From an uncultured Candidatus Saccharibacteria bacterium (GTDB taxonomy: Bacteria; Patescibacteriota; Minisyncoccia; Phycocordibacterales; EsbW-18), in NCBI GenBank assembly GCA_964478705.1, contig CAYZIR010000007.1, positions 1-45,608 on the forward strand: a DNA stretch of 45,608 nucleotides. The letters run 5' to 3'. Of the stretch, positions 1-45,608 are shown piece by piece. Positions within the stretch are counted from its first letter, which is position 1. Each line of letters starts with the position of its first letter. The translations under genes and the position numbers were made by a program. The notes below the pieces were generated by a model. It was given only the letters and a program-made list of their open reading frames with translations. It did no database searches and was not told where the DNA came from.

Positions 1-400
1 CCGGACTGCGGAAGCCCCACGTCTTCCTTGTCCGGGGTTTCCTGGTATGGAAAAAGTCCGCCTGCCGAGGTCGGGTCTGCGTGTAGCAGACGGACTTCTC
101 GACGGCGGACGTATTACTGATTAGCCATCCCCAGAACTGAGCATCGAGTTTTCTAGCCGTGGAGGTCAAACTCGTGTCTTGACCACCAGTCTCGACACGG
201 CTGACAAGAACGCTGGTGCTGAGCGAACCTTCCAACTGACGTGAGTCCGGGCTTGTTCTTGAAGTCACCCTTAGGTTCACGAGTGAGAAGTCCGCTTCCT
301 TCACGATCTAAAAGCTGTCTTGTTTCAGCACACCCTGTTTTCTGAGCCGGATATTCCACAAGGTCTCCTTTCCGAGACGGTTTGTCCAAAAGGAAAATAC
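1..400. ncRNA. Unassigned GC-rich structured non-coding region, truncated by the window edge (candidate ncRNA, class not identified)
   Basis: No credible ORF. Nested hairpins: CCGGAC(1-6)/GTCCGG(30-35) with inner GGAAG/CTTCC; AAGTCCGCCTGC(54-65)/GCAGACGGACTT(86-97) with one mismatch; AGCCGTG(155-161)/CACGGCT(196-202) with inner GGTCAA/TTGACC. The 466 nt gap before dnaE is atypically long for this compact window. Confidence 0.25.
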
Positions 401-427
401 CACAAATTAATAGAAGTGACAATATTT

Positions 428-457
428 TTCAAAGCTTCACGATCAATGAGGTACAAT
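428..457 (+). promoter_or_regulatory. Candidate dnaE promoter (TTCAAA-18-TACAAT), with the -10 ending 9 nt before the ATG
   Basis: TACAAT at 452-457 and ATG at 467. There is no Shine-Dalgarno sequence in between. Confidence 0.3.
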
Positions 458-466
458 GTCTGTCGT

Positions 467-3400
467 ATGTCGGATTTCATCCATCTTCACGTCCACTCGC
501 ACTACTCATTGCTCTCCGCACTTCCAAAGATTAAAAATCTTGTGAAGACGGCACAAAAGCACGATATGCCTGCGCTTGCGCTTACCGACAACGGCAACCT
601 CTACGGTGTTATCGACTTTTATAAATCATGTCTCAAGGCACACATCAAACCTATTATCGGTGTCGATGTTTATATTGCGCCACGCACACGACACGATAAA
701 GAATCCGGTATCGACAGCAAACGAACCCGTCTCGTTTTACTCGCAAAAGATGACGTAGGATATAAAAACCTTATCAAGCTCGTCACCTACTCGCATCTCG
801 AAGGGTTTTATTACAAACCTCGCGTTGATAAGGAATTACTTGAGCGATACCACGAAGGACTTATTGCAATTGTTCCCGCGTTTAATAGCGAGATAACGAA
901 CGCGCTTCGCGCGCACCATCCTGATGAAGCACGCGTCATCATTGATCGATACCGCTCATGGTATGGCGATCATGTGTATCTCGAAATCACACGACATCCA
1001 GAAATTGAAGGACACCAAGCACTCATGGACGAAACTGTTGCCTTTGCTCGAGCACTTGCCATCCCGCTGGTCGCAAGCAATGACGTTCATTATTTGATTC
1101 CTGAAGAACAACCGGCACGACGAACACTCCTCTCAATTCAGTCTGGTGGTTCAGGTCGCAGTGGGTATGGAGAGAATGATGCCGATTTTTCTTTCAAAAG
1201 TGGTGCCGAAATGGAGTCCCTCTTTACCGATATTCCCGAGGCTATAGCGAACACGAAAAAAATCGCAGACATGTGCTCGGTCACCATTCCGATTGGCTCA
1301 TGGATGTTTCCAAACTATGCCATACCGGAAGGATCAAGCTACGAGAAAGAGCTACGAGCAATCGTTGCGCAAAAAGTTATCGAGCGTGGTATGGAAGGAC
1401 GTGACGATGTACGCCAGCGAATTGAATTTGAACTTGAAACAATTGTTGGAAAAGGATACGCACCATATTTTCTTGTGGTGGGAGATTTGCTCAAGTATGC
1501 GCGCGAACACGGTATTTACACCAACACGAGAGGTTCTGTGGGTGGTTCGCTTATTTCCTACCTGCTCGGCATAACCGCTGTCGACCCATTTGAATACAAA
1601 TTGCCATTCGAACGATTCTTGAACCCTCTTCGTCCCTCACCTCCCGATATCGACCTCGATATCGCGGACAATCGTCGCGATGAAATGATTGCATATGCAC
1701 GAGAGAAATACGGCGCGAATAATGTCGCACAAATCGGTACGTTTGGAACCATGATGGCGCGCGGTGCGGTGCGCGACACCGCGCGCGCGCTCGGATACGA
1801 CGTAGCGCTTTCAGATCGCATTGCAAAGTTAATTCCCTTTGGCGTGCAAGGTCGCCCGATGACCATCGACAAAGCGATGGAGGAAGAGCCTGAACTCAAA
1901 AAATGGTATGACGATGATGAAGATGTTCGTCGCATCATCGATATGGCAAAAAAAGTTGAGGGGTGTGCACGCCACATTTCGGTGCACGCTGCGGGCGTTG
2001 TGCTGTCGCCGATTCCCCTCGAAGACATCGTTCCTGTGCAGTGGGATCCGAAAGGTGAAGGCAAGCTCATCACGCAATACGACATGCATGCGGTTGAAGA
2101 CGTTGGACTTCTGAAATTCGATTTCCTTGGATTGAAAAACCTCGCAATTTTAGCGGATGCAGTGAAGCGAGTAGAGAAAATCTACGGCGTGCTGGTTGAT
2201 GTTGAAACCATTCCACTCGACGACAAAAAAACATTTGAGATGCTTGCAAAAGGAGAAACGATGGCGGTCTTCCAACTTGCCGGTGGTGCGATGACACAAT
2301 TTTTGAAAGAGCTTCGCCCGACAACCATCCACGACATCAACGCAATGGTTGCACTCTACCGTCCGGGACCGATGAAGAACATTCCGGAATACATCGCGCG
2401 AAAACATGGCAAGAAAGCAATCACGTTCTACCATCCAAAAATGGCAGAATTCCTCGACCGTTCATACGGTATCCTCGTTTACCAAGACGACCTTCTTGAA
2501 ACAGCACTCAAGCTCGCGGGATACACATGGGAAACTGTCGACGCGTTCCGAAAAGCGGTCGGTAAGAAAATCCCTGAGGAAATGGCGAAACAACACGAAA
2601 TCTTCGTCGCTGGGTGCATTGCACACTCGGGCATGACAGCAGAAAAAGCAGAAGGACTCTGGGCGCTCTTCGAACCATTCCAAGGATACGGTTTCAACAA
2701 GGCACATGCAGCGTGTTACGGACGTCTTGCATATCAGACCGCATACATGAAAGCGAATTACCCGACCGCGTACATGGCAGCAGTGCTTTCCGCTGATGCT
2801 GGCGATGTTGAAACAATCGCTGAAGAAATTTCTGCGTGTAAGCGCATGGGTATCGACGTGCTCCCGCCCGACGTCAACGAATCGATCGCGGACTTCTCGG
2901 TTGTCACGAAAGATAGAACAGCCGATGGCACTGAAAAAATACGCTTTGGTCTTTACTCCATTAAAAACTTTGGTGAAGGTATTGGGGATGCAATTATCGC
3001 TGAGCGAAAAGAACACGGGCTCTTCACGTCACTCGATGATTTTTTGTCTCGAGTGAAAGATAAAAATTTAAATAAAAAAGCTCTTGAGGCACTCATCAAG
3101 TGTGGCGCATTGGACGCATTCGGTGAACGCGGTGCGATGCTTGCGAATATCAATTCGCTCCTTGAACATCACAAAGGATCTTTGAGTAAAAGCACCGCAC
3201 AAGTCTCACTCTTTGGTGGAGATGTGTTCACAGCAACTCCACTCCATCTCGAAGGAGGAGAACCGGCAACACGAGAAGAGCGTTTGGCGTGGGAAAAAGA
3301 TTTGCTCGGTCTCTACGTTTCTGGCCACCCGCTGGACGCATACAAAGATTTCTTAGCAACATCAAACACGTCGATCGAAAAACTCAAACACCTACCGAAT

Positions 3401-3670
3401 GGGCTCACGAGTGTTGTGTATGGGCATATCGACGATGTACGAACGATACTGACCAAGAAAGGTGACAAAATGGCGTTTATGCACGTGAGCGATTACACCG
3501 GCGTTGTTGAAATTGTCGTTTTCCCAAAAGCATTTGAAACCTATCAATCACTTCTTGTGCCAAACACTTGCATCGGTGTCAAAGGAAAAATGTCAGAGCG
3601 CAATGGAGAGACCAGTATCATCGCGGACATTATAAAAGCGATACCCACCAAAGCTTCTCAGACACGTTGA
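467..3670 (+). CDS. dnaE: DNA polymerase III alpha subunit (DnaE)
   Basis: N-terminal PHP motif MSDFIHLHVHSHYSLL. Full-length similarity to DnaE (GTFGTM, FDFLGLKNL, ALYRPGPM, GYGFNKAHAACY) plus a C-terminal OB region. Start moved to ATG 467 inside the 320..3670 ORF. Confidence 0.95.
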   Translation: MSDFIHLHVHSHYSLLSALPKIKNLVKTAQKHDMPALALTDNGNLYGVIDFYKSCLKAHIKPIIGVDVYIAPRTRHDKESGIDSKRTRLVLLAKDDVGYKNLIKLVTYSHLEGFYYKPRVDKELLERYHEGLIAIVPAFNSEITNALRAHHPDEARVIIDRYRSWYGDHVYLEITRHPEIEGHQALMDETVAFARALAIPLVASNDVHYLIPEEQPARRTLLSIQSGGSGRSGYGENDADFSFKSGAEMESLFTDIPEAIANTKKIADMCSVTIPIGSWMFPNYAIPEGSSYEKELRAIVAQKVIERGMEGRDDVRQRIEFELETIVGKGYAPYFLVVGDLLKYAREHGIYTNTRGSVGGSLISYLLGITAVDPFEYKLPFERFLNPLRPSPPDIDLDIADNRRDEMIAYAREKYGANNVAQIGTFGTMMARGAVRDTARALGYDVALSDRIAKLIPFGVQGRPMTIDKAMEEEPELKKWYDDDEDVRRIIDMAKKVEGCARHISVHAAGVVLSPIPLEDIVPVQWDPKGEGKLITQYDMHAVEDVGLLKFDFLGLKNLAILADAVKRVEKIYGVLVDVETIPLDDKKTFEMLAKGETMAVFQLAGGAMTQFLKELRPTTIHDINAMVALYRPGPMKNIPEYIARKHGKKAITFYHPKMAEFLDRSYGILVYQDDLLETALKLAGYTWETVDAFRKAVGKKIPEEMAKQHEIFVAGCIAHSGMTAEKAEGLWALFEPFQGYGFNKAHAACYGRLAYQTAYMKANYPTAYMAAVLSADAGDVETIAEEISACKRMGIDVLPPDVNESIADFSVVTKDRTADGTEKIRFGLYSIKNFGEGIGDAIIAERKEHGLFTSLDDFLSRVKDKNLNKKALEALIKCGALDAFGERGAMLANINSLLEHHKGSLSKSTAQVSLFGGDVFTATPLHLEGGEPATREERLAWEKDLLGLYVSGHPLDAYKDFLATSNTSIEKLKHLPNGLTSVVYGHIDDVRTILTKKGDKMAFMHVSDYTGVVEIVVFPKAFETYQSLLVPNTCIGVKGKMSERNGETSIIADIIKAIPTKASQTR

Positions 3671-3777
3671 CAGCACCGCGTGATGCGTTAGGATGAGAAG
3701 TACCGTGATGGCAAGACATCTTATCACTACGACCACAGAGTAATCGCTCTCTCCCGGAGGGTTGGGTCGTTCGTGCA

Positions 3778-3805
3778 AGCCCCTTCTTCCGGAAGGGCTT
3801 TTTTC
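3778..3805 (+). terminator. Intrinsic terminator after dnaE
   Basis: GCCC(C)TTC / GAAGGGC stem with a 5-nt loop, followed by TTTTTT. Confidence 0.6.
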
Positions 3806-3826
3806 GTATACTTATCACAATACTTT

Positions 3827-5605
3827 ATGAATGAATCACTCGCCCACAAACGACACACGCTCGCCCACCTTTTAGCTGCTGCAGTCAAAGAACTCTACCC
3901 GGAAGCACAGCCGACACTTGGACCATCGATTGATAATGGTTTCTACTACGACTTTGATCTAACCGCGGATGAATCGCGCCTGCCTGCCGGCAGACAGGGA
4001 TCAGGCGCGGATAAAACGCAGATGGATTTGAAAGCAGTGGAGGAGAAGATGAAGAAACTCTTATCGTCGTGGACTGAATTCACGCACAAAGAGGTTTCTG
4101 TGGACGAGGCACGAGAATTCTTTGCAGGAAATAAGTACAAGTTGGAGTTGATTGAGGAAATCAGTGCGAAGGGCGAGCAAATTACGCTCTACACATGTGG
4201 GGACTTTACCGATCTCTGTCGTGGTGGTCATGCGGAGAATCCTTCAAAAGAAATTCCATCGGATTCATTTAAACTCTCACACGTCGCCGGAGCATACTGG
4301 CGTGGCGATGAAAAGAACGCGATGTTGACCCGTGTGTACGGACTCGCATTTGATACCAAAGAAGATCTCGACGCCTACGAACTCCAGCAGGAAGAAGCCA
4401 AAAAACGTGATCACAAGATACTTGGGGTACAGATGAAGATTTTCACGTCATCCCCTCTTGTTGGTTCAGGACTTCCCCTTCTCCAACCACGCGGTGCAAT
4501 TATTCGCCGTGAGATTGAGGAGTATCTCTGGGAACTCCACAAAGGAAAAGGGTACGACCGCGTCTGGACACCCCACATTGCAAAGGAAGCACTCTATGAG
4601 ATGTCCGGTCATGCTGCAAAGTTCGGCGACGAACTCTTCCGTGTACAAGGCAAAGAGGAGCAATTCTTCTTGAAACCAATGAACTGCCCACACCACATGC
4701 AGATTTTTGCCGACAATCAATTCTCCTACCGCGATATGCCGATTCGATACTTCGAACCTGCGACCGTCTACCGTGACGAAAAATCAGGACAGCTTGGAGG
4801 ACTTACCCGTGTTCGTGCAATCACGCAAGACGATGGTCACCTCTTCTGTCGGGCAGAGCAGATTGGAGAAGAAGTGAAGACAATCATCGGCATCGTCAAA
4901 CAGTTTTATACAACGATGGGCATGATGGATGGCTACTGGGTTCGTTTGTCGCTTCGTGGCGATGACAAGAACAAATATCTTGGCTCTGACGAAGTCTGGG
5001 AGACCGCACAAAAGGCACTCGAGGATGTGTGTATCTCTGAATCACTCCCGTACAAACCAGCCCTTGATGAGGCAGCGTTCTACGGACCGAAGCTCGACTT
5101 CATGTTCAAAGATGCGATTGGTCGCGAGTGGCAACTCGCAACGATTCAGTGTGACTTCAACCTTCCTGAACGCTTTGACCTCTCGTTTGTAAATGAGAAA
5201 GGTGAGAAGGAGCGCCCTGTTGTCATTCACCGCGCTATCTCTGGCTCGCTTGAACGCTTCATGGGCGTGATGATTGAACACTTTGCAGGTGCGTTCCCTG
5301 TTTGGCTCTCGCCGGTGCAGGTGTCAGTGCTTCCGGTGTCAGATAAAAATGCAGATTTTGCGAAAGGAATTTCTGATGCTCTCAAGTCCGCGAACATTCG
5401 TGTTGATTTCGATGATTCGAACGAAACACTCGGCAAGAAGATTCGTAATTGGAAACTTTCAAAAGCTCCGTACGCAATCGTGATTGGAGAAAAAGAAGTC
5501 GAGAGCGGTGTACTCACCATCGAAACTCGTTCCAGCGAGAAGCATCCCCTCTCACTTGAAGATTTGATTGCTCGGTTGCAGAAAGAAATTACAGAGCGAA
5601 GATAA
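3827..5605 (+). CDS. thrS: Threonyl-tRNA synthetase lacking the N-terminal TGS domain
   Basis: Begins directly at the editing-domain motif KRHTLAHLLAAAVKELYP..GPSIDNGFYYDFD. Class II catalytic core and anticodon-binding domain are present. ATG 3827 chosen within the 3773..5605 ORF. Confidence 0.93.
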   Translation: MNESLAHKRHTLAHLLAAAVKELYPEAQPTLGPSIDNGFYYDFDLTADESRLPAGRQGSGADKTQMDLKAVEEKMKKLLSSWTEFTHKEVSVDEAREFFAGNKYKLELIEEISAKGEQITLYTCGDFTDLCRGGHAENPSKEIPSDSFKLSHVAGAYWRGDEKNAMLTRVYGLAFDTKEDLDAYELQQEEAKKRDHKILGVQMKIFTSSPLVGSGLPLLQPRGAIIRREIEEYLWELHKGKGYDRVWTPHIAKEALYEMSGHAAKFGDELFRVQGKEEQFFLKPMNCPHHMQIFADNQFSYRDMPIRYFEPATVYRDEKSGQLGGLTRVRAITQDDGHLFCRAEQIGEEVKTIIGIVKQFYTTMGMMDGYWVRLSLRGDDKNKYLGSDEVWETAQKALEDVCISESLPYKPALDEAAFYGPKLDFMFKDAIGREWQLATIQCDFNLPERFDLSFVNEKGEKERPVVIHRAISGSLERFMGVMIEHFAGAFPVWLSPVQVSVLPVSDKNADFAKGISDALKSANIRVDFDDSNETLGKKIRNWKLSKAPYAIVIGEKEVESGVLTIETRSSEKHPLSLEDLIARLQKEITERR

Positions 5606-5620
5606 GTAAGAAAAGAAAAA

Positions 5621-5650
5621 CTGCTTGAGAGTAGGTTTTTTCTCAAGCAG
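5621..5650. terminator. Hairpin between convergent thrS and the membrane-protein gene (T-run on the minus strand)
   Basis: CTGCTTGAGA(5621-5630)/TCTCAAGCAG(5641-5650), a perfect 10-bp stem. The minus-strand reading is followed by TTTTTCTTTTC. Confidence 0.55.
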
Positions 5651-5662
5651 GCAGAGACTTAG

Positions 5663-6481
5663 TTATAAGACAGACTCCATTTTTTCAATTCTTCCTCTCA
5701 GATATCCTGCAATCAGGTCGAACTTCGCTTCTTGCTTACTAGGGAAGATACTGCTTTCACTGTACTCAAGAGCGAGTTCGTTAGCCTTATCGAGGGCATA
5801 GTGAAGAGAGTTGAGATGTCGATTTCTAACCAAAACCCAACGCTCCTTCCGACTCTTGCTCGAGAGGAGGGCAACTATGCCATGTGTGCTAACGAGCACA
5901 ATTGGCATCACCATTGAGATCGTCCACCCTCCCTTGAACATGAAGGTATGGAGAGTAGTAATGGTTGTCGCTGTAGTCCAGAACCACCATGCAGTCGAAC
6001 GTTCTTTGCGTGGGTCACTTAGAACACCAACGACACTCGGAACAAACGACCAGACGACAATTCCAACGAGAATCAGATTAGCGTTCGTTGGTCCAGACAG
6101 TTTCCAGACCACGATCGCTACGAGACCAAGGAGAAACATCCCCCACTCTTGCATCTTTGGCACTTTGAATTTACCAATGACCAAGACGTACAGAAATGTC
6201 ACAATGCACCCGATTGATCCTGTCAGAAACTGTAGAGCGCTAACCAGACTGTTCATCGCGCTGAAGGACAATGCATTAAGCGTTGCAAGAAAGGCCCAGA
6301 GAAACCACGATACTGGATTAGGCTCAGACTTACCGAGTTTCGTCTGTACGTTGTACAAGACGAAACCTATACCGTGGATAAGCGCAGCTAAAACGGCCAA
6401 AATCCAACCCTCTTCCAAGCGATACCTCCTGTAAAAAAACTTTGCGAGAGCGGAGGAAGTGATTACTATAATCACTGTCAC
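5663..6481 (-). CDS. Multi-pass (about 7-8 TM) membrane protein with a ~60 aa cytosolic tail, function unknown
   Basis: Alternating hydrophobic segments, Trp-rich (NPVSWFLWAF, AWWFWTTATT). No family recognised. Confidence 0.65.
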   Translation of the reverse strand: MTVIIVITSSALAKFFYRRYRLEEGWILAVLAALIHGIGFVLYNVQTKLGKSEPNPVSWFLWAFLATLNALSFSAMNSLVSALQFLTGSIGCIVTFLYVLVIGKFKVPKMQEWGMFLLGLVAIVVWKLSGPTNANLILVGIVVWSFVPSVVGVLSDPRKERSTAWWFWTTATTITTLHTFMFKGGWTISMVMPIVLVSTHGIVALLSSKSRKERWVLVRNRHLNSLHYALDKANELALEYSESSIFPSKQEAKFDLIAGYLRGRIEKMESVL

Positions 6482-6534
6482 CCAAGACTCCCCATCTGCG
6501 ATGAAGATATGACGAACTATTTAAATTGTCAATA

Positions 6535-7032
6535 TTACTGTTTTGTTCTCTCAAGTAAACTTTTGAACTCATCGCTCGTGAGATGGAGAAGTCGAGCGTC
6601 CATACCAAGTGGAGAGTTGGTGATTTCCTCCCCCATCCACGGCTCTGGTGTATAGGTCTCTGCTGATTCGATGGATGGAAACTCTACCTCAGCACGTACC
6701 AGACCTTCAAAACGTCCGTGGTATATCTTGATAGAGATTTCTGGATTTTCTGAAATCAGATAGCCATCTCGAATGATTCCGTTGGATTCTTTCCCTTGTT
6801 TCAAGGATTCAAATTTTTCTTTTGTGATGGAATGTTTTTCTTTTTCGTGTGAGACAAAAGAGTCGGCGCCGGGTAGAGCGCGTTTGATTTCGAGTTCATA
6901 GGTATCACCCTTTTTCTGAATACGCTCTTGAACGCCGTCCGCGTCTTTTAAGAAATATCGCTCATAACGTATCGGGGGTTCCCCGGATATATCAGGTAGT
7001 GCGGTAACCAAGAATTTTCGTTCGATTTCCAT
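6535..7032 (-). CDS. CYTH-domain protein (triphosphate tunnel metalloenzyme / CyaB-like)
   Basis: N-terminal hallmark MEIERKFLV. The size (165 aa) and the alternating Glu/Lys/Arg beta-strand pattern are typical of CYTH. Confidence 0.85.
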   Translation of the reverse strand: MEIERKFLVTALPDISGEPPIRYERYFLKDADGVQERIQKKGDTYELEIKRALPGADSFVSHEKEKHSITKEKFESLKQGKESNGIIRDGYLISENPEISIKIYHGRFEGLVRAEVEFPSIESAETYTPEPWMGEEITNSPLGMDARLLHLTSDEFKSLLERTKQ

Positions 7033-7041
7033 AGATGTATT

Positions 7042-7443
7042 CTACTCCCCAAACTCCTCTTCTTCTCGCTTCTGAATCCCCTCCTCGTCATGGCCGAAAT
7101 GGTGGCCAAGTTCGTGCCATAAAGTCTCGTAAATAATGTTCTCGATGTCCTTCCCGGAATTGGCGGCTTCCTCCTCAAGAGCGAGCTTATAGAGCGTCAC
7201 AGAGTCGGGTAAAAGAGGCGCGGCGTCGTTGTCTCGTTCGGTTCGAGGCACTCCTTGATAAAGGCCTAGGAGTTCGGTCAGAGACTCAAGCGCCAGATCT
7301 TCTCGCACAGCTTCGCTTGGTACGTCCTCAACCAAAATCGCCACGTTCTGCACCTGCTCACTAATATGCTCGGGCAGTCGAGCAAAAGCGACTCCGACCA
7401 TCTCATCAAATTCTTCTTTTGTGTATGAATGCGCCTCGTTCAT
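7042..7443 (-). CDS. Small zincin-like metallopeptidase family protein (DUF1025/Zincin_1-like)
   Basis: HELGHHFGHDEEGI metal-binding motif near the C-terminus of an acidic 133-aa protein. It lies 9 nt upstream of the CYTH gene. Confidence 0.8.
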   Translation of the reverse strand: MNEAHSYTKEEFDEMVGVAFARLPEHISEQVQNVAILVEDVPSEAVREDLALESLTELLGLYQGVPRTERDNDAAPLLPDSVTLYKLALEEEAANSGKDIENIIYETLWHELGHHFGHDEEGIQKREEEEFGE

Positions 7444-7493
7444 ATAAGTCTGAGCATCTTACCCTACTCTCCACACCTCTACCAAGCATCGCT

Positions 7494-7521
7494 ATTTGCT
7501 AATTCGCACGAATTAGCAAAT
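7494..7521. promoter_or_regulatory. Perfect 13-2-13 palindrome, candidate ArsR-type operator upstream of the zincin-CYTH operon
   Basis: ATTTGCTAATTCG-CA-CGAATTAGCAAAT, 51 nt upstream of the zincin start. The core TTGCTAATTCG-N2-CGAATTAGCAA is identical to the site at 7838-7867. Confidence 0.6.
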
Positions 7522-7550
7522 ACATGCAGACGAAGCAAATCTGTTCTAGA

Positions 7551-7835
7551 TCACAGAGTAGAAAGTATATGCACTATGTAGTCTGGCAAGTCTTGCACAA
7601 TACGACAATAAACTTCCAATCTTCTCTGTTCCTTCTCCAATATATCCGCATTACGAAGAATGACGATATGCTTTGATGTCGCGTGAACCGAAAGCTTAAT
7701 ATGCCGGGCTATGATTGTTATTGACGCTTCTTTTTCTTTTTTCAAAAATGTGAGAACGCGAAGTCGACGTTCATTCGCAAGTGCCTTAAGCACCTTGGTG
7801 ATTTTTTTACTGTTTTCTTGTTTTGATGTTTTCAT
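7551..7835 (-). CDS. ArsR/SmtB-family winged-helix transcriptional regulator
   Basis: KVLKALANERRLRVLTFLKKEKEASITIIARHIKLSVHATSKHIVILRNADILEKEQ matches the ArsR HTH pattern. Start moved to ATG 7835. The upstream part of the 7551..7997 ORF is low complexity and overlaps tag. Confidence 0.85.
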   Translation of the reverse strand: MKTSKQENSKKITKVLKALANERRLRVLTFLKKEKEASITIIARHIKLSVHATSKHIVILRNADILEKEQRRLEVYCRIVQDLPDYIVHILSTL

Positions 7836-7837
7836 GA

Positions 7838-7867
7838 CACTTGCTAATTCGCGCGAATTAGCAAGTG
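7838..7867. promoter_or_regulatory. Perfect 14-2-14 palindrome abutting the ArsR start codon (candidate autoregulatory operator)
   Basis: CACTTGCTAATTCG-CG-CGAATTAGCAAGTG ends 2 nt from the ATG of the regulator. Confidence 0.6.
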
Positions 7868-7966
7868 TAGGATACGGGAGGGAGATAAGGGGAGGGTAAA
7901 AAATAATGAGAGAGGGAAGTTGTGGTTGTGGAGGATGATGATTTTTGCTGAGCGGAGTTTCCTTGA

Positions 7967-8542
7967 TTACTTCCCCACTTGTTTGTAGCGGAAGCAAGAG
8001 ACAACATGGTCATTAACCATTCCCGTTGCTTGCATGTGCGCATAGATGGTCGTTGAGCCCAAGAATTTGAATCCACGCTTCTTCAAGTCTTTCGCGAGCG
8101 TGTCTGATTCTTTTGATGTCGGTTTGTAGTCTTTGAGTGCGCGGAGTTTGTTTACTTTTGGTTTCCCGCCAACAAAATTCCAGATGTATTTTGAAAATGT
8201 GCCGAATTCTTTTTGTACCTCAAGAAAACGCTCTGCGTTATTGATTACTGCTTCGATCTTTGCTCGATTGCGAATGATACCGGCATTCTTCAAAAGTTTT
8301 GCGACATCGCGCGCGGTAAACCTCGCTACTTTCTTCGGGTCGAACCCCGCGAAGGCTTTTCGGTAGTTCTCACGCTTTCGCAACACGGTAATCCACGAGA
8401 GTCCCGCCTGTGCACTCTCGAGCACTAAAAACTCGAAGATAGTTCGGTCATCATAGACCGGAGAACCCCACTCATGGTCGTGATACATCTCGTAGAGCGT
8501 GTCGCCCTCCTTCACCCACGGGCAACGTTTTTTAGTTTTCAT
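7967..8542 (-). CDS. tag: DNA-3-methyladenine glycosylase I
   Basis: CPWVKEGDTLYEMYHDHEWG..DDRTIFEFLVLESAQAGLSWITVLRKRENYRKAF is typical Tag. Confidence 0.92.
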   Translation of the reverse strand: MKTKKRCPWVKEGDTLYEMYHDHEWGSPVYDDRTIFEFLVLESAQAGLSWITVLRKRENYRKAFAGFDPKKVARFTARDVAKLLKNAGIIRNRAKIEAVINNAERFLEVQKEFGTFSKYIWNFVGGKPKVNKLRALKDYKPTSKESDTLAKDLKKRGFKFLGSTTIYAHMQATGMVNDHVVSCFRYKQVGK

Positions 8543-8554
8543 ATCAACATATTC

Positions 8555-9061
8555 TTAGTCATTCTTCAGACAATATTGCGCGGAGGAGACTTCTAAAACC
8601 ATAGGGCCATCGTACACGAGTTTACCATCATCAAAATCTTCTCCGACATACCCAATCGTTATATGTGGCAGGAACTTTAAACTAACACCATCAAGATGTG
8701 CAAACTGTTTCAAATCCTCATGAATTTTCGTAAGGTTGCCGTCATCTTTTACTTTCAGAAACATGATTTTTGCTCGGTGGTCAGGTAATGCAAAAAAGCC
8801 GACCCCACCAATCTCAACACAATCGATTGGATTAACTACAAGAAAATCTGATATGGCTGACTGATCTATATGTTCATGGTCAAAACCGTAGAACAAGGTT
8901 AGATGGAGTTTTTCGGTCATATTTCCACCTTCTCGCTTTCCATCAACAACTGCAAAAATAAACCTGTCAGCATATTGTTCTGCCCAAGCGATGATTTTTT
9001 GCTTTGCACTATCATCAAAATCAAGTGCTACGTATCCAATCTTATGTGGTTGTGTATTCAT
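8555..9061 (-). CDS. 2H phosphoesterase superfamily protein (LigT/cyclic phosphodiesterase-like)
   Basis: Two H-x-T/S-x motifs, HLTL and HITI, with appropriate spacing in a 168-aa protein. Confidence 0.65.
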   Translation of the reverse strand: MNTQPHKIGYVALDFDDSAKQKIIAWAEQYADRFIFAVVDGKREGGNMTEKLHLTLFYGFDHEHIDQSAISDFLVVNPIDCVEIGGVGFFALPDHRAKIMFLKVKDDGNLTKIHEDLKQFAHLDGVSLKFLPHITIGYVGEDFDDGKLVYDGPMVLEVSSAQYCLKND

Positions 9062-9066
9062 ATTTC

Positions 9067-9399
9067 TTAGCGGAATTCGTAGAGCTTGTCGGCAAAGTTT
9101 TTGATGCGATCGTCTTTGTCAATTTCTATACCCTCTTCTTTGTAGAGTTTCATGCGCTTCGCGCGATACTCATCATTCACCCAAATGTGTCCGTCAGCAT
9201 AGACGATTCGATGGAAGGGAATTGAGATTCCTTGATCCGCTGCCTTCGAGAGAATCGAGGTGATGCTTTGTGCCGCCATCGCTCCCCCGCCACACGCTTT
9301 TGAAATTCGGCCGTACGTTGTGACGCGCCCTTTCGGAATTTTCCTCGCTGCATCAATCACCCGCTCGCTGAATGTAGAGCCATGGAGTTCCTTTTTCAT
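9067..9399 (-). CDS. Alkyltransferase-like (ATL) protein: MGMT DNA-binding domain without the acceptor cysteine
   Basis: IPKGRVTTYGRISK...PFHRIV. The canonical PCHR active site reads PFHR, so Cys is replaced by Phe. Confidence 0.8.
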   Translation of the reverse strand: MKKELHGSTFSERVIDAARKIPKGRVTTYGRISKACGGGAMAAQSITSILSKAADQGISIPFHRIVYADGHIWVNDEYRAKRMKLYKEEGIEIDKDDRIKNFADKLYEFR

Positions 9400-9869
9400 G
9401 AAGTATGCGATGAATGCATAAGTATGCGTACGTGCTTGAGAAGTTCATCGAGTGTAGAGAATTGCAGGAATCCATACCTCTCCTGCACCACATCGATATT
9501 CCCCTTCTTCCAGAATCCATCGGGGCACACCACAAGCAGTTTTCCGCTCTGTGCATAGAGTCCTGTTTCGAGAAGTGATATAGGGGACTTCGTGTTTGGG
9601 TCAAAGTACATGATGATGTAATCACTTTTTGAGAGCGCATCAAGCTCCCATTCCACCTGCCCTCGAAAATCTTGGTTGTCTTTGCTTTGTTCCCACGAGT
9701 TGTCCCAGCGATCGCGCCGAGGGTTGAGGAGAAGCACATCTTCATCAGCTAACTGCTCTGCGATATATTTTTGCCATTCTTCCGCAACGCCCATCTCAAT
9801 ACTTCCGCCGAGAAATATTTTTATAGTCTTTATATCCGGAATTTCATGCGGGGCTTTTATTTCGATCAT
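9396..9869 (-). CDS. Nucleoside 2-deoxyribosyltransferase-like protein
   Basis: KIFLGGSI..EEWQ..LLNPRRD..WELDALSKSDYIIMYF..SPISLLETGLYA pattern of the NDT-like fold. Its stop overlaps the ATL start (ATGA). Confidence 0.7.
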   Translation of the reverse strand: MIEIKAPHEIPDIKTIKIFLGGSIEMGVAEEWQKYIAEQLADEDVLLLNPRRDRWDNSWEQSKDNQDFRGQVEWELDALSKSDYIIMYFDPNTKSPISLLETGLYAQSGKLLVVCPDGFWKKGNIDVVQERYGFLQFSTLDELLKHVRILMHSSHTS

Positions 9870-9910
9870 AGTGTGTTGATTATTTTAACATTTCTTGTTT
9901 TTATCTGACA

Positions 9911-9943
9911 GAAAAAGACTCCGAAGCGAAATGCTCCGGAGTC
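9911..9943 (-). terminator. Intrinsic terminator after the PurA-like gene
   Basis: GACTCCG(9917-9923)/CGGAGTC(9937-9943), followed on the minus strand by TTTTT. Confidence 0.6.
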
Positions 9944-9952
9944 AGATGTACG

Positions 9953-11302
9953 TTATACCGCGACCGGCAAACGAACAGGTACTTCCTGTTTGTCGAGAGC
10001 CGTCGGTCCGTACGAGATGATCGAGAGAGGAACACCGAGCTCCTCCTCAACCATCTGAAAGAACAATGAGTCTTCGTTCGGTATCGACTCGTAGAGAGGA
10101 GTCACCTTCTCCAAAAGGCGCGTGAGCGTCTCTTGAAACACCAAATCGGTGAGTTCAGTCTTCACTGGTAGTCGACTGATCAGCCCAACGTCGTCATGAC
10201 TGTAGCCCGTACACATCATCTTCTGCGAGAGCGTACGAAACCTATCCATGTTCGTCATCGCAATCTGATCGACGCCTCCACACACTTCAAGTGCATAGCG
10301 CGTGAGCACTGCATCCAACCACCCGAGACGGAACGCTCCTTGCCACTCCCCTGTGCCGTTGTGCATATCGGGGATGAGCGCGGTGAGTTCCTTACTCTCG
10401 GTTGGGAATGGGCCAGCGCCGTGGCGTGTCTGATAGGCACGAACAACACCGAGCCGAGTAACATCTCCTTCGAAGTTGATATCGCGAAGAATCTCAAGCG
10501 CATTCGCGAATGTCGTGGTGCTCCACGTGGTATGCGGATGAAATCCGTACCACTCATCCAAGAGTACACCTTGTGCACCTTCGAGGATGAGGTCACCTTC
10601 TTCGGCACGTCGCTTGAGGTAGGTATCTCCGACGATCGGGAATTGTTGAGAGATCTTCCACATCGCCTCTGCATATTCACTCGGTGCAGAGCTCTGCTCG
10701 AGAATATCGATCTCTTCCGCGATGTGCGGGAGATGTTTGATACCATCAAGCAAACCAGTGAACTCAGCGCGCTTCATTTCTTGAACTTCAGAGAGAAGAC
10801 GAGCGAGTCGTTTTGGGTCACGGAGATCTGCTCCAACCACCTTGAGGTCGGGTCGCACAATTGAATCGTGGGTCGTTTCTCCGATTCCCATACCACAACT
10901 GCCATGCCTGGCGTTCCCGCGAAGCGCTTCCCTGAGTCGGTTTGCGGACTTCTGAAAACGCGTCACCACAAGCGCTTGCTCATGGAGCGAAAACCGGCTG
11001 TACACATTGCCACAACCAAGCTCTCGCAAATGACGAGCTTCCGGCTCAATCGCGAGCGGGTCGAAGAGCGAGAATCGAGAGATGTGCGTTTTCACACCTT
11101 GCACGAACGTTCCGCTCCCAAATTGCGCGAAGGTGTGATGCCGTCCATCAGGAGTAATGACGTTGTGCGCCGCCTGACCGCCTCCGTTGAATCGGACGAC
11201 GGTCGAAACGGACTTGTTCCGAGCAAGGTAGTCGACGATCGATCCCTTGCCCGCATCGCCAAAACCAAGATCGACAACGATTGTTGCATTCCGTTTTGAC
11301 AC
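9953..11302 (-). CDS. Divergent adenylosuccinate synthetase (PurA) family protein
   Basis: VVDLGFGDAGKGSIVDYL, GGGQAAHN, LEGAQG, TRHGAGPFPTE, GWLD and SYGP match the PurA signature order. Start set to GTG 11302, preceded by GGAGG. The TTG at 11359 would place a terminator hairpin inside the CDS. Confidence 0.85.
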   Translation of the reverse strand: MSKRNATIVVDLGFGDAGKGSIVDYLARNKSVSTVVRFNGGGQAAHNVITPDGRHHTFAQFGSGTFVQGVKTHISRFSLFDPLAIEPEARHLRELGCGNVYSRFSLHEQALVVTRFQKSANRLREALRGNARHGSCGMGIGETTHDSIVRPDLKVVGADLRDPKRLARLLSEVQEMKRAEFTGLLDGIKHLPHIAEEIDILEQSSAPSEYAEAMWKISQQFPIVGDTYLKRRAEEGDLILEGAQGVLLDEWYGFHPHTTWSTTTFANALEILRDINFEGDVTRLGVVRAYQTRHGAGPFPTESKELTALIPDMHNGTGEWQGAFRLGWLDAVLTRYALEVCGGVDQIAMTNMDRFRTLSQKMMCTGYSHDDVGLISRLPVKTELTDLVFQETLTRLLEKVTPLYESIPNEDSLFFQMVEEELGVPLSIISYGPTALDKQEVPVRLPVAV

Positions 11303-11315
11303 GCCGTGCCTCCGT

Positions 11316-11350
11316 GGAAAAGAAAAGCCGGGCTCTGTGGAGAGCCCGGC
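11316..11350 (-). terminator. Strong intrinsic terminator between the vWA gene and the PurA-like gene
   Basis: GCCGGGCTCT(11327-11336)/AGAGCCCGGC(11341-11350), a perfect 10-bp stem with a 4-nt loop. The minus strand continues TTTTCTTTTCC. Confidence 0.65.
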
Positions 11351-11364
11351 GGATTGCAATTCGA

Positions 11365-12381
11365 TTAGATCCGAGAAACTCCAGAACTACCAGCACCGAC
11401 GCCACCAGGAAGCGTTCCCGTTGCTACGTGTGCAGGCATCCGTGACTTTGCGACGGTTGCGAGCGCATTCGAAACGGATGTCCGCGCTCCACCACGCAAG
11501 TCGAGATCGTCCGCGACCATCACGAGATCCTTCGCGGTCTCGAGCATGTGGATGACACCAGCGATTGTCTCACAGACGAGATCGGCGTCGTCGAGAAGTA
11601 GAAGCCGTTCGCCGAGGAGATGGCGCCAGTTCTTCTGCACCCGTGGTTCACTGCCGTGTGCGGTGTTGCCCGAGAGGCAGATGTGGTAAATCTCCCATCG
11701 TTCGGACGCGCGAGCGATGAGATCCTTCACGGATTCGTCACTCGTCGCTTCGATGCCGAAAATATCCTGCACCTGACACTTCGTGACCGTCGGCCACGTC
11801 ATCTCGTCACCCATGGTGAAGAGATAGCCCTTCTTGCCACGCTTCTCGAACGAGTCGGTTGCGGTGTGATGTGCTGCGAATCGATACGCGAGAGCGTAGG
11901 ATTCGTGCACTTGCCCGCCACCACCACCTTCGAGGATGATGTTGCGGAGGGCCTCGTCGAACCGGTTGTCCGATTCGAACTGCCCGACTTGGAATGGATA
12001 CTGGTCGCACGTCGCATCGCCGATTGCACCGACGAGGACTTGCGGGTCCTTGATGCCGGTTTTGGCGAGAACGACGTCCATCAGCTTCGTCAACTTCTGC
12101 TGAAGCGTTCGTGGAACACTTCCCATCGATCCCGTGACGTCGAAGAAAACGGCGATCGGAAGCGATTCGGGATGCTCATCGCTATCCCTGCTCTCCCGAA
12201 CGTTCTGCCCTGCGAGCGGGCTCGTCGGCCCTGCGACGGTCTTCGGGTCGAGACTCGGATGAATTCCACTTGCCCGACCCGCCTTGACGTCTCTGTCGTG
12301 TTCGAAATCGTCGACACCACGTGTGCGACGATCCTCCCTGGCACGACTGTACGAACTCGAATCCCATCTACCGCCACCCAT
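11365..12381 (-). CDS. von Willebrand factor A (vWA) domain protein with a MIDAS-like motif and a disordered Arg/Asp-rich N-terminus
   Basis: IAVFFDVTGSMGS (D-x-T-x-S), then GAIGDATCD and LFTMGDEM downstream. AAGGAG RBS 8 nt upstream of ATG 12381. Confidence 0.8.
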   Translation of the reverse strand: MGGGRWDSSSYSRAREDRRTRGVDDFEHDRDVKAGRASGIHPSLDPKTVAGPTSPLAGQNVRESRDSDEHPESLPIAVFFDVTGSMGSVPRTLQQKLTKLMDVVLAKTGIKDPQVLVGAIGDATCDQYPFQVGQFESDNRFDEALRNIILEGGGGGQVHESYALAYRFAAHHTATDSFEKRGKKGYLFTMGDEMTWPTVTKCQVQDIFGIEATSDESVKDLIARASERWEIYHICLSGNTAHGSEPRVQKNWRHLLGERLLLLDDADLVCETIAGVIHMLETAKDLVMVADDLDLRGGARTSVSNALATVAKSRMPAHVATGTLPGGVGAGSSGVSRI

Positions 12382-12408
12382 GATAGCGCTCCTTTTTGTG
12401 ACCCGTCG

Positions 12409-13581
12409 TTAGCTCTGCATGGGAAGCGGGCGATAGCCACGCCCCCATTCCTTCCTGATGACACGGGTAAATTCATCAAGAAGTTCTTGCCCTGTTTGGA
12501 AACGCTCTCCACGAGAGTCTTTGACCGTACGAAGAACAACTGCACTGACCGACGAGGGCACTGCCGAGGGAATCGTGTTGGTTGCTGTGTTCCCGCCAAG
12601 AAGAGCGATCATCATTTTTCCAGCCATAAAAAGGTCGGTGCGACGATCGGGTTCTTCTTTTCTCAGCACCTCTTTCGGGTAGAAATCCTTCCACCGATCT
12701 ATGACATGCATCACTCGAAGATGCGAATGCGTCGGATCCTCGATCGCGTGAGCCCATCCAATGTGAAGTGGCTCGCGCTTTATTGGATCGACAAGAACGT
12801 GATCCGGTGTAATCGCCGAATGGACGACACCAGCCATATCAGCGGCAATCGTTTGCGCGATGATACGACGGAATATCCACCCCGCATGCTCAGGATCGAC
12901 CCCCTTCGGATATGCGCGCATGATGTCTGCGACCGATACAAGACCGTCGACATACGCGAGCACGTTGACCGCGTAGCGCGTTCCGTTCGGGCCGTTCATG
13001 AAGAACGACTCAACGAGCTTTGGAACAAACTGTGCGATTTTCGAAAGAGGATCGGACGCTCCTGCATCTCTGAAGCGCGAAAGAATCTTTGCCTCAGATG
13101 CAAGCCATCCATTGAACGACGGTTGTGACGATACTTTCACAAGCACCTCGCCTCCCGTCCCACCGATGACCTTCGCGCGATAAATCACGGAGAAGTCGCC
13201 GGTTTTGTATGGCGTTGAGAAGAGGTGATACGTGTGAAGTGGTGATGTGATTTCGGACACCGATTGTTTCGGAGAGCCTTTCGACGAAGCATTAGAAAAC
13301 GCTCCGGCGGTAAAAGGCTTTCCATAGGTTCCTACATTGATTGCTCGTTCAGCCGCATGACGGATGTCAGTAAGCTGACGAAACACATCTGCAGCTTCTA
13401 CTGCAAGGTGCTTCTCGACGTGATCGGGATGCACCATGAGTACAAGTTGTCTGAATTGCCGTCGCAGAGCACTCTGTTGCTTCGAGATTGCGCCGTCCGG
13501 CAATGTGCCGAAGATGCTGATGAAGCTCGTTGCCACACGAAGTTGTCTACCGACGCTTTCGAGGGTATCTGCTCCGGACAT
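12409..13581 (-). CDS. J-domain (HPD) fused to a protein-kinase-like domain with degenerate catalytic motifs (predicted pseudokinase)
   Basis: LRRQFRQLVLMVHPDHV...FRQLTDIRHAAERAI is J-domain helix II-HPD-helix III. Kinase-like features are TGDFSVIYRA, VLVKV, EAKIL, VVHSAITPDHVLV (HRD Asp becomes Ala), HIGWA in place of DFG, FYPKEV and TDLFMAGKMMIALLGG. AGGAGG RBS 9 nt upstream. Confidence 0.8.
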   Translation of the reverse strand: MSGADTLESVGRQLRVATSFISIFGTLPDGAISKQQSALRRQFRQLVLMVHPDHVEKHLAVEAADVFRQLTDIRHAAERAINVGTYGKPFTAGAFSNASSKGSPKQSVSEITSPLHTYHLFSTPYKTGDFSVIYRAKVIGGTGGEVLVKVSSQPSFNGWLASEAKILSRFRDAGASDPLSKIAQFVPKLVESFFMNGPNGTRYAVNVLAYVDGLVSVADIMRAYPKGVDPEHAGWIFRRIIAQTIAADMAGVVHSAITPDHVLVDPIKREPLHIGWAHAIEDPTHSHLRVMHVIDRWKDFYPKEVLRKEEPDRRTDLFMAGKMMIALLGGNTATNTIPSAVPSSVSAVVLRTVKDSRGERFQTGQELLDEFTRVIRKEWGRGYRPLPMQS

Positions 13582-13670
13582 AGCTCTCTGCCTCCTGTGG
13601 TTCTATGAAGTAGTGAAGCGCGAGTGTCCTCGCATCCTCTACGTTGACAAAGAACACGATACTCTAATTT

Positions 13671-13691
13671 GAAGTGTCTTTAATACACTAA
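13671..13691. promoter_or_regulatory. NrtR-type box A (GAAGTGT-N7-ACACTAA) in the 5' UTR region of the J-domain operon
   Basis: Matches the 21-bp palindrome TTAGTGT-N7-ACACTAA at 12 of 14 half-site positions. Confidence 0.5.
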
Positions 13692-13736
13692 CTGAGGATA
13701 AAAAATATATCCCCATCAGAGTCCGCTCTACCCTGA

Positions 13737-13765
13737 AGACTACTCTTCCTCTTACTTAGTGTCAA
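13737..13765 (-). promoter_or_regulatory. Candidate promoter of the J-domain/vWA operon (TTGACA-17-TAGTCT)
   Basis: The -35 TTGACA (rc of 13760-13765) lies inside box B. The -10 TAGTCT is the rc of 13737-13742. Confidence 0.45.
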
Positions 13766-13776
13766 TAGTACACAAT
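13756..13776. promoter_or_regulatory. NrtR-type box B (TTAGTGT-CAATAGT-ACACAAT)
   Basis: Left half is perfect and the right half matches 5 of 7. It overlaps the -35 of the minus-strand promoter. It forms an 18-bp inverted repeat (one mismatch) with 13792-13809. Confidence 0.55.
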
Positions 13777-13788
13777 ATGTACTGTGTA

Positions 13789-13809
13789 TAAGTGTAGTAT
13801 TGACACTAA
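13789..13809. promoter_or_regulatory. NrtR-type box C (TAAGTGT-AGTATTG-ACACTAA)
   Basis: 13 of 14 half-site matches. It overlaps the -35 TTGACA of the nrtR promoter. Confidence 0.55.
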
Positions 13810-13828
13810 ATAGATTTACCGGTATAGT
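13800..13828 (+). promoter_or_regulatory. nrtR promoter TTGACA-17-TATAGT, with the -10 ending 8 nt before the ATG (leaderless geometry)
   Basis: TTGACA 13800-13805, TATAGT 13823-13828, ATG 13837. Confidence 0.55.
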
Positions 13829-13836
13829 TCCCTTCT

Positions 13837-14535
13837 ATGAAACACCCAATCCCCTCACAAGCCCCCGACCACCTGCGCTTTGCTGTGCTTGCCTGCGATG
13901 TGGCGATCTTTACCATTAAAGACAACACACTCTACGTACGCACCGTTACTGTTAACCGCCCTCCGAGTTTCATTAATAGCCGAGGACTTCCTGGTGGACT
14001 CCTCCTCCCCCACGAGACAGCCGAAGAAGCAGCACTTCGTCATATCACCGAAAAGGCATTGATCAGCACAAAAAAAATATACATGGAACAGCTCTACACA
14101 TTTAGTAGAGTTGATCGTGATCCTCGTGGACGCGTCGTTGCTGTGGCATACCTCTGCCTCGTGCCATGGGAGTCTCTTTCCGCAATCGAACAATCCGATA
14201 CTGACGGCGCTCGTTGGATGCCAGTTTCTGATGCAAAGAAACTCGCATACGATCATGACGAGATACTCTCGGTTGCGGTCAATCGTCTTCGCTCACGCAT
14301 AACGTACACAACACTCATCAGCAAACTCATCCCAGTAGAATTCACGCTCTCTGACCTCGAACGTGCGTACGCATCAATCCTCGCAACCACGCTCGACAAA
14401 CGAAACTTCCGAAAAAAAGTTGAAAAACTCAAAATACTCACGGAACTTCCGTACAAACGGACCGGTGGAGCCTTTCGACCAGCGGCGCTCTACAAGTTCG
14501 CTTCGAATAAAGTCAAAGAAATCGAGATTCTCTAA
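13837..14535 (+). CDS. nrtR: NrtR-family Nudix-related transcriptional regulator of NAD metabolism
   Basis: N-terminal Nudix fold with a degenerate Nudix box (GGLLLPHETAEEAALRHITEKALI). C-terminal wHTH region (YDHDEILSVAVNRLRSRITYTTL..LDKRNFRKKV). 232 aa, adjacent to nadM/Nampt. Confidence 0.88.
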   Translation: MKHPIPSQAPDHLRFAVLACDVAIFTIKDNTLYVRTVTVNRPPSFINSRGLPGGLLLPHETAEEAALRHITEKALISTKKIYMEQLYTFSRVDRDPRGRVVAVAYLCLVPWESLSAIEQSDTDGARWMPVSDAKKLAYDHDEILSVAVNRLRSRITYTTLISKLIPVEFTLSDLERAYASILATTLDKRNFRKKVEKLKILTELPYKRTGGAFRPAALYKFASNKVKEIEIL

Positions 14536-14542
14536 CTCTCTC

Positions 14543-14569
14543 AAAAAGCCCTTCCTTACGGGGCTTTTT
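14543..14569 (+). terminator. Intrinsic terminator after nrtR
   Basis: AGCCC/GGGCT stem followed by TTTTT. Confidence 0.65.
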
Positions 14570-14589
14570 GCTATCCACAGATACCGTTG

Positions 14590-14618
14590 TTGACAATCGA
14601 ATGCTTATTGTATAAGAT
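14590..14618 (+). promoter_or_regulatory. Candidate nadM promoter (TTGACA then TATAAG at 15 nt or TAAGAT at 17 nt)
   Basis: TTGACA at 14590-14595. The -10 candidates at 14611-14618 are overlapped by NrtR-type box E. Confidence 0.5.
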
Positions 14619-14625
14619 ACACTTA
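14605..14625. promoter_or_regulatory. NrtR-type box E (TTATTGT-ATAAGAT-ACACTTA)
   Basis: 12 of 14 half-site matches. It overlaps the -10 region of the nadM promoter. Confidence 0.45.
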
Positions 14626-14662
14626 GTATGGGGTTGGGAAGACATATATTTTTTACCTTCAG

Positions 14663-14683
14663 TTAGTGTAATAAATACATTAT
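14663..14683. promoter_or_regulatory. NrtR-type box D (TTAGTGT-AATAAAT-ACATTAT)
   Basis: Left half is perfect and the right half matches 5 of 7. It lies between the promoter and the nadM RBS. Confidence 0.45.
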
Positions 14684-14724
14684 CTACCCTCTCCGCCATG
14701 TTCTTTGACAAGGAGAAAATACAC

Positions 14725-15633
14725 ATGCAACCAGAAACCATCGGAGTTATCGTCGCTCGGTTTCAGGTTCCCTGCCTCCACAAAGGGCATCGGTATCTGA
14801 TCAACTACGTGAACTCGCGCTGTGAGAAGCTCGTCATCGTTCTCGGTACGCCACGGTCCTTCCCTACCAAGAAGAACCCTCTGTCATTCGAGATGCGACG
14901 AGTAATGATTGCGCGACAGTATCCGAATGCGATCATCGCGTCGCTTCCCGATACCAAGCTCGACGCGCAGTGGAGCACCGCACTTGATGCTGTCATCGCC
15001 TCCGCTCTGTGCGGAAAGGTTGACGGCATACAAGTGACGCTCTACGGGTCGCGCGATTCCTTCATTACGCACTACAGTGGTGTGCATCAGACCGAACTCG
15101 TTCCCCCTCTGGGCAACGTGAACGGCACGAAGCACCGCGAACGCCTCGCAGATGTCGCCGACTCGGTGAAATTCCGCGAAGGCATCATTCACACACAGAT
15201 GAGCCGTCCGCCGATCGTCTACCCGACGGTCGACGTGGCCATCATCCGCGCTGAAACCGGAGAAGTACTCCTCGGCGGAAAAGCGTGTGACGGCGGAAAG
15301 CTCCGCTTCATCGGAGGCTTCGTCGATCCGACAAAGGATGCCTCGTATGCAGACGCCGGAAAGCGCGAAGCATTCGAGGAAACCAACGGTATGGAAATCG
15401 CCGACCTGAAACAAATCGGCTCGGCCAAGATCGATGACTGGCGATATCGTGGCACGGAAGACTGTGTCATAACGTCATTCTTCATCGCTACGTACGTATT
15501 CGGGGCTCTCACGCCAAGTGACGACCTCGACTATCTCACGTGGATCCCTGTTCTGCAGGTCATGGAACACCTCGTTCCTGAGCACGAGCCATTGGGGCAC
15601 ATGCTCATCTCGCATTTCAACCAGACACTCTGA
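14725..15633 (+). CDS. nadM: Bifunctional NMN adenylyltransferase (NadM-type) / Nudix hydrolase
   Basis: IGVIVARFQVPCLHKGHRYL carries the nucleotidyltransferase HxGH motif. The C-terminal Nudix box is GGFVDPTKDASYADAGKREAFEETNG. AAGGAG RBS 9 nt before ATG 14725. The 14587 TTG extension is rejected. Confidence 0.88.
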   Translation: MQPETIGVIVARFQVPCLHKGHRYLINYVNSRCEKLVIVLGTPRSFPTKKNPLSFEMRRVMIARQYPNAIIASLPDTKLDAQWSTALDAVIASALCGKVDGIQVTLYGSRDSFITHYSGVHQTELVPPLGNVNGTKHRERLADVADSVKFREGIIHTQMSRPPIVYPTVDVAIIRAETGEVLLGGKACDGGKLRFIGGFVDPTKDASYADAGKREAFEETNGMEIADLKQIGSAKIDDWRYRGTEDCVITSFFIATYVFGALTPSDDLDYLTWIPVLQVMEHLVPEHEPLGHMLISHFNQTL

Positions 15634-15644
15634 AGGAGAGTGCT

Positions 15645-17048
15645 ATGAACGCGAACATGGAAATCGGCAACACCATCACCCGCACCGACAGCTACAAGGT
15701 CACGCATCACCTGCAGTACCCCGGAAAGACGGAGATCCTTTTTTCCTTCTTCGAGAGTCGCGGTGGCGATTTCCCCACGGTCACCTTCTACGGCCTCCAG
15801 TATTACCTCAAGCGGTATCTCGAGGGCGTTGTGGTCACCGAGAAGATGTTGCCGAAGGCCCGTCGGCGCTTCGCCGCGCACTTCGGATCCACCAAGCTCT
15901 TCAATGAACAGGCGTGGCAGAGAATCATCGATGTGCACGGTGGCAAGTTGCCCATCCGCATCAAGGCGGTTCCCGAGGGGACGACCATCCCCACGAGCAA
16001 CGTGTTGATGACGGTCGAAAACACCGATCCTGAGATTCCGTGGGTCACGAACTACGTTGAGACACTTCTCTCGATGTTGTGGTATCCGTCGACGGTGGCA
16101 ACCCAGAGCCGTGCGATGCGGAAGCTCGTTCTCTCCTTCCTAGAAGAGACTGGCGATCCGTCACTCATCGACTTCAAGGTTCACGATTTCGGATTCCGTG
16201 GCTCGACTTCGGTCGAATCCGCGGGAATCGGTGGCTCGGCTCATCTCGTTTCCTTCAAGGGAACGGACACACTGGTTGCGCTCGACATCGCTGAGGATTA
16301 CTACGGAGAAGAGTGTGCGGGATTTTCCATCCCCGCCGCTGAGCACTCCACGATCACTTCGTGGGGCAGAGCTCGAGAGGTGGACGCCTATGAGAACATG
16401 CTCACGGCGTTCCCGACCGGCCTCGTTGCGGTGGTTTCCGACAGCTACGACATCTTCCGCGCCTGCAGTGAACTCTGGGGCAAGGAACTTCGTGACAAGG
16501 TTCTCAATCGCGATGGTGTCTTGGTGGTTCGTCCTGACAGTGGATACCCGCCGGACGTGGTCGTGAAGGTGCTCGATATTCTCGGCAACGCCTTCGGCTA
16601 CAGCATCAACGGCAAGGGCTACAAGGTCTTGAACCCGAAGGTGCGCGTCATCCAGGGCGATGGCATCGACTTCTCGATGCTTCGCCGAGTACTCGAAGCG
16701 ATGAAACAGCACGGCTGGTCGGCCGACAACGTCGCGTTCGGTTCCGGTGGTGGCCTTCTGCAGAAGCTGAACCGCGATACCTTGAAGTTCGCGTTCAAAG
16801 CCTGTGCAGTCCGCATCGAAGATCTCTGGCACGACGACATCATGAAGGACCCGGTGACGGATCATTCCAAGCGTTCGAAGGCTGGTCGTCTCGTCCTCGT
16901 CAAGGATGACAAGGAATGGAAGACCGTGCGCGAAGAGGAAGCGATGCGTGCAGGGCTCAACAACGAGCTCGTCACGGTTTTCGAGAATGGTGAAGTCCTT
17001 GTGGACTACACGTTCAGCGAGATCCGCGAACGAGCGCTCGTCGGCTGA
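15645..17048 (+). CDS. nadV: Nicotinamide phosphoribosyltransferase (Nampt/NadV)
   Basis: TDSYKVTHHLQYP, HDFGFRGSTS and VVSDSYD are classical Nampt motifs. 467 aa. Confidence 0.93.
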   Translation: MNANMEIGNTITRTDSYKVTHHLQYPGKTEILFSFFESRGGDFPTVTFYGLQYYLKRYLEGVVVTEKMLPKARRRFAAHFGSTKLFNEQAWQRIIDVHGGKLPIRIKAVPEGTTIPTSNVLMTVENTDPEIPWVTNYVETLLSMLWYPSTVATQSRAMRKLVLSFLEETGDPSLIDFKVHDFGFRGSTSVESAGIGGSAHLVSFKGTDTLVALDIAEDYYGEECAGFSIPAAEHSTITSWGRAREVDAYENMLTAFPTGLVAVVSDSYDIFRACSELWGKELRDKVLNRDGVLVVRPDSGYPPDVVVKVLDILGNAFGYSINGKGYKVLNPKVRVIQGDGIDFSMLRRVLEAMKQHGWSADNVAFGSGGGLLQKLNRDTLKFAFKACAVRIEDLWHDDIMKDPVTDHSKRSKAGRLVLVKDDKEWKTVREEEAMRAGLNNELVTVFENGEVLVDYTFSEIRERALVG

Positions 17049-17088
17049 CCTCGGTTCTATGCCACTATGTATCTATCCTTGTTGCTCT

Positions 17089-17117
17089 CCACCGCTCCTT
17101 CGGGGGTGGTTTTTTTA
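17089..17117 (+). terminator. Intrinsic terminator after nadV
   Basis: CCACC..GGTGG stem followed by TTTTTTT. Confidence 0.6.
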
Positions 17118-17141
17118 TTCCCGCACATTGTGCTCAATTAA

Positions 17142-17178
17142 AAAAGCGCCGTCTCGTTAGAGACGGCGCAGGAAGAAC
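17142..17178 (-). terminator. 37-bp repeat copy 1: terminator of the HD-hydrolase gene
   Basis: AAAAGCGCCGTCTCGTTAGAGACGGCGCAGGAAGAAC. GCGCCGTCTC/GAGACGGCGC is a perfect 10-bp stem with a T-run on the minus strand. Identical to 17856-17892. Confidence 0.7.
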
Positions 17179-17179
17179 T

Positions 17180-17785
17180 TCAGCCAAGGCTTGCGAGTGC
17201 CTCCTCAATCTCGTGCATCAAGATGAGGTGCTTCCACGCGTGCGGAAGGTAGTAGCGTCTCGTCTCCTCGATTTTCCGCCGTCGCTTTTCTGGGGTGCAT
17301 GCATACAGCGTCAACAGGTTGTGGAGGCGATCAGCCAATTTGATGATGAAAAAGTCTCGCGGAGCGGACTCGAACCGGGTGTGGTAGACGAGTTCTCGTT
17401 CCTCACGATCCGGATAGTCCTTCTTCGAAGGCTTGGTCAGATACTCGACCAAGAGTGCCACACGATCGCCATACTTTCTCCGTACCCGCTCAACCGTCCA
17501 TTCAGGGATGTCTTCCACGATATCGTGGAGAAGCCCTGCGATGATGAGCTCGTGATTCTTGATGCGAAGGTAGTGAAGCAGGATCAACGTGACGGCGCGA
17601 ATGTGCTCGAAATATCGCGTCTCTTGGTCGTCGCGAAACTTTCCACGAAACGCGTCCTTCGCGTCATCGTACGCTTGTATGATCAACGTATGACGCCAGT
17701 CGAGCGTCGGGTAGTGCAACGCCACTCGCCTGAAGAAAGTCGCACGATTTTCCGCTGCGGTCAGAAACTCCATTCTCTTAGTCAT
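17180..17785 (-). CDS. Stand-alone RelA/SpoT-type HD hydrolase (small alarmone hydrolase-like)
   Basis: HIRAVTLILL..AGLLHDIVEDI..YGDRVALLVEYLTKP..IKLADRLHNLLTL matches the (p)ppGpp hydrolase domain. No synthetase domain. AGGAGG RBS. Confidence 0.85.
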   Translation of the reverse strand: MTKRMEFLTAAENRATFFRRVALHYPTLDWRHTLIIQAYDDAKDAFRGKFRDDQETRYFEHIRAVTLILLHYLRIKNHELIIAGLLHDIVEDIPEWTVERVRRKYGDRVALLVEYLTKPSKKDYPDREERELVYHTRFESAPRDFFIIKLADRLHNLLTLYACTPEKRRRKIEETRRYYLPHAWKHLILMHEIEEALASLG

Positions 17786-17813
17786 CGCTACCTCCTGTGT
17801 ATAATCTGATTAA

Positions 17814-17842
17814 ATTATAGAACAAAATATATTATCTGTCTA
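17814..17842 (-). promoter_or_regulatory. Promoter of the HD-hydrolase gene (TAGACA-17-TATAAT)
   Basis: On the plus strand ATTATA is at 17814-17819 and TGTCTA at 17837-17842, with a 17-nt spacer. Confidence 0.55.
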
Positions 17843-17855
17843 TTCTTTCAAATAT

Positions 17856-17892
17856 AAAAGCGCCGTCTCGTTAGAGACGGCGCAGGAAGAAC
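17856..17892 (-). terminator. 37-bp repeat copy 2: terminator of the zinc-ribbon gene
   Basis: Identical 37-mer to 17142-17178. Confidence 0.7.
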
Positions 17893-17898
17893 ATGTCG

Positions 17899-18864
17899 TC
17901 AGGAAACGCTCGTCAACAAACTCTGCTTTCCCAAGATTCCAAGGAACTGCAGGAGCTGTTCCTTGTTCCACGCGTGAACCTCGATCGACTTCGCTGAAAC
18001 GGCTCCACCTTGCCAAGCGTCGTCGGCAATGTAGGTCACGTTAAGTGCAGTGGCTATCGTTCGGATTTCCTCGGTTGCGATCCCTTGAGGCGAGTAGAGC
18101 TTGATCGCAGTCACGCGCTTTCGTGGCCCCACAACGAATCTGTTCTCTCCGATACGGAATTTGAACCAGGGCTCGCTTTCCGATGGATAGTACTCATTCG
18201 CCGTGAGCTCAGGATCGATATCACATCCCAACTGATCACGAAGCGTCCGAAACACGTCAGCAAAGAATGCATCATGCTTCGTCCGGATCGGATCTGGTGG
18301 CACACTCTGCGCAAGACTTTCTTCACGATTCACCTGCTCCCAAACATACTCACCTTGAACCTCTGACAAACAAAGGAAGGCCGTGAGCCCCGCAGGAAGC
18401 TTTGGCGGAATCGGAGGCTTTGTGAAGCCACTCGGCTTCAAATACGATTTGAATGTACGCAACAAATCCCAGTGCTTCCACCATTGCTTTTGCAATTCTT
18501 TTGGCACTTGGTCGAATGTACTACCAGAAGGAAGACTCAACGTTTGACACGCGAGCTCCAACCAAAGCTCTTCCATCGGCTTACGAGCTTCCTTGAGGCG
18601 TTCTTCCGCATCACGCCACGTTGGCATCAAAACGGCATTGAGCCAATAGTTGACACTATCAGATATACCGCTCGATGGTTCGAGAGCGACGAGAAACACA
18701 TTACCACCAGCATGAGACAAGAAATGCGCATCTCTTTCGCAGTTGTCACACTTAAATCCCTGTTGACTAAGAGATGAGAGATTTGCACCTCTCGGATTCC
18801 ACTTTCTCTCGCCACAGAGACATTTCGGCAACTTTTCTGGTAGCATGCTCTGCCATCCTTTCAC
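17899..18864 (-). CDS. Hypothetical protein with an N-terminal CxC..CxxC zinc ribbon
   Basis: KCLCGERKW...FKCDNCERDAH. No recognised domain in the remaining ~270 aa. An alternative start is ATG 18846, preceded by AAGGA. Confidence 0.6.
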   Translation of the reverse strand: MKGWQSMLPEKLPKCLCGERKWNPRGANLSSLSQQGFKCDNCERDAHFLSHAGGNVFLVALEPSSGISDSVNYWLNAVLMPTWRDAEERLKEARKPMEELWLELACQTLSLPSGSTFDQVPKELQKQWWKHWDLLRTFKSYLKPSGFTKPPIPPKLPAGLTAFLCLSEVQGEYVWEQVNREESLAQSVPPDPIRTKHDAFFADVFRTLRDQLGCDIDPELTANEYYPSESEPWFKFRIGENRFVVGPRKRVTAIKLYSPQGIATEEIRTIATALNVTYIADDAWQGGAVSAKSIEVHAWNKEQLLQFLGILGKQSLLTSVS

Positions 18865-19018
18865 GCGATAGCACGGACGATTCCATGACTATGTCTGGGA
18901 AGACACTACCACATCTTTCATAGTGTGTAAATGTTAGCGCTTGATGCACCTCATTCCTTCGTGTGACATCAAGCACCCGTTCGGAGAAGGATTTTGCAAT
19001 AGGATTAAATCGTAGTCC

Positions 19019-19050
19019 CAAAAAGAAAAGACTGCCAAGGGTGGCAGTCT
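19019..19050 (-). terminator. Intrinsic terminator after the ParB-like gene
   Basis: AGACTGCCA/TGGCAGTCT 9-bp stem with a 4-nt loop. The minus strand continues TTTTCTTTTT. Confidence 0.6.
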
Positions 19051-19076
19051 CAGAAACACGGTGTCTTTTCCCTTCT

Positions 19077-19757
19077 TCAACGTGGGAACTTGGTTCTCTC
19101 GATCACTTTGATGAGTTCGTCGAGCTCACCGAGACGGAACGCAACATAGGCACAACGCCGTTGAACGCGCTTCAGGTCATCCTCGTTCTCGAAAGCATTT
19201 CGGAGATCGACGAGACTAAACCTCCCGAAACGAGAGAAGCTCTGATCGGCGGCGATCAGAATATCCAGAATCTCACCCAGAACATCCCTATCGTACTGAG
19301 GCGTCGCTACCTCAACAACATCTGGTTGTGGTGTATCAAGGTGGTCATCTTTCACGTGCGAATCCTGCCCTGCCAACGCTGCATGGTACATCTTCCTGAG
19401 CTTCGGAGCACTAATGCGCTCATCGAGAGCACGTCGTGCCCACACATCTTGATGCGCCTGGTGTAATCGGGCAATTTCAAAAGCAGTCGATATAGGAAGC
19501 TTTCTACCTGACTCATTCCCCTTCTCGACCAGCTCGAGCACCACCGAAGTAACCTTGCTGAGACGGAGCGCTTCAGAAATCTGGAATTGGTTCATACCGA
19601 CCTTACCGGCTAGAACCGCTTGAGTACATCCCAGAATCTCTTGGAGTCTCATGAGATGCCTCAATCGGGGTACATAGTCCTGCTCCCGCTTGGCTTGCTC
19701 GATGAGATCGTTGATGAGGTCTTCGTTCGAAGGGCTTGGAACAGCGACCAGGGTCAT
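19077..19757 (-). CDS. HTH DNA-binding protein, ParB/KorB-like (no N-terminal ParB/Srx box seen)
   Basis: LQEILGCTQAVLAGKVGMNQFQISEALRLSKV resembles the ParB HTH. The C-terminal half is acidic. Confidence 0.55.
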   Translation of the reverse strand: MTLVAVPSPSNEDLINDLIEQAKREQDYVPRLRHLMRLQEILGCTQAVLAGKVGMNQFQISEALRLSKVTSVVLELVEKGNESGRKLPISTAFEIARLHQAHQDVWARRALDERISAPKLRKMYHAALAGQDSHVKDDHLDTPQPDVVEVATPQYDRDVLGEILDILIAADQSFSRFGRFSLVDLRNAFENEDDLKRVQRRCAYVAFRLGELDELIKVIERTKFPR

Positions 19758-19869
19758 GCTTTCTCCTCTCTCGTTTTGTTATTATCTGGACGAATAGTAG
19801 TTGAAAAGAGAATTAAGTCAATTCAATCGCCTTGATTCGAGGCCATATTATCTATATGATTCTCCCATT

Positions 19870-19944
19870 GGCCCCATCGTCTAGCCTGGCCTAGGACGTC
19901 GCCTTCTCAAGGCGAAAACTCGGGTTCGAATCCCGATGGGGTCA
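19870..19944 (+). tRNA. tRNA-Glu (anticodon CUC)
   Basis: Cloverleaf: acceptor GGCCCCA/TGGGGTC, 3-bp D stem GTC/GAC, anticodon stem TCGCC/GGCGA with loop TTCTCAA, T arm TCGGG-TTCGAAT-CCCGA, discriminator A. CCA is not fully encoded. Confidence 0.9.
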
Positions 19945-19956
19945 CCGTCAACAGCG

Positions 19957-21520
19957 CACACGAGAAGAATGTATAAAGTATGAAGAAAATAAATTTTATA
20001 CAATCTGAAACTGGTATAGGTATGGAACTAGAGCTTAGTTCCAACCTTGTTATTGTTGGGGCTAATGGTTCAGGTAAATCAAGATTTGGTTCTACCCTTG
20101 AAAAAAATAACCCTCATTCTAAAAGAATATCTGCCCAAAGATATCTACAACTTCAAGAAAACGTTCAGAAGCAAGATTTTGAAAGTGCTGAAAACAGTCT
20201 TAAATCAGTTTTCAAAAACCAATCTGTAATCACTCCTCAAAATGATTTTCAACAAGCACTCATTACTCTTTTTGCTGAAGAGGGTAAAAGAGATGCTGAA
20301 TATGTTGCCCAGGCAAAATTAAGTGGTAAAACCAAACTAGAAATACCTCAGTCAAAAAAAGAACAAGTACTTGATGTTTGGAGCTTTGTTTTTCCTAACA
20401 GGTTGTTAAAACTTGAAAAAGATAGAATCAAAGGCGTAAGTGATACCAATGAATTTTCTGGCTCAGAATTAAGTGATGGAGAAAGAGTTGGTTTGTATCT
20501 TATCTCTCAAGTATTACTTGCTCCCCAAGATTGTCTACTTATCATAGACGAGCCGGAAATACACTTACATAAATCTTTAATGACGAGATTGTGGAATAAG
20601 CTGGAAAATGTAAGAAGTGATTGTACTTTTATTTACATTACACACGATCTAGATTTTGCAGTCTCAAAGTCTGCTTCAAAAACAATATGGATTGAGTGGT
20701 ATAAGGACTTAAAGTGGAAATGGACAGAGATTAGCTCTGCTGAATACATACCTGACAACTTGCTCCTAGAAGTTCTTGGTAGTAGAAATCCAATTTTATT
20801 TGTTGAGGGAGATAAGGGCAGTTTAGATCAACAACTATACCAGTCTTACTATGAACATTTTACTGTCATACCAAGAGGTAGTTGTGAGAAGGTTATTGAA
20901 GCAGTCAAGGGTCTCAATGATAACCAATCATTGCATCACAATAAGGCTTTTGGCTTAATTGACCGAGATTATAGGATTGAGGCAGAAATAACTACACTCA
21001 AGAGCAAAAATATATTTACTACTCCGACCAAACATATTGAAAATATATTTTTGTTTCCTGAAATTATTGGAATAGTTGCGGAATATCTTTCTCAAAAAGA
21101 AAAGAAAGACATAATAATTACTGAAATAAAAGAGGAGTTTAAGTCCCAACTAGAAAATATTAACTTTTCAATTAAAAAAACGAGATTGTTAAGTTATCTA
21201 GCAAGAGAAGCTGGCCAGATAAAAGATGAAGCTTCTCTGGTAAATTTTAAGTCTAGATTATCAAGTGGGATTGATACTTTCCTTGGTACCATTACACCTG
21301 TTGTTGAAACTGAAGATATCTTAGAGATCTTAAAACTATACCCTCACAAAGGTTTAGTTTCTAAAGCCCAATCTCAATTAGGAATAAAAGATAATTTATA
21401 TCAAAACATTGTTCTTAGTTTTCTAACATCTCAAAAGAGAAAAGAATTAACGGAAATACTTAAAAAGTATTTACCTGATATATCTTAAGTGTAGTTGAAT
21501 TATTATAGTCACACGAGAAG
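19957..21520 (+). mobile_element. AT-rich single-gene insertion bounded by 11-bp direct repeats CACACGAGAAG
   Basis: Repeats at 19957-19967 and 21510-21520 bracket the 19980..21488 gene exactly. A sampled 60-nt stretch is ~28% GC against 42-55% in the flanks. It sits 13 nt after the tRNA-Glu. Confidence 0.55.
19980..21488 (+). CDS. ABC-type ATPase fused to a DUF4435/TOPRIM-like domain (OLD/PARIS-like defence candidate)
   Basis: Walker A GANGSGKS, signature-like LSDGER, Walker B LLIIDEPEIHLH and H-loop ITHD. The C-terminal part has ILFVEGDKGSLD...GLIDRDYR (E...DxD Toprim-like). Confidence 0.8.
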   Translation: MKKINFIQSETGIGMELELSSNLVIVGANGSGKSRFGSTLEKNNPHSKRISAQRYLQLQENVQKQDFESAENSLKSVFKNQSVITPQNDFQQALITLFAEEGKRDAEYVAQAKLSGKTKLEIPQSKKEQVLDVWSFVFPNRLLKLEKDRIKGVSDTNEFSGSELSDGERVGLYLISQVLLAPQDCLLIIDEPEIHLHKSLMTRLWNKLENVRSDCTFIYITHDLDFAVSKSASKTIWIEWYKDLKWKWTEISSAEYIPDNLLLEVLGSRNPILFVEGDKGSLDQQLYQSYYEHFTVIPRGSCEKVIEAVKGLNDNQSLHHNKAFGLIDRDYRIEAEITTLKSKNIFTTPTKHIENIFLFPEIIGIVAEYLSQKEKKDIIITEIKEEFKSQLENINFSIKKTRLLSYLAREAGQIKDEASLVNFKSRLSSGIDTFLGTITPVVETEDILEILKLYPHKGLVSKAQSQLGIKDNLYQNIVLSFLTSQKRKELTEILKKYLPDIS

Positions 21521-21571
21521 GGTCACAACGAAAAAATCTATACCCTACACCCAAGTGGCTATACCCTGCTT

Positions 21572-22855
21572 CTAGCGCTTGTTCCACTCGCTTCCCTGCC
21601 GCACAAGGAGCTTAGCGTCTCGGGGCTCTTTTAAGATTTCGCTCACAATTTTTTCTATCCGCACACCCTGTGAGCCTTTGCACAAAACAACATCCCCCGA
21701 AGCGATTTCATCGTGAACATAGCCAATTGCATCTTCAGCTCGTTTGAATGCTTTCACACGCATAAGACCATTGTCTGTTGCTGAGTTCGCAATTTCTTCC
21801 GCTTCATCCCCAACGGTCACCAGTGAATCAACGAACGTTGCAGTATATGCACCCGCACTGCGATGCGCTTCTTTTGATAAAGCGCCGAGTTCACGCATAT
21901 CTCCCAGTACTGCAATTTTCTTTCCACGTACACGAATGTCGTGAAGGGTTGCGAGTGCTTCACGGAGAGCGACCGGTGAAGCATTGTAGGTGTCATCAAT
22001 AATCGTCGAGTCCTTGAGTCCTTTAAGAAGACGCATACGCCCAGGCGAAAGTTCTGTCTCTTGAAGTGCACGGACTGCCTCCTCTGGGTCATTGTCGAGT
22101 GCACGGGCAACAGCTACTGCAGCGAGTGCTGGATACACAAATTGTTTTCCAAGAACACCATCGCATGAAAACGGATACATGCTTGAACCGATAAGAATGT
22201 TTGCTTCAATGCCTTTTGCGGTTCCAAATGCATCATAGGTAATTGCATAGCGGTCACCACGCACCGTTGCACCTTCACCAAAACCAAATGTTGATGCTTT
22301 GGGACCAAATGTCTCGCGCATCACTCGCACCTTCTCATCATCGTGTGCAAGGACAACCTTCCCGCCTTTGCGCAACCCGTGAAAGATCTTTAACTTTTCC
22401 TCGCGGAGTGCATCAACAGAAGGGAAATTACCAGAGTGTACCGGCGTGTCACCAATGTATCCAACCACCGCAACGTCGAGCGGGAGCCATTGCATCAAGC
22501 GCTCCATGTCATGAGGAGCGTCAACACCAAGTTCGAGCACAAGCACCTCAGGATATCGGCGAATAGCGAGCGCTTTAAAAAGACCGCGCGCAAGCACCCC
22601 TGCCCATGCGAACGGATTCATCCAGCCGGTGTCTTCGCCGAGAATCGTGAGTGGAACACCGAGTTCTGAGTTGAAGCTTTTAGCACTTTTACGTACTTCG
22701 TAGTGCACTGACAATGCCGTGGCAATCGCTTCTTTCGTTGATGTCTTCCCTACGCTTCCCGTGACTCCGATGATAATCGGGTGATGACGCGAAAGAAGAA
22801 GACGTGCTTCAAGCGATAGGAGTGATGCGACGATGTGCTTGAAGAGGGTTTTCAT
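21572..22855 (-). CDS. murF: UDP-N-acetylmuramoyl-tripeptide--D-alanyl-D-alanine ligase
   Basis: IIGVTGSVGKTSTKE P-loop, Mur ligase central and C-terminal regions, dcw-cluster context. Confidence 0.9.
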   Translation of the reverse strand: MKTLFKHIVASLLSLEARLLLSRHHPIIIGVTGSVGKTSTKEAIATALSVHYEVRKSAKSFNSELGVPLTILGEDTGWMNPFAWAGVLARGLFKALAIRRYPEVLVLELGVDAPHDMERLMQWLPLDVAVVGYIGDTPVHSGNFPSVDALREEKLKIFHGLRKGGKVVLAHDDEKVRVMRETFGPKASTFGFGEGATVRGDRYAITYDAFGTAKGIEANILIGSSMYPFSCDGVLGKQFVYPALAAVAVARALDNDPEEAVRALQETELSPGRMRLLKGLKDSTIIDDTYNASPVALREALATLHDIRVRGKKIAVLGDMRELGALSKEAHRSAGAYTATFVDSLVTVGDEAEEIANSATDNGLMRVKAFKRAEDAIGYVHDEIASGDVVLCKGSQGVRIEKIVSEILKEPRDAKLLVRQGSEWNKR

Positions 22856-22860
22856 ACGTA

Positions 22861-24579
22861 TTATCGGTCGGGCGGAAGGTTGTAATAACTGATGAGAAAT
22901 CGGGCGAGCTCCATAAACGGCTCAGTCAGGGTCTCCGACGCAAAGCTCACGCCCTTCGGTTCCTCCGCATAGAGAAAGATGATAAAACGCGGGTTATATG
23001 CGGGGAAATAGCCGAAGAACGAGTGGAGGTACCGGTCAGCATAGTACCCGCCCGCAGAGGGATTCGCAATCTGGGCGGTTCCTGTTTTTGCGGCGATGCT
23101 GTAGTCGTCGAGTTTTGCTTTTCCGCCGGCCAAGTACTCATCAACCACACGGACGAGAATTTTGGTGATGGTCTCGCTGGTCTCTTTTTTCAAAACCTGT
23201 GTTGCGGGCGCATGTACGATATCTTTCAGAAAACCACTTTCATAATCAACAGACTTCACCACATGCGGTGTCACGAGCATACCGCCGTTCGCAAGCGACG
23301 CGAGTGCACGTGTCATTTCAATTGGCGTCACAGCGATACCTTGTCCGAACGACGCCGTGATGTACTCAACGTCGCGGGGTGAATCAAGGTTATCAATCAA
23401 GCCAGACACTTCACCAGGAAGGTCGATCCCTGTTTCAGTGCCAATACCATATCCTTTCATGTATCGTCCGAACCGCTCGTTGCCAAGCTTGCCGACAATG
23501 AACGCAACACCGGTGTTCAACGAATTCCCGAGTACACGATACATATCGACAACGCCACGTCCTTTCTTGTCGTAGTTGTAAATCGTATAATCATCCGCTT
23601 TCACAAAACCCTGGTCGTTGTAGGTTGTGGTTGGCTCAATCACCCCCGCATCAAGACCTGCTGCAACCGTCAAAGGCTTCACAATAGAGCCCATTTCAAA
23701 AACACTTTCAACAAGCGGGTTTGTGAAAACCGTGTGCGACTCTTCTTCTTCAAATGCATTTGGATCAAATGTTGGAATGGCACCGAGCGCAAGAATTTCG
23801 CCGGTCATCGGGTCCATAATAATTGCACCAGCACTCTTTGTTGCCCAGCGTTCTTCGATATGTTCAAGGCTCTCCTCAAGCGTTGCTTGCACTGTCGGCT
23901 CAATGGTTGTTATCAAATCGCCCTCACCTTCGCCATTCACCGCATCAACTGCTTCTTCGATATTTGAAAACACTTCCGCGAAAAAGTTCACATAGAGAGA
24001 ATCGTCCACGCGTGCAAGTGTGCGCTCATAGTATCGCTCAAGCCCGTAGCGACCTGCACGCGTATCCCCTTCAAATCCAACAAACCCGAGTGTGTGTGCT
24101 GCCAGCGTACCGCCAGGATAGAGACGCCATCGTTCTTTGTATACTCGCACACCGGGAATATCCAATGCTTCAATTGCTGACCCCTCTTCCTCGGTGAGAT
24201 GGTGTTTAATTTCTTCGTAGGGGTCTGTTGTGTCCTTCAATCGTGAGAAGAACTCTGTAGCATCAATTGGTGTAATTGCAGAAATCGCTGTATAGGCAGT
24301 CTCTGCGTCTTCAAGTGTTGAAGGATTGACCGCAAGTAAGAAACCAGAGGCAAGCGTTGCTGCTGCAATCCGCTCAGAATCTTTATTCGTAAAATAAATA
24401 GACCCCCGCTCAAAGAGCCCTCCTTGTGGTTGGGTATATTGACGATCGGCTTTTTCGGCAAAGGAGTCACCGTGAACAATCTGGACGATATATAGTTTTG
24501 TCAAAAGCGCGAGTGCAAGCGCAAGAAAAAGACAAAAAACGATTCGTATTCGTACTGCGTGAATACTCTTACTCGTCAT
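22861..24579 (-). CDS. ftsI: Penicillin-binding protein (FtsI/PBP3-type transpeptidase)
   Basis: N-terminal TM segment, SxxK (SIVK), SxN (SLN) and KTG (KTGTA). Start taken at ATG 24579 (MTSKSIH...). Confidence 0.88.
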   Translation of the reverse strand: MTSKSIHAVRIRIVFCLFLALALALLTKLYIVQIVHGDSFAEKADRQYTQPQGGLFERGSIYFTNKDSERIAAATLASGFLLAVNPSTLEDAETAYTAISAITPIDATEFFSRLKDTTDPYEEIKHHLTEEEGSAIEALDIPGVRVYKERWRLYPGGTLAAHTLGFVGFEGDTRAGRYGLERYYERTLARVDDSLYVNFFAEVFSNIEEAVDAVNGEGEGDLITTIEPTVQATLEESLEHIEERWATKSAGAIIMDPMTGEILALGAIPTFDPNAFEEEESHTVFTNPLVESVFEMGSIVKPLTVAAGLDAGVIEPTTTYNDQGFVKADDYTIYNYDKKGRGVVDMYRVLGNSLNTGVAFIVGKLGNERFGRYMKGYGIGTETGIDLPGEVSGLIDNLDSPRDVEYITASFGQGIAVTPIEMTRALASLANGGMLVTPHVVKSVDYESGFLKDIVHAPATQVLKKETSETITKILVRVVDEYLAGGKAKLDDYSIAAKTGTAQIANPSAGGYYADRYLHSFFGYFPAYNPRFIIFLYAEEPKGVSFASETLTEPFMELARFLISYYNLPPDR

Positions 24580-24901
24580 CTGAAGTGTTACCAGTGTAAT
24601 TGAATGAGAATGCGTGTGGGGCGCGTGAGACAAAGTGCGGTTCCGTCACGTTCACAAACCCAAGCTCATGCGCTCGCGCAATTGTCACACTCTCTCCAAT
24701 AGCAATGTAGCGAGCCTCAAGTGTGCTCACGCGGGCTGCGAGTTCTGCACGCTCGTGTTCAAGTAGTCGACGCTCGACTACCGATGCAATGGTCTGCTTC
24801 AAAAAGAAGCCGTACATACCTGCAAGAACAAGAAGTGCGACAGAACAACCTATAAAAAGGCGTTTGTAGAGTGTGTTGAGTTGGAGAAGATCGCGTACCA
24901 T
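24569..24901 (-). CDS. ftsL: FtsL-like cell division protein (TM plus coiled coil)
   Basis: 110 aa, with a single TM segment (LFIGCSVALLVLAGMYGFF) then a heptad-like region. Positioned between rsmH and ftsI. Confidence 0.6.
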   Translation of the reverse strand: MVRDLLQLNTLYKRLFIGCSVALLVLAGMYGFFLKQTIASVVERRLLEHERAELAARVSTLEARYIAIGESVTIARAHELGFVNVTEPHFVSRAPHAFSFNYTGNTSDDE

Positions 24902-24938
24902 GGCTATGTTATTTCTTGTTTAGTTGATTCGTTTTGAT

Positions 24939-25015
24939 TGTTCCGTGCTCCGTGTTCCGTGTTCTGTGTTCTGTGTTACATGCTTCGTGTTACATGTTCC
25001 CTGTTCCCTGTTTCT
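24939..25015. repeat. Eleven tandem imperfect heptamers TG(T/C)T(C/A/T)NN spanning the rsmH stop and the rsmH-ftsL spacer
   Basis: TGTTCCG TGCTCCG TGTTCCG TGTTCTG TGTTCTG TGTTACA TGCTTCG TGTTACA TGTTCCC TGTTCCC TGTTTCT. Confidence 0.8.
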
Positions 25016-25886
25016 GAAGTATTCGAAGTTTTGCTGATCGAGACCGAGGGTTTGCTCTCATTTCGCTTTCTCCAGGGATAATCGGCTTTTTGGTGATGAG
25101 GGTTGCTCCCTCCGCCGCTTTCTCCCTGAAAAAATTCTTCACGATGCGATCCTCGAGACTGTGGAATGACACCACTGCAATTCGTCGTCCAGAGGCGGTA
25201 AGGTCATACGCAGCCACAAGTCCTTCGCGGAGTGCACCGAGCTCATCGTTTACCGCAATGCGAATCGCTTGGAATGTTCGCGTCGCCGGATGAATCGGTC
25301 CATGGTGGTATCCCGTCGGCGTTCCAGCTTTGATTGCAAGAACAAGTTGCGCGGTTGTTGTGAGCGGTTCTTTACTCCTCGCATCAACAATCGCTTGTGC
25401 AATTCGTCGTGCATAACGCTCTTCCCCATAACCGAAGATGACATTCGCAAGATCTTCTTCGGCAAAACGGTTCACGATGTCTTCCGCGGTGAGTCGTGAC
25501 TCGTCCCGACCTTCTCGGAACGTCATCGAGAGCGGTTCGTCGCGGAGGAAGCTGAATCCTCTGCCAGACTCTTCGAGTTGAAACGAACTGAGTCCGAGAT
25601 CGAACGCGCAACCATCAATGGAAGTGACCCCTTTCGTCGCAAGAACCTCTTTCATTGCACGGAAGTTTCCTTCGCACGGTACGAACTGATAGCCAAAACA
25701 GATCTTGTTCGCACGCTCGAGCGCAGCGCGATCTTCATCAAAGCCATAGACCTTGCCTGATGCGCCAACACGCTCGCAGAATGCTTTCGTGTAGCCGGCG
25801 CCTCCGACGGTCGCATCGACGATTATGTCGCCTTCGCGAATCGAGAGACCTTCGAGTACTTCATGTAAAAGAACAGAAATATGCAT
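24990..25886 (-). CDS. rsmH: 16S rRNA (cytosine1402-N4)-methyltransferase
   Basis: HISVLLHEVLEGL..VDATVGGAGYT..DLGLSSFQL..SFHSLEDRIVK. Confidence 0.93.
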   Translation of the reverse strand: MHISVLLHEVLEGLSIREGDIIVDATVGGAGYTKAFCERVGASGKVYGFDEDRAALERANKICFGYQFVPCEGNFRAMKEVLATKGVTSIDGCAFDLGLSSFQLEESGRGFSFLRDEPLSMTFREGRDESRLTAEDIVNRFAEEDLANVIFGYGEERYARRIAQAIVDARSKEPLTTTAQLVLAIKAGTPTGYHHGPIHPATRTFQAIRIAVNDELGALREGLVAAYDLTASGRRIAVVSFHSLEDRIVKNFFREKAAEGATLITKKPIIPGESEMRANPRSRSAKLRILQKQGTGNM

Positions 25887-25969
25887 ACGCGCCTTTCTTA
25901 TATCTTCTGCGAATGCATCCGAATGACCCTAACGATTGTTCGTGTCATTCGCATGAATTCGTGATTGTG

Positions 25970-26404
25970 TTAAATCGCCCCAATTTCTCCAAGATTCTCC
26001 GCAAGCGTGTCCGCCTCTTTTTCGATACGACGCTTGTAATCGCTCCACGATTTCTCATTCCAGATCTCGACCCGACTTGCGACACCTGCCAAGACCACTG
26101 ACGCAGTCAATCCTGCAAATGATTTCAAAAAGTCCGGCAATAAAATGCGCCCCGCTGAATCGACATCGACCTCGACCGCCCCTGCAAGCATGAAGCGTGC
26201 AAATCCTCTCGTCTGTGCCTGACCCATGCCAAGCTCGGACAATCGCTCCGAAATACTTTTCCATTCCTTCTGCGAATACACGAACAAACACTTTTCGAGA
26301 CCACGCGTGACCACAAGCTTCTTACCAAGTTCTGTACGGAACTTCGAAGGAAGCGAGAGGCGCTTCTTGTCGTCGAGTGAATGTTTGTATTCGCCGATGA
26401 GCAT
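25970..26404 (-). CDS. mraZ: Transcriptional regulator MraZ
   Basis: MLIGEYKHSLDDKKRLSLPSKFR and a second DxxGRxxLP repeat (DSAGRILLP). Start at ATG 26404. Confidence 0.9.
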   Translation of the reverse strand: MLIGEYKHSLDDKKRLSLPSKFRTELGKKLVVTRGLEKCLFVYSQKEWKSISERLSELGMGQAQTRGFARFMLAGAVEVDVDSAGRILLPDFLKSFAGLTASVVLAGVASRVEIWNEKSWSDYKRRIEKEADTLAENLGEIGAI

Positions 26405-26454
26405 GGAAATAATTTCGAGATATGACAGAGCGGGAAACCGGTCGATTCCGAATT

Positions 26455-26491
26455 TCCCACTTTGTCCCACTTGTTCTCCATTTTATCCCAC
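26455..26491 (-). promoter_or_regulatory. Candidate MraZ operator: GTGGGA direct repeats at 10-11 bp phasing
   Basis: The minus strand reads GTGGGA-TAAA-ATGGAG-AACAA-GTGGGA-CAAA-GTGGGA, 50-90 nt upstream of mraZ. Confidence 0.5.
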
Positions 26492-26650
26492 CCCTCCCCA
26501 GACACAAACACAGTTATCCACTTTGATGGCCTAAAACATAAGCACAAAACAAAAAGCCCGCCTTGAAAAGCGGTGCTTTTTGTCCCATAAAACAATCACC
26601 CGCCTACTATCAGCTAGCAGGTGGGTGTCTTTTGTTTGATACAGGGAAGC

Positions 26651-26833
26651 TTACTGGACGTAGAAGTTTCCACAGGGTTTCGGAGTCAGCCCCTGAGCCT
26701 TCTGTTGAGCCAGGAAGATGTCGTGATGTTGTTCCCCCGTCTTCTGGAAGTCCTGCCCCTCCATGGAGGTGAAGCTGACATGCCCCGAGCACTCACAGTG
26801 CCATTCGTGGGTAAAAGTTTCTCTCGGTTCCAC
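26651..26833 (-). CDS. Small (60 aa) His/Cys-rich hypothetical protein
   Basis: GTG start 5 nt after AGGAG, and a hairpin downstream (26605-26635). Contains a THEWHCECSGH cluster. Confidence 0.4.
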   Translation of the reverse strand: MEPRETFTHEWHCECSGHVSFTSMEGQDFQKTGEQHHDIFLAQQKAQGLTPKPCGNFYVQ

Positions 26834-26918
26834 TTTTTCTCCTGAACCCAGTTAGTTAATAGAGCAAGGGTTCCTATTTCGAAAAGTACGCTCTTAAGTT
26901 TTGTTTGTCAATCTGTCT

Positions 26919-28376
26919 CTAATTGATTTTTGGTTTCATCAACGGGAAGAGCTGAGTCTCACGGATAGGTTTATCAACAAAGAAAGAGAAGAGGCGCTCA
27001 CCAAAGCCAAAACCAAAGGTTGGTGGCATACCATATTCCATCATTTCGACGAATTCTGTATCAGGCATCATGGCCTCTTCGTCTCCCCGTTCGATAAGCT
27101 CGCCCTGAGCCGCAAAGCGAGCTGCTTGGTCGATAGGATCGTTAAGCTCGACATGAGCACGGCCAATCTCGCTTCCTGCGATGATCACTTGGAACATCTT
27201 GGTGAGACGCGAATCGTCGGGATTCTCTTTTGAAAGTGGTGCAACGAGCTTAGGGTGATTCACGAGGAATGCAGGACCTGAGATCTGCTTGCGACAGTAC
27301 TTCCAAAGGCTGTCCGTCAAACGCTCACGCGTCGTTCCATCAAATGTGACACCAAGTTCAATAAGTTTCTTTTTGAGATTGTCTTCAGATGATTCAAGTA
27401 CGTTCACGCCAGTCATCTTTTCAACAGTTGATACGTAGTCGAGTTCCTTCCATTCATCAGCAAGATCAAAGGTGTGACCTCGAGTTTCGAACTTTGTCGT
27501 ACCAAAAACTTCCGTTGCGAGCGTTCGATACAACTCTTGAACAAGAGCCTTGCCCTCTTCAAAGTTCATGTATGCAGCATAAAACTCCATGTTCGTGAAT
27601 TCCTGGACGTGTTCAGGGCTCGAACCTTCGTTGCGATAAGCGCGTCCGATTTCGAATGTGCGCAAAAAGCCGGCAGCCATGAGACGCTTCTGCCACAATT
27701 CACCAATAGAGATGCGCATGAAGACATCCAGATCAAAATCGTTGTGATGTGTCTTGAACGGTCGCGCTTCAGCACCGCCCGTTGTAATTTCGAGTGTTGG
27801 TGTTTCTACTTCGAGGAATCCGCGGTCTTTGAGATATGAGCGAGTCACATCCCAGAACTTTGCCTTCTTTTTGAAAAGATCCTGAAGGTCAGGGTTACCA
27901 AGGATATCGAGATAACGCTTACGCAAACGCTCTTCAGGATCAGTGAGGCCTACCCATTTTTCAGGAAGCGTGCGGAGTGATTTGGAAAGCATTCGCCATG
28001 AAGAAACGAGAACACTCGCTTCACCTCGCTTGGTGCGTGTTGGAACACCAGAGAGTTCGATGAAGTCACCGGCATCAGCTGTTTGTGAAAAGAAAGAAAA
28101 CTGTTCTTCACCGAGAACATCAGACTTGATGTAACCCTGGATCTTCCCTGTTCCATCAAAAAGATCAGCAAAGATTGTGCCGCCATGCTCACGAATGGAC
28201 ATGACACGACCACCAACAGTTACCGGCTTTTCTGCAGCAACAGCATCGTCAAAAGACGTAGCAAGTTCGCCAAGTGTCGTGGTGATATTCGAGCTCGCAG
28301 GATATGGATCAACCCCTCGTTCTTTGAGGAGCGCAAGCTTCTTGAGACGGTCGTTACGGATTTCGTCGAGGGACAT
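26919..28376 (-). CDS. lysS: Lysyl-tRNA synthetase, class II
   Basis: N-terminal OB anticodon-binding domain and class II motifs (FLEVETP, GELWQKRLM..FEIGRAYRNEG, GFGFGERL). Confidence 0.93.
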   Translation of the reverse strand: MSLDEIRNDRLKKLALLKERGVDPYPASSNITTTLGELATSFDDAVAAEKPVTVGGRVMSIREHGGTIFADLFDGTGKIQGYIKSDVLGEEQFSFFSQTADAGDFIELSGVPTRTKRGEASVLVSSWRMLSKSLRTLPEKWVGLTDPEERLRKRYLDILGNPDLQDLFKKKAKFWDVTRSYLKDRGFLEVETPTLEITTGGAEARPFKTHHNDFDLDVFMRISIGELWQKRLMAAGFLRTFEIGRAYRNEGSSPEHVQEFTNMEFYAAYMNFEEGKALVQELYRTLATEVFGTTKFETRGHTFDLADEWKELDYVSTVEKMTGVNVLESSEDNLKKKLIELGVTFDGTTRERLTDSLWKYCRKQISGPAFLVNHPKLVAPLSKENPDDSRLTKMFQVIIAGSEIGRAHVELNDPIDQAARFAAQGELIERGDEEAMMPDTEFVEMMEYGMPPTFGFGFGERLFSFFVDKPIRETQLFPLMKPKIN

Positions 28377-28433
28377 AAAAGATTAGCCTCTAGCTTACAG
28401 CCAAAGGCGTAAAAGGCCAAGAACCCTTTCGGG

Positions 28434-28904
28434 CTAGCCAATCTTCAAGACGGTGTACTCAATCTTCTTACCGTTGGGAGCAACAAAGGTAAATGTGTCG
28501 CCTTTGACCTTGCCCATCATAGCCTCACCGAGCGGTGAGTTGAGTGAGATGCGGCCGAGCGTCGTATCTGCTTCTTCAGAACCCACAACGCTAAAGGTGC
28601 GCTCTTCATCATCACCTTTACGCTTAACAGTAACTGTTGAACCTACCGCAACACTGTCGCTGTGGTGAAGCTTGACGATCTCAGCATCTTTGAGGATACG
28701 GGTAAGGTGTTTGATGCGCGACTCGATCTCACCTTGTGTCTGGCGAGCCTGCTGATATTCAGCGTTCTCAGAGAGATCTCCGAGCGAGCGAGCATACTCG
28801 AGCTGCTTTGCGATCTCGGGACGGCGAACCGTGATGAGCGTCTGCAATTCAGTGGTGAGCTCTGCGTGTTTTTCTTTTGTGAGATATGCTTTTTCCTCGT
28901 TCAT
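28434..28904 (-). CDS. greA: Transcription elongation factor GreA
   Basis: YLTKEKHAELTTEL..LGDLSENAEYQQAR and a C-terminal FKBP-like domain. Confidence 0.92.
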   Translation of the reverse strand: MNEEKAYLTKEKHAELTTELQTLITVRRPEIAKQLEYARSLGDLSENAEYQQARQTQGEIESRIKHLTRILKDAEIVKLHHSDSVAVGSTVTVKRKGDDEERTFSVVGSEEADTTLGRISLNSPLGEAMMGKVKGDTFTFVAPNGKKIEYTVLKIG

Positions 28905-29102
28905 ACGATTGAATGATTGTTTTGACGCCTCACTCTAGACGTAACCGAGATAAAAGTCAAAGGGGGCTGGGGGTTACTTTTGAAGAAGGCCCTTACGCAA
29001 AAAGTATGACTTTCGCTCCGTGGTCCATGTTTTGTCCTCGCAGGCTCGGAAAAACATGGATCCACTCCGCTCTGCGCCATAGATTTTGAGTATTTTGTAA
29101 AC

Positions 29103-30800
29103 CTATTCCAAATACTGCGGTGTATAGATTCGCATCCAATCGAGCAAACGGCGCATGACGGAAGCCGAACCGACCAAGTTGGTCACCGGACCCCGCTCCA
29201 TGACGGTGGCAAAGGCAAAACGAGGGTTCTCGTAGGGCCAAAAACCAACGAGCCATGAATTGACTTTTTGCTTGCTCACACCGAGCTCGGCAGTACCGGA
29301 CTTTGCTGCGATCGCGAAGTCTTCATATTTCAAAGCCTGAGAAGTACCTTCGGTGACCGCCATACGCATACCTTCGCGCACGATCTGAAGCACCTCGGTG
29401 TCCACGTCAATCCGTTCGACATCTGTTTCAGCGCCCGCAATGAGATGTGGGGTTACGAGCAACCCATCATTCGCGATGGCGGCAACAGCACGCGCCATTT
29501 GGATCGGTGTGACTTGAAAACCATACTGACCGATCGATGTGTTGTACGTATCACCGACGCGCCATGGATCATCGGGGAAAAGTTCTTTCTTCCACGCAAT
29601 CGTTGGAATCGTACCCTCAACCTCACCGGGCAAATCGATGCCCGTCGGCTCTCCAATCTTGAACATGCGGACATATTCATCGATTCGGTCGATACCAAGA
29701 CCTTTTTGGTCACCAAACCCTCCGCCCACGGTATAAAAGTAAACGTCAGACGACACTGCAAGCGCGCGACGGACATCGGTCCATCCATGCGCCTTCCAGT
29801 CCTTCATGATGGTCGGATTGTCGGGGTCGTATGGGTTCGGGATGCGAAGCGCACCATCACTGAAGATTTCCTTCTCGGGAGAGATAATCTTTTCTGAAAG
29901 CGCGCCGATTGCGATGAACGGCTTGATGATTGAACCCGGGGTGTAGCGTCCGCCGATCGCGCGGTTAAGGAACGGTGTTGTGGGGTCGGACTCATAACGA
30001 CTGAGTGCTTCTACATCACCGCTCGCCACCGCATTCGGGTCATAATCAGGGATACTCACGAGCGCGAGGATTTCTCCAGTGCGTACGTCGAGGATCACGC
30101 TCGCTCCGCCCGCAAATCCAACATCGGCGGCGAGCTCTTTCATAAAGGTGCCGAGCTGGTTCTCGACAGCTGAGTCAATGCTCAAAGTGAGCGCCTTCCC
30201 TGCCTCGGGCTGATCGATGACGGATTCAGAAAGGATTTCACCACGCGCATCCTCTTCCAAGATCTTTGTTCCGCGAACGCCCGCAAGAAGGTCATTGTGA
30301 ACCTTTTCAATTCCCGAGACTCCAATAACATCTTCTTGAAAATAGAATCCCAGATCATCTTTCTTTGGATATGAGACAAAGCCAACCACGTGCGCAATTC
30401 CGGTCGTTGTGGAATATCCACGGTGCGCAAAGTCGTGCGTTTCTTCTGATGACGTCGCTTCATCAAAAAGCTCGTTCCATGCGAGCAATTCACCAGTGCA
30501 ATCATAGATGACACCGCGGTCAGGAAACAATATTGAATGAGCAAGACGATTCTGTTCTGCTTGTTCGCGATATTCGTCCCCGTTTACAATCTGGAGTGAG
30601 AATGTCTTGTAGAGTAGCCCGAGTGCCACAACAATGAGCGATATCGAAAAGATTGAGAGTGCAGTGCGCCCAATTGGACGCTCGATACGGCCCTCAAATT
30701 GATGGCGATCGAAGTTTGGTGAGTTGTGCGAGTCGAGAAATATCTCGTCCGGTGCAATCTCCTGCACAGATCTTTTTTTGAACAATCTAAATACGAACAT
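29103..30800 (-). CDS. mrdA: Penicillin-binding protein 2 (elongasome transpeptidase)
   Basis: SxxK (SIIK), SxD (SSD) and KSG (KSGTA). Follows mreBCD. Confidence 0.9.
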   Translation of the reverse strand: MFVFRLFKKRSVQEIAPDEIFLDSHNSPNFDRHQFEGRIERPIGRTALSIFSISLIVVALGLLYKTFSLQIVNGDEYREQAEQNRLAHSILFPDRGVIYDCTGELLAWNELFDEATSSEETHDFAHRGYSTTTGIAHVVGFVSYPKKDDLGFYFQEDVIGVSGIEKVHNDLLAGVRGTKILEEDARGEILSESVIDQPEAGKALTLSIDSAVENQLGTFMKELAADVGFAGGASVILDVRTGEILALVSIPDYDPNAVASGDVEALSRYESDPTTPFLNRAIGGRYTPGSIIKPFIAIGALSEKIISPEKEIFSDGALRIPNPYDPDNPTIMKDWKAHGWTDVRRALAVSSDVYFYTVGGGFGDQKGLGIDRIDEYVRMFKIGEPTGIDLPGEVEGTIPTIAWKKELFPDDPWRVGDTYNTSIGQYGFQVTPIQMARAVAAIANDGLLVTPHLIAGAETDVERIDVDTEVLQIVREGMRMAVTEGTSQALKYEDFAIAAKSGTAELGVSKQKVNSWLVGFWPYENPRFAFATVMERGPVTNLVGSASVMRRLLDWMRIYTPQYLE

Positions 30801-31104
30801 GGCCGCGAATATACCCTTCAGAGCAAAGGGAGAGGAGAATAAGGACAGCTATCATCACCGTCAAAAAACCAGGAATACCAAAGAGCGGCTGTGCGCCGTA
30901 GAGAACGTCGAGAATAAGCGCAGGAATGAGGCCTTCTAAGAAATTTCGATATGCAATGGCACATATCGCAAGCCCAAGTGCCACACTCCACCACGGCGCG
31001 ATGAATGCTCCAATGGTTAGGACAATGAGCGTGATGATGCGGATGTGCATAGTGTTATCAAGAGGACGTAAGGACGAGAGGACGGGATAAAAGAAAAGCC
31101 TCAA
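30787..31104 (-). CDS. mreD: Short MreD-like membrane protein
   Basis: Three hydrophobic segments, positioned between mreC and mrdA. An alternative start is ATG 31050. Confidence 0.55.
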   Translation of the reverse strand: MRLFFYPVLSSLRPLDNTMHIRIITLIVLTIGAFIAPWWSVALGLAICAIAYRNFLEGLIPALILDVLYGAQPLFGIPGFLTVMIAVLILLSLCSEGYIRGHVRI

Positions 31105-31106
31105 GA

Positions 31107-31931
31107 TTATTCCGTCCTGTCGTCCTTGTCTCCTCTCGTCCTTATCAAAACCTCGCGTGCTTCAAAGAGGTTGATCGGCAGAATCGCGCGCACGGTTTGG
31201 AACGAATCAGTATCATGCGTTGTGACCTCTTTGACGAATCCGAGCACGCCATGACCTTCGCCAGAAAGCATGAGTGCTGCTTCTTTCTCTACGGCGATAT
31301 CTTTTGGAATACTGAGCTCGAATGCACCTCCGCCAACACCTGTTGCCGTGAAGAGCGCCGTGCTCGTTCCACTGACAGAGACGTGCGTTTCAACTCCAGG
31401 TGATGAGAAGAGCCGAACGCGCGCAGCGTGGGGACTCACGCTTTCGACCGTACCGAGCATGAGTGTGATGTCGAACCACGCCTCATCCCCCACCGCGATT
31501 CCATCGCTTGATCCCGCATCAATGAGTACAACATCGTACGGTGATCGAGATGGTGCAGCGATGATACGTGCAAGCACTCCCGCGGTGCTTGTTGAACGGC
31601 CAAAACGATCATACAGCCGATCTCGTTCTGCCTTCAATTCTTCATAAAGCGCTGCGCGAAGCGTGAGACGGATATTTTCTTCGCGCAGCGCATCGTTTTC
31701 TGCTTCAAGCTCGCGCTTGCTCGTAAGACGCGTACCCACGCCGTCAGCACTGTCGGTGATCGCTGCGCTTGCGCTGAACATCCCACCCGATGCTTCAAGA
31801 AAAAGAACATCGAGCCAATGCGGCTGGATGATAGCGATAAGAAGCGCCGCGAATACCGCAAGCGCTGTCGCAAGATATGATGGACGGAATGTCCGATGTC
31901 TACGCGGTTGGAGGAAGCGCATGTTCTTCAT
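31107..31931 (-). CDS. mreC: Rod shape-determining protein MreC
   Basis: N-terminal TM segment, coiled coil (LEAENDALREENIRL) and beta-barrel C-terminal domains. Confidence 0.85.
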   Translation of the reverse strand: MKNMRFLQPRRHRTFRPSYLATALAVFAALLIAIIQPHWLDVLFLEASGGMFSASAAITDSADGVGTRLTSKRELEAENDALREENIRLTLRAALYEELKAERDRLYDRFGRSTSTAGVLARIIAAPSRSPYDVVLIDAGSSDGIAVGDEAWFDITLMLGTVESVSPHAARVRLFSSPGVETHVSVSGTSTALFTATGVGGGAFELSIPKDIAVEKEAALMLSGEGHGVLGFVKEVTTHDTDSFQTVRAILPINLFEAREVLIRTRGDKDDRTE

Positions 31932-32964
31932 CTACGATGATGTCACGATAGCGCTCGGTCTCTTCGACGACAAGACCGGTTCCACGAGCAACAGCAGTGA
32001 GCGGATCATCCGCAATATAGACAGGGACTTTGAGCCACTCAGAAAGAAACACATCGAGACCGCGGATCAACGCACCACCACCGACAAGATAGATGCCGCG
32101 GCGCATCACATCAGAGACCACTTCGGGCGGCGTGGTTTCGAGAACCTCTTTGATCGATTCAACAAGCGTGTCGATCGATGTCGCGAGTGCCTCACGAACA
32201 TCGGCATCGGTCACCACAACCTCACGCGGAAGGCCGGTAATAAGGTCTCGACCACGGATGGTCACCTCGATAGGCTTTTCTTCAGCCAAAATAGCCCCTG
32301 CGGTCATTTTGAGGTCCTCGGCAGTACGCTCACCAATGAGGATCTTAAATTCGTCACGGACGTAGCTGATAATGTCGGAATTGAAGCGATCACCAGCAAT
32401 CTTGATGTTCTTGCCATTGACCACACCGGAAAGCGAGATGACGGTGATATCGGTCGTACCGCCACCGATGTCGACGATCATACTGCCGCTCGCATCGTCG
32501 ATTGGAAGGCGGATACCAAGCGCGGCTGCCATTGGTTGCTCAACAATGTATGTTTCGCGTGCACCAGCGTTTCGAGCTGCGTCACGCACCGCGCGGCGCT
32601 CGACGTTGGTTGTTCCAAACGGTACGCCAATCACGACGCGCGGACCAAGAATCTTTTTGCTATCACCTTGTGCACGGCGTACGAGATGCGCGAGAAACTC
32701 TTCAGTGACTTCAAAGTCAGAGATCACACCGCCTTCGAGCGGACGAATCGCTGCGATATGCTCAGGTGTGCGTCCAAGCATTCGCTTTGCTTCGTTGCCT
32801 ACCGCAACCACTTGTCCGGTCTTGTTGTTGACCGCAACAACCGTTGGTTCGTTGATGATGATGCCGCGGCCGCGAACATAGACGAGTGTATTGGCGGTAC
32901 CAAGATCAACGCCGATATCGTCAGAGACAAAGCTCTGAAGTTTTTGCTTCAGTTTTTCCCACAT
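31900..32964 (-). CDS. mreB: Rod shape-determining protein MreB
   Basis: DIGVDLGTANTLVY, MIVDIGGGTTD and GIYLVGGGALIRGLD actin-fold motifs. Confidence 0.95.
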   Translation of the reverse strand: MWEKLKQKLQSFVSDDIGVDLGTANTLVYVRGRGIIINEPTVVAVNNKTGQVVAVGNEAKRMLGRTPEHIAAIRPLEGGVISDFEVTEEFLAHLVRRAQGDSKKILGPRVVIGVPFGTTNVERRAVRDAARNAGARETYIVEQPMAAALGIRLPIDDASGSMIVDIGGGTTDITVISLSGVVNGKNIKIAGDRFNSDIISYVRDEFKILIGERTAEDLKMTAGAILAEEKPIEVTIRGRDLITGLPREVVVTDADVREALATSIDTLVESIKEVLETTPPEVVSDVMRRGIYLVGGGALIRGLDVFLSEWLKVPVYIADDPLTAVARGTGLVVEETERYRDIIVDEEHALPPTA

Positions 32965-32986
32965 ACAGTGGGTCTATTGTAACAGA

Positions 32987-33025
32987 ACACCGCCTGTCGG
33001 ATAGGTTTGACAGGCGGTGTTTTTG
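32987..33025. terminator. 12-bp hairpin between proS and mreB
   Basis: ACACCGCCTGTC/GACAGGCGGTGT is a perfect stem. The T-run is on the plus strand and an A-run precedes it on the minus strand. Confidence 0.5.
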
Positions 33026-33043
33026 GGGTTGTTGGGGATACCA

Positions 33044-34306
33044 CTATATAAATCGGGCAAGGAATGTCTCGGCCGATTCGATACTTGTTTCGCCGGTTCC
33101 CCGCACCTTCACTTCAACGCCTCCTGCGGTAAGCGATTTTTCTGAAAGCACCACCCGAAGTGGCATACCGAGCAAATCGGCATCGGCGAACTTCTCTCCG
33201 GCGCGTGCGTCGCGGTCATCCCATAGTACATCGATACCCGCTTCATCAAGCTTTGTGGCAAGTCTCAACGCTTCTTGATACGCACCACTCTCCTTGTCCG
33301 CATCGAGCGTAATAAGATGCACCTGGTATGGAGCAACCGATGTAGGCCATACGATGCCGTTTTCATCTGCAAGTGTTTCAACAATTGTTCCCATTAACCG
33401 AGTTGGACCGATACCATAACTCCCCATAACAACGGGAACACGTTCACCTGCTTCGTTAGTAAAAAGGAGATTAATCGCATCTGAGAAGCGGGTTCCGAGC
33501 GAAAAAATGTTTCCAACTTCCACTGCTTTCTTTTCAACAAGATTTTCTTTCTTTACACCAAGGTCTGCACATACGTCATCTGTAAGCACTTCCTTATTAA
33601 TTGCAATATTCTTTTCTTCATCAACGTAAATAAGATCCTCGCCCGCATCGCACACGGTCTGAAATTCATGTGAGTATTTTGAGAAACTACCACCCGACGC
33701 GAATGTCATATACGTTTTATCACCAAGACCCAATCGTTTAAATACATTTGCATATGCGCGTTGCGCGTTAGTATAAAATACTTGATGTTGGGCTTCATCA
33801 GCACAAAACGAATACAAATCTTTCATCAAAAACTCACGTCCGCGCATAATACCTGATTTTGCTCGCGCTTCGTTCCTGAATTTTGTCTGAATTTGATACG
33901 CCGAACATGGAAGATCACGGTACGAAGAGATGTGGTCTTTCATCAATGTCGTCAATGGTTCCTCGTGTGTGAAGCCTAAACCTAATTCACCGCCACTCGC
34001 GAGGTTTGTTGTGAACCATACATCCACTTTATCACTGCCCCATCGATCCGTTTTTTTCCAGGTCTCAGGGTCTTGCAGTGTTGAGAGAAAGAGTTCTTGT
34101 CCGCCAATTGCATTCATTTCTTCTCGGATGATTTTATTTATCTTATCGACAACCCGAAAACCTAACGGCAAAAGGTCGTACACACCGGCCATTTCTTTAT
34201 GGACATAGCCAGCACGAATCAAAAGCTGTGCGTTTTTTGCAACCTCATCAGATGGCGCTTCGCGTCGTGTTTTTGTGAAAAGCTGTGATTGTTTAGTTAT
34301 CGTCAT
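33044..34306 (-). CDS. proS: Prolyl-tRNA synthetase, bacterial-type sequence without the INS editing domain
   Basis: FTKTRREAPSDEVAKNAQLLIRAGYV..GVYDLLPLG, class II motifs and an anticodon-binding domain. It is only 420 aa. Confidence 0.92.
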   Translation of the reverse strand: MTITKQSQLFTKTRREAPSDEVAKNAQLLIRAGYVHKEMAGVYDLLPLGFRVVDKINKIIREEMNAIGGQELFLSTLQDPETWKKTDRWGSDKVDVWFTTNLASGGELGLGFTHEEPLTTLMKDHISSYRDLPCSAYQIQTKFRNEARAKSGIMRGREFLMKDLYSFCADEAQHQVFYTNAQRAYANVFKRLGLGDKTYMTFASGGSFSKYSHEFQTVCDAGEDLIYVDEEKNIAINKEVLTDDVCADLGVKKENLVEKKAVEVGNIFSLGTRFSDAINLLFTNEAGERVPVVMGSYGIGPTRLMGTIVETLADENGIVWPTSVAPYQVHLITLDADKESGAYQEALRLATKLDEAGIDVLWDDRDARAGEKFADADLLGMPLRVVLSEKSLTAGGVEVKVRGTGETSIESAETFLARFI

Positions 34307-34309
34307 ACA

Positions 34310-35410
34310 CTATGAGACCAATTGTATAACATCATGCACCGTGATGACGACCATGAGGATGATGAGAATAGAAAATCCAATGAGATTCATCCATTGTGTT
34401 GCTTGGATAGGTAATTTGCGTCGTGTGATTGTTTCAAGGAGGACAAAGAGGATACGCCCACCATCGAGCGCAGGAAATGGAATGAGATTGATGACTGCAA
34501 GGTTGATTGAAATAACGGCTGCAAACGTGAGAATCGCCATGAACCCGCGTTCGCTTGCATCCCCCACCATGCCGATGATACCAACAGGCCCCGACACATC
34601 AGAAAGGCTTCCATTGCCAGTAAGTGCGTTAGCAATGAGATGATACAGACCGGTCACTGTCGCACCAATGAATCGTAACGTCGTCTTGCCTCCTTCCGCA
34701 ATCGCAGAGAGAGGAGAAAGCTTCACAATGCCAACGAGATCAAGCGAGACACCGATAGCGCCACGGCCAGGCACAATACCCGTTTCTGGAATAACGTCAA
34801 TAAATTGTTGATTGCCACCCCTATTGATTTCAAGAGTGATCGTGCGATCTGAATGCCCACCAATAAATGTTTGTACATCTTCAACATCGACAGGACCTAT
34901 CCAGTCGGTCATTCCATCGTCAAACGACACAATAATATCTCCGGCTATGATGCCCGCTTCTTCTGCCGGAGAACCTTGTGCCACCTCAAGAATCGTCACT
35001 TCCGTTGTGCCGACGACACCTTTCGTGTCAGGTGTGACAACAGACGGAAGACCGCTCATGAATGAAAGTGAAAATATAATCCAAGCGAACAATGCATTGA
35101 AAATGACTCCCGCTGAGAGAACCCAAATTTTTTGCAATGGATTTTTACTATCGAGCGATACGCGCTTCTCTTCTGGAGTCAGTTCAGATGCACCGTCCTC
35201 TCCAAGAATTTTCACGAAACCACCGAATGGAATCCAGTTGATTGAGTAGGTGGTTTCGCTTCCCTCTTTCTTCCATGCGTAGAGGCGTGGGGGGAATCCA
35301 ATGCCGAATTCATCCACACGCGCACCAACCGATTTGGCCGAGAGAAAATGCCCGAGCTCGTGCACGAGAATCAAAAGTGCAAGTAAAACGATGAAAATAA
35401 TGAATGACAT
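34310..35410 (-). CDS. rseP: RIP metalloprotease RseP (site-2 protease)
   Basis: HELGHFL, a PDZ region, and NLIPFPALDGG. Confidence 0.9.
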   Translation of the reverse strand: MSFIIFIVLLALLILVHELGHFLSAKSVGARVDEFGIGFPPRLYAWKKEGSETTYSINWIPFGGFVKILGEDGASELTPEEKRVSLDSKNPLQKIWVLSAGVIFNALFAWIIFSLSFMSGLPSVVTPDTKGVVGTTEVTILEVAQGSPAEEAGIIAGDIIVSFDDGMTDWIGPVDVEDVQTFIGGHSDRTITLEINRGGNQQFIDVIPETGIVPGRGAIGVSLDLVGIVKLSPLSAIAEGGKTTLRFIGATVTGLYHLIANALTGNGSLSDVSGPVGIIGMVGDASERGFMAILTFAAVISINLAVINLIPFPALDGGRILFVLLETITRRKLPIQATQWMNLIGFSILIILMVVITVHDVIQLVS

Positions 35411-35419
35411 GCGGATTCG

Positions 35420-35974
35420 TTACACTGCGCGAATATCGTCCTCTTTTTTCTTTGCCGTAGCTTCAAGTTTCTCGTTCGCGTCTTTAACGAGCGCTTCCAT
35501 GTTTTCTTTCGCTTTGAATTTATCATCTTCGCTCATACCACCATCTTTTTCTTGTTTTTGAATGTCAGTCCACACTTCTTCACGGAGCGCACGCACAGAG
35601 ATGCGCGCTTCTTCGAGTTTCTTTCCAACCACTTTCGCATATTTCTCTCGGGTTTCTCCGGTGAGTTCAGGGAACACCACACGAATACCCTTCTCATCAC
35701 CAGACACCGAGAATCCGAGATTCGCTTCACGGAGTGCGCGATCAATCGCCTGGAGTGTATCGGATGCCCACGGAACGATACGAATCGTTCGAGCGTCCTC
35801 AACCGTCATATTGGCAAGCTGGTTGATTGGCATCATTGAGCCGTAGGATTCAGCACGAATACCTTCAAGAAGCGCGATTGATGCGCGTCCGGTCGTCACA
35901 GCAGAAAGCTCTTTTGCGAGCCATTCAGAAACCCCTGCGAGTTTCTCTTTAAATGAATTGAATGAATAGGCCAT
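35420..35974 (-). CDS. frr: Ribosome recycling factor
   Basis: Full-length RRF similarity (TGRASIALLEGIRAESYG, LREANLGF). Confidence 0.95.
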   Translation of the reverse strand: MAYSFNSFKEKLAGVSEWLAKELSAVTTGRASIALLEGIRAESYGSMMPINQLANMTVEDARTIRIVPWASDTLQAIDRALREANLGFSVSGDEKGIRVVFPELTGETREKYAKVVGKKLEEARISVRALREEVWTDIQKQEKDGGMSEDDKFKAKENMEALVKDANEKLEATAKKKEDDIRAV

Positions 35975-36019
35975 GAGGGCAGTATACAGCTTCTAGGTGC
36001 TAGGTTCTAGGTGCTGGTT

Positions 36020-36061
36020 TATTAAACAAGAAAGCCCCGCGTGGTCTTACGACACGCGGGG
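36020..36061 (-). terminator. Intrinsic terminator after the 36091..36516 gene
   Basis: CCCCGCGTG/CACGCGGGG 9-bp stem. The minus strand continues CTTTCTTGTTT. Confidence 0.6.
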
Positions 36062-36090
36062 CGGAGGGAGCGAAAAAGAGCGCTGAGAAC

Positions 36091-36516
36091 TCACGGAACC
36101 TTGACCAGCCAAAGAAGTCGGGATTCTTCCCTCTCGAGCTGTTCTTTAGTGAAATACTCTTCACTCGATAAGGTGAGAACAGGGAAGTATTCCTGCTGGC
36201 CGTCGGTGTAACAAGCCCGACGAAGCGCGGCCCGATACCCATCATCTCGGTAATACTGTTTGTCAAAAACCCGAAGCCAGAAGTAGTGCGGGGTCACTCC
36301 TTCCTTTTCGATCGATGCCTTGCCGAACACCAGCTTGAATCGACCCTTGGTTTCCGTTGGTACGCCAAGAGCAAGCGGCTTTAGACCGAACATACTACTC
36401 AACGACGCCATACTACAGAAGCTTCCTACGTACCCCATCCAATCTTCCACCGCCAAATCGAACTCGACGCCAACAGGCGGGTTCGGCATTCGAACAATCG
36501 TCTCTTGCAAAGCCAT
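36091..36516 (-). CDS. Hypothetical protein (141 aa)
   Basis: GGAG RBS about 9 nt upstream and its own terminator. No family recognised. Confidence 0.55.
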   Translation of the reverse strand: MALQETIVRMPNPPVGVEFDLAVEDWMGYVGSFCSMASLSSMFGLKPLALGVPTETKGRFKLVFGKASIEKEGVTPHYFWLRVFDKQYYRDDGYRAALRRACYTDGQQEYFPVLTLSSEEYFTKEQLEREESRLLWLVKVP

Positions 36517-36605
36517 ATGCGATTCTCCTCTCTCGGCGCACGAGTAGTCGCACAGCCGTTCAGTTCTGAAAGGAGAATAACGTATTTTATGAAAAAGTCA
36601 ATTCT

Positions 36606-36643
36606 GTGGAAGTTCGATTCCCAATTGGGAGTTGAACTTCCAC
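36606..36643 (-). terminator. 38-nt near-perfect palindrome downstream of ogt
   Basis: GTGGAAGTTC..TCCCAATTGGGA..GAACTTCCAC, with a T-run ~10 nt further on the minus strand. Confidence 0.45.
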
Positions 36644-36651
36644 ATCGCACC

Positions 36652-36939
36652 TTATGAGCGAAGAGCACCCTCCTTCTTCAAAATTGCACGCTTTTTCGCA
36701 ACACCACCAAAGGCATATCCGCCCATGCCACCATCGGAACGAATCACGCGATGACACGGTACACGCTTGTCGCGATTTTTACTCATGATGGTACCAATCG
36801 CACGCGAGGCACCCGGCTTCCCTGCTTTCTTTGCAACTCCCGCATAGGTCATCATCATGCCTTTTGGGATTTTTGCGACGATTGCATACACCTTCTGTGC
36901 GAAGGGTGTTTGCATTCCGTTAAAAGAGCTTGCCTTCAT
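36652..36939 (-). CDS. ogt: Methylated-DNA--protein-cysteine methyltransferase (single-domain Ogt/MGMT)
   Basis: TPFAQKVYAIVAKIPKGMMMTYAGVA...VPCHRVIRSDG has an intact PCHR active site. The start is ambiguous (ATG 36939 or 36915). Confidence 0.85.
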   Translation of the reverse strand: MKASSFNGMQTPFAQKVYAIVAKIPKGMMMTYAGVAKKAGKPGASRAIGTIMSKNRDKRVPCHRVIRSDGGMGGYAFGGVAKKRAILKKEGALRS

Positions 36940-37711
36940 CGGTTGATTTTTTCTTTTCTTGTAAAAGCATCGTGCGAAATGCTTTTCCCGCGTTATCGCG
37001 ATACGGACAGTACTCACAACGCTCACCGATTTCAGGGATCGTCTCACCCATCAGACACTCCTTTGCACGCATCAGTGTTGGTTCAATCCAATCGCCGTTG
37101 CCGGTGTATGGAATCACGTGTACATCAAATTCGAGTCGCGCATCAAACGCTTCTCGGTCTTTCTTTCCGTTCACATAGACAAAGTATCCTGTATTCGAGA
37201 CATCAAATTTATTTTGTCGAAGAAGCCATTGATAGATCTCCATCTGACGCTTGTATCCCTGTTGCCAAATACCATCGAGGTTCGGGTCTTCCGCCTTGCT
37301 GGTCGCCTTGTAGTCAACCACATGGAGTTCTCCTTTCGGATTCACCCACACATCATCAACCGCCCCGGTAATCAAAAAGTTTGCTGGTTCAAAGACCGCT
37401 TGGACGCCCTTGAAGTTCTCCCGCCACACATCAAGCTCGGGATGATCAAATGGGATTGCATCAATACCGTAGCGCTCCATCATTGGGTGCGGTTCGCCTT
37501 TCGCACGGTGCGTATCAAATTCTTTCTTAAGAAGGTGGTCAACCGCGACGTTTAAGGTGAAGCCCGGCATCGATGGGCGCGAGACGCCAAGACGGCGGTC
37601 AAGATAAAAACAGCGTGGGCACTCGACGAACATATCAATCTTACTGCGCGAGAGCTTGAATGGATCGTTTGAGCTCGGATCAAAATTTTTGAGATATCGT
37701 GTGTATGCCAT
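36920..37711 (-). CDS. PD-(D/E)XK nuclease with Cas4/AddB-like cysteine cluster
   Basis: N-terminal CPRC, the GAVDDVWV..LHVVDYK nuclease motif, and C-terminal CEYCPY (a 4-Cys pattern typical of Fe-S Cas4-like nucleases). Confidence 0.75.
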   Translation of the reverse strand: MAYTRYLKNFDPSSNDPFKLSRSKIDMFVECPRCFYLDRRLGVSRPSMPGFTLNVAVDHLLKKEFDTHRAKGEPHPMMERYGIDAIPFDHPELDVWRENFKGVQAVFEPANFLITGAVDDVWVNPKGELHVVDYKATSKAEDPNLDGIWQQGYKRQMEIYQWLLRQNKFDVSNTGYFVYVNGKKDREAFDARLEFDVHVIPYTGNGDWIEPTLMRAKECLMGETIPEIGERCEYCPYRDNAGKAFRTMLLQEKKKSTDEGKLF

Positions 37712-37735
37712 CCATCGGATTGTAGCATGGCGAGA

Positions 37736-37765
37736 ATAAAAAAAGCCCCCGAGAACTCTGGGGGC
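37736..37765 (-). terminator. Intrinsic terminator after the small wHTH gene
   Basis: GCCCCC/GGGGGC stem. The minus strand continues TTTTTTT. Confidence 0.65.
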
Positions 37766-37981
37766 TTAGCGGACTGCTCGACGGAAGGATTCTTCCTCGG
37801 TTCCGTTGTACTCACCGTGGATGTATCCTTCCCGCTTGAGGAACTGGAGGGTTTGGCTTAGCTTCGGCCGATCCTTGAAAGGCAACTTTTTGCCAATTTC
37901 CGACATGGGGATCGATCGATCCCCCGAGATTAGATTCAAGACTTTGTTGTCGAATGCGATTGTCTTCTCGCCTTTTGTCAT
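37766..37981 (-). CDS. Small winged-helix-like DNA-binding protein (71 aa)
   Basis: AAGGAGG RBS 10 nt before ATG 37981. IPMSEIGKKL...LSQTLQFLKREGYI is wHTH-like. Confidence 0.5.
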   Translation of the reverse strand: MTKGEKTIAFDNKVLNLISGDRSIPMSEIGKKLPFKDRPKLSQTLQFLKREGYIHGEYNGTEEESFRRAVR

Positions 37982-38045
37982 TCGAGGTTCCCCTCCTTTC
38001 TGTTCAAAATTGTACATATTCAAATTAAAAAGTCAATTTCCTCAC

Positions 38046-38495
38046 CTACTTATCCACAATCTTTGAAACACCGCGCTCAATGAACCAGAATATCGTAAAG
38101 GTAAGGAGTGTAAGGAACGTCGTGAAAAGTGCAAGCGTGTAGAGCCCGAATCCTGCCGCAATACCCACTCCGGCAGCAACCCAGAGCCCCGCTGCTGTGG
38201 TGAGTCCTACAATCGTCTGATCACGAAGCATAATGACGCCTGCACAAAGGAATCCTAAGCCCGTGATTACGCCGGCAACAACACGCATCACATCGCTCCC
38301 GTCAACCGAGAGCGTTTGCGCTCCCACAGCTTGGGCAACGACGATAAAAAGTGCGGATCCCATCGAGACCAACCCATAAGTACGAAGCCCTGCTGTTTTA
38401 TGCGCGAGTGTGCGTTCAACACCGAGCAACATTCCGAGGAGTAATGCGACGAGCACGTTCATTGTTGCGCTCATCATAAAAGGTTCAAATGCCAT
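38046..38495 (-). CDS. MgtC/SapB family membrane protein
   Basis: LLLGMLLGVERTLAHKTAGLRTYGLVSMGSALF is the MgtC signature. Start at ATG 38495, adjacent to the upstream stop. Confidence 0.85.
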   Translation of the reverse strand: MAFEPFMMSATMNVLVALLLGMLLGVERTLAHKTAGLRTYGLVSMGSALFIVVAQAVGAQTLSVDGSDVMRVVAGVITGLGFLCAGVIMLRDQTIVGLTTAAGLWVAAGVGIAAGFGLYTLALFTTFLTLLTFTIFWFIERGVSKIVDK

Positions 38496-38496
38496 A

Positions 38497-39012
38497 TTAT
38501 TCTGTATCAAAACGCATGAGTAATAGAAGACCATCACGCGTCACGGGAACATCTTTGAGATTATTAAATTGTTTATCACCATCATCTGCGAATATGAACG
38601 CATTGTATGTTGCGCCTGGCTTTGTTTCTCGGAGCAATGGTACGACACCTTCGTGCACGCCAGCGCCAAACCATGCGGCGCCAAGAATGTTGCCTGGTTG
38701 TCCAGCTATTTCCTCGCGAATAGCAATCCATCCTGGACGAGAAAGCGACACACGCTCAAGAACAACGGCATCTCCTGCTTTTTGATCCCCAACACGAACA
38801 TCATCGGTCGCATTCGCCGTGATGATTCCTTGCATGCCGAATGTTGTTGAAGCAATGGTGGTTGTCGCGACTGTTGCATCATCGACCGCGACTTCTGACA
38901 CATCAGAATTTTGCGTACCAATCAGTACAGCAATGAGCGCTACAAGTGCAACGCCTCCCAAGATCATGCCGTTTCGTCCCCTGAATACGTGCGAAAGTGC
39001 TGTAATCGTCAT
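38497..39012 (-). CDS. Membrane-anchored secreted hypothetical protein
   Basis: N-terminal TM/signal anchor (ILGGVALVALIAVLIG) and a beta-rich C-terminal domain. Confidence 0.55.
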   Translation of the reverse strand: MTITALSHVFRGRNGMILGGVALVALIAVLIGTQNSDVSEVAVDDATVATTTIASTTFGMQGIITANATDDVRVGDQKAGDAVVLERVSLSRPGWIAIREEIAGQPGNILGAAWFGAGVHEGVVPLLRETKPGATYNAFIFADDGDKQFNNLKDVPVTRDGLLLLMRFDTE

Positions 39013-39014
39013 GG

Positions 39015-39848
39015 CTATACGATACCACAGAGCTTGTGTGCTTCAGTCAGTATGTTTTCCACTTTTTTTCCTGTCACCCCAACAGTTTCGAGAATGTTGG
39101 GATTGTCGGTAATTGACTTACAGAGGACAACACCGTTTTGATACAACGCTTGACGTTCTTTTGTAGATAATGTGGTGAGACATGAGAGCGGATGAAGGCC
39201 GGTCTGCTCAATCAAATCCTGCACATTCCCCTTTTCTGGGTATCCCCATCCAATCATGGTGATACCAACGCACCTGCCATATTTGATAGCCATGTCAGTG
39301 AACTTGGTATTCGTGAGAAGCCATGATTCTGCTTTTCCGTTCGGGGGGCACATACCACTAAAATTCGCTGCTTCACAATCGAGAAAGCGCGCATGGATAT
39401 AGAGCGCGACCTTCACATCAGTTTTAAACCACTGATTATTATGAAACTTTGCCTCACCGAGGATGAGTTTCTTGTCATTTCGTGCAAGCACATCGATTTC
39501 GTGCGAAACACACTTACCTTCAATCATCGTTCCAACATCTACGTGATAACCTTGTCGTTTAAACACTTCACCGAGAAGATTTTCGAATGGATACCCTGAT
39601 GGACCAAGATCGAGCACGGCGCGTCTCAATGAATACCGCGCAGCGACCGGATGGTCGGTATGCATGCGCAACAATTTGCGCGCATGTTTATAAATATGAG
39701 AAGTACTCATACCGTCTGTCACTTCCTGCTCAATACGGTTTACAATTTCTCGCGCAACATCATCACGTGCACCCGCATTAAAAAGCGAACGCATGAGTTT
39801 TTGTGGACTGAATTCTTCGCGCGTACCGTCGAGTTTCGTTATGAGCAT
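39015..39848 (-). CDS. ATP-cone domain fused to an Mrr-like restriction-endonuclease fold
   Basis: MLITKLDGTREEFSPQKLMRSLFNAG..REIVNRIEQEV is an ATP-cone. GYHVDVG...HEIDVLARND..LILGEAKFHN is the (D/E)xK nuclease core. Confidence 0.75.
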   Translation of the reverse strand: MLITKLDGTREEFSPQKLMRSLFNAGARDDVAREIVNRIEQEVTDGMSTSHIYKHARKLLRMHTDHPVAARYSLRRAVLDLGPSGYPFENLLGEVFKRQGYHVDVGTMIEGKCVSHEIDVLARNDKKLILGEAKFHNNQWFKTDVKVALYIHARFLDCEAANFSGMCPPNGKAESWLLTNTKFTDMAIKYGRCVGITMIGWGYPEKGNVQDLIEQTGLHPLSCLTTLSTKERQALYQNGVVLCKSITDNPNILETVGVTGKKVENILTEAHKLCGIV

Positions 39849-39851
39849 GAT

Positions 39852-40328
39852 TTAGTATGTGCGTGTAAGTGTAAAATCGAGAGACAAATCACCTATACGA
39901 ATTGATGAGAGTACCGCATTTTCACTTGCTGGCACGTTTATTGAAACGAGAACATGCGAAATGCTTTGTGCACATATTGTGCCTGCGGGTGGTGGAATAA
40001 TTGCAAACGAAAGACCGACTTGTTCAGGGAATGACTCACGAATCGTAGCATCACCAGGAGACAATTTGTGACAGGGTGTTGGGAGAAATGCATCGAATGA
40101 GTATTTGTGAACGCCGTTTTTGTATACATCAGTCACCACCATGGTCGTCGGCTTTGTCTCTTCTGGGGGTGTTGCTGGCTGTGTCGATGATGCAACCACA
40201 TCACTCGATGATGCGGTAGTGAGATCCGATAGAGTCGGTGCTTCCACCGATTTCCCTGTAAGGGTAATAATGAGAAAAAGAATGACAATAAGAACGAGTG
40301 TAACAAGAAGTGTTCGGATAGTACTCAT
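39852..40328 (-). CDS. Membrane-anchored hypothetical protein
   Basis: Start at ATG 40328 gives an N-terminal anchor (LLVTLVLIVILFLIITL), then a Ser/Thr/Pro linker and a beta-rich domain. Confidence 0.5.
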   Translation of the reverse strand: MSTIRTLLVTLVLIVILFLIITLTGKSVEAPTLSDLTTASSSDVVASSTQPATPPEETKPTTMVVTDVYKNGVHKYSFDAFLPTPCHKLSPGDATIRESFPEQVGLSFAIIPPPAGTICAQSISHVLVSINVPASENAVLSSIRIGDLSLDFTLTRTY

Positions 40329-40416
40329 ATATTTGTGGTATACCAAAAGTATACATAGTGCGTCTCTGTATTGAAAGGAGTTCAATGACAGCTTTTAAGC
40401 AAGTGTTGCACCTGCG

Positions 40417-41538
40417 CTAAAGCTTTTTTGTGGAAGCGATAACACCTCCACCGACAAGCTCGTCCCCGTCGTAGATAACCAACGATTGCCCTGGAACAAC
40501 AAATTCCTGCGGGGTGTCGAAAAAAACTTCAAACACGCCTGCGACAGACTCCAAACGACAAGGGCGCAGAGGTTGACGATACCTGAAACGACAGGCATAC
40601 GCCCTATCTGCCGATGGCGCTTCCCCAGAAATCCAGTTCACTTGCTCAAGAACAACTGATGTAATTTCAGCATCGATATTCTCGCGCTGAGATACTGTAA
40701 GAGTATTTTTTGAAATATCTTTTGCGACAACATACCACGGCCCGTCGGTCGGACTCTTTTTGGTCACCTCAAAACCACGACGCTCGCCAAGCGTATAGAG
40801 TATTGCGCCATCATGCTTTCCGATAACATCACCACTGACTGTTATAACGTCACCGGGAGTCACAGTGACTGAGCGTCGTATGAACTCTTTCATATCAACA
40901 TCTCCAAGGAAACAGACTCCCTGACTATCTTTTTTATCTGCAACAGGAAGAGAGCGTTTCCGTGCTTCTTCCCGCACGTCAGCTTTCGTGCGATCACCAA
41001 TTGGGAAAAGTGTATGTGCAAGAACATCTTGTGAGAGCGTCCAGAGGAAGTAACTTTGGTCTTTGTTGGTATCGACACCTGCAAGGAGTCGGTGGGATGC
41101 GGGATACGGGATACGGGGCTCGTGTGAAGATACATCCTCTCGCATCTCTTGTATCCGAGCATAGTGTCCTGTTGCAATTCTATCCGCTCCCTGCTTTCTC
41201 GCGTACTCATAAAATGCCCCGAACTTCACGTGCTTATTGCACATAACATCCGGGTTCGGCGTCCGCCCGAGCGTATATTCTCGAATCATATACTCGGCGA
41301 CTTCTGTACGGTACGCATCTTCGAGATCAAGTGTCTCAAAAGGAATGCCGAGCGTCGCTGCAACACGAAGAGCATCGTCACGTTCATCCCGCCACGAGCA
41401 TTCAAGAAAATCCGGGTACCACGTCTTAATAAAGACACCTGTGACCTGGTATCCTGCCTCTTTGAGAAGTGCTGCCGACACTGAACTGTCCACACCCCCA
41501 CTCATACCGACATATACTTTGAGTCCGTGCCCTTGCAT
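40417..41538 (-). CDS. mnmA: tRNA 2-thiouridine(34) synthase
   Basis: KVYVGMSGGVDSSVSAALL PP-loop and full-length MnmA similarity. Start at ATG 41538. Confidence 0.92.
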   Translation of the reverse strand: MQGHGLKVYVGMSGGVDSSVSAALLKEAGYQVTGVFIKTWYPDFLECSWRDERDDALRVAATLGIPFETLDLEDAYRTEVAEYMIREYTLGRTPNPDVMCNKHVKFGAFYEYARKQGADRIATGHYARIQEMREDVSSHEPRIPYPASHRLLAGVDTNKDQSYFLWTLSQDVLAHTLFPIGDRTKADVREEARKRSLPVADKKDSQGVCFLGDVDMKEFIRRSVTVTPGDVITVSGDVIGKHDGAILYTLGERRGFEVTKKSPTDGPWYVVAKDISKNTLTVSQRENIDAEITSVVLEQVNWISGEAPSADRAYACRFRYRQPLRPCRLESVAGVFEVFFDTPQEFVVPGQSLVIYDGDELVGGGVIASTKKL

Positions 41539-41600
41539 AGGCGTACCATACCATAAAATATGCCTCGTCCTCATCAAAAAAACATCGTATACTTGCCGTA

Positions 41601-42143
41601 ATGACCGATATCGTCCAAGAAGGAAACCCCGTACTTCGTGGCACCGCATCCCCGGTGTCGCTTGCTGATATTCCTGGGAAGGAGCTTGGGAAAATTATAG
41701 AACGCATGAAAACCGCACTAGCAAAAGAACCTGACGGTGTTGCTATTGCAGCGCCACAAATTGGTGTTCCTTTGCGCATATTTGTGGTTGCAGGTTTCGT
41801 GTTTAAGAAAAAAACAAGCGACGTCATCCCGCCCGACCGAGTATTTATCAATCCCGAGTTATTGACTCTTTCAAAAGAAAAAGTGTGGCTTGAGGAAGGA
41901 TGTCTTTCGGTTCGGTTTCTCTACGGCGAAGTACATCGTTCAAAAAAAGCAAAGATACGAGCATATGATGAGCATGGCAAACGGTTTACCATTGGAGGAA
42001 GCGGATTGCTTGCACATATATTTCAACACGAAACCGACCACTTAAACGGAATTCTCTTTATCGACTCAGCAAAAAATCTTCACGAAATTCCCCTTGAAGA
42101 ACGCGATACATACCTCGCCACGTTCGCTAAACAACGATCATGA
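41601..42143 (+). CDS. def: Peptide deformylase
   Basis: GVAIAAPQIG, EGCLS and QHETDHLNG motifs. TATACT ends 7 nt before the ATG. Confidence 0.93.
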   Translation: MTDIVQEGNPVLRGTASPVSLADIPGKELGKIIERMKTALAKEPDGVAIAAPQIGVPLRIFVVAGFVFKKKTSDVIPPDRVFINPELLTLSKEKVWLEEGCLSVRFLYGEVHRSKKAKIRAYDEHGKRFTIGGSGLLAHIFQHETDHLNGILFIDSAKNLHEIPLEERDTYLATFAKQRS

Positions 42144-43009
42144 AGACTCCGAGATTTGTATTCTTTGGCACGCCTGATATAGCTGTTGTATCGCTCATAG
42201 AACTTTCAGCAAAAGGACTTATTCCCGCATTGATTGTGACAGCGCCTGATAAGCCTCGTGGGCGTGGTCGACATGTATCACCGACTCCAGTACGAGTATG
42301 GGCAGACGAACATGCTGTCCCAACCGTAACGCCAGCCACATTGAAAGACCCCGAGCTCATTGAAACACTGCGAGCGATCCAGGCGGATATTTTTGTTGTC
42401 GTTGCGTACGGCAAAATCTTGCCAAAAGAAATCCTTACGATGACACCATATGGAATCATTAATATGCACCCCTCACTCCTTCCGAAGCACCGTGGACCGT
42501 CGCCAATTGAATCTCAAATTCTCCATGAAGAAAATCCTGCTGATGTCGGAGTGTCGATCATGCTCCTCGATGAAGCAATGGATCATGGCCCTGTGCTTGC
42601 ACAGAAAAAATCCATTCCCCAGGTTATGAGTGAATGGCCGATGTCAGCAAAAAAACTCTATCCGATTTTGGCACATGAAGGTGCAGTACTTCTGACTGAG
42701 ACCTTGCTTGCTTATACGAATGGGCTACTGACTCCAACGGAGCAGGACGACACCCAGGCAACATATTGTTCAAAACTATCAAAGGACGATGGTCTTATTA
42801 ATATTACCGAACGAGGAAAAGACGCATACCAGAAAATTTGTGCATATGCTATTCACCCACGACCATATTTCTTCACGGAAAAACACGGCAAAAAGACCCG
42901 CGTCATCATTGCCGATGCAATACTTTCATCCGACGGAACGCTCGTCATCACTCGCGTCATACCAGAGGGACGTAAAGAGATGGCATACGATCTCTTTGCC
43001 CGTGAGTGA
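42140..43009 (+). CDS. fmt: Methionyl-tRNA formyltransferase
   Basis: FFGTPD, INMHPSLLPKHRGPSPI and a C-terminal domain. The start overlaps the def stop (ATGA). Confidence 0.9.
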   Translation: MKTPRFVFFGTPDIAVVSLIELSAKGLIPALIVTAPDKPRGRGRHVSPTPVRVWADEHAVPTVTPATLKDPELIETLRAIQADIFVVVAYGKILPKEILTMTPYGIINMHPSLLPKHRGPSPIESQILHEENPADVGVSIMLLDEAMDHGPVLAQKKSIPQVMSEWPMSAKKLYPILAHEGAVLLTETLLAYTNGLLTPTEQDDTQATYCSKLSKDDGLINITERGKDAYQKICAYAIHPRPYFFTEKHGKKTRVIIADAILSSDGTLVITRVIPEGRKEMAYDLFARE

Positions 43010-43016
43010 ACTTCTC

Positions 43017-43391
43017 TTATTCACTAAAACCGATTCGTCGCATGACATCTTTGATCATGCGTCCTCCTTTTCGCATTAGCGTTTCCTTTCGGTTTTTTTG
43101 TTTTTTTAATTCTTCTGCAAGTTCATCTTTTACCGCATCAATTGCAGCATAGAGATCTACTTTTTGCGCTTCGGTGCGAAGTGTTATCCGCGGTGCAATC
43201 AGGGTCATTTCCGCGCGGAAGATATCGCCGTTTTGATGATGCCCTGTTGTTTTCCCGAGTTCAATTTCTATATAAATATCCTCTTCGTTCGCATGAAGAA
43301 ACTTTTCAAGCATTCGAACTTTATTCTCAGTGTACTCTCGAATTGCTGGGGTTATATCCATGTGCAGTCCTTTGAGGGCAATATTTATCAT
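43017..43391 (-). CDS. hpf: Ribosome hibernation promoting factor (short HPF/RaiA)
   Basis: MDITPAIREYTENKVRMLEKF and the 124-aa S30AE-family pattern. Confidence 0.88.
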   Translation of the reverse strand: MINIALKGLHMDITPAIREYTENKVRMLEKFLHANEEDIYIEIELGKTTGHHQNGDIFRAEMTLIAPRITLRTEAQKVDLYAAIDAVKDELAEELKKQKNRKETLMRKGGRMIKDVMRRIGFSE

Positions 43392-43454
43392 AGTTGTACT
43401 CGTTGCTAGTGAATAATGTTCGCTTCAGTATACCATCTAAAAAACCCTGCAACG

Positions 43455-43481
43455 CAAAACGAGCCCAGAGGGCTCGTTTTT
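43455..43481. terminator. Bidirectional-looking hairpin downstream of the small acidic ORF
   Basis: ACGAGCCC/GGGCTCGT 8-bp stem flanked by an A-run and a T-run. Confidence 0.55.
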
Positions 43482-43485
43482 GAAA

Positions 43486-43674
43486 CTATTCTTTCGGTGC
43501 GTCTGCAACAACCTCTGCGGCTGCTTCTGCTTCAGCCTTTTTCTCTTCTGCCTCCTCAACGGCTACTTCAAGAAGATCTTCACGTGCCTCTACTTCTTTT
43601 TCTGCAGCTACAGCACCTTCTGCTGTTGCCTCTGCGAGATCGTTCTGTGCGTCCTGCTTTGGTTCATCGGCCAT
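43486..43674 (-). CDS. Possible small acidic Ala/Glu-rich protein (62 aa)
   Basis: An ORF followed by a terminator, but with no clear RBS and low-complexity composition. Confidence 0.3.
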   Translation of the reverse strand: MADEPKQDAQNDLAEATAEGAVAAEKEVEAREDLLEVAVEEAEEKKAEAEAAAEVVADAPKE

Positions 43675-43792
43675 AGATGTGGGGTTAATGCCGATAATAT
43701 CTACTCACAGGCAGTATGAGCGTCATATGACCCCAGGTCAACCTCGTCAGTCTTCTAAATCCGCCTCGAGAATAAAGGACCGCAAAAGATTT

Positions 43793-45016
43793 CTATTCCC
43801 CTTCGTATGTAATACGATAAATTATTCCTGCCTTATCATCGCTCACATATACAACCCCATTTGGTTGCACAAGAATCGCTGATGGTCTGCCGATCACTGT
43901 ACCTGCCTCAGTAAGAAATCCTTCCATAAAATGCCGGATTGGCCCTGTACGTTGCCCATGTTTATCAAGCGGAACGCGTACCACCTCATACCCAGAGAGA
44001 ACGTTTTGATATACCGACCCACGATATGCAATCAAAAGGTCATGCCAGTATTCTTCAGGCCATCCTTCTTCGGGGATAAATCCGAGACCGTTCGGCGTGA
44101 CGTGTGCAGGGAGAGAGAGCTTGGCCGGCGTCATAAGAGGTTCTTTGCAAGGGCTCTTGGAGTCCGGATCAAAAAGTGTATCGTGAATGTTATCGCCATA
44201 GCACAACGGCCATCCGTAGTCATTACCTTCCGTAATAATATTAACTTCATCTGGTGGGAGATCATCCCCTAAGCCTTCACGACCAAGATCGCTCCCCCAT
44301 ATTTCTTTTGTTTCTGGGTGCACCTTCATAAAAATCGTATTACGGAGACCGGTCGCAAAGGTAGCAAGATCGTTTGTTGCAAGGTCGAGTGAAAGAACTG
44401 AAGCATACCGAGAATCTTCTTCGAAACAGGAATCACACGAAGATCCTATCGACACAAGAAGACGCTTACCGTCAGGGTGGAGAATGAGACCGCGTCGAAC
44501 ACGAGGACTTCCATCTCCGTCAGGTAGTGACACAAGATTTTTTGGGTCTCTGATACTATATGTTTCTGGATAATATGCGAATGAGCGCACTGCATCGGTT
44601 TCAGCGACGTAGAGCATACATTTCTCTCCTTCTTCATTACAGCGTATAACGGTTCCTTTAGGATTTATGAGTCCGTTGGTGACGACAATGGTGGCGTCCG
44701 CTTCACGATCATTGTCTTCATCTGGAAGAGCAATAATCTTCCCCTCTCCGGAAAGTATGGCAATGATGGTTCCACGAGAATCTTCTATAAGATTTCTGAC
44801 ATCCGGTACATTTTCAGCAAAGGTTGAGACCGTAAAACCCTTCGGTAGTCGAAATTCAGAAAACCGTGCGCCCTCAACGTTACCTTCTCGAAAAAAGTCA
44901 ACAATCGGAGTGCGTATCTCTGGTATCAGCGCAGCCACAATCAAAATGGCTCCGGTAAGGATTGAGAGGAATAGGTGCTCTCTCTTCATATTCTGGAAGT
45001 ATAGCAGGAAGTCCAA
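43793..45016 (-). CDS. PQQ-dependent sugar dehydrogenase-like beta-propeller protein (sorbosone/glucose dehydrogenase family)
   Basis: N-terminal anchor. GLRNTIFMKVHPETKEIWGSDLGREGLGDDLPPDEVNII..GNDYGWPLCYG is typical of the GSDH family. Confidence 0.75.
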   Translation of the reverse strand: MDFLLYFQNMKREHLFLSILTGAILIVAALIPEIRTPIVDFFREGNVEGARFSEFRLPKGFTVSTFAENVPDVRNLIEDSRGTIIAILSGEGKIIALPDEDNDREADATIVVTNGLINPKGTVIRCNEEGEKCMLYVAETDAVRSFAYYPETYSIRDPKNLVSLPDGDGSPRVRRGLILHPDGKRLLVSIGSSCDSCFEEDSRYASVLSLDLATNDLATFATGLRNTIFMKVHPETKEIWGSDLGREGLGDDLPPDEVNIITEGNDYGWPLCYGDNIHDTLFDPDSKSPCKEPLMTPAKLSLPAHVTPNGLGFIPEEGWPEEYWHDLLIAYRGSVYQNVLSGYEVVRVPLDKHGQRTGPIRHFMEGFLTEAGTVIGRPSAILVQPNGVVYVSDDKAGIIYRITYEGE

Positions 45017-45035
45017 CCCCTGCGCAGTCTACGTC

Positions 45036-45518
45036 TTATTCCTCTGATGTCTCGCGTGACGTATCGTTATCCGTTTCTACTGTCTCAATCGTTTCTGATG
45101 TGCTCCCATTATCAATAGGAGCGACTTCAATGATTTTTTTTGCTTCCGGGTCGTAGAGTATTGCCCGTCCTGCCTGCGAGTAGATGAGAACCTTGTCGCC
45201 CTTTTTAGCGTTTTTAAAGAATGCTTGGCCTTCAAGAAGTTTTGGATCAGAAACCGTTGCAATGGTTGGAACCTCATCTTCTGGCACCACCATGATTTTT
45301 CCAACTTCAAGTGAAAGCTCAACCGCTTCTGCCTCACTGATGGCATTTGGATTTTCCTTGAGCTCTTGATACTTCGTGAAGAAATAATACGCAACGAGAG
45401 CAAGAATAAGAACGAGTACTGTTACGAAGTAACGCCCCTTACGGCTCTGTCGAGGTCGCATCGTCGGCGATGGCGCTGTGGTCTCTGCTGGTTTTGATTG
45501 TGATGTTCGTGATGGCAT
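45036..45518 (-). CDS. Membrane-anchored hypothetical protein with an acidic C-terminus
   Basis: Basic N-terminus and one TM segment (YFVTVLVLILALVAYYFF). No family recognised. Confidence 0.5.
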   Translation of the reverse strand: MPSRTSQSKPAETTAPSPTMRPRQSRKGRYFVTVLVLILALVAYYFFTKYQELKENPNAISEAEAVELSLEVGKIMVVPEDEVPTIATVSDPKLLEGQAFFKNAKKGDKVLIYSQAGRAILYDPEAKKIIEVAPIDNGSTSETIETVETDNDTSRETSEE

Positions 45519-45608
45519 ATGTATTAGATAAACGATGAATCTAGTATACGTCCGAATAAAAGAAATTAAAGATAGATATCAACACTAGTCGTATTGTTCA
45601 TCGATTTT

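Follow-up and report, generated by a model that had tools for sequence, protein, structure and literature searches.

The window, which is the whole stretch of 45,608 nucleotides that was analyzed, carries a gene for a relative of adenylosuccinate synthetase (PurA) that stands apart from both housekeeping PurA and phage PurZ, and that is the third gene of a cassette with a J-domain/kinase-like gene and a vWA-fold gene. Comparison of loci indicated that this cassette is a conserved, horizontally mobile module common to many bacteria and large phages. Residue alignment indicated that this protein has replaced all the residues with which E. coli PurA binds L-aspartate, as well as part of the 5'-phosphate cradle, and we consider it reasonably likely that the PurA-like protein ligates 6-oxopurine nucleotides in a GTP-dependent reaction with a nucleophile that is not aspartate, and that it acts as the enzymatic part of a mobile, NAD/ADP-ribose-linked module.

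The PurA-like gene and its position in the PurA superfamily

The PurA-like gene lies at 9953..11302 on the minus strand (stop codon included) and encodes 449 aa from a GTG start. The Shine-Dalgarno sequence GGAGG (11309..11313, minus strand) could be read directly 6 nt 5' of GTG 11302, and in the alignment the N-termini of the homologues matched this GTG and not the longer ORF from TTG 11359, which confirmed the start preferred in the earlier note. The Pfam profile search gave a full-length match to PF00709 (aa 8-434, 228.6 bits), which places the protein in the adenylosuccinate-synthetase fold; phrog_1211 was matched at 7e-77, and PurA entries of the PDB at only about 1e-35. All the PurA scaffold motifs quoted in the earlier note were found in the minus-strand protein from this start, including GDAGKG (aa 15-20), GGGQAAHN (40-47), LEGAQG (240-245), TRHGAGPFPTE (292-302), and SYGP (430-433). 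The two loops it had described as altered, GSCGMGIGETT (134-144) and GTGEWQGAFRLGWLD (316-330), were also present, and their changes turned out to be family-wide and not peculiar to the window gene. TNMD (350-353) had been read correctly at the place of (N/T)KxD, but it is weak evidence for altered specificity, because the K varies even among ordinary PurA (L in Listeria, S in Bacillus); the K331 position is N, H, or C in the PurA-like family and is variable in canonical PurA too.

The protein scored below the cut-off of every curated PurA and PurZ model. The NCBIfam PurA equivalog models (NF002223, TIGR00184, and others) gave 190.5 bits vs. a cut-off of 402 and 160.4 vs. 395.6, and the PurZ model NF038379 gave 50.9 bits vs. 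300. In a neighbor-joining tree with nine canonical PurA sequences only, the PurA-like family formed a bipartition apart from housekeeping PurA and PurZ in 50 of 50 bootstraps, and its mean identity was 27.5% to canonical PurA and 22.5% to PurZ. The idea of a divergent PurA relative thus held by both the curated models and the tree, in which the family was a separate clade and did not cluster with housekeeping PurA.

The family gave at least 589 matches in a one-genome-per-species collection and 199 in viral contigs, and the gene was present in about 200 cluster-C mycobacteriophages; this phage distribution was absent from the earlier note. Members were also found on plasmids and in Streptomyces, Myxococcus, and Actinomadura, where a canonical purA is expected alongside the PurA-like gene. 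PHROG and RefSeq name the relatives "2-aminooxy adenylosuccinate synthetase," other sources name them adenylosuccinate synthetase, and the PurZ paper of 2026 placed such sequences, without describing them, in an outgroup of "other PurA homologs" (PMC12884076).

It is very improbable that the gene encodes the ordinary housekeeping adenylosuccinate synthetase (IMP + Asp + GTP) of a divergent lineage of candidate-phyla-radiation (CPR) bacteria. The full-length PF00709 match, the annotation of relatives, and the absence of a second purA from the 45.6-kb window would agree with this explanation, but the equivalog cut-offs were all missed by about half, the clade stands apart from the nine canonical PurAs, the aspartate contacts are absent, purB is not linked, and the same family occurs on plasmids, in phages, and in the three genera named above.

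PurZ/PurZ0 (N6-succino-2-amino-2'-deoxyadenylate synthase of Z-genome phages) likewise belongs to the PurA superfamily, is carried by phages, and has an altered use of substrates, and it has its PHROG group and some annotations in common with the PurA-like family. Despite the PHROG/RefSeq label on the relatives, it is extremely improbable that the protein is of PurZ type and supplies a modified genome with precursors of 2-aminoadenine (Z), since the PurZ model was missed by a wide margin and the tree split the two groups. Replacement of Asp13 by Ser (or Gly) is the criterion for PurZ/PurZ0, and Ser is found there in 100% of phage PurZ (PMC12884076), whereas the PurA-like family keeps Asp13. 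Conversely, PurZ keeps the aspartate and 5'-phosphate contacts, with N38, T129, R143, and V273 among the residues retained, whereas these four positions are changed in the PurA-like family and its aspartate site is lost. The PurZ examples compared adjoin the DNA polymerase gene DpoZ, but the neighbors in the window are vWA and kinase-like genes and not the PurZ gene cluster (DpoZ with DatZ/MazZ or DutZ/DmtZ).

Residues of the substrate pockets

The residues of 82 PurA-like family members and of the nine canonical PurAs were mapped in the numbering of E. coli PurA. The PurA-like protein is about 27% identical to PurA (EC 6.3.4.4; E. coli PDB 1ADE/1CG0) and resembles it in fold, P-loop, D13, K16, H41, Q224, T239, D333, and S414. 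The equivalents of D13, K16, H41, Q224, D333, and S414 were invariant in 82/82 members; in the window protein the catalytic ones are D16, K19, H46, and Q244 (for D13, K16, H41, and Q224), and the guanine-reading pair D333/S414 is D353/S430.

The aspartate site was replaced around R131, T301, R303, R304, R305, and V273. The family-wide replacements were N38Q, T129C, P135E, V273H, T300W, T301Q, deletion of R303, and R305F, and R131 was hydrophobic across the family. In the window protein, the L-aspartate contacts read M138 for R/K131, Q321 for T301, F324 for R305, and H294 for V273, and R303 is deleted. The replacement residues (Q43, C136, E142, H294, W320, Q321, and F324) were conserved in their own right, and the original residues at all these sites were retained in the nine canonical PurAs. 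The IMP 5'-phosphate site (N38, T129, T239, and R143' in PurA) is changed only in part: N38 is Q43 and T129 is C136 in the window protein, but T239 is kept as T259, and R143 is kept as R150 although it is H, Y, or F in most members.

The earlier note had proposed that the enzyme ligates something other than IMP and Asp using GTP. The aspartate part of this proposal stood, with the aspartate-binding residues gone in 82/82 members, but the 6-oxopurine-activating and guanine-reading residues were invariant. Because D13, H41, Q224, D333, and S414 do not vary, the enzyme probably still takes GTP and an IMP-like substrate, and the clear change is confined to the second substrate.

Cassette partners and the intergenic hairpin

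The vWA-fold partner gene (11365..12381, minus strand) encodes 338 aa with the MIDAS motif DVTGS and the N-terminus MGGGRWD. Its AlphaFold2 model (pLDDT 86.7) gave Foldseek matches to integrin I and vWF A domains, and the protein matched phrog_2971 at 4e-67. MIDAS residues D81/T83/S85 were invariant, the N-terminus (MG(G/S)GxW...) was conserved across phyla and phages, and a search for domain fusions in the vWA-like family gave only intein (Hint) insertions. The first cassette gene (12409..13581, minus strand) encodes a J-domain plus kinase-like protein of 390 aa, which matched phrog_3043 and whose AlphaFold2 model (pLDDT 91) gave Foldseek matches to the PknB kinase domain and a DnaJ-PKA chimera. 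The upstream pair was therefore rightly called J-domain and vWA, with a kinase-like domain in addition.

In the J-domain/kinase-like family, HPD was invariant and kinase K149 and E163 were retained, but the HRD of the catalytic loop was H-G/S-A (HSAITPDH, aa 254-261, in the window protein; HGA in 53/65 relatives), the loop Asn was His, and DFG was (I/V)(G/D)W, which reads IGW in the window protein and the relatives closest to it, and (V/I)DW in the others. By the HRD Asp, the loop Asn, and the DFG Asp, the protein does not qualify as an active Hanks-type Ser/Thr kinase, and the domain is probably a pseudokinase. It seems quite unlikely, but conceivable, that the PurA-like protein is itself a pseudo-enzyme or GTP switch, which would bind GTP and perhaps a purine nucleotide without ligation and would take on a regulatory or sensing role in a complex with the vWA and J-domain proteins. 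Loss of the second-substrate site, the degenerate look of the partner "kinase," and poor conservation of the dimer-interface residue R143 in the family would agree with this, but D13, H41, Q224, and the P-loop lysine are invariant across distant phyla and phages, which is hard to explain without catalysis.

The vWA gene adjoined the PurA-like gene in 75/80 species genomes and 77/80 viral contigs, and the PurA-like gene almost always followed the vWA and J-domain/kinase-like genes, across phyla and large phages. The vWA and PurA-like genes overlapped by 4 nt in Actinobacteria and Myxococcota, and the NrtR and kinase-like genes by 4 nt in Actinobacteria. A link to the upstream pair, as had been suggested for the window gene, was very strongly supported by this adjacency and by the overlaps in Actinobacteria. 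The GC content of the cassette was 54-57% vs. about 44-49% for its immediate neighbors. Unlike PurA, the PurA-like gene is without purine-pathway context, is paired with vWA and J-domain/kinase-like genes, and is mobile (phages, plasmids); neither a purB-like gene nor a PP2C phosphatase gene recurred beside the cassette.

TerY-P type triads resemble the cassette in that the gene of a MIDAS vWA protein neighbors one for a protein with a Hanks-type kinase fold. However, the kinase-like domain of the cassette has HGA without the catalytic Asp and is fused to a J-domain, the PP2C phosphatase is not recurrent, and the third gene is a PurA-like ligase. No PADLOC v2 defence model was matched by the PurA-like or vWA protein, and the J-domain/kinase-like protein gave only weak PD-T4-6 and mad6 kinase-domain matches; a defence role is unsupported by PADLOC because it has no model for vWA or PurA-like proteins of this kind. 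Full-text search of the literature found no description of the cassette, and the Aravind-lab surveys of NAD/ADPr systems and jumbo phages nowhere mention a PurA-like component.

Between the vWA and PurA-like genes there is a terminator-like element (11317..11350, minus strand; terminator scan and fold), which consists of the hairpin GCCGGGCTCT-CCAC-AGAGCCCGGC at 11350-11327, with 10 perfect pairs of which 8 are GC, followed by the T-run TTTTCTTTTC at 11326-11317. The end of the stem is 24 nt from GTG 11302, and the Shine-Dalgarno sequence lies within this gap. The perfect 10-bp hairpin ahead of the PurA-like start was thus found as described earlier, and the promoter scan agreed that no recognizable promoter follows it: on the minus strand, the stretch from the vWA gene to the PurA-like start contained no sigma-70-like site. 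Another terminator-like hairpin (9917..9943, minus strand; terminator scan), with 11 pairs and TTTTTCTGTC, closes the cassette 3' of the PurA-like stop codon. Rfam gave only a chance snoRNA match (E = 0.79) in the vWA/PurA-like gap, so a riboswitch or known RNA was rejected, as was an aptamer, for which the gap is too short.

Hairpins were found in this intergenic position in 24/36 loci vs. 3.2 expected, and hairpins with a T-run in 12 vs. 0.1 expected. They recurred in unrelated sequences, and Actinobacteria have the 4-nt overlaps instead. This recurrence fits the earlier suggestion of an attenuated third gene, but read-through itself was weakly supported: one 388-nt contig from an RNA-Seq-labelled run spans 11214-11597 including the hairpin, at a depth of about 4 and with an uncertain library type. 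Alternatively, the hairpin could end the J-domain/vWA operon and the PurA-like gene could have its own promoter, with adjacency but no joint function. The hairpin and its T-run have the textbook form of an intrinsic terminator and the promoters of CPR bacteria are poorly known, but we regard this independence as improbable, since the 24-nt gap is occupied by the Shine-Dalgarno sequence and leaves no room for a promoter, the scan found no promoter-like site, homologues overlap or adjoin their vWA genes as above, and the contig spans the junction.

The NAD-linked neighborhood and the proposed function

An NrtR-type regulator gene (13837..14535, plus strand; Pfam NrtR_WHD 1e-19, NUDIX 1.8e-10) is divergent from the cassette. 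Homologues of nrtR adjoined the cassette in about half of the 80 genome loci, in three gene orders, and also on plasmids; the gene was missing from about half of the bacterial loci, and NrtR-like (Nudix) matches were found in only 9/80 viral loci. The candidate operator O1 (13672..13690, AAGTGT-N7-ACACTA) lies 91 nt 5' of the first start codon of the cassette, and pattern matching gave two further candidate copies at 13757-13775 and 13790-13808, the latter overlapping the -35 element of the nrtR promoter (13800-13828). The pattern had 6 matches in the window vs. 0.77 expected, and its core GT-N7-AC matches the NrtR consensus (PMC2330246). Comparable candidates were found in loci L002, L003, L014, L015, and L085, but none by the same pattern in Actinobacteria, and the promoter scan found no sigma-70-like promoter upstream of the kinase-like gene.

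The NAD-salvage genes 3' of nrtR (14587..17048, plus strand; Pfam), which are context and not core parts, encode a nadM-type NMN adenylyltransferase/Nudix protein (14587-15633) and NAMPT/nadV (15645-17048), and the layout is the same in locus L002. The nadM-Nudix and NAMPT genes also neighbored the cassette in several jumbo-phage contigs, and NAMPT was near the vWA/PurA-like pair in 11/80 viral loci and only 2 bacterial loci. The NrtR/NAD-salvage link had been missed in the earlier note.

The cassette resembles known NrtR regulons and conflict modules (Rodionov 2008, PMC2330246; Iyer 2022, PMC9503650) in its adjacent Nudix-winged-helix gene and its NAD-salvage neighbors, and candidate palindromic operators with the GT-N7-AC core lie at the cassette. 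In the ADP-ribosylglycohydrolase (ARG) systems, a vWA "peptide-binding chaperone" moreover accompanies the NrtR-like sensor (PMC9503650). However, PurA-like, J-domain, and kinase-like components are unmentioned in these two papers, and about half of the cassette loci are without NrtR. The NrtR-regulated unknown genes nrtX and nrtY of Rodionov are probably something else than cassette genes, because the only purA on a Proteus mirabilis chromosome of the plasmid set is the canonical one.

As a reading of this neighborhood, the enzyme might be an ammonia-dependent "IMP aminase," whose pocket admits NH3 or a small amine and which converts IMP or an inosine-containing nucleotide to the adenine form, and so would restore adenylate/NAD pools without PurB while NAD or ATP is destroyed. 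Non-basic residues in place of the aspartate-binding arginines, retained D13, H41, and Q224, the lack of a recurrent purB-like gene, and the link to NrtR, nadM, and NAMPT would suit such an activity. We still think it unlikely, since it leaves the obligatory vWA and J-domain/kinase-like partners unexplained, the cassette has no glutaminase or ammonia-channel partner, and the conserved bulky W320, F324, H294, E142, and Q321 point to a ligand that is larger and defined.

In the preferred scheme, that of a ligase with a non-aspartate nucleophile, the enzyme would transfer phosphate from GTP to the O6 of a purine nucleotide resembling IMP, and the activated C6 would be attacked by a nucleophile other than aspartate to give a 6-substituted (N6-modified adenine-type) nucleotide or adduct. 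Partial termination would keep the enzyme in smaller amount than its partners, and the vWA and J-domain proteins may be peptide-binding and DnaK-recruiting partners or substrates. A rise in ADP-ribose would let NrtR switch the module on, and such control would set the module apart from housekeeping AMP synthesis and place it in phage-host conflict or in nucleotide metabolism linked to NAD/ADP-ribose.

As a more specific and distinctly speculative idea, to which we give a small chance, C6 of the purine nucleotide could be joined to a protein amine, or the product could be an N6-modified NAD/adenylate analogue against NAD-depleting immunity. In the former case, the enzyme would release no free metabolite, and the best candidate acceptor would be the universally conserved N-terminal glycine of the vWA partner, which would carry a covalent N6-(protein)-adenylate mark; DnaK would be brought in by the J-domain pseudokinase of the complex. 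If true, the mark would be a new kind of protein nucleotidylation. In the latter case, the analogue would escape or counteract NAD-depleting immunity, which would explain the recurrent NrtR/NAMPT/NMNAT neighborhood in bacteria and jumbo phages.

Databases mislabel PurA-like genes as housekeeping adenylosuccinate synthetase or PurZ, and this mislabelling can mislead both the metabolic reconstruction of CPR bacteria and the prediction of Z-genomes. To our knowledge, PurA chemistry, in which GTP activates a purine lactam for attack by an amine, has had two outputs so far, AMP synthesis and the phage Z-base. The PurA-like family would be a third, large branch of this chemistry with a rebuilt amine pocket, and because copies occur in easily engineered Mycobacterium smegmatis phages, the question is directly testable. 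Its repeated association with NrtR and NAD salvage ties the branch to the NAD/ADP-ribose arena, which is now central to phage-host conflict.

The PurA-like protein and its active-site residues

The minus-strand open reading frame of the PurA-like gene spans from TTG 11359 to the stop codon at 9953, and alignment of homologue N-termini placed the start at GTG 11302, giving a 449-aa product beginning MSKRNATIVVDLGFGDAGKG. A Shine-Dalgarno sequence, GGAGG, was found at 11313-11309 (-), 6 nt ahead of this GTG, and all motifs quoted in the earlier note were present in the protein. Pfam PF00709 spanned the protein end to end with 228.6 bits, while the NCBIfam PurA equivalogs reached about half of their cut-offs (190.5 vs. 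402 and 160.4 vs. 395.6), the NCBIfam PurZ model scored 50.9 against a cut-off of 300, and the best matches to solved PurA structures were only about 1e-35. The phylogenetic check proposed in the earlier note agreed with its reading of a divergent paralog: a neighbour-joining tree of 54 sequences (425 columns, 50 bootstraps) split the family from canonical PurA and PurZ in 50 of 50 bootstraps. Mean identity was 44% inside the family, 27.5% to canonical PurA and 22.5% to PurZ. The protein is a PurA-superfamily member, neither PurA nor PurZ. The earlier note had also raised the question of another purA and a purB in the genome; the search covered the 45,608-nt window, and neither was found there.

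The positions of E. coli PurA were mapped onto 82 family members and compared with three PurZ sequences and with nine canonical PurAs drawn from different phyla; positions and roles follow the Fromm/Honzatko structural literature. The catalytic P-loop, D13, K16, H41 and Q224, all kept in canonical PurA, are invariant in the family, as are the guanine-reading D333 (kept in canonical PurA) and S414 (present in seven of the nine); T239, which contacts the IMP 5'-phosphate, is kept in both. The other 5'-phosphate positions, kept in canonical PurA, have changed, with N38 replaced by Q, T129 by C, and R143 of the other subunit variable. The aspartate site, likewise kept in canonical PurA, has M/V/I for R/K131, Q for T301, F/L for R305 and a deletion of R303, and V273 in the same region is H. 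Among loop positions, P135 (kept in canonical PurA) is E, and T300 (T or V in canonical PurA) is W. The fold is shown, the phosphotransfer, purine-activation and guanine-binding residues are intact, and the second-substrate pocket is rebuilt. The guanine motif had been read as TNMD, which is indeed present, but it says little alone because K331 is variable even within the nine canonical PurAs.

PurZ departs from PurA in a different way, by D13S, which was found in 100% of phage PurZ sequences (2026 study, PMC12884076). In RefSeq, the gene is named "2-aminooxy adenylosuccinate synthetase" in cluster-C mycobacteriophages (e.g., NC_004687 Bxz1, 153838-155133), but this PurZ-type name is probably an over-annotation, because Asp13 is kept, the family falls short of the PurZ model and no DpoZ neighbour is present. 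Elsewhere in databases the family is listed under PHROG 1211, or carries the label "PurA-like" (Actinobacteriophage annotations), and it sits in an undescribed outgroup of the 2026 PurZ phylogeny (PMC12884076). Our literature search found no description of the altered active site, the cassette or the NrtR/NAD linkage, and the gene is best classed as a PurA-like enzyme embedded in a gene module not previously described.

Partner genes and distribution of the cassette

The PurA-like gene is almost always syntenic with a vWA gene (window 11365-12381 (-), 338 aa) and a J-domain/kinase-like gene (12409-13581 (-), 390 aa), and the hairpin architecture and NrtR linkage recur too. Of 80 genome loci, 75 have a vWA homologue directly beside the PurA-like gene (contig-end truncation accounts for three of the remaining five), and the kinase-like homologue was detected in 67; the order was nearly always kinase-like, vWA, PurA-like on a single strand. 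In 80 viral loci the vWA-like gene was adjacent in 77 and the kinase-like gene present in 59. The cluster-C mycobacteriophages carry gp253 ("Ser/Thr kinase"), gp254, a small gp255 and gp256 ("PurA-like"), and the vWA/PurA-like pair also occurs in Rhizobium phage TM30 and Vibrio phage Va1. The three cassette genes matched phrog_1211 (PurA-like), phrog_2971 ("unknown") and phrog_3043 ("kinase").

The 338-aa protein had no Pfam match, and its confident AlphaFold2 model (pLDDT 86.7) resembles integrin I and von Willebrand A domains. The MIDAS residues D81, T83 and S85 are invariant. When grouped at 50% identity, its family (E <= 1e-30) falls into about 580 clusters. The extreme N-terminus, MG(G/S)GxW(S/D) at residues 1-7, is nearly universal from Saccharibacteria to phages (loci L001-L084); the glycine would be exposed after Met removal, which suggests that the N-terminus is processed or conjugated. 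Critical sites of important genes are the usual targets of inteins, and some vWA-like members (P0413, P0439) have intein (Hint) insertions near residue 190, beside the MIDAS "GDE" segment. The vWA match ends at residue 189 in several cluster-C mycobacteriophages (Sauce and Shaqnato are examples), and at that point the Sauce record annotates an HNH endonuclease.

In the 390-aa protein, a J-domain at the N-terminus, whose HPD motif is invariant, is joined to a PknB-like kinase fold (predicted structure, pLDDT 91), which retains the VAIK Lys and αC Glu. In the catalytic loop, H-G/S-A replaces HRD (HSAITPDH, aa 254-261, in the window; HGA in 53 of 65 relatives) and His replaces the Asn, while DFG is replaced by IGW in the window protein and its closest relatives and by (V/I)DW in other lineages. 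The most likely readings of the protein are a pseudokinase that binds nucleotides or an atypical enzyme. A 502-aa ORF antisense to the cassette genes (11620-13128 (+)) is most likely not a gene but a shadow ORF cast by GC-rich coding sequence. At 12393, in the spacer between the kinase-like and vWA genes, contigs X14 and X6 from two public sequencing runs are one base shorter than the window, a strain difference or homopolymer error in non-coding spacer.

Family-specific peptide patterns confirmed at least 589 stretches in a one-genome-per-species collection, including Saccharibacteria, Paceibacterota, Chloroflexota, many Actinomycetota, Myxococcota and some Gammaproteobacteria. In IMG/VR, 199 confirmed stretches came from viral contigs, often 200-500 kb in length, and GenBank phages gave 239 records, about 200 from cluster-C (Bxz1-like) mycobacteriophages together with Rhizobium and Vibrio phages. 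Plasmid-borne members occur in Rhodococcus, Agrobacterium vitis, Acetobacter and Rhizobium. The neighbour-joining tree was discordant with taxonomy, and the cassette in the window has 54-57% GC vs. about 44-49% in its immediate neighbours. The family is mobile.

On A. vitis plasmid pAvCG78a (locus L096, 6471-10933), the cassette is followed by genes for an AAA ATPase, a DUF5682 protein and a DUF4132 protein, and an AbiEii-type toxin gene lies near the cassette of an Acetobacter locus (L097), which hints that some hosts carry the cassette in islands of a variable or defence-like kind. The window as a whole is unremarkable chromosomal DNA of a candidate-phyla-radiation (CPR) bacterium resembling Saccharibacteria, with dnaE, aminoacyl-tRNA synthetases, mraW, PBPs, mreBC, frr, mnmA and fmt. 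The cassette is followed immediately downstream by a set of nucleotide-salvage/repair genes (9396-9869 (-) and 6535-9399 (-)), encoding a nucleoside 2-deoxyribosyltransferase-like protein, an Ogt-type DNA-binding domain protein, a 2'-5' RNA ligase-like protein, a 3-methyladenine glycosylase (Tag) and a zincin-like peptidase. Elsewhere, a 502-aa ORF (19980-21488 (+)) with AAA_21/ABC-type ATPase and DUF4435 (OLD/Toprim-like) domains lies in a sharply low-GC patch (35-38% vs. about 49%) and looks like a horizontally acquired defence-type gene.

The vWA/PurA-like junction

In Actinobacteria and Myxococcota, the vWA stop and PurA-like start codons share a 4-nt overlap, which indicates translational coupling. 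The two genes are 50-200 nt apart in CPR bacteria, Chloroflexota, Gammaproteobacteria and phages, and nearly all of these gaps contain a strong GC-rich hairpin, the hairpins being unrelated in sequence. A stem of 7 bp or more without interruption was present in 24 of 36 gaps vs. 3.2 expected from shuffles, and a stem plus T-run in 12 of 36 vs. 0.1. The window has a perfect 10-bp hairpin at 11350-11327 (-), starting 14 nt past the vWA stop codon, with eight GC pairs and the loop CCAC, followed by TTTTCTTTTC; given this recurrence, it is one case of a positionally conserved element. A second terminator-like hairpin lies 3' of the PurA-like stop codon (9943-9917 (-)), and a promoter-like site was seen beyond it (9911-9882). 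No Rfam family matched the vWA/PurA-like region.

The earlier note had seen no recognisable promoter between hairpin and start, and our scan for sigma-70-like promoters on the minus strand likewise found none there and none towards the 3' end of the vWA gene. Because the 24 nt between the stem and the start codon hold the Shine-Dalgarno sequence alone, PurA-like expression would need read-through of the hairpin, and so the enzyme may be made at a lower or conditional level compared with the partner proteins. In a wastewater run labelled RNA-Seq, one contig of 388 nt, at about 98% identity, covers 11214-11597 including the hairpin and is compatible with read-through, but it is weak evidence since the library may contain DNA.

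NrtR linkage and a proposed mechanism

When the flanking ORFs were clustered, the sole recurrent non-cassette family was NrtR-type (Nudix plus NrtR winged helix), found in about half of the 80 genome loci. In Actinobacteria this gene comes first and has an intact Nudix box, and a 4-nt overlap joins its stop codon to the start of the kinase-like gene; it is divergent from the cassette in the window (13837-14535 (+)), related Saccharibacteria and A. vitis, and downstream on Rhodococcus plasmids. The recurrence in three different gene orders argues that the linkage is functional and not chance.

Candidate NrtR operators, (A/T)AGTGT-N7-ACACT(A), were found at 13672, 13757 and 13790 in the nrtR-cassette intergenic region, with two further copies at 14606-14682 in front of nadM-Nudix/nadV; in total, the pattern had six matches in the window vs. 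0.77 expected. One copy overlaps the -35 of a strong predicted nrtR promoter (TTGACA-17-TATAGT, 13800-13828), and the core agrees with the published NrtR consensus GT-N7-AC (Rodionov et al., PMC2330246), a paper that also has the uncharacterised NrtR-regulated genes nrtX and nrtY. Related candidate sites occur at corresponding regions of five compared loci (L002, L003, L014, L015 and L085). The five copies (13672-13808 and 14606-14682) suggest a compact NrtR regulon. Genes for nadM-Nudix (14587-15633 (+)) and NAMPT (15645-17048 (+)) follow nrtR in the window, and both are also downstream of nrtR in L002; in Rhizobium phage TM30, phosphoribosyltransferase-like and NMNAT/Nudix genes lie a few genes upstream of the vWA/PurA-like pair, and NAMPT is at most 6 kb away in 11 of the 80 viral loci. 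A published survey (PMC9503650) reports conflict modules with vWA "peptide-binding chaperones" under the control of NrtR-like ADP-ribose sensors, none of them with a PurA-like enzyme.

We regard the following general mechanism, taken as a whole, as reasonably probable. The PurA-like enzyme would form a 6-phosphoryl purine nucleotide at the expense of GTP and join it to a nucleophile other than aspartate. Candidates are ammonia or a small amine, the vWA protein's conserved N-terminal glycine, or a purine placed in a dinucleotide context. The vWA and J-domain/kinase-like partners may act as co-factors, scaffolds or substrates, with host DnaK recruited through the J-domain. Expression of the cassette would respond to ADP-ribose via NrtR, and the module may serve NAD/adenylate-linked metabolism or phage-host conflict.

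Follow-up and report, generated by a model that had tools for sequence, protein, structure and literature searches.

The window, by which we mean the whole stretch of 45,608 nucleotides of uncultured Candidatus Saccharibacteria DNA that was analysed, carries a cassette of three genes on its minus strand. The first (12409..13581) encodes a 390-aa protein in which a J domain is joined to a kinase-like domain, and it has an AGGAGG ribosome-binding site at 13591..13596, 9 nt 5' of the ATG. After a 27-nt spacer, and behind an AAGGAG ribosome-binding site at 12389..12394, lies the gene for a 338-aa vWA protein (11365..12381), which is followed by a GC-rich 10-bp hairpin, GCCGGGCTCT/AGAGCCCGGC, with the T-tract TTTTCTTTTC (11327-11350, within the element 11317..11350, minus strand). 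To this point the locus is as an earlier note on this DNA described it: both listed open reading frames, their ribosome-binding sites, the spacer and the hairpin stand, and the strand is minus. That note also had the pair ending at a terminator, a claim we revise because the conserved unit continues past the T-tail with the gene for a PurA-like enzyme (9953..11302, minus strand; Pfam PF00709), referred to below as adenylosuccinate-synthetase-like (AdSS-like). This gene has its own GGAGG at 11309-11313 and a likely GTG start at 11302, and it follows within ~15 nt of the T-tail; the TTG at 11359 chosen by the ORF lister was rejected because it overlaps the hairpin. A hairpin with a T-tail is found at the same position, with a different sequence, in nine other Patescibacteria loci, and the element is best described as a putative intra-cassette terminator or attenuator. 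Its conservation between the vWA and enzyme genes in this group argues against a simple 1:1:1 co-expression of the three products.

The architecture of the first protein is supported by several lines of evidence. The J domain covers approximately residues 30-88 and includes the tripeptide H51-P52-D53 (13423..13431, minus strand), and the kinase-like domain covers approximately residues 105-385. The Pfam DnaJ match to the 390-aa protein falls below threshold (E=0.0028, 18 bits vs 27.8), and a profile of the family, whose members form no fewer than 1445 clusters when grouped at 50% identity, matches at least 20 solved J domains with E values of 1e-6 to 1e-4. The same profile also matches STRADalpha, SRPK and PknB. 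AF2 predictions were made for the J-pseudokinase and the vWA protein as monomers; the former has a pLDDT of 93, with the J-region helices at 32-50 and 57-83 modelled at pLDDT >90. The best Foldseek match of this model is the DNAJB1-PKA chimera 4wb7, and the TM-score to PknA/B is 0.76. Thus, the fusion of a J domain to a kinase fold lacking the catalytic Asp, as first read from the window, is borne out by the family profile, the structural model, Foldseek and the conservation pattern described below.

Across 143 family representatives, the HPD motif is largely retained (H in 134, P in 115, D in 136), whereas the HRD Asp is found in none of them (A in 125, S in 11, G in 6 and N in 1). In the window, the position of HRDLKPxN is occupied by a degenerate catalytic loop, HSAITPDH (12799..12822, minus strand), and the position of the Mg-binding Asn in that loop is His in 126 of the 143. 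The nucleotide-contacting part of the fold looks quite different, with the VAIK Lys (K149) kept in 138 and the alphaC Glu (E163) in 142 representatives. The DFG Asp has been lost in the clade to which the window belongs, where the sequence reads IGW (12754..12762, minus strand), yet Asp is present here in 87 of the 143. The kinase fold is therefore predicted to be catalytically dead, and it could alternatively be an atypical enzyme that works through other residues. Given the conserved HPD, coupling to DnaK via the J domain is a reasonable inference. A DnaK/Hsp70 gene was sought near every cassette and none was found, the sole match in the window being an MreB-like ORF at 31900-32964; any such coupling would therefore have to use host DnaK in trans.

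The vWA protein, in turn, gives no profile or sequence match in Pfam, NCBIfam, PADLOC or the PDB sequences, and its fold is visible by structure only. Its AF2 model (pLDDT 85, pTM 0.85) resembles integrin I domains, vWF A3 and the Ku80 vWA domain in Foldseek, with E values of 1e-5 to 1e-4 and TMt ~0.6. The MIDAS-like motif D81-V-T83-G-S85 (12127..12141, minus strand) is a DxTxS variant of the DxSxS MIDAS, and DxTGS is invariant in the family alignment. The vWA fold reported for this protein holds up, and the motif is a candidate MIDAS. FDVTGSM is at least 90% conserved across 140 bacterial and phage sequences, and the invariant T173, D176 and D192 are candidate MIDAS metal ligands. Overall the alignment has a mean column identity of 59%, and the family has >7500 homologues; the protein corresponds to PHROG phrog_2971, function unknown. 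The N-terminus had been called disordered, but this extension is strongly conserved and helical in the model, and low confidence is instead confined to the disordered C-terminal tail, residues 315-338. The protein begins with Met-Gly in 137 of 140 sequences, comprising all 124 in which this segment is aligned and 13 of the remaining 16, and aromatic residues occupy positions 6 and 11 even in phages at 35-40% overall identity.

The third gene product gives a full-length match to Pfam Adenylsucc_synt (E=1.7e-67) and scores 190 bits against NCBIfam purA, less than half the cut-off of 402. It shares with canonical PurA and phage PurZ the fold, the P-loop (GDxGKG), the catalytic D13 and H41, K16, Q224 and the guanine-specifying D333, all kept among 94 family sequences. 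What it lacks is the aspartate site of canonical PurA, Thr301/Arg303/Arg305: Q stands in place of T301 in 93 of 94, a deletion has removed R303 from all 94, and R305 has become F or another hydrophobic residue. Further near-invariant swaps are N38 to Q, T129 to C, S240 to W and V273 to H, and the IMP-phosphate pocket is also partly replaced in all 94 members. Judged from its sequence, then, the third gene encodes a divergent adenylosuccinate-synthetase-like enzyme in which the GTP and catalytic residues are kept and the aspartate pocket is replaced, a combination implying chemistry so far undescribed for the AdSS fold. Identification as PurZ, and with it a link to Z-genomes, was rejected on the basis of a score of 51 bits against a cut-off of 300 and the loss of the Asp site. 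The PHROG label for the protein, "2-aminooxy adenylosuccinate synthetase", we judged uninformative.

An alternative reading is that the third gene is the organism's own PurA, serving housekeeping purine biosynthesis, and that the two upstream proteins are unrelated to it or are lineage-specific accessories. The full-length Pfam match, the RefSeq labelling of homologues as adenylosuccinate synthetase, and the presence of PurH and IMPDH beside the cassette in a Kaiserbacteria locus would all fit. This reading is nevertheless quite unlikely in view of the low purA score and because the residues that bind aspartate, together with some of those in the IMP-phosphate pocket, are replaced throughout the family. 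Moreover, the family is found in phages, on plasmids and in genomes of Nocardia, Mycobacterium-related and Streptomycetaceae organisms, in which a canonical purA is already present.

The genomic distribution of the three genes indicates that the unit is larger than the pair first noticed. In a set of 80 GTDB loci from six phyla collected via the vWA gene, ~75 (~94%) have the AdSS-like gene directly beside it, and the J-kinase is adjacent in 47. In the viral set (IMG/VR plus phage records, n=57), the corresponding figures are 54 and 39, and no other conserved neighbours were found around the cassette in these viral loci. The vWA gene is thus linked more tightly to the AdSS-like gene than to the J-pseudokinase, and pairs of vWA and AdSS-like genes without the J-kinase occur in Nocardia and in 18 of the 57 viral loci. 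Overall the J-kinase is found in ~60% of cassettes; the ~40% without it indicate that the J-pseudokinase is dispensable for the core function. The earlier expectation that homologues of the pair would be neighbours elsewhere was correct, the vWA gene lying next door in six of six loci seeded with J-kinase homologues, window included, and in these look-ups the order is always J-kinase, vWA, AdSS-like. In other loci, among them L074, L102 and L118, the gene order varies yet the three genes remain together. Stop/start overlaps between cassette genes, as in five of the loci, point to translational coupling.

These observations bear directly on the model with which the locus was first interpreted, taken here as a self-contained two-gene sensor or adaptor whose MIDAS captures an external ligand and whose J domain passes it to DnaK, the neighbouring genes being irrelevant. 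Conservation of both the HPD and the MIDAS-like site is compatible with such a device, as is the terminator-like hairpin that follows the pair and is conserved in Patescibacteria. However, the linkage of vWA to the AdSS-like gene exceeds that to the J-kinase, the three genes stay together despite their varied order, and the gap from the hairpin to the AdSS-like start is too short to hold a promoter. We therefore regard a two-component unit as extremely unlikely, and it is more likely that the ligand captured by the vWA protein is the co-encoded enzyme rather than an external signal.

As a triad, the genes for the J-pseudokinase, the vWA protein and the PurA-like enzyme move together, and they are found in six or more bacterial phyla, on megaplasmids, in Bxz1-like mycobacteriophages and in jumbo-phage contigs. 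There were 220 matching phage records, 201 of them from mycobacteriophages, and ~200 Bxz1-like lytic mycobacteriophages carry the triad under the annotation "Ser/Thr kinase, hypothetical, PurA-like". In mycobacteriophage MoMoMixon it corresponds to gp256, gp257 and gp259, with hhalign giving 100% for gp256. At a few Planctomycetota loci the vWA gene has no AdSS-like gene nearby and its neighbours are unrelated WD40/PSCyt1 proteins. An ABC-F gene that recurs upstream in Nocardia was considered as an extra partner and set aside as lineage synteny, and Pfam gave no match for the other upstream ORFs.

The region upstream of the cassette connects it to NAD metabolism. Divergent from the cassette is a gene for an NrtR-like repressor (13837..14535, plus strand), composed of a degenerate Nudix domain and an NrtR winged helix (Pfam NrtR_WHD 1e-19, NUDIX 1.8e-10); its match to the NCBIfam ADPR-responsive repressor (2.8e-35) scores 122, below the cut-off of 400. 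The same divergon continues with nadM-Nudix, whose likely start is near 14725, and nadV/NAMPT (14587..17048, plus strand; Pfam, NCBIfam), both for NAD salvage. NrtR operators are palindromes of ~21 bp with a GT-N7-AC core, and an effect of ADP-ribose on NrtR has been described (PMC2330246). The window contains four exact GTGT-N7-ACAC sequences, three of which fall within the 255-nt divergent intergenic region: an AGTGT-N7-ACACT box at 13674..13688, 93 nt 5' of the J-pseudokinase ATG, and two at 13759-13773 and 13792-13806 that overlap the TTGACA/TATAGT promoter of nrtR. Two more boxes, at 14608 and 14666 near nadM/nadV, each have one mismatch.

Boxes of this type also precede J-kinase genes in 20 other loci. 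Of 54 boxes spread over 1.24 Mb of loci, 34 are at the J-kinase 5' end, a density of 2.4/kb vs 0.016/kb elsewhere (~145-fold), and the enrichment includes Chloroflexota loci without an adjacent nrtR. In Nocardia and Kutzneria, an actinobacterial variant, GTTTTAGT-N7-ACTAAAAC, stands directly before the vWA gene. NrtR-type operators with the GT-N7-AC core are found ahead of the cassette in Patescibacteria, Chloroflexota and Actinomycetota. An nrtR-like homologue is adjacent in ~58 of 82 loci. Genes for NAD salvage or ADP-ribose metabolism recur beside or inside the cassette, including nadV and nadM (both next to it in the window), a nadE fusion (immediately upstream in one locus), NADAR (a neighbour in two) and ADP-ribosylglycohydrolase, and in L102 the order is NrtR, vWA, NadM, NAMPT, AdSS-like, J-kinase. 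Most phage copies of the cassette lack NrtR and NAD genes in their vicinity. From these putative operators, we suspect that the cassette is under the control of an NAD-sensing NrtR-type repressor.

The GT-N7-AC boxes, the adjacent nrtR-like gene and the nadV/nadM genes beside or interleaved with the cassette resemble NrtR regulons and NAD salvage loci such as nadV-nadM and phage NARP2. The triad is absent from the NrtR regulon members named in the accessible portion of Rodionov 2008, which also lists an uncharacterised 'nrtX-nrtY' operon. As far as the accessible descriptions of the NAD reconstitution pathways extend, NARP1 and NARP2 involve other enzymes and NARP3 consists of PnuC and NadR; all three were rejected as a match to the triad. 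No published description of the triad was found in the literature, and the claim that the pair belongs to no named, characterised system likewise remains valid.

Another reading is a role in anti-phage defence or abortive infection, in which the vWA protein would sense a phage protein, the J-pseudokinase would transduce the signal, and the PurA-like enzyme would be an effector that depletes GTP/IMP or makes a toxic or signalling nucleotide, with NrtR keeping the system off until ADP-ribose appears. The patchy distribution across phyla and megaplasmids is suggestive of horizontal transfer, the GC content of the cassette is higher than that of its surroundings, and the kinase lobe resembles the defence kinases PD-T4-6 and Mad6. 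In addition, a theme combining Nudix transcription factors with vWA proteins has been proposed for ARG-centred, ADPr-countering conflict systems (Iyer, Burroughs, Aravind 2022, PMC9503650), which pair Nudix/WYL regulators with vWA 'chaperones' and have a similar phyletic range (Actinobacteria, Planctomycetes, Proteobacteria). The likeness lies in the Nudix-wHTH repressor, the vWA protein and the ADP-ribose context, whereas an AdSS-like enzyme, a J domain and a kinase go unmentioned there (PMC9503650); of ~80 loci, only 3 distinct ones contain ADP-ribosylglycohydrolase, and the cassette is therefore not an ARG-centred system. As for the defence kinases, the PADLOC match to PD-T4-6 (E=4e-10) covers the C-lobe only, and membership in a defence system was rejected because it and the Mad6 match reflect generic kinase C-lobe similarity. 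PADLOC has no model for the vWA protein, the cassette is surrounded by genes of NAD salvage and biosynthesis rather than by defence islands, and the strong conservation of the vWA protein is unlike that of fast-evolving sensors. The complete triad is a conserved gene set of ~200 lytic Bxz1-like mycobacteriophages and of many jumbo-phage contigs. A defence function is thus unlikely.

The interpretation we favour, at a little short of an even chance, is that the vWA protein and the J-pseudokinase together serve the PurA-like enzyme as a non-catalytic adaptor or activase that recruits DnaK, in an ADP-ribose-responsive NAD/adenine-nucleotide module. The cassette would be induced during NAD breakdown because NrtR would leave the DNA when it binds ADP-ribose. 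The PurA-like enzyme would use GTP to activate a 6-oxopurine-type nucleotide and couple it to an amine other than aspartate, while the MIDAS site of the vWA protein would hold the enzyme or its substrate. With its Lys-Glu pair intact and its catalytic Asp gone, the pseudokinase may sit on the vWA protein as a scaffold that binds nucleotide, and its J domain may bring in host DnaK so that the complex is assembled, activated or reset. Physiologically, the module most likely replenishes adenine or pyridine nucleotides when NAD is depleted, which would be useful to cells and also to phages and epibionts facing NAD-depleting immunity. An AdSS fold offers no obvious reaction that involves NAD.

If this interpretation is correct, the module is a DnaK-driven counterpart of the MoxR AAA+/vWA enzyme-activase pairs, which include CbbQ-CbbO, NorQ-NorD, CoxD-CoxE and RavA-ViaA. 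The proposed likeness is that of a vWA/MIDAS adaptor encoded beside the enzyme it serves and working with an ATP-driven chaperone. The differences are that the chaperone link would here be a pseudokinase-borne J domain recruiting DnaK in trans, and that the proposed client has an AdSS fold; no MoxR-class ATPase was found next to the vWA gene, where only J-kinase, AdSS-like and NrtR-like genes recur. The comparison originally drawn with the TerY-P triad, which consists of the vWA protein TerY, a Ser/Thr kinase and a PP2C phosphatase, is less helpful. A vWA gene beside a Hanks-type kinase fold is common to both, but here the kinase lacks the catalytic Asp family-wide and has a J domain attached, the third gene is AdSS-like, and no PP2C or other phosphatase was found among the conserved neighbours in or near any cassette. 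With neither a phosphatase nor an active kinase, the comparison fails.

The conserved start of the vWA protein would also fit a different use of the same enzyme. PurA-like chemistry could take the vWA N-terminal Gly, instead of aspartate, as its amine, giving an N6-peptidyl-AMP adduct that is read by the dead kinase pocket. The Met-Gly start and the aromatic positions behind it, the replacement of the Asp pocket by aromatic or hydrophobic residues, the almost strict co-occurrence of the vWA and AdSS-like genes and the retention of the nucleotide-binding Lys-Glu pair would all be accounted for. Set against this, the idea is pure inference, AdSS-fold enzymes acting on proteins are without precedent, the N-terminal segment may be merely structural, and the MIDAS site is left without a role; we consider protein-nucleotide conjugation very unlikely. 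Even less probable is an extended form in which a C6-linked purine nucleotide is placed on this Gly as an N6-adenylate-type adduct, with no free metabolite, and the complex is passed to DnaK after the adduct has been read by the dead kinase pocket. Were this extended form true, it would be a new protein-nucleotide conjugation switch common to bacteria and large phages and under NAD-stress control.

The J-pseudokinase, vWA and PurA-like genes are among the more widespread uncharacterised modules common to bacteria, megaplasmids and large phages, and current annotation hides them. Its putative NrtR control, and the way it is interspersed with nadV/nadM, set the module within the struggle for NAD that hosts wage with phages or epibionts, a field in which reconstitution pathways (NARP1, NARP2, NARP3) are still emerging, and the module is tractable in Mycobacterium smegmatis with Bxz1-like phages. 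Should our favoured adaptor model be right, Hsp70 would be linked to a dedicated client in a manner not seen before, by a vWA adaptor tied to DnaK via a J-pseudokinase. The combination of J domain and kinase fold in a single chain is also known in eukaryotic GAK/auxilin and in the oncogenic DNAJB1-PRKACA fusion, the latter represented by the top structural match, 4wb7. These proteins have no homology to the J-pseudokinase beyond the two domains, and they are active kinases, in contrast to the predicted-dead one encoded in this bacterial and phage operon.

The conserved unit at this locus is a cassette of three genes. Two of them, co-directional on the minus strand, were described in the earlier note, which paired a 390-aa J-domain/pseudokinase fusion (12409-13581) with a 338-aa vWA protein (11365-12381), and every sequence detail it listed is present: the AGGAGG ribosome-binding site of the J-pseudokinase gene (13591-13596), the HPD of its J domain (13423-13431), its catalytic loop HSAITPDH (12799-12822), the IGW at its DFG position (12754-12762), the AAGGAG (12389-12394) in the 27-nt spacer before the vWA gene, and the MIDAS-like DVTGS of the latter (12127-12141). 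The 10-bp hairpin and T-tract downstream of the vWA gene (11327-11350; whole element 11317-11350) had been taken for the end of the pair, but the conserved unit extends past it. Beyond it lies a minus-strand gene for a divergent adenylosuccinate-synthetase-like (AdSS-like) enzyme (9953-11302), preceded by GGAGG and with its GTG start ~15 nt past the T-tract, so that a promoter does not fit between hairpin and gene. Hairpins with T-tails occupy the equivalent position in nine more Patescibacteria loci (L001, L005-L011 and L014), each with a different stem, unrelated in sequence to the others. We therefore read the element as a conserved attenuator within the cassette; the constant position with unrelated stems suggests that attenuation of the enzyme gene is selected.

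A search of one genome per GTDB species, seeded with the vWA family, returned 80 loci from Patescibacteria, Actinomycetota (Nocardia, Nocardioides, Mycobacterium, Williamsia, Kutzneria and Streptomycetaceae), Chloroflexota, Planctomycetota, Myxococcota (Labilithrix) and Proteobacteria. In about 75 of the 80, HMM scans of the ORFs placed the AdSS-like gene beside the vWA gene; 47 loci have the J-pseudokinase and about 58 an NrtR-like Nudix protein. The earlier model of a stand-alone J-pseudokinase/vWA pair, whose two members do recur together, is hardly credible beside this near-constant third neighbour; seeding the neighbourhood search with distant J-pseudokinase homologues (26-30% identity) recovered the same order of J-pseudokinase, vWA and AdSS-like genes. 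Stop and start codons overlap between cassette genes at several loci, which is compatible with complex formation by the products. The cassette is also carried by megaplasmids of Rhodococcus, Tsukamurella, Agrobacterium and Acetobacter; the annotation of the Tsukamurella and Acetobacter copies reads "hypothetical, hypothetical, adenylosuccinate synthetase", and a NUDIX gene comes next in the former but not in the latter. Twenty-three loci also have a gene for an ABC-F, ribosomal-protection-like ATPase (~530 aa) in the vicinity; 22 are from Nocardia (L028-L077, where it lies ~1-4 kb before the vWA gene) and one is from a Saccharibacteria MAG (L008). We judge this recurrence to be probable lineage synteny.

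Phages carry the cassette as well. Matches to the vWA protein occur in 220 phage records, of which 201 are from mycobacteriophages, those listed being Bxz1-like (subcluster C1) with genomes of ~150-160 kb; the remainder include Rhizobium and Vibrio phages. The triad of phage MoMoMixon is annotated as "Ser/Thr kinase" (gp256), "hypothetical" (gp257) and "PurA-like" (gp259), and gp256, which has VHPD and HGAITPDN, gives a full-length alignment to the J-pseudokinase family (hhalign 100%). Of 57 viral loci (54 IMG/VR contigs, mostly of 100-437 kb, and three phage records), 54 have an adjacent AdSS-like gene and 39 the J-pseudokinase, and no other conserved gene was found around the cassette. PHROG families exist for all three proteins, under "kinase", "unknown function" and a mislabelled AdSS family. 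Lytic phages conserve the triad, for which reason we consider it unlikely that the cassette is a defence system. Some C1 phages (Quasimodo, Yassified, Pinkcreek and others; hits H70-H79) match the vWA protein only as far as residue 189, the point at which an HNH endonuclease is annotated in Quasimodo and Yassified; a homing endonuclease may interrupt the vWA gene of these phages.

Against Pfam, the 390-aa protein gave only a sub-threshold J domain (E=0.0028) and no detectable kinase domain. A profile built from 49 homologues matches solved J domains at ~1e-6 and kinases at ~1e-7, with the pseudokinase STRADalpha ranking first, and in a Foldseek comparison the AlphaFold model (pLDDT 93) matches the DNAJB1-PKA chimera 4wb7 best and PknA/PknB next (TM 0.76). 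An exhaustive profile search at E<1e-30 defined a family of 1445 clusters at 50% identity, nearly all full length at 350-400 aa. Over 143 family representatives, the HPD motif is well kept (H in 134, P in 115, D in 136), as are the VAIK Lys (138) and the alphaC Glu (142), while the HRD Asp is absent from every one (A in 125, S in 11, G in 6, N in 1). The Mg-binding Asn is replaced by His in 126, and the DFG Asp position holds D in 87 and G, as in the window, in 50. These counts make "J-domain pseudokinase" a sound description, and since the Lys-Glu pair is kept, nucleotide binding may persist.

Searches of Pfam, NCBIfam, PADLOC and PDB sequences gave no match for the vWA protein; its model (pLDDT 85) resembles integrin I domains, vWF A3 and the Ku80 vWA domain. 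The family, with more than 7500 members, is unusually well conserved (mean column identity 59%, FDVTGSM invariant). The N-terminus had been called disordered; its first 60 residues are instead conserved and partly helical, and the floppy segment is the C-terminal tail (315-338). Across 140 homologues (loci L001-L141) the extreme N-terminus, codons 1-5 at 12367-12381, is nearly invariant: all 124 sequences aligned there begin M1-G2, Met-Gly opens 137 of the 140, and [GST]4, an aromatic residue at position 6 and Y/F11 are near-invariant, a pattern kept even in phage copies with just 35-40% overall identity. This Met-Gly start raised the idea that a nucleotide is conjugated to the vWA N-terminus, which we regard as very improbable.

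The AdSS-like protein gives a full-length Pfam match, but it reaches just 190 bits with the purA model (cut-off 402) and 51 bits with that of phage PurZ (cut-off 300); tests for identity with either failed. Alignment of 94 family members to E. coli PurA shows that D13, K16, H41, Q224 and D333 are kept. In the E. coli enzyme, L-aspartate is bound by T301, R303 and R305, and the IMP phosphate by N38 and T129. In the family, N38 is Q in 93 of 94, T129 is C in 84, S240 is W in 90, V273 is H in all, T300 is W or Y, T301 is Q in 93, R303 is deleted in all, and R305 is F or another hydrophobic residue. A housekeeping PurA is improbable as the identity of the third gene. From these substitutions we infer that the AdSS-like enzyme may activate a 6-oxopurine-type acceptor with GTP and couple it to an amine other than aspartate, probably a hydrophobic or aromatic one.

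In the window, the cassette diverges from nrtR (13837-14535), which encodes an NrtR-like Nudix repressor and is followed by nadM-Nudix and nadV/NAMPT. As described in PMC2330246, the NrtR operator is a ~21-bp palindrome with a GT-N7-AC core, and ADP-ribose frees NrtR from DNA. Three of the four exact GTGT-N7-ACAC palindromes of the window fall in the 255-nt cassette/nrtR intergenic region, one 93 nt before the J-pseudokinase ATG and two overlapping the nrtR promoter; one-mismatch copies precede nadM. Related loci, 1.24 Mb in all, contain 54 exact boxes, of which 34 fall between -250 and +60 of the J-pseudokinase start (2.4/kb there versus 0.016/kb elsewhere), including at Chloroflexota loci without a nearby nrtR, and in Nocardia and Kutzneria GTTTTAGT-N7-ACTAAAAC is flanked by a TTGAC box and the start of the vWA gene. 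A 416-kb viral contig (L102) has the order NrtR, vWA, NadM, NAMPT, AdSS-like, J-pseudokinase; a NadE fusion lies immediately upstream of the cassette at a Saccharibacteria locus, and NADAR, NAMPT fragments and ADP-ribosylglycohydrolase (ARG) appear sporadically. We are highly confident in the assignment of cassette and regulon. Table 1 of Rodionov 2008 (PMC2330246) includes an NrtR-regulated 'nrtX-nrtY' operon of unexplained function in Streptomyces, Kineococcus, Frankia, Proteus mirabilis and Hahella, which may or may not be identical with the cassette; we found no use of these names in later literature.

The analysis establishes a mobile triad, NrtR-type operators, an association with NAD genes, a dead kinase with intact HPD and the absence of a DnaK gene from the cassette. 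We class the cassette as a putative vWA adaptor, linked to a chaperone and dedicated to one enzyme. The vWA protein would be the obligate partner of the PurA-like enzyme, and the J-pseudokinase a facultative third subunit through which the complex recruits host DnaK. Such a complex would parallel the MoxR-vWA activases, with Hsp70 taking the place of the motor, and cleavage of NAD would induce the module, which would then help to restore nucleotide pools. We hold this mechanism as a whole tentatively, at slightly below an even chance. The cassette differs from TerY-P triads in having no PP2C and an inactive kinase, from MoxR-vWA pairs in lacking MoxR, and from ARG-centred ADP-ribose systems in that ARG is rare at its loci. 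PD-T4-6 membership of the J-pseudokinase was rejected because the catalytic Asp is absent. We found no published description of the triad in the literature searched; the nearest items are a 2022 comparative-genomics proposal of Nudix-TF and vWA systems around ARG (PMC9503650) and the nrtX-nrtY operon. The module is widespread, masked by bland annotation, linked to the NAD arms race and open to experiment in mycobacteriophages.

The window itself is cellular chromosome, with DnaE, ThrRS, a Mur ligase, PBPs and a class II (Asp/Lys/Asn-type) aminoacyl-tRNA synthetase, and its nearest relatives belong to Patescibacteria, for example Kaiserbacteria and Kerfeldbacteria. The triad (9953-13581; GC 0.53-0.59) and nadM/nadV (14725-17048; 0.56-0.58) exceed the window average of 0.487, which is compatible with acquisition by transfer. 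Immediately downstream of the cassette, 7967-9869 holds a nucleotide/repair cluster of four co-directional genes, encoding a PF15891 nucleoside 2-deoxyribosyltransferase-like protein, an MGMT DNA-binding-domain-only protein, a 2H phosphoesterase (2'-5' RNA ligase superfamily) and a Tag methyladenine glycosylase; it is not kept beside the cassette at other loci. Right after tRNA-Glu(CTC) comes a low-GC island (19870-21488; 0.33 versus 0.49) whose 502-aa product joins an AAA_21/ABC-type ATPase to DUF4435; it resembles OLD- or PARIS-like proteins, and its gene is a candidate defence gene at a tRNA integration site.

Follow-up and report, generated by a model that had tools for sequence, protein, structure and literature searches.

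NrtR-type operator boxes probably link a J-domain pseudokinase/vWA/PurA-like operon to NAD salvage genes in a CPR bacterium

Is an operon with no evident counterpart in known NrtR regulons controlled by the same repressor as NAD salvage? The question is raised by a 45.6-kb stretch of DNA (the window), in which an earlier note had described five copies of a TTAGTGT-N7-ACACTAA box around an nrtR gene and had assigned to the NrtR regulon a neighboring operon encoding a J-domain protein, a vWA-fold protein, and a PurA-like protein (hereafter the trio). NrtR operators are already a known kind of site and the boxes alone are therefore ordinary. What would be new is that one NAD/ADP-ribose-sensing switch governs both NAD salvage and a widespread, unnamed three-gene module. 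In the literature, we found no paper on the trio or on a link between the trio and NrtR. The features discussed below are collected in Table 1.

Table 1. Genes, boxes, and predicted transcription signals of the trio, nrtR, and nadM-nadV region (positions in the window)
Feature	Position	Strand	Remarks
PurA-like, divergent adenylosuccinate-synthetase paralogue, 468 aa as ORF	9953..11359	-	PF00709 1.7e-67; phrog_1211
vWA-fold protein, 338 aa	11365..12381	-	MIDAS D81-x-T83-G-S85; conserved N-terminus MGGGxW..Y
J-domain + Hanks-type kinase fold, 390 aa	12409..13581	-	HPD at residues 51-53; HGA for HRD, GW for DFG
Box A (GAAGTGTCTTTAATACACTAA)	13671..13691		predicted leader of J-pseudokinase operon; 2 mismatches to consensus
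Predicted J-operon promoter TTGACA-17-TAGTCT	13737..13765	-	read from sequence; weak -10 (3/6)
Box B (TTAGTGTCAATAGTACACAAT)	13756..13776		minus strand holds TTGACA -35 of predicted J-operon promoter
Box C (TAAGTGTAGTATTGACACTAA)	13789..13809		holds TTGACA -35 of predicted nrtR promoter (putative autoregulation)
Predicted nrtR promoter TTGACA-17-TATAGT	13800..13828	+	11/12 consensus match
nrtR, 232 aa, Nudix-like effector domain + winged-helix DNA-binding domain	13837..14535	+	PF21906 1e-19; NUDIX PF00293 1.8e-10
Hairpin + T-run (CAAAAAGCCC...GGGCTTTTTG)	14542..14570	+	perfect 10-nt inverted repeat; separates nrtR from nadM
Predicted nadM promoter TTGACA-17-TAAGAT	14590..14618	+	10/12 consensus match
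Box D (TTATTGTATAAGATACACTTA)	14605..14625		over -10 of predicted nadM promoter
Box E (TTAGTGTAATAAATACATTAT)	14663..14683		nadM leader; ATG 42 nt downstream
nadM, NMN adenylyltransferase + Nudix fusion, 302 aa from ATG	14725..15633	+	AAGGAG ribosome-binding site; NUDIX 2.6e-6
nadV, nicotinamide phosphoribosyltransferase	15645..17048	+	NAPRTase + NAMPT_N; NF006629 611 bits, above cut-off; phrog_448

Boxes and regulator in the window

All five boxes were found where the earlier note had placed them, with 12 to 13 of the 14 half-site bases matching (2, 2, 1, 2, and 2 mismatches for boxes A to E). At ≤2 mismatches the chance expectation for the window is 0.05 boxes (shuffle mean), none of the shuffled windows reached five, and the 45.6 kb contain no further match beyond boxes A to E. 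A sixth match at 34293-34313, with 3 mismatches, was set aside as chance (1.27 expected at ≤3 mismatches). Published NrtR operators are 21-bp palindromes built on a GT-N7-AC core (PMC2330246), a signature that TTAGTGT-N7-ACACTAA fits in each of its five copies. The boxes overlap the predicted -35, -10, or leaders of nrtR and the putative target genes, which is the geometry of a repressor. Boxes B and C are indeed the arms of an inverted repeat (13753-13773 and 13792-13812, 21 nt, 90% complementary), and the promoter read from box C toward nrtR was found as described. With only 8 nt between the end of its -10 and the ATG, the nrtR mRNA is likely leaderless; at the equivalent position, the related locus L007 has TTGACA-16-TATAAT-6 nt-ATG. 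The promoter claimed to face the J-domain gene is likewise present on the minus strand, but its -10 is weak and it stayed below the threshold of our consensus promoter scan, which did not list it. As this -10 is poor, the true J-operon start could lie elsewhere. With this predicted start, box A would be located ~40-60 nt downstream of it and 90-110 nt upstream of the ATG at 13581, consistent with the claimed ~150-nt 5' UTR, which is itself predicted; box A is on the J side, 145 nt from the nrtR start. Boxes D and E could both be seen in the sequence at the nadM -10 and inside the nadM leader. The hairpin between nrtR and nadM was unlisted by a consensus terminator scan.

Other leader elements were considered and rejected. 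For a riboswitch or another RNA element, Rfam was searched and returned no match at all in 13500-14800 at E≤1, a tRNA being its sole match in the whole window. Small hairpins that could sequester the Shine-Dalgarno sequence were predicted around the conserved 11-mer GTTCTTTGACA, and were no better than shuffles (z-scores of -0.9 to +0.5, and -1.9 in the J leader).

Judged by its sequence, the 232-aa protein encoded between the boxes is an NrtR-family regulator. It matches NF050029, the NCBIfam NrtR equivalog, at 2.8e-35 and 122 bits, which is under the 400-bit cut-off and would therefore make it a divergent member. Its PDB relatives are BtAraR (5bs6, the best) and SoNrtR (3gz5), aligned over the full length. 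The recognition helix DKRNFRK is identical to BtAraR at K179/R180/N181/K184, which together with wing residues define the GTGT motif (PMC4666351); among the wing residues R205 is kept and K204 is not. The helix is invariant in 8/8 CPR NrtR orthologues. BtAraR also shares the GTGT operator core, its operators occur in tandem, and this arabinose sensor shows that NrtR-family regulators can control genes outside NAD metabolism (PMC4666351; 5bs6). Unlike the window protein, BtAraR has lost its ADP-binding residues (Leu67 and Gly89, versus Lys and Arg), and its effector and regulon differ. With ligand-residue roles taken from the BtAraR paper (PMC4666351), the SoNrtR ADP-ribose ligands Lys76 and Arg98 correspond to K73 and R97 of the window NrtR, and the BtAraR residues Arg86/His131, spatially conserved in SoNrtR, correspond to R94 and H140. 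Both SoNrtR and the window protein have a degenerate Nudix box with an E-K pair. SoNrtR Arg41, Tyr10, and Phe15 are not clearly conserved, with V39 and L13 aligning at the Arg41 and adenine-stacking positions, and the effector could for this reason be another NAD-related ligand. ADP-ribose is the known anti-repressor of NrtR regulons, and we infer both this effector and the sign of regulation for the window; the direction of the response is uncertain because at least one other member of the family, NdnR, responds to NAD itself.

In the window, nrtR is associated with NAD metabolism, and nadM-nadV lies immediately downstream of it. Matches of nadM to the bifunctional NMNAT/Nudix models were weak, every one far under cut-off, and nadM also matches the cytidyltransferase family phrog_395. 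The resemblance to described NrtR regulons (Rodionov et al. 2008, PMC2330246; SoNrtR 3gz5) extends to the Nudix-like plus winged-helix repressor, the 21-bp GT-N7-AC palindrome, the sites over promoters and leaders, and the targets, which in those regulons are nadM-nadV and prs-nadV. The putative regulon differs in adding the trio operon, in its CPR-type host, and in having -35 hexamers built into the boxes. Elsewhere in the window, a SpoT-like HD gene adjoins nadV, a PARIS-like AriAB gene follows 3 kb further on, and an ArsR-type HTH gene is also encoded. An att-like direct repeat joining tRNA-Glu to the left end of the GC-rich block was not found.

Boxes at related CPR loci

Related genome loci were retrieved through the J-domain protein, with a 9-sequence alignment as the query; a metagenome scan with the NrtR protein gave two loci only, neither informative. 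The motif recurs in related genomes: 8 independent CPR loci totaling 151 kb contain 27 boxes at ≤2 mismatches versus 0.53 expected. All but one of the 27 are upstream of nrtR, the J gene, nadM, a Prs-like gene, or an ADP-ribosylglycohydrolase gene, the exception being inside a YceI gene (L003). In all seven genome loci retrieved via the J-domain protein, nrtR adjoins the trio and boxes are found upstream of the J-domain gene (in L002 only at 3 mismatches). At the equivalent position, six of these loci (L002-L007) have a box that encloses a -35-like hexamer (TTGACA/TTGAGA), followed after 17 nt by TAnnnT, and L003-L007 also have an equivalent of box A, a third box downstream of the J promoter. 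NAD genes carry boxes among the relatives too, including both Prs-like/nadV and nadM/nadV genes: a box lies upstream of the Prs-like gene in L001, and boxes precede nadM (two, with 0 and 1 mismatch) and the ADP-ribosylglycohydrolase gene in L007. The latter gene is a further difference from the described NrtR regulons, as is the finding that in several relatives the trio is the sole neighboring target.

We asked whether the boxes might serve only nrtR autoregulation and nadM-nadV, with the J operon merely sharing a divergent intergenic region. The J gene is divergent from nrtR in the window, L002, and L007, where autoregulatory boxes would fall near it anyway, and its predicted -10 in the window is weak. 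However, a tandem arrangement of nrtR and the J gene is seen in L003-L006. Three separate boxes belong to the J gene there, one of them enclosing the -35-like hexamer, and another box precedes nrtR. In L003 and L004 a terminator-like hairpin (read by eye) follows nrtR, and the sequence there suggests that the J gene has its own promoter bearing the three boxes. This tandem arrangement with a separate J promoter indicates that the link is no by-product of a shared divergent promoter. The flanks of L003-L006 (5-10 kb upstream and ~7-10 kb downstream) have no nadM/nadV match. In L008, the J gene has a TTGACT-17-TATACT promoter with two 1-mismatch boxes on it, and nrtR was not found within 8 kb on either side. 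Together with the position of box A on the J side, these observations make a restriction of the boxes to nrtR and nadM-nadV very improbable. It is scarcely credible that the palindromes are non-functional repeats or sites of another regulator such as the ArsR-type HTH protein of the window, their nearness to nrtR being coincidental, since motif, spacing, and core fit the NrtR family, the recognition helix corresponds to the one with which a structurally solved family member reads GTGT, and the motif co-occurs with nrtR in related loci, a motif variant even accompanying a variant phage NrtR.

We therefore consider it very likely that the five boxes are NrtR operators and that the trio operon is a genuine member of the regulon, as the earlier note had proposed; the motif, the recognition helix, the tandem loci, L008, and the NAD genes of the relatives all argue for this. 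NrtR control of the trio appears to be frequent rather than obligatory, because L012 has the trio but neither nrtR nor boxes, and nrtR is also missing beside many phage copies. In the mechanism we propose, the repressor encoded between the boxes would bind all five, each dimer reading two GTGT/ACAC half-sites via its DKRNFRK helix. Boxes B and C occupy the -35s of the predicted back-to-back promoters and would therefore control both nrtR and the J-pseudokinase/vWA/PurA-like operon, while box D would cover the -10 of the nadM-nadV promoter. In the two leaders, boxes A and E may be second sites that work either as roadblocks or as cooperative partners. An NAD-derived ligand, most likely ADP-ribose, a product of NAD cleavage, would bind the catalytically dead Nudix domain and take the repressor off the DNA, such that NadV and NadM salvage and the trio would be switched on together. 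The NrtR family would thereby gain a non-canonical regulon in CPR bacteria, which are poorly studied, and there would be a first functional handle on the trio, namely when it is expressed and which pathway it joins.

The three trio proteins

The earlier note had named the first gene for its J-domain. The domain is present, with H51-P52-D53 invariant or nearly so in an alignment of 18 homologues, but the protein also has a fused kinase-fold domain that lacks the catalytic Asp. Its AF2 model has a pLDDT of 89 (~90 in the N-terminal helices), and Foldseek matched it to PknB with a TM score of 0.78 (normalised by target) and E of 9e-11, a J-PKA chimera also being among the matches. Pfam gave no match on the window protein, while PF00226 is annotated on two homologues, as "faint" where graded; the protein also matches phrog_3043, annotated as "kinase". 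HRD is replaced by HGA in 18/18 aligned homologues and in the phage versions, and DFG is replaced by GW in the closer, CPR-type homologues (P0001-P0042) and by DW in the distant and phage ones. Such residues point to a probable pseudokinase or atypical enzyme.

The second protein has no Pfam match. Foldseek on its AF2 model (pLDDT 73.6) returned the SpaC vWFA domain, VWF A1, integrin I-domains, and NorD at a probability of 1.00 and TM scores of up to 0.64 (normalised by target), and phrog_2971 was matched at 228 bits. The MIDAS is intact, with D81, T83, and S85 invariant in the family alignment.

The PurA-like protein shares with PurA and phage PurZ both the fold and the catalytic core: GDAGKG (GDxGKG), AAH (H41), EGAQG (Q224), TRHGAGPFPTE (TR-G-GPFPTE), and D333 are all present, and the first four are conserved across 68 family members. 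Unlike those enzymes, it falls under the cut-offs of both PurA equivalogs (190 bits versus 402 for NF002223 and 160 bits versus 396 for TIGR00184), and an identity as PurZ was rejected at 50.7 bits against the 300-bit cut-off of NF038379. At PurA positions the family as a whole has N38->Q, T129->C, R143 not conserved, and Lys331 replaced by His, Cys, or Asn. In E. coli PurA, we take Asn38, Thr129, and Arg143 to be ligands of the IMP 5'-phosphate and Lys331 to confer guanine specificity. With the IMP 5'-phosphate residues changed, plain IMP may not be the substrate.

Distribution and possible role of the trio

Some 200 Bxz1-like mycobacteriophages (classified by NCBI taxonomy) have the trio, as do large phages of Vibrio and Rhizobium and 55 IMG/VR contigs, and the vWA component alone comprises ~1,700 protein clusters at 50% identity. 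Among the viral loci, 52 of 55 encode both the vWA and PurA-like proteins and 35 of 55 the kinase as well; a vWA protein invariably accompanies the PurA-like protein, and the pseudokinase usually does. A 416-kb viral contig (L030) has abutting nrtR-vWA-nadM-nadV-purA-like-kinase genes in a single operon with a GTGT-N7-ACAC box upstream, and five more viral loci contain nrtR-nadV-vWA...purA-like-kinase clusters. This abundance in phages and the interleaving there with nrtR, nadV, and nadM make a tie to phage defence or counter-defence plausible.

We propose that the trio is a mobile module common to large phages and functionally tied to NAD/ADP-ribose metabolism. Its PurA-like member could carry out an adenylosuccinate-synthetase-type ligation on a 6-oxopurine nucleotide and so rebuild adenine nucleotides for NAD, and the vWA protein and the J-domain pseudokinase could be its binding or regulatory partners that recruit Hsp70. 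Taken alone, this biochemical role is advanced only tentatively. With similar reservation, the trio may be viewed as an undescribed nucleotide-conversion system responsive to NAD/ADP-ribose status and deployed with NadV/NadM by large phages and CPR acquirers, in which the PurA-like substrate is not plain IMP and the vWA protein is its partner or substrate. An example of such a role would be extended NAD+/adenylate reconstitution against NAD- or ATP-targeting immunity, with a hypoxanthine-containing dinucleotide or an ADP-ribose analogue as possible substrates; the vWA protein, whose N-terminal MGGGxW is invariant, could be an obligate partner of the PurA-like protein or even its substrate. Whether the trio rebuilds NAD or adenine nucleotides in phage-host conflict is now a testable question.

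The trio might instead be an abortive-infection-type anti-phage defence that is silenced by NrtR and fired by ADP-ribose from phage or immune activity. PADLOC matched the kinase domain to defence kinases (PD-T4-6 at 4e-10, the best, and MAD6 at 19 bits versus a 460-bit cut-off), but these matches are partial and span only the generic kinase fold. The SpoT-like HD and PARIS-like AriAB genes near nadV would fit such a role, as would the ADP-ribosylglycohydrolase gene that L007 has in the same regulon. Nudix-HTH regulators and vWA proteins have also been described in the predicted ARG-centred ADPr conflict systems (Iyer, Burroughs, Anantharaman, Aravind 2022, PMC9503650, section 3.8), in which the predicted ADP-ribose sensor is an NrtR-like repressor, vWA "chaperones" are partners, and alarmone-type HD phosphatases are nearby. 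Unlike those systems, the window has no ADP-ribosylglycohydrolase (PF03747) among the proteins scanned, and its module is linked to NAD salvage and abundant in phages; PurA-like and J-domain proteins, the two types looked for in that paper, are not mentioned there. Moreover, the module lacks any nuclease, NADase, or pore effector. Because the trio sits in bona fide phage genomes, a phage-beneficial or metabolic role fits better than host suicide, and we regard a defence function as unlikely.

Improbable as well is that the PurA-like protein is a housekeeping adenylosuccinate synthetase, placed under NrtR because AMP/ATP feeds NAD synthesis, with the J-domain and vWA proteins as passengers. Its catalytic motifs are largely intact, and the box upstream of the Prs-like gene in L001 recalls prs-nadV, a known NrtR target (PMC2330246). 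However, the three genes travel together in CPR bacteria, actinophages, proteobacterial phages, and metagenomic viral contigs, and both the score against the PurA equivalog and the substitutions that the whole family shares at the IMP-phosphate and guanine-specificity positions argue against a housekeeping role.

Two other systems resemble parts of the proposed NAD-linked module. As summarized in PMC13464706, NARP2 converts nicotinamide to NMN and then to NAD with a NadV and NMN adenylyltransferase pair like that of the window, and viral nrtR-nadM-nadV cassettes (as in L073), some with the trio interleaved (as in L030), are similar to it. The window pair differs in being chromosomal and under NrtR boxes, and the vWA, PurA-like, and kinase proteins are outside the definition of NARP2. 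We found no paper containing both "NARP2" and "adenylosuccinate".

The TerY-P triad reportedly consists of a vWA protein, a Ser/Thr kinase, and a PP2C phosphatase. The trio differs from it in that no PP2C was seen in the loci examined, its kinase-fold protein lacks the catalytic Asp and has a J-domain, and its third member is PurA-like. Both have a vWA gene beside a Hanks-type kinase-fold gene, and one phage neighborhood of the trio (L016) includes Ter-type PRTase_3 and HAD genes.

Boxes around nrtR and the protein predicted to read them

A search of the 45.6-kb window for TTAGTGT-N7-ACACTAA, allowing two mismatches at most, found exactly five boxes (A to E in the table), which are the same five that the earlier note had picked out; the stretch 13400-14900 was also inspected directly. 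Dinucleotide-preserving shuffles of the window gave a mean of 0.05 boxes and never reached five. A sixth candidate at 34293 appears at three mismatches, where the count is within chance expectation, and it was rejected. The boxes conform to the published description of NrtR sites, which are palindromic and 21 bp long, share a conserved GT-N7-AC core, and lie either on a promoter or between it and the start codon (Rodionov et al., PMC2330246), in agreement with the NrtR-type character proposed for them. Boxes B and C had also been described as arms of an inverted repeat, and they do form one of 21 nt with 90% complementarity.

Two outward-facing TTGACA promoters had been proposed for the B/C repeat. 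The nrtR-facing one was recovered by the consensus scan, and the J-facing TTGACA-17-TAGTCT element is likewise present on the minus strand with its -35 within box B, but it was not reported by the scan because its -10 matches only 3/6, making this the weaker promoter of the two. Box D does cover the predicted nadM -10, as had been suggested. Only 8 nt separate the end of the predicted nrtR -10 from the ATG, which makes a leaderless nrtR mRNA probable. Between nrtR and nadM there is a perfect 10-nt hairpin followed by a T-run; it was not listed by the consensus terminator scan. Separately, a conserved 11-mer (GTTCTTTGACA) sits just 5' of the nadM ribosome-binding site and, in four relatives, just 5' of the J-gene ribosome-binding site (L003 5008-5018, L004 9970-9980, L005 9932-9942, and L006 9962-9972), with a one-mismatch copy in the J leader of the window. 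Shine-Dalgarno-pairing hairpins predicted around this 11-mer were no better than those of shuffles.

Positions of genes and sequence elements in the window
Feature	Position	Strand	Remarks
24-nt palindrome, copy 1	7496-7519		perfect
ArsR-type HTH gene	7551-7997
24-nt palindrome, copy 2	7841-7864		perfect
Nucleoside 2-deoxyribosyltransferase-like gene	9396-9869	-	PF15891; phrog_30579
Adenylosuccinate-synthetase homologue (PurA-like)	9953-11359	-	domain match
338-aa protein (vWA-like)	11365-12381	-	without Pfam match
390-aa protein (J gene)	12409-13581	-	without Pfam match
11-mer in J leader	13645-13655	-	1 mismatch
Box A	13671-13691		2 mismatches
Box B	13756-13776		2 mismatches
Box C	13789-13809		1 mismatch
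Predicted nrtR promoter, TTGACA-17-TATAGT	13800-13828	+	consensus scan 11/12; -35 within box C
NrtR	13837-14535	+	NUDIX and NrtR winged-helix domain matches
Hairpin with T-run	14542-14570
Predicted nadM promoter, TTGACA-17-TAAGAT	14590-14618	+	consensus scan 10/12; -10 within box D
Box D	14605-14625		2 mismatches
Box E	14663-14683		2 mismatches
11-mer before nadM	14700-14710	+
NadM-type NMN adenylyltransferase with Nudix	14725-15633	+	weak matches
NadV	15645-17048	+	611 bits
Terminator-like hairpin, 45 nt	17134-17178		96% identical to second copy
SpoT-like HD gene	17180-17785
Terminator-like hairpin, 45 nt	17848-17892		second copy
AriA/AriB fusion gene	19870-21488		502 aa

The best solved relatives of the window NrtR are BtAraR (5bs6), an arabinose-sensing repressor of the same family, and Shewanella NrtR (SoNrtR; 3gz5). 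In the BtAraR-DNA complex, four recognition-helix residues (Lys179, Arg180, Asn181, and Lys184) and two in the wing (Lys204 and Arg205) 'define the GTGT motif' (PMC4666351). The window recognition helix, DKRNFRK, is identical to that of BtAraR and invariant in 8/8 NrtR orthologues from the candidate phyla radiation (CPR), and the wing Arg is retained as well. The boxes are best explained as putative NrtR operators. For the effector, the SoNrtR ADP-ribose contacts listed in the BtAraR paper (PMC4666351) were mapped by alignment. Lys76 and Arg98 of SoNrtR are retained as K73 and R97, where BtAraR has Leu and Gly, and the equivalents of BtAraR Arg86 and His131 are retained as R94 and H140. The position of Arg41 is V39, with an Arg two residues later, and that of the adenine-stacking Phe15 is Leu13. 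As the Nudix box is also degenerate (RH...EK), like that of SoNrtR, the retained contacts point to a nucleotide-diphosphate sugar, such as ADP-ribose, as the likely ligand. ADP-ribose abolishes NrtR DNA binding in vitro (PMC2330246), and we infer both the effector and the direction of the response here.

The trio and its genomic setting

Three genes follow on the minus strand. The J-domain identity previously assigned to the 390-aa protein is upheld by an invariant HPD motif in its helical N-terminal domain, with the correction that this domain is fused to a kinase fold: the AlphaFold model of the C-terminal domain (pLDDT 89) was matched by Foldseek to PknB (TM 0.78) and a DnaJ-PKA chimera. 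The catalytic loop reads HGAITPDH in place of HRDxKxxN, and the DFG position is GW in closer, CPR-type homologues and DW in distant and phage ones. These features mark the protein as either a J-domain pseudokinase or an atypical kinase. The 338-aa protein has a vWA-fold model (pLDDT 73.6) matching vWA domains, integrin I-domains, and NorD in Foldseek, an invariant D-x-T-G-S MIDAS (metal-binding) motif, and a strikingly conserved MGGGxW..Y N-terminus, in a family of 1,686 clusters at 50% identity (E≤1e-3). The vWA-like proteins in L008-L068 (CPR, mycobacteriophages, Vibrio and Rhizobium phages, and IMG/VR) all start with MG[GS][GS]xW[SD]xxxY and have RESRDSxxHP(E/N)S ahead of the MIDAS motif, which suggests that the N-terminus is processed or modified or that it binds a partner. 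The PurA-like protein retains the P-loop, His41, Asp333, the EGAQG motif, and the T-R motif for aspartate binding. Its scores fall far short of the cut-offs for both PurA and PurZ, and it belongs to a family with substitutions throughout at Lys331 and at positions that we take, from the E. coli PurA literature, to be IMP 5'-phosphate ligands.

With low confidence, we propose that the trio performs an adenylosuccinate-synthetase-type nucleotide conversion that would aid NAD/adenylate rebuilding, with the vWA/J-pseudokinase pair assisting. The main alternative is a role in defence. ARG (ADP-ribosylglycohydrolase)-centred conflict systems under Nudix-HTH factors have been predicted, in some of which vWA partners and HD phosphatases of the alarmone type occur (Iyer et al. 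2022, PMC9503650); by comparison, a SpoT-like HD gene lies beside nadV in the window and an ARG gene is found in the related locus L007. The literature searched contained no mention of the PurA-like/vWA/J-kinase trio or of its link to NrtR or to the phage NAD+ reconstitution pathway NARP2.

Elsewhere, the window has housekeeping genes (for DnaE, ThrRS, MreB, penicillin-binding proteins, MraW, LysRS, and MnmA), and the closest relatives are from Kaiserbacteria, Parcubacteria, and 'Saccharibacteria' MAGs; thus, it is chromosomal DNA of a CPR-type bacterium. Between 10 and 18 kb, a block running from the PurA-like gene through the HD gene is richer in GC (53-56%) than its flanks (45-49%); each of its proteins matches a phage orthologous group (PHROG), and it looks horizontally acquired. 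A search for att-like repeats around the block found none. The HD gene, flanked by its two terminator-like hairpins, looks like an inserted cassette. Directly downstream of the PurA-like gene is the nucleoside 2-deoxyribosyltransferase-like gene, whose place beside the trio is not conserved in the CPR-type loci (L001-L013); the viral locus L053 has a weak match. A fused AriA/AriB (PARIS-like) ATPase-DUF4435 gene (PADLOC PDLC02982, 2e-119) has only 37% GC and lies immediately 3' of tRNA-Glu(CTC), and so reads as a small defence islet. Two copies of the palindrome TTGCTAATTCGC(A/G)CGAATTAGCAA flank or overlap the ArsR-type HTH gene and may be its operators.

Conservation of the proposed wiring in CPR and phage genomes

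J-protein homologues were aligned and used to scan a genome collection, which yielded seven CPR loci; in all seven nrtR adjoins the J gene, after which come the vWA-like and PurA-like genes. In L007 nadM-nadV is present, in L001 a Prs-like gene and nadV lie between nrtR and the J gene, and in L003-L006 nrtR is in tandem with the J gene, with no nadM/nadV match in the fetched flanks (5-10 kb upstream and about 7-10 kb downstream). An ARG gene (L007 8025-9044, minus strand) and a Prs-like PRPP synthetase gene (L001 6822-7697, plus strand), each with its own box, lie between nrtR and the NAD salvage genes. The box motif recurs in every one of the seven loci. Together with L008, a 770-kb contig, these loci (151 kb in total) have 27 boxes at ≤2 mismatches vs 0.53 in Markov simulations, and 26 of them are upstream of nrtR, the J gene, nadM, the Prs-like gene, or the ARG gene, an outcome that favours the earlier note. 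We conclude that the boxes are genuine, non-random, and conserved. The J-gene upstream regions have a common layout, namely a box with a TTGACA (or TTGAGA) -35-like hexamer, 17 nt, and TAnnnT, with a further box overlapping or following the -10.

It is highly improbable that the J operon is touched only through a divergent region held in common with nrtR, as two one-mismatch boxes in L008, 47-70 nt upstream of the J gene, fall exactly on a TTGACT-17-TATACT promoter, with no nrtR match within the 8 kb retrieved to each side of that gene, and the J promoter of L003 and L004 is set off from nrtR by a hairpin that, on inspection of the sequence by eye, resembles a terminator. NrtR-family control of non-NAD genes is known for ara/xyl in Bacteroidetes and nrtR-draG in Streptomyces (PMC2330246).

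The trio also occurs in phages, matching PHROGs 3043 (390-aa), 2971 (338-aa; function unknown), and 1211 (PurA-like). By tblastn against GenBank phages, the kinase, vWA-like, and PurA-like genes are immediate neighbours in about 200 Bxz1-like mycobacteriophages (for example MoMoMixon gp256-259, whose kinase likewise has the HPD motif), and the vWA-like/PurA-like pair is present in Vibrio phages of roughly 195 kb and Rhizobium phages of roughly 207 kb. An IMG/VR scan gave 55 loci, 52 with vWA and PurA-like genes and 35 with the kinase as well; nrtR is found in six and nadV in seven. On the 416-kb contig L030, nrtR, vWA, nadM, nadV, purA-like, and kinase genes abut or overlap as one operon, with a GTGT-N7-ACAC box 8 nt upstream of nrtR. 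In L048, L050, and L057 the region upstream of nrtR contains a pair of adjacent boxes of the TTTGTGT-N7-ACACCAT type. Bacillus phage G and a 636-kb uncultured phage also encode NrtR beside NAD salvage genes. Phylogenetic footprinting and the phage operon fusion support the predicted co-regulation of the J-pseudokinase/vWA/PurA-like operon with NAD salvage, as originally proposed. Unlike the CPR clade, the phage NrtR clade (L030, L048, L050, L053, L057, L068, L073, L009, and L072) retains the canonical Nudix box GX5EX7REUXEEXGU, and its members may be both ADP-ribose hydrolases and repressors. In Rhizobium phage RHph_TM30 (L016 270-6996), calcineurin-like phosphoesterase, HAD hydrolase, ComF-like PRTase_3, Nudix, and HIRAN genes lie upstream of the vWA/PurA-like pair, a set reminiscent of Ter-type 'nucleoside-like metabolite' neighbourhoods.

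Follow-up and report, generated by a model that had tools for sequence, protein, structure and literature searches.

PARIS, in which an ABC ATPase is paired with a DUF4435-type Toprim nuclease, is the described defence system that most closely resembles the locus analysed here. In E. coli it is triggered by anti-restriction proteins, Ocr among them. The system of E. coli B185 consists of two genes encoding AriA (55 kDa) and AriB (35 kDa) (Burman et al. 2024, PMC11464382; Belukhina et al. 2025, PMC12409363), and E. coli AriB cuts specific tRNAs in the anticodon stem (PMC11464382, PMC12409363). Merged ariAB genes have already been described in two of 11 PARIS clades, and in the PARIS tree the merged form arises within two-gene PARIS, in clade 9 (PMC11464382). 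Two further groups of elements are useful for comparison. OLD nucleases and GajA also carry an ABC ATPase and a Toprim domain in one chain, and integrase-less tRNA islets are known from the cis-mobilisable elements of streptococcal ICEs and from the degraded tycheposon remnants of Prochlorococcus islands.

The window, i.e. the whole 45,608-nt stretch of DNA that was analysed, comes from a member of the Patescibacteria, a group with few defence systems on record (PMC12366544). Sequence comparison suggests that it contains a fairly ordinary defence islet at a tRNA-Glu gene, with a conserved pair of flanking repeats. In our view, the islet is likely to be an integrase-less element at tRNA-Glu(CUC) that arrived by recombination and encodes a merged AriAB protein, which would act in abortive defence through tRNA cleavage. 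It adds a clear PARIS-type system for this group of bacteria without overturning current understanding. The features are listed below, where L008, L172 and L173 are loci with related copies and L195 is a related genome without the gene.

19832–19860, plus strand: promoter-like TTGATT-17 nt-TATGAT, just 5′ of tRNA-Glu.
19870–19946, plus strand: host tRNA-Glu, anticodon CUC, target of the insertion (ARAGORN; Rfam RF00005, 57 bits, ending at 19944).
19939–19945, plus strand: GGGTCAC, end of the tRNA acceptor strand, left host/insert boundary and candidate recombination core.
19947–19956, plus strand: spacer GTCAACAGCG, assigned to the inserted DNA and common (TCAACAGCG) to the L172 copy.
19957–19967, plus strand: J1, the left 11-bp direct repeat CACACGAGAAG, an exact copy 11–13 nt past the tRNA.
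19980–21488, plus strand: ariAB, sole ORF of the islet, fused PARIS protein of 502 aa.
19980–20735, plus strand: ABC/SMC-type ATPase module, residues 1 to ~252, with a three-helix insertion only (~85 aa).
Walker A at residues 27–34 (20058–20081), Q53, signature S165-D-G-E168, Walker B D190-E191 and H222, plus strand: ATPase motifs.
20784–21059, plus strand: Toprim core of the DUF4435 domain, residues 269–360.
E276 (20805–20807), D283, D328-x-D330 (20961–20969) and E354, plus strand: Toprim acidic residues.
21489–21509, plus strand: 3′ untranslated stretch of 21 nt, conserved with the L172 copy.
21510–21520, plus strand: J2, the right 11-bp repeat CACACGAGAAG, which aligns with J2 of L172, L008 and L173.
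21520–21526, plus strand: GGGTCAC, the tRNA 3′ end again, right insert/host boundary.
21525–21613, minus strand: host murF 3′ flank and end of murF, 81% nucleotide identity to L195 5243–5336.
21572–22855, minus strand: murF, with its stop codon 51 nt from the end of the right repeat.

Judged by its profile matches, the 502-aa protein is a merged-type PARIS protein (AriAB) with an ABC ATPase and a DUF4435 Toprim domain in one ORF, in line with an earlier, sequence-only reading of this DNA that had proposed an OLD/PARIS-like fusion of these domains. The PADLOC AriAB profile PDLC02982 matches residues 18–501 over profile positions 43–567 of 570 (E = 2e-119, 397.8 bits), the single-domain profiles AriB and AriA reach 2e-15 and 1.6e-12, and non-PARIS PADLOC profiles score at most 46 bits as against 398 for AriAB. 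Pfam places DUF4435 (PF14491) at residues 269–458 (5e-17, 62.9 bits, cut-off 27), covering the region of residues ~270–390 for which a match of this kind had been predicted. The N-terminal part is matched by AAA_21 (33.3 bits, cut-off 27) and ABC_tran (28.6 bits, cut-off 25); AAA_15 stays below its cut-off (13.9 versus 32.1 bits), and Toprim_OLD gives no Pfam match on the protein at E ≤ 1. Relatives align from residue 1, which supports the 502-aa start. Neither another ATPase gene nor another DUF4435 gene was seen near ariAB, and there is a single ORF, so no separate ariA and ariB; the neighbours are the tRNA and murF, with no GajB-like helicase alongside.

A profile search returned 1,613 clusters (50% identity) at E ≤ 1e-30, and nearly all of the best 150 are 510–590 aa long and match end to end, about 12 truncated fragments excepted. 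Since fused AriAB is both published (in the two clades named above, and as a PADLOC profile) and widespread, the protein of the window is neither a new nor an unusually compact kind, and the earlier description of an ‘unusually compact’ new version has to be given up. With 502 aa it lies at the short end of merged PARIS, the ‘PARIS merge’ types of DefenseFinder, most representatives of which have 520–570 aa. Otherwise it shares the hallmarks of that group, i.e. one chain of ~500–570 aa with the ABC ATPase followed by the DUF4435 Toprim domain, conserved catalytic motifs and, among its relatives, a stand-alone gene on mobile DNA and near restriction systems. Compared with relatives, dN/dS of ariAB is 0.06–0.10.

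That the islet is ~1.58 kb of foreign, AT-rich DNA (~19946 to 21523) acquired horizontally is well supported by sequence comparison. The GC content of ariAB is 0.327 and its GC3 is 0.235, while the flanks have 0.535 (left 5 kb) and 0.498 (right 5 kb) and host genes a GC3 of 0.44–0.75. Copies of the gene have a GC of 0.31–0.34 and a GC3 of 0.23–0.29 in hosts of GC 0.30–0.53, which likewise speaks for a foreign origin. An AT-rich insert of ~28% GC had been proposed; AT-richness holds, and the figure is slightly low because 300-nt windows span 0.29–0.37. In L195, whose neighbouring genes are 83–94% identical to those of the window, a tRNA-Glu gene identical at 78 of 78 nt adjoins murF, without ariAB, spacer or repeat. 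Together with GC3, this comparison upholds the view of compositionally foreign DNA at a tRNA gene. Homology to L195 assigns the sequence up to 19945 and again from 21525 to the host, and the boundaries obtained from other copies (19947 to 21523) agree to within 2 nt. The insertion point is placed at the 3′ end of tRNA-Glu: identity to L195 stops at 19945 and the insert starts at 19946–19947.

The tRNA-Glu of L195 is inverted relative to murF, so this genome does not offer a simple empty site. The predicted empty site, consisting of tRNA-Glu, one 11-mer and murF, was not found: in L195, the closest available relative, the orientation is opposite and the 11-mer is missing. None was present in a same-species genome among the four contigs with an identical ParB-like neighbour either, all four of which carry ariAB, and the nearest MurF homologue in the empty-site search is 58% identical. 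As for the claim that the gene was ‘recently acquired’, acquisition stands and ‘recent’ applies in a relative sense only, the nearest known ariAB copy being at a dS of ~1.

Copies that are 75–84% identical occur in two other Patescibacteria genomes (L008 and L172), likewise past tRNA-Glu and with the core C-CGAGAAG. The flanking genes of these three hosts are all different, and ariAB starts 34–35 nt past tRNA-Glu in each of them (34 nt in the window, with 33 nt in between). Their common geometry reads tRNA, 10–11 nt, repeat, 12–14 nt, ATG to stop, 21 nt, repeat, GGT. The equivalents of J1 are GCTCGAGAAG in L008 and GCACGAGTAG in L172, with equal offsets from the tRNA end and the ATG, and J2 also aligns with a site that lies 5′ of the gene in L010.

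Other relatives occupy larger mobile elements and defence loci. In L002, a low-GC island of 6.2 kb opens at tRNA-Glu with a large serine recombinase and closes with a 77%-identical copy, and in L004-7 the copy lies 131 nt past tRNA-Lys in an island with two tyrosine integrases. Further relatives directly follow a type II restriction-modification pair (NgoPII), separate hsdS from hsdR in a type I system, begin 2 nt past a ResIII helicase/TnsA-like ORF or adjoin SAVED and SMODS genes (CBASS-like) on a prophage-like contig. This range of restriction-modification operons, CBASS-like genes and integrase islands agrees with the expectation of homologues in defence contexts. Relatives were also found on 60 plasmids and one temperate phage, and on small 5–6 kb plasmids of E. 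coli and Salmonella, and copies 69% identical exist in Patescibacteria and a Bacteroidota-like contig. Merged AriAB thus travels between widely differing hosts as a minimal unit of a single gene. Metagenome and genome scans yielded mostly relatives of 30–39% identity, none with a tRNA within 600 nt, and IMG/VR holds no relatives of the protein. Three recombinases from these islands (the serine recombinase of L002 and both tyrosine integrases of L004) have no match within the window, and att repeats were not found in the L005 and L002 islands.

The exact 11-bp repeat that had been reported around the single 502-aa gene is present as described (19957–19967 and 21510–21520). Its left copy, said to lie 13 nt past tRNA-Glu, is 11–13 nt away depending on whether the ARAGORN or the Rfam end of the tRNA is used, and its right copy is 51 nt, formerly about 50, from the murF stop. 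Among 8,074 random pairs of 60-nt windows placed 1,509 nt apart in the DNA of the analysis, 13 (0.16%) share a direct repeat of at least 11 nt and 41 (0.5%) one of at least 10 nt; chance is excluded because the core recurs at the same offsets on two unrelated contigs. The spacer GTCAACAGCG is absent past the tRNA-Glu genes of L195 and L002, and the tRNA-Glu of L172 is a different isoacceptor. As the left 11-mer and the 10-nt spacer are common to the copy of another genome, they belong to the inserted DNA, and for this reason the repeats more likely represent two sites carried by the element than a simple duplication of the target. The 3′ stretch together with J2 is identical to L172 at 31 of 34 nt, compared with 64% at four-fold sites of the genes and a dS of 0.96, meaning that the non-coding flanks of ariAB are better conserved than synonymous sites. 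The two repeats of L172 are alike at 9 of 11 positions, and its right copy matches the repeat of the window at 10 of 11. If present, the insert-free junction would join ...GGGGTCAC directly onto AACGAAAAAATC, and the junction of an excised circle would join ...CACACGAGAAGGGT(CA) onto CGTCAACAGCGCACACGAGAAG.

GGGTCAC as a recombination core is suggestive only, because 26% of random 200-nt windows contain an equally good match to the tRNA 3′ end. Interpreting the junctions as decayed tRNA 3′ ends was not upheld: the match at the far junction is not significant in the window or in L172 (p = 0.5) and marginal in L008 (p = 0.04–0.07). A role of the tRNA in the system itself, for instance as a resistant tRNA, was rejected: L195 has an identical tRNA without ariAB, and the tRNA-Glu genes differ among the three hosts with tRNA-linked copies. 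To test for inversion, an inverted copy of the repeat was looked for where the 12-kb variable block ends on its far side, and none was found.

In its small, cargo-only insert at a tRNA 3′ end with short direct repeats around it, the locus resembles the integrase-less tRNA islets, as it does in having related cargo in recombinase-carrying elements (L002, L004-7) and sites in apparent tandem arrays (three J sites in L008 and L172). It differs from them in that its repeats do not clearly duplicate the tRNA 3′ end, in that the left one is insert-borne and separated from the tRNA by 10 nt, and in that no cognate integrase was found. On the favoured reading of the islet, the cassette would have entered through site-specific recombination into the tRNA-Glu 3′ end, the recombinase being provided in trans or lost since, and the 11-bp repeats would be element-borne sites with the core C(A/T)CGAGAAG that flank the gene once it is integrated. 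These conserved sites could point to a tRNA-Glu-specific integration system in an uncultured phylum.

A more far-reaching version, which we regard as doubtful, takes the 9–11-bp C(A/T)CGAGAAG sites and the tRNA-end-like GG(G/C)TCAC as the marks of a hitherto undescribed cassette system of Patescibacteria, a tRNA-anchored analogue of integrons, with a recombinase acting in trans, cassettes stacked and reshuffled at the tRNA-Glu 3′ end and read-through from the tRNA promoter. The geometry in three genomes, the unit order in L010, which differs from that in L008 and L172, and the flanks more conserved than synonymous sites all point in this direction. Like an integron cassette, ariAB is a lone ORF without a promoter of its own; its untranslated ends are very short, copies of a short conserved core surround it, and its unit occurs in different arrays and orders (L010 versus L008 and L172). 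Here, however, the insertion point is a tRNA gene, neither an attC-type palindrome nor a GTTRRRY/RYYYAAC core is present in the flanks read, and there is no IntI-like gene.

Read in this way, the cassettes would comprise promoterless single-gene defence units and an ORF-less module of ~85 nt. This module lies between two of the three J sites in both L008 and L172. It was rejected as a known RNA: Rfam gives no match, its single sequences fold no better than shuffles apart from a weak exception in L172 (z = -2.1), and an nhmmer model built for it matches the four source loci and nothing else. IMG/VR scans with the motif of the module and with either junction, left or right, produced chance matches or none.

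Returning to the protein, every ATPase and Toprim motif quoted in the sequence-only reading is present in the translation, namely GANGSGKS (27–34), LSDGER (164–169), LLIIDEPE (186–193) and ITHD (220–223) in the ATPase module and ILFVEGDKGSLD (272–283) and GLIDRDYR (325–332) on the Toprim side. G27-x-x-G-x-G-K33, Q53, S165-D-G-E, D190-E191 and H222 are invariant in 40 relatives with identities down to 37%, and the same is true of E276, D283, D328, D330 and E354. In the AlphaFold2 model (pLDDT 86.7; 91.6 for the C-terminal model), the Toprim acidic residues each follow a beta-strand, in a strand-Glu plus strand-DxD topology. A helical tail lies C-terminal to the Toprim nuclease domain.

Relative to two-gene PARIS, the domain families are alike and the association with restriction systems suits an ‘anti-anti-restriction’ role. 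Matched by motif rather than by alignment, E26, D88, E90 and E122 of AriB would correspond to E276, D328, D330 and E354 of the window protein. By analogy with two-gene PARIS, the ATPase module may keep the nuclease inactive and sense a phage protein; the Toprim site (E276, D328/D330, E354) would then cleave host tRNA in the anticodon stem, upon which translation would stop and the infection would be aborted. E. coli PARIS frees AriB from a hexamer of AriA. In the fused chain, the nuclease stays tied to the ATPase, and because of this its activation would have to be a conformational or oligomeric switch. The fused form with its short ATPase thus offers a natural test of whether PARIS needs nuclease release. 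At ~250 aa with a three-helix insertion, the ATPase is roughly half as large as E. coli AriA, whose long coiled coil and trigger-binding regions it does not have, so sensing may differ. Transcription of ariAB is probably by read-through from the tRNA promoter, because the 33 nt between tRNA and ATG contain no promoter-like site; they contain no terminator-like site either, and the promoter-like site at 19832–19860 is the sole one able to drive the tRNA and, via read-through, ariAB.

The same architecture could also work in the manner of OLD and GajA, with the Toprim domain nicking or degrading phage or host DNA, gated by nucleotide state or DNA-end sensing, and with no involvement of tRNA. This we consider improbable, even though some fold matches lean towards it. 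Foldseek with the whole model ranks defence ABC ATPases (retron/Septu PtuA and Gabija GajA) and Rad50 best, at ~2e-7 (GajA 8x5i, E = 2.3e-7), and AriA is absent from the top 50 matches; searches of PDB and BFVD with the C-terminal model gave nothing significant, the best and sole Toprim-type PDB match being Thermus OLD (6p74, probability 0.66). PADLOC also reports ATPase-Toprim_I-B (8.7e-13) and GajA (1.3e-7, its best stretch covering residues 150–209 only), and the PARIS papers cited here report no substrate for merged AriAB (PMC11464382, PMC12409363). The sequence is too far from two-gene PARIS for searches of this type, and sequence-profile searches of PDB likewise did not recover AriA or AriB. 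Against a DNA-directed enzyme stand the gap between the AriAB profile and all non-PARIS models given above, the assignment of the Toprim domain to DUF4435 rather than Toprim_OLD, the lack of a GajB or UvrD partner, and the derivation of merged AriAB within clade 9 of two-gene PARIS, whose AriB is a tRNase (PMC11464382).

Very improbable is the idea that ariAB is a long-standing resident whose AT-richness is a family property and whose repeats are regulatory or RNA-processing motifs. Its copies do keep a GC of 0.31–0.34 in every host, so that low GC could be a family trait. The dS of ~1 to the nearest copy, the presence of the gene on all contigs of the population, the divergence of the L172 repeats from each other (as for conserved motifs) and the well-conserved flanks fit residence, too. 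However, L195 lacks gene, spacer and repeat next to an identical tRNA, the flanking genes are wholly different among the three tRNA-Glu-linked copies, close relatives lie in integrase islands, restriction-modification operons and a prophage-like contig, and a GC3 of 0.235 among host genes at 0.44–0.75 would be hard to keep for long.

Finally, a mainly selfish, addiction-like module of a mobile element that is no phage sensor and punishes loss of the islet by its toxicity is barely credible: the Pfam entry for AAA_21 speaks of a putative AbiEii toxin from a type IV toxin-antitoxin system, and ariAB is the only cargo of a minimal element and occurs on the small E. coli and Salmonella plasmids, but an antitoxin-like partner is absent, a single fused polypeptide holds no unstable antidote, and the repeated placing in restriction-modification operons fits a guard of restriction better.

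As a minor observation on the repeat of the islet, the 45.6 kb of the window contain one other near-match to CACACGAGAAG, with one mismatch, at position 3268.

Two exact copies of the 11-bp repeat CACACGAGAAG are present in the window and, as the sequence-only reading had proposed, they bracket a single 502-aa gene behind a tRNA-Glu. This is the sole tRNA of the window, called by ARAGORN with Rfam concurring, and the islet is laid out as follows:

19870-19946, + strand: tRNA-Glu, anticodon CTC
19957-19967: left repeat
19980-21488, + strand: ariAB, the only ORF in the space between the repeats (502 aa)
21510-21520: right repeat
21572-22855, - strand: murF, its end 51 nt past the right repeat

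Chance repeats of this length are rare: when 8,074 pairs of 60-nt windows were drawn at random with a spacing of 1,509 nt, 0.16% shared a direct repeat of at least 11 nt. The composition of the islet is foreign: ariAB has a GC of 0.327 and a GC3 of 0.235, as compared to 0.50-0.535 GC in the flanks and a GC3 of 0.44-0.75 in host genes. The GC contrast reported earlier is thus real, but the interior lies at 29-37% rather than 28%. A different short sequence, CTATACCCT, occurs twice in the murF 3' flank (21537-21566, copies 22 nt apart) and is kept in L195, a related contig.

The family call of an ATPase joined to a DUF4435/Toprim nuclease of PARIS type proved right. All motifs quoted for it are found in the translation, and the Pfam models DUF4435 (5e-17, residues 269-458, the match that had been suggested as a check), AAA_21 and ABC_tran all exceed their curated cut-offs. 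The PADLOC model of the fused protein, AriAB (PDLC02982), matches at E=2e-119, aligning residues 18-501 with profile positions 43-567 of 570, and every other PADLOC model scores far below it (AriB 2e-15, AriA 1.6e-12, ATPase-Toprim_I-B 9e-13, GajA 1e-7). In an alignment of 40 relatives with identities down to 37%, the ATPase residues (Walker A G27...K33, Q53, signature S165-D-G-E, Walker B D190-E191 and H222) and the acidic Toprim residues (E276, D283, D328, D330 and E354) are invariant. The gene is intact, and with a dN/dS of 0.06-0.10 against close relatives it is under purifying selection.

An AlphaFold2 model (pLDDT 86.7) predicts an ABC head of ~250 residues whose insertion comprises three helices only. 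Next come a four-stranded alpha/beta Toprim core, in which the Glu and DxD stand immediately after strands, and a helical tail. In Foldseek, the whole model retrieves defence ABC ATPases, namely retron/Septu PtuA, Gabija GajA and Rad50 (~2e-7), while the C-terminal domain alone has no significant structural match in PDB or BFVD. PDB profile searches with the protein likewise did not reach AriA or AriB. The basis of the PARIS assignment is therefore profile HMMs and motifs rather than structural similarity to solved PARIS proteins.

The fused form is not new, contrary to the earlier view of an unusually compact version. PARIS comprises 11 clades, two of them with a merged ariAB gene of single origin from clade 9 (Burman et al., PMC11464382), and a profile search found 1,613 clusters at E<=1e-30 among 1.84 billion representative proteins. 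Almost all of the best 150 of these are 510-590 aa long and align over their full length, the exceptions being roughly a dozen truncated fragments. At 502 aa, the window protein, a further case of this known type, sits at the short end of the family yet is typical of its Patescibacteria clade (499-511 aa). Related ~500-aa genes are present across many phyla, on 60 plasmids (conjugative Campylobacter plasmids among these) and in Oenococcus phage phi9805. Close relatives occupy diverse contexts:

L002 (77% aa): closes a 6.2-kb low-GC island that starts at tRNA-Glu(UUC), where a large serine recombinase directly adjoins the tRNA
L004-7 (69% aa): on a Bacteroidota-like contig, in an island that encodes TrwB and two tyrosine integrases, 131 nt downstream of tRNA-Lys
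L010 (75% aa): prophage-like contig, after a SAVED+SMODS (CBASS-like) block, adjoining ftsI
L183-192 (56% aa): immediately after an NgoPII restriction-modification pair
L011 (56% aa): between hsdS and hsdR
L193 (69% aa): 2 nt after a ResIII/TnsA-like ORF

The L002 island also contains a LOOT RNA (4017-4139; Rfam RF03000, 77.7 bits). Its AriAB homologue has a GTG start only 7 nt past the extended -10-like TGCTATAAT (5975-6003), which suggests a leaderless or near-leaderless transcript. In L010, an S24 peptidase/repressor gene and the SAVED and SMODS genes (2401-5812) lie directly upstream of the homologue; a terminase and an N6/N4 methylase are also encoded on the contig, and ftsI-ftsL-rsmH-mraZ directly adjoins the entire block.

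PARIS is known to act as a guard that senses anti-restriction proteins (PMC11464382), and the recurrent linkage to restriction systems agrees with this role. By analogy with two-gene PARIS, the ATPase module would sense a phage protein and license the Toprim site, which would then cut a tRNA in the anticodon stem and arrest translation; the release-and-dimerise step of the E. coli system would not apply as such because the domains of AriAB are fused. That AriAB instead cuts DNA in an OLD- or Gabija-like mode seems unlikely. Its structural match to GajA speaks for this mode, and the far lower score of the GajA profile relative to that of AriAB speaks against it.

MurF and the dcw genes, whose best named matches are Patescibacteria, Campbellbacteria and Paceibacteria, point to a patescibacterial host. 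No near-identical genome without ariAB was present in the sequence collections searched, and the most useful relative is L195, from which both AriAB and the 11-mer are absent. Its gene order is mraZ-rsmH-ftsL-ftsI-murF, tRNA-Glu, NT5C-MGMT, and its divergence from the window is uneven:

tRNA-Glu(CUC): 78/78 nt identical (100%)
MGMT, adenine glycosylase and Zincin_1: 89-94% aa (MGMT block, 83-89% nt)
dcw cluster and murF: 65-72% nt

Identity ends at 19945 and restarts at 21525, and L195 fixes the host boundaries of the insert in this way. It is not the simple empty site envisaged earlier, since its tRNA-Glu faces the other way relative to murF. In addition to AriAB and the tRNA, other genes differ: 0.8 kb of L195 (MGMT to murF) is replaced in the window by 12.1 kb (9376-21524) holding a nucleoside deoxyribosyltransferase-like gene, purA, an NrtR-Nudix-NAMPT cluster, an HD gene, a ParB-HTH gene, the tRNA and AriAB.

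The same cassette follows other tRNA-Glu genes:

L171/L172 (84% aa to the window): after tRNA-Glu(UUC), between tRNA-Ser and tRNA-Ala
L008/L009 (75% aa): after another tRNA-Glu(UUC), adjoining trmB

Flanking genes and host GC differ each time, while the geometry is constant: tRNA end, 10-11 nt, repeat, 12-14 nt and ATG on the left; stop, 21 nt, repeat and GGT on the right. The repeat reads GCTCGAGAAG in L008 and GCACGAGTAG (left) and GCACGAGAAG (right) in L172. Homology between copies stops at 21523, at most 2 nt from the boundary set by L195. The spacer TCAACAGCG is common to the window and L172, whereas L195 and L002 lack it behind their tRNA-Glu genes. The left repeat therefore belongs to the insert, and the sequence-only reading was wrong about what kind of repeat this is. 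Between the window and L172, ariAB has a dS of 0.96 and 64% identity at four-fold sites, and the 3' flank is identical at 31/34 positions and the spacer plus left repeat at 17/21, so that the non-coding ends are under constraint.

The claim of foreign origin is borne out by low GC and GC3 relative to the host, by the insert boundaries and by recurrence at tRNA-Glu genes. Site-specific recombination at the 3' end of tRNA-Glu accounts best for the integration, and both repeats would then be sites carried by the element itself: with its ends joined as a circle, they would flank a candidate GGGTCAC core like arm sites around an attP core, a 7-mer match that is not significant taken alone. Long residence of ariAB with regulatory repeats is improbable; constrained ends could be read that way, the composition and boundaries are those of an insert. 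An addiction module is a still more remote reading of this lone gene. It is mildly interesting that a one-gene unit with conserved ends, carrying neither an integrase nor a promoter, lies after tRNA-Glu in three different Patescibacteria genomes. A promoter-like site is found at 19832-19860 and none was seen in the 33-nt gap between tRNA-Glu and ATG; ariAB is probably transcribed as read-through from the promoter of the tRNA.

A conserved non-coding module of ~85 nt follows the right repeat in L172 (1894-1990), L173 (2372-2470) and L008 (7533-7630), and sits upstream of the AriAB gene in L010 (5872-5972); gene and module can therefore occur in differing orders. Its layout is a J site (a repeat copy) plus GGT...CTTACWGGGYAAYGAAC...GTTCTATC-CGAG-AG-GCTCAC, terminating in a third motif copy and a tRNA-end-like G(G/C)TCAC. 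The module has no Rfam match and no further copy in 2 Mb of loci besides these four contigs, and the window keeps just its first 24 nt.

Elsewhere in the window, the NAD-salvage cluster (13837-17048; NrtR with Nudix and winged helix, a Nudix-containing 348-aa protein and NAMPT) has a GC of 0.54-0.57 against ~0.49 for the window, and a 36-nt inverted repeat (13675-13710, 14644-14679) flanks the NrtR gene on both sides. A second single gene enclosed by direct repeats is an HD_4 gene (17180-17785, - strand); its repeats are 45 nt long and 96% identical (17134-17178, 17848-17892), both containing the hairpin GCGCCGTCTC-GTTA-GAGACGGCGC. In the MGMT-AdGly-Zincin operon, two single genes on the - strand are missing from L195: an ArsR-type HTH gene (7551-7997) and a 2'-5' RNA ligase-like gene (8555-9061) with a GC of 0.385, on either side of which the stop/start junction CTAAGAA(A)TATG recurs.
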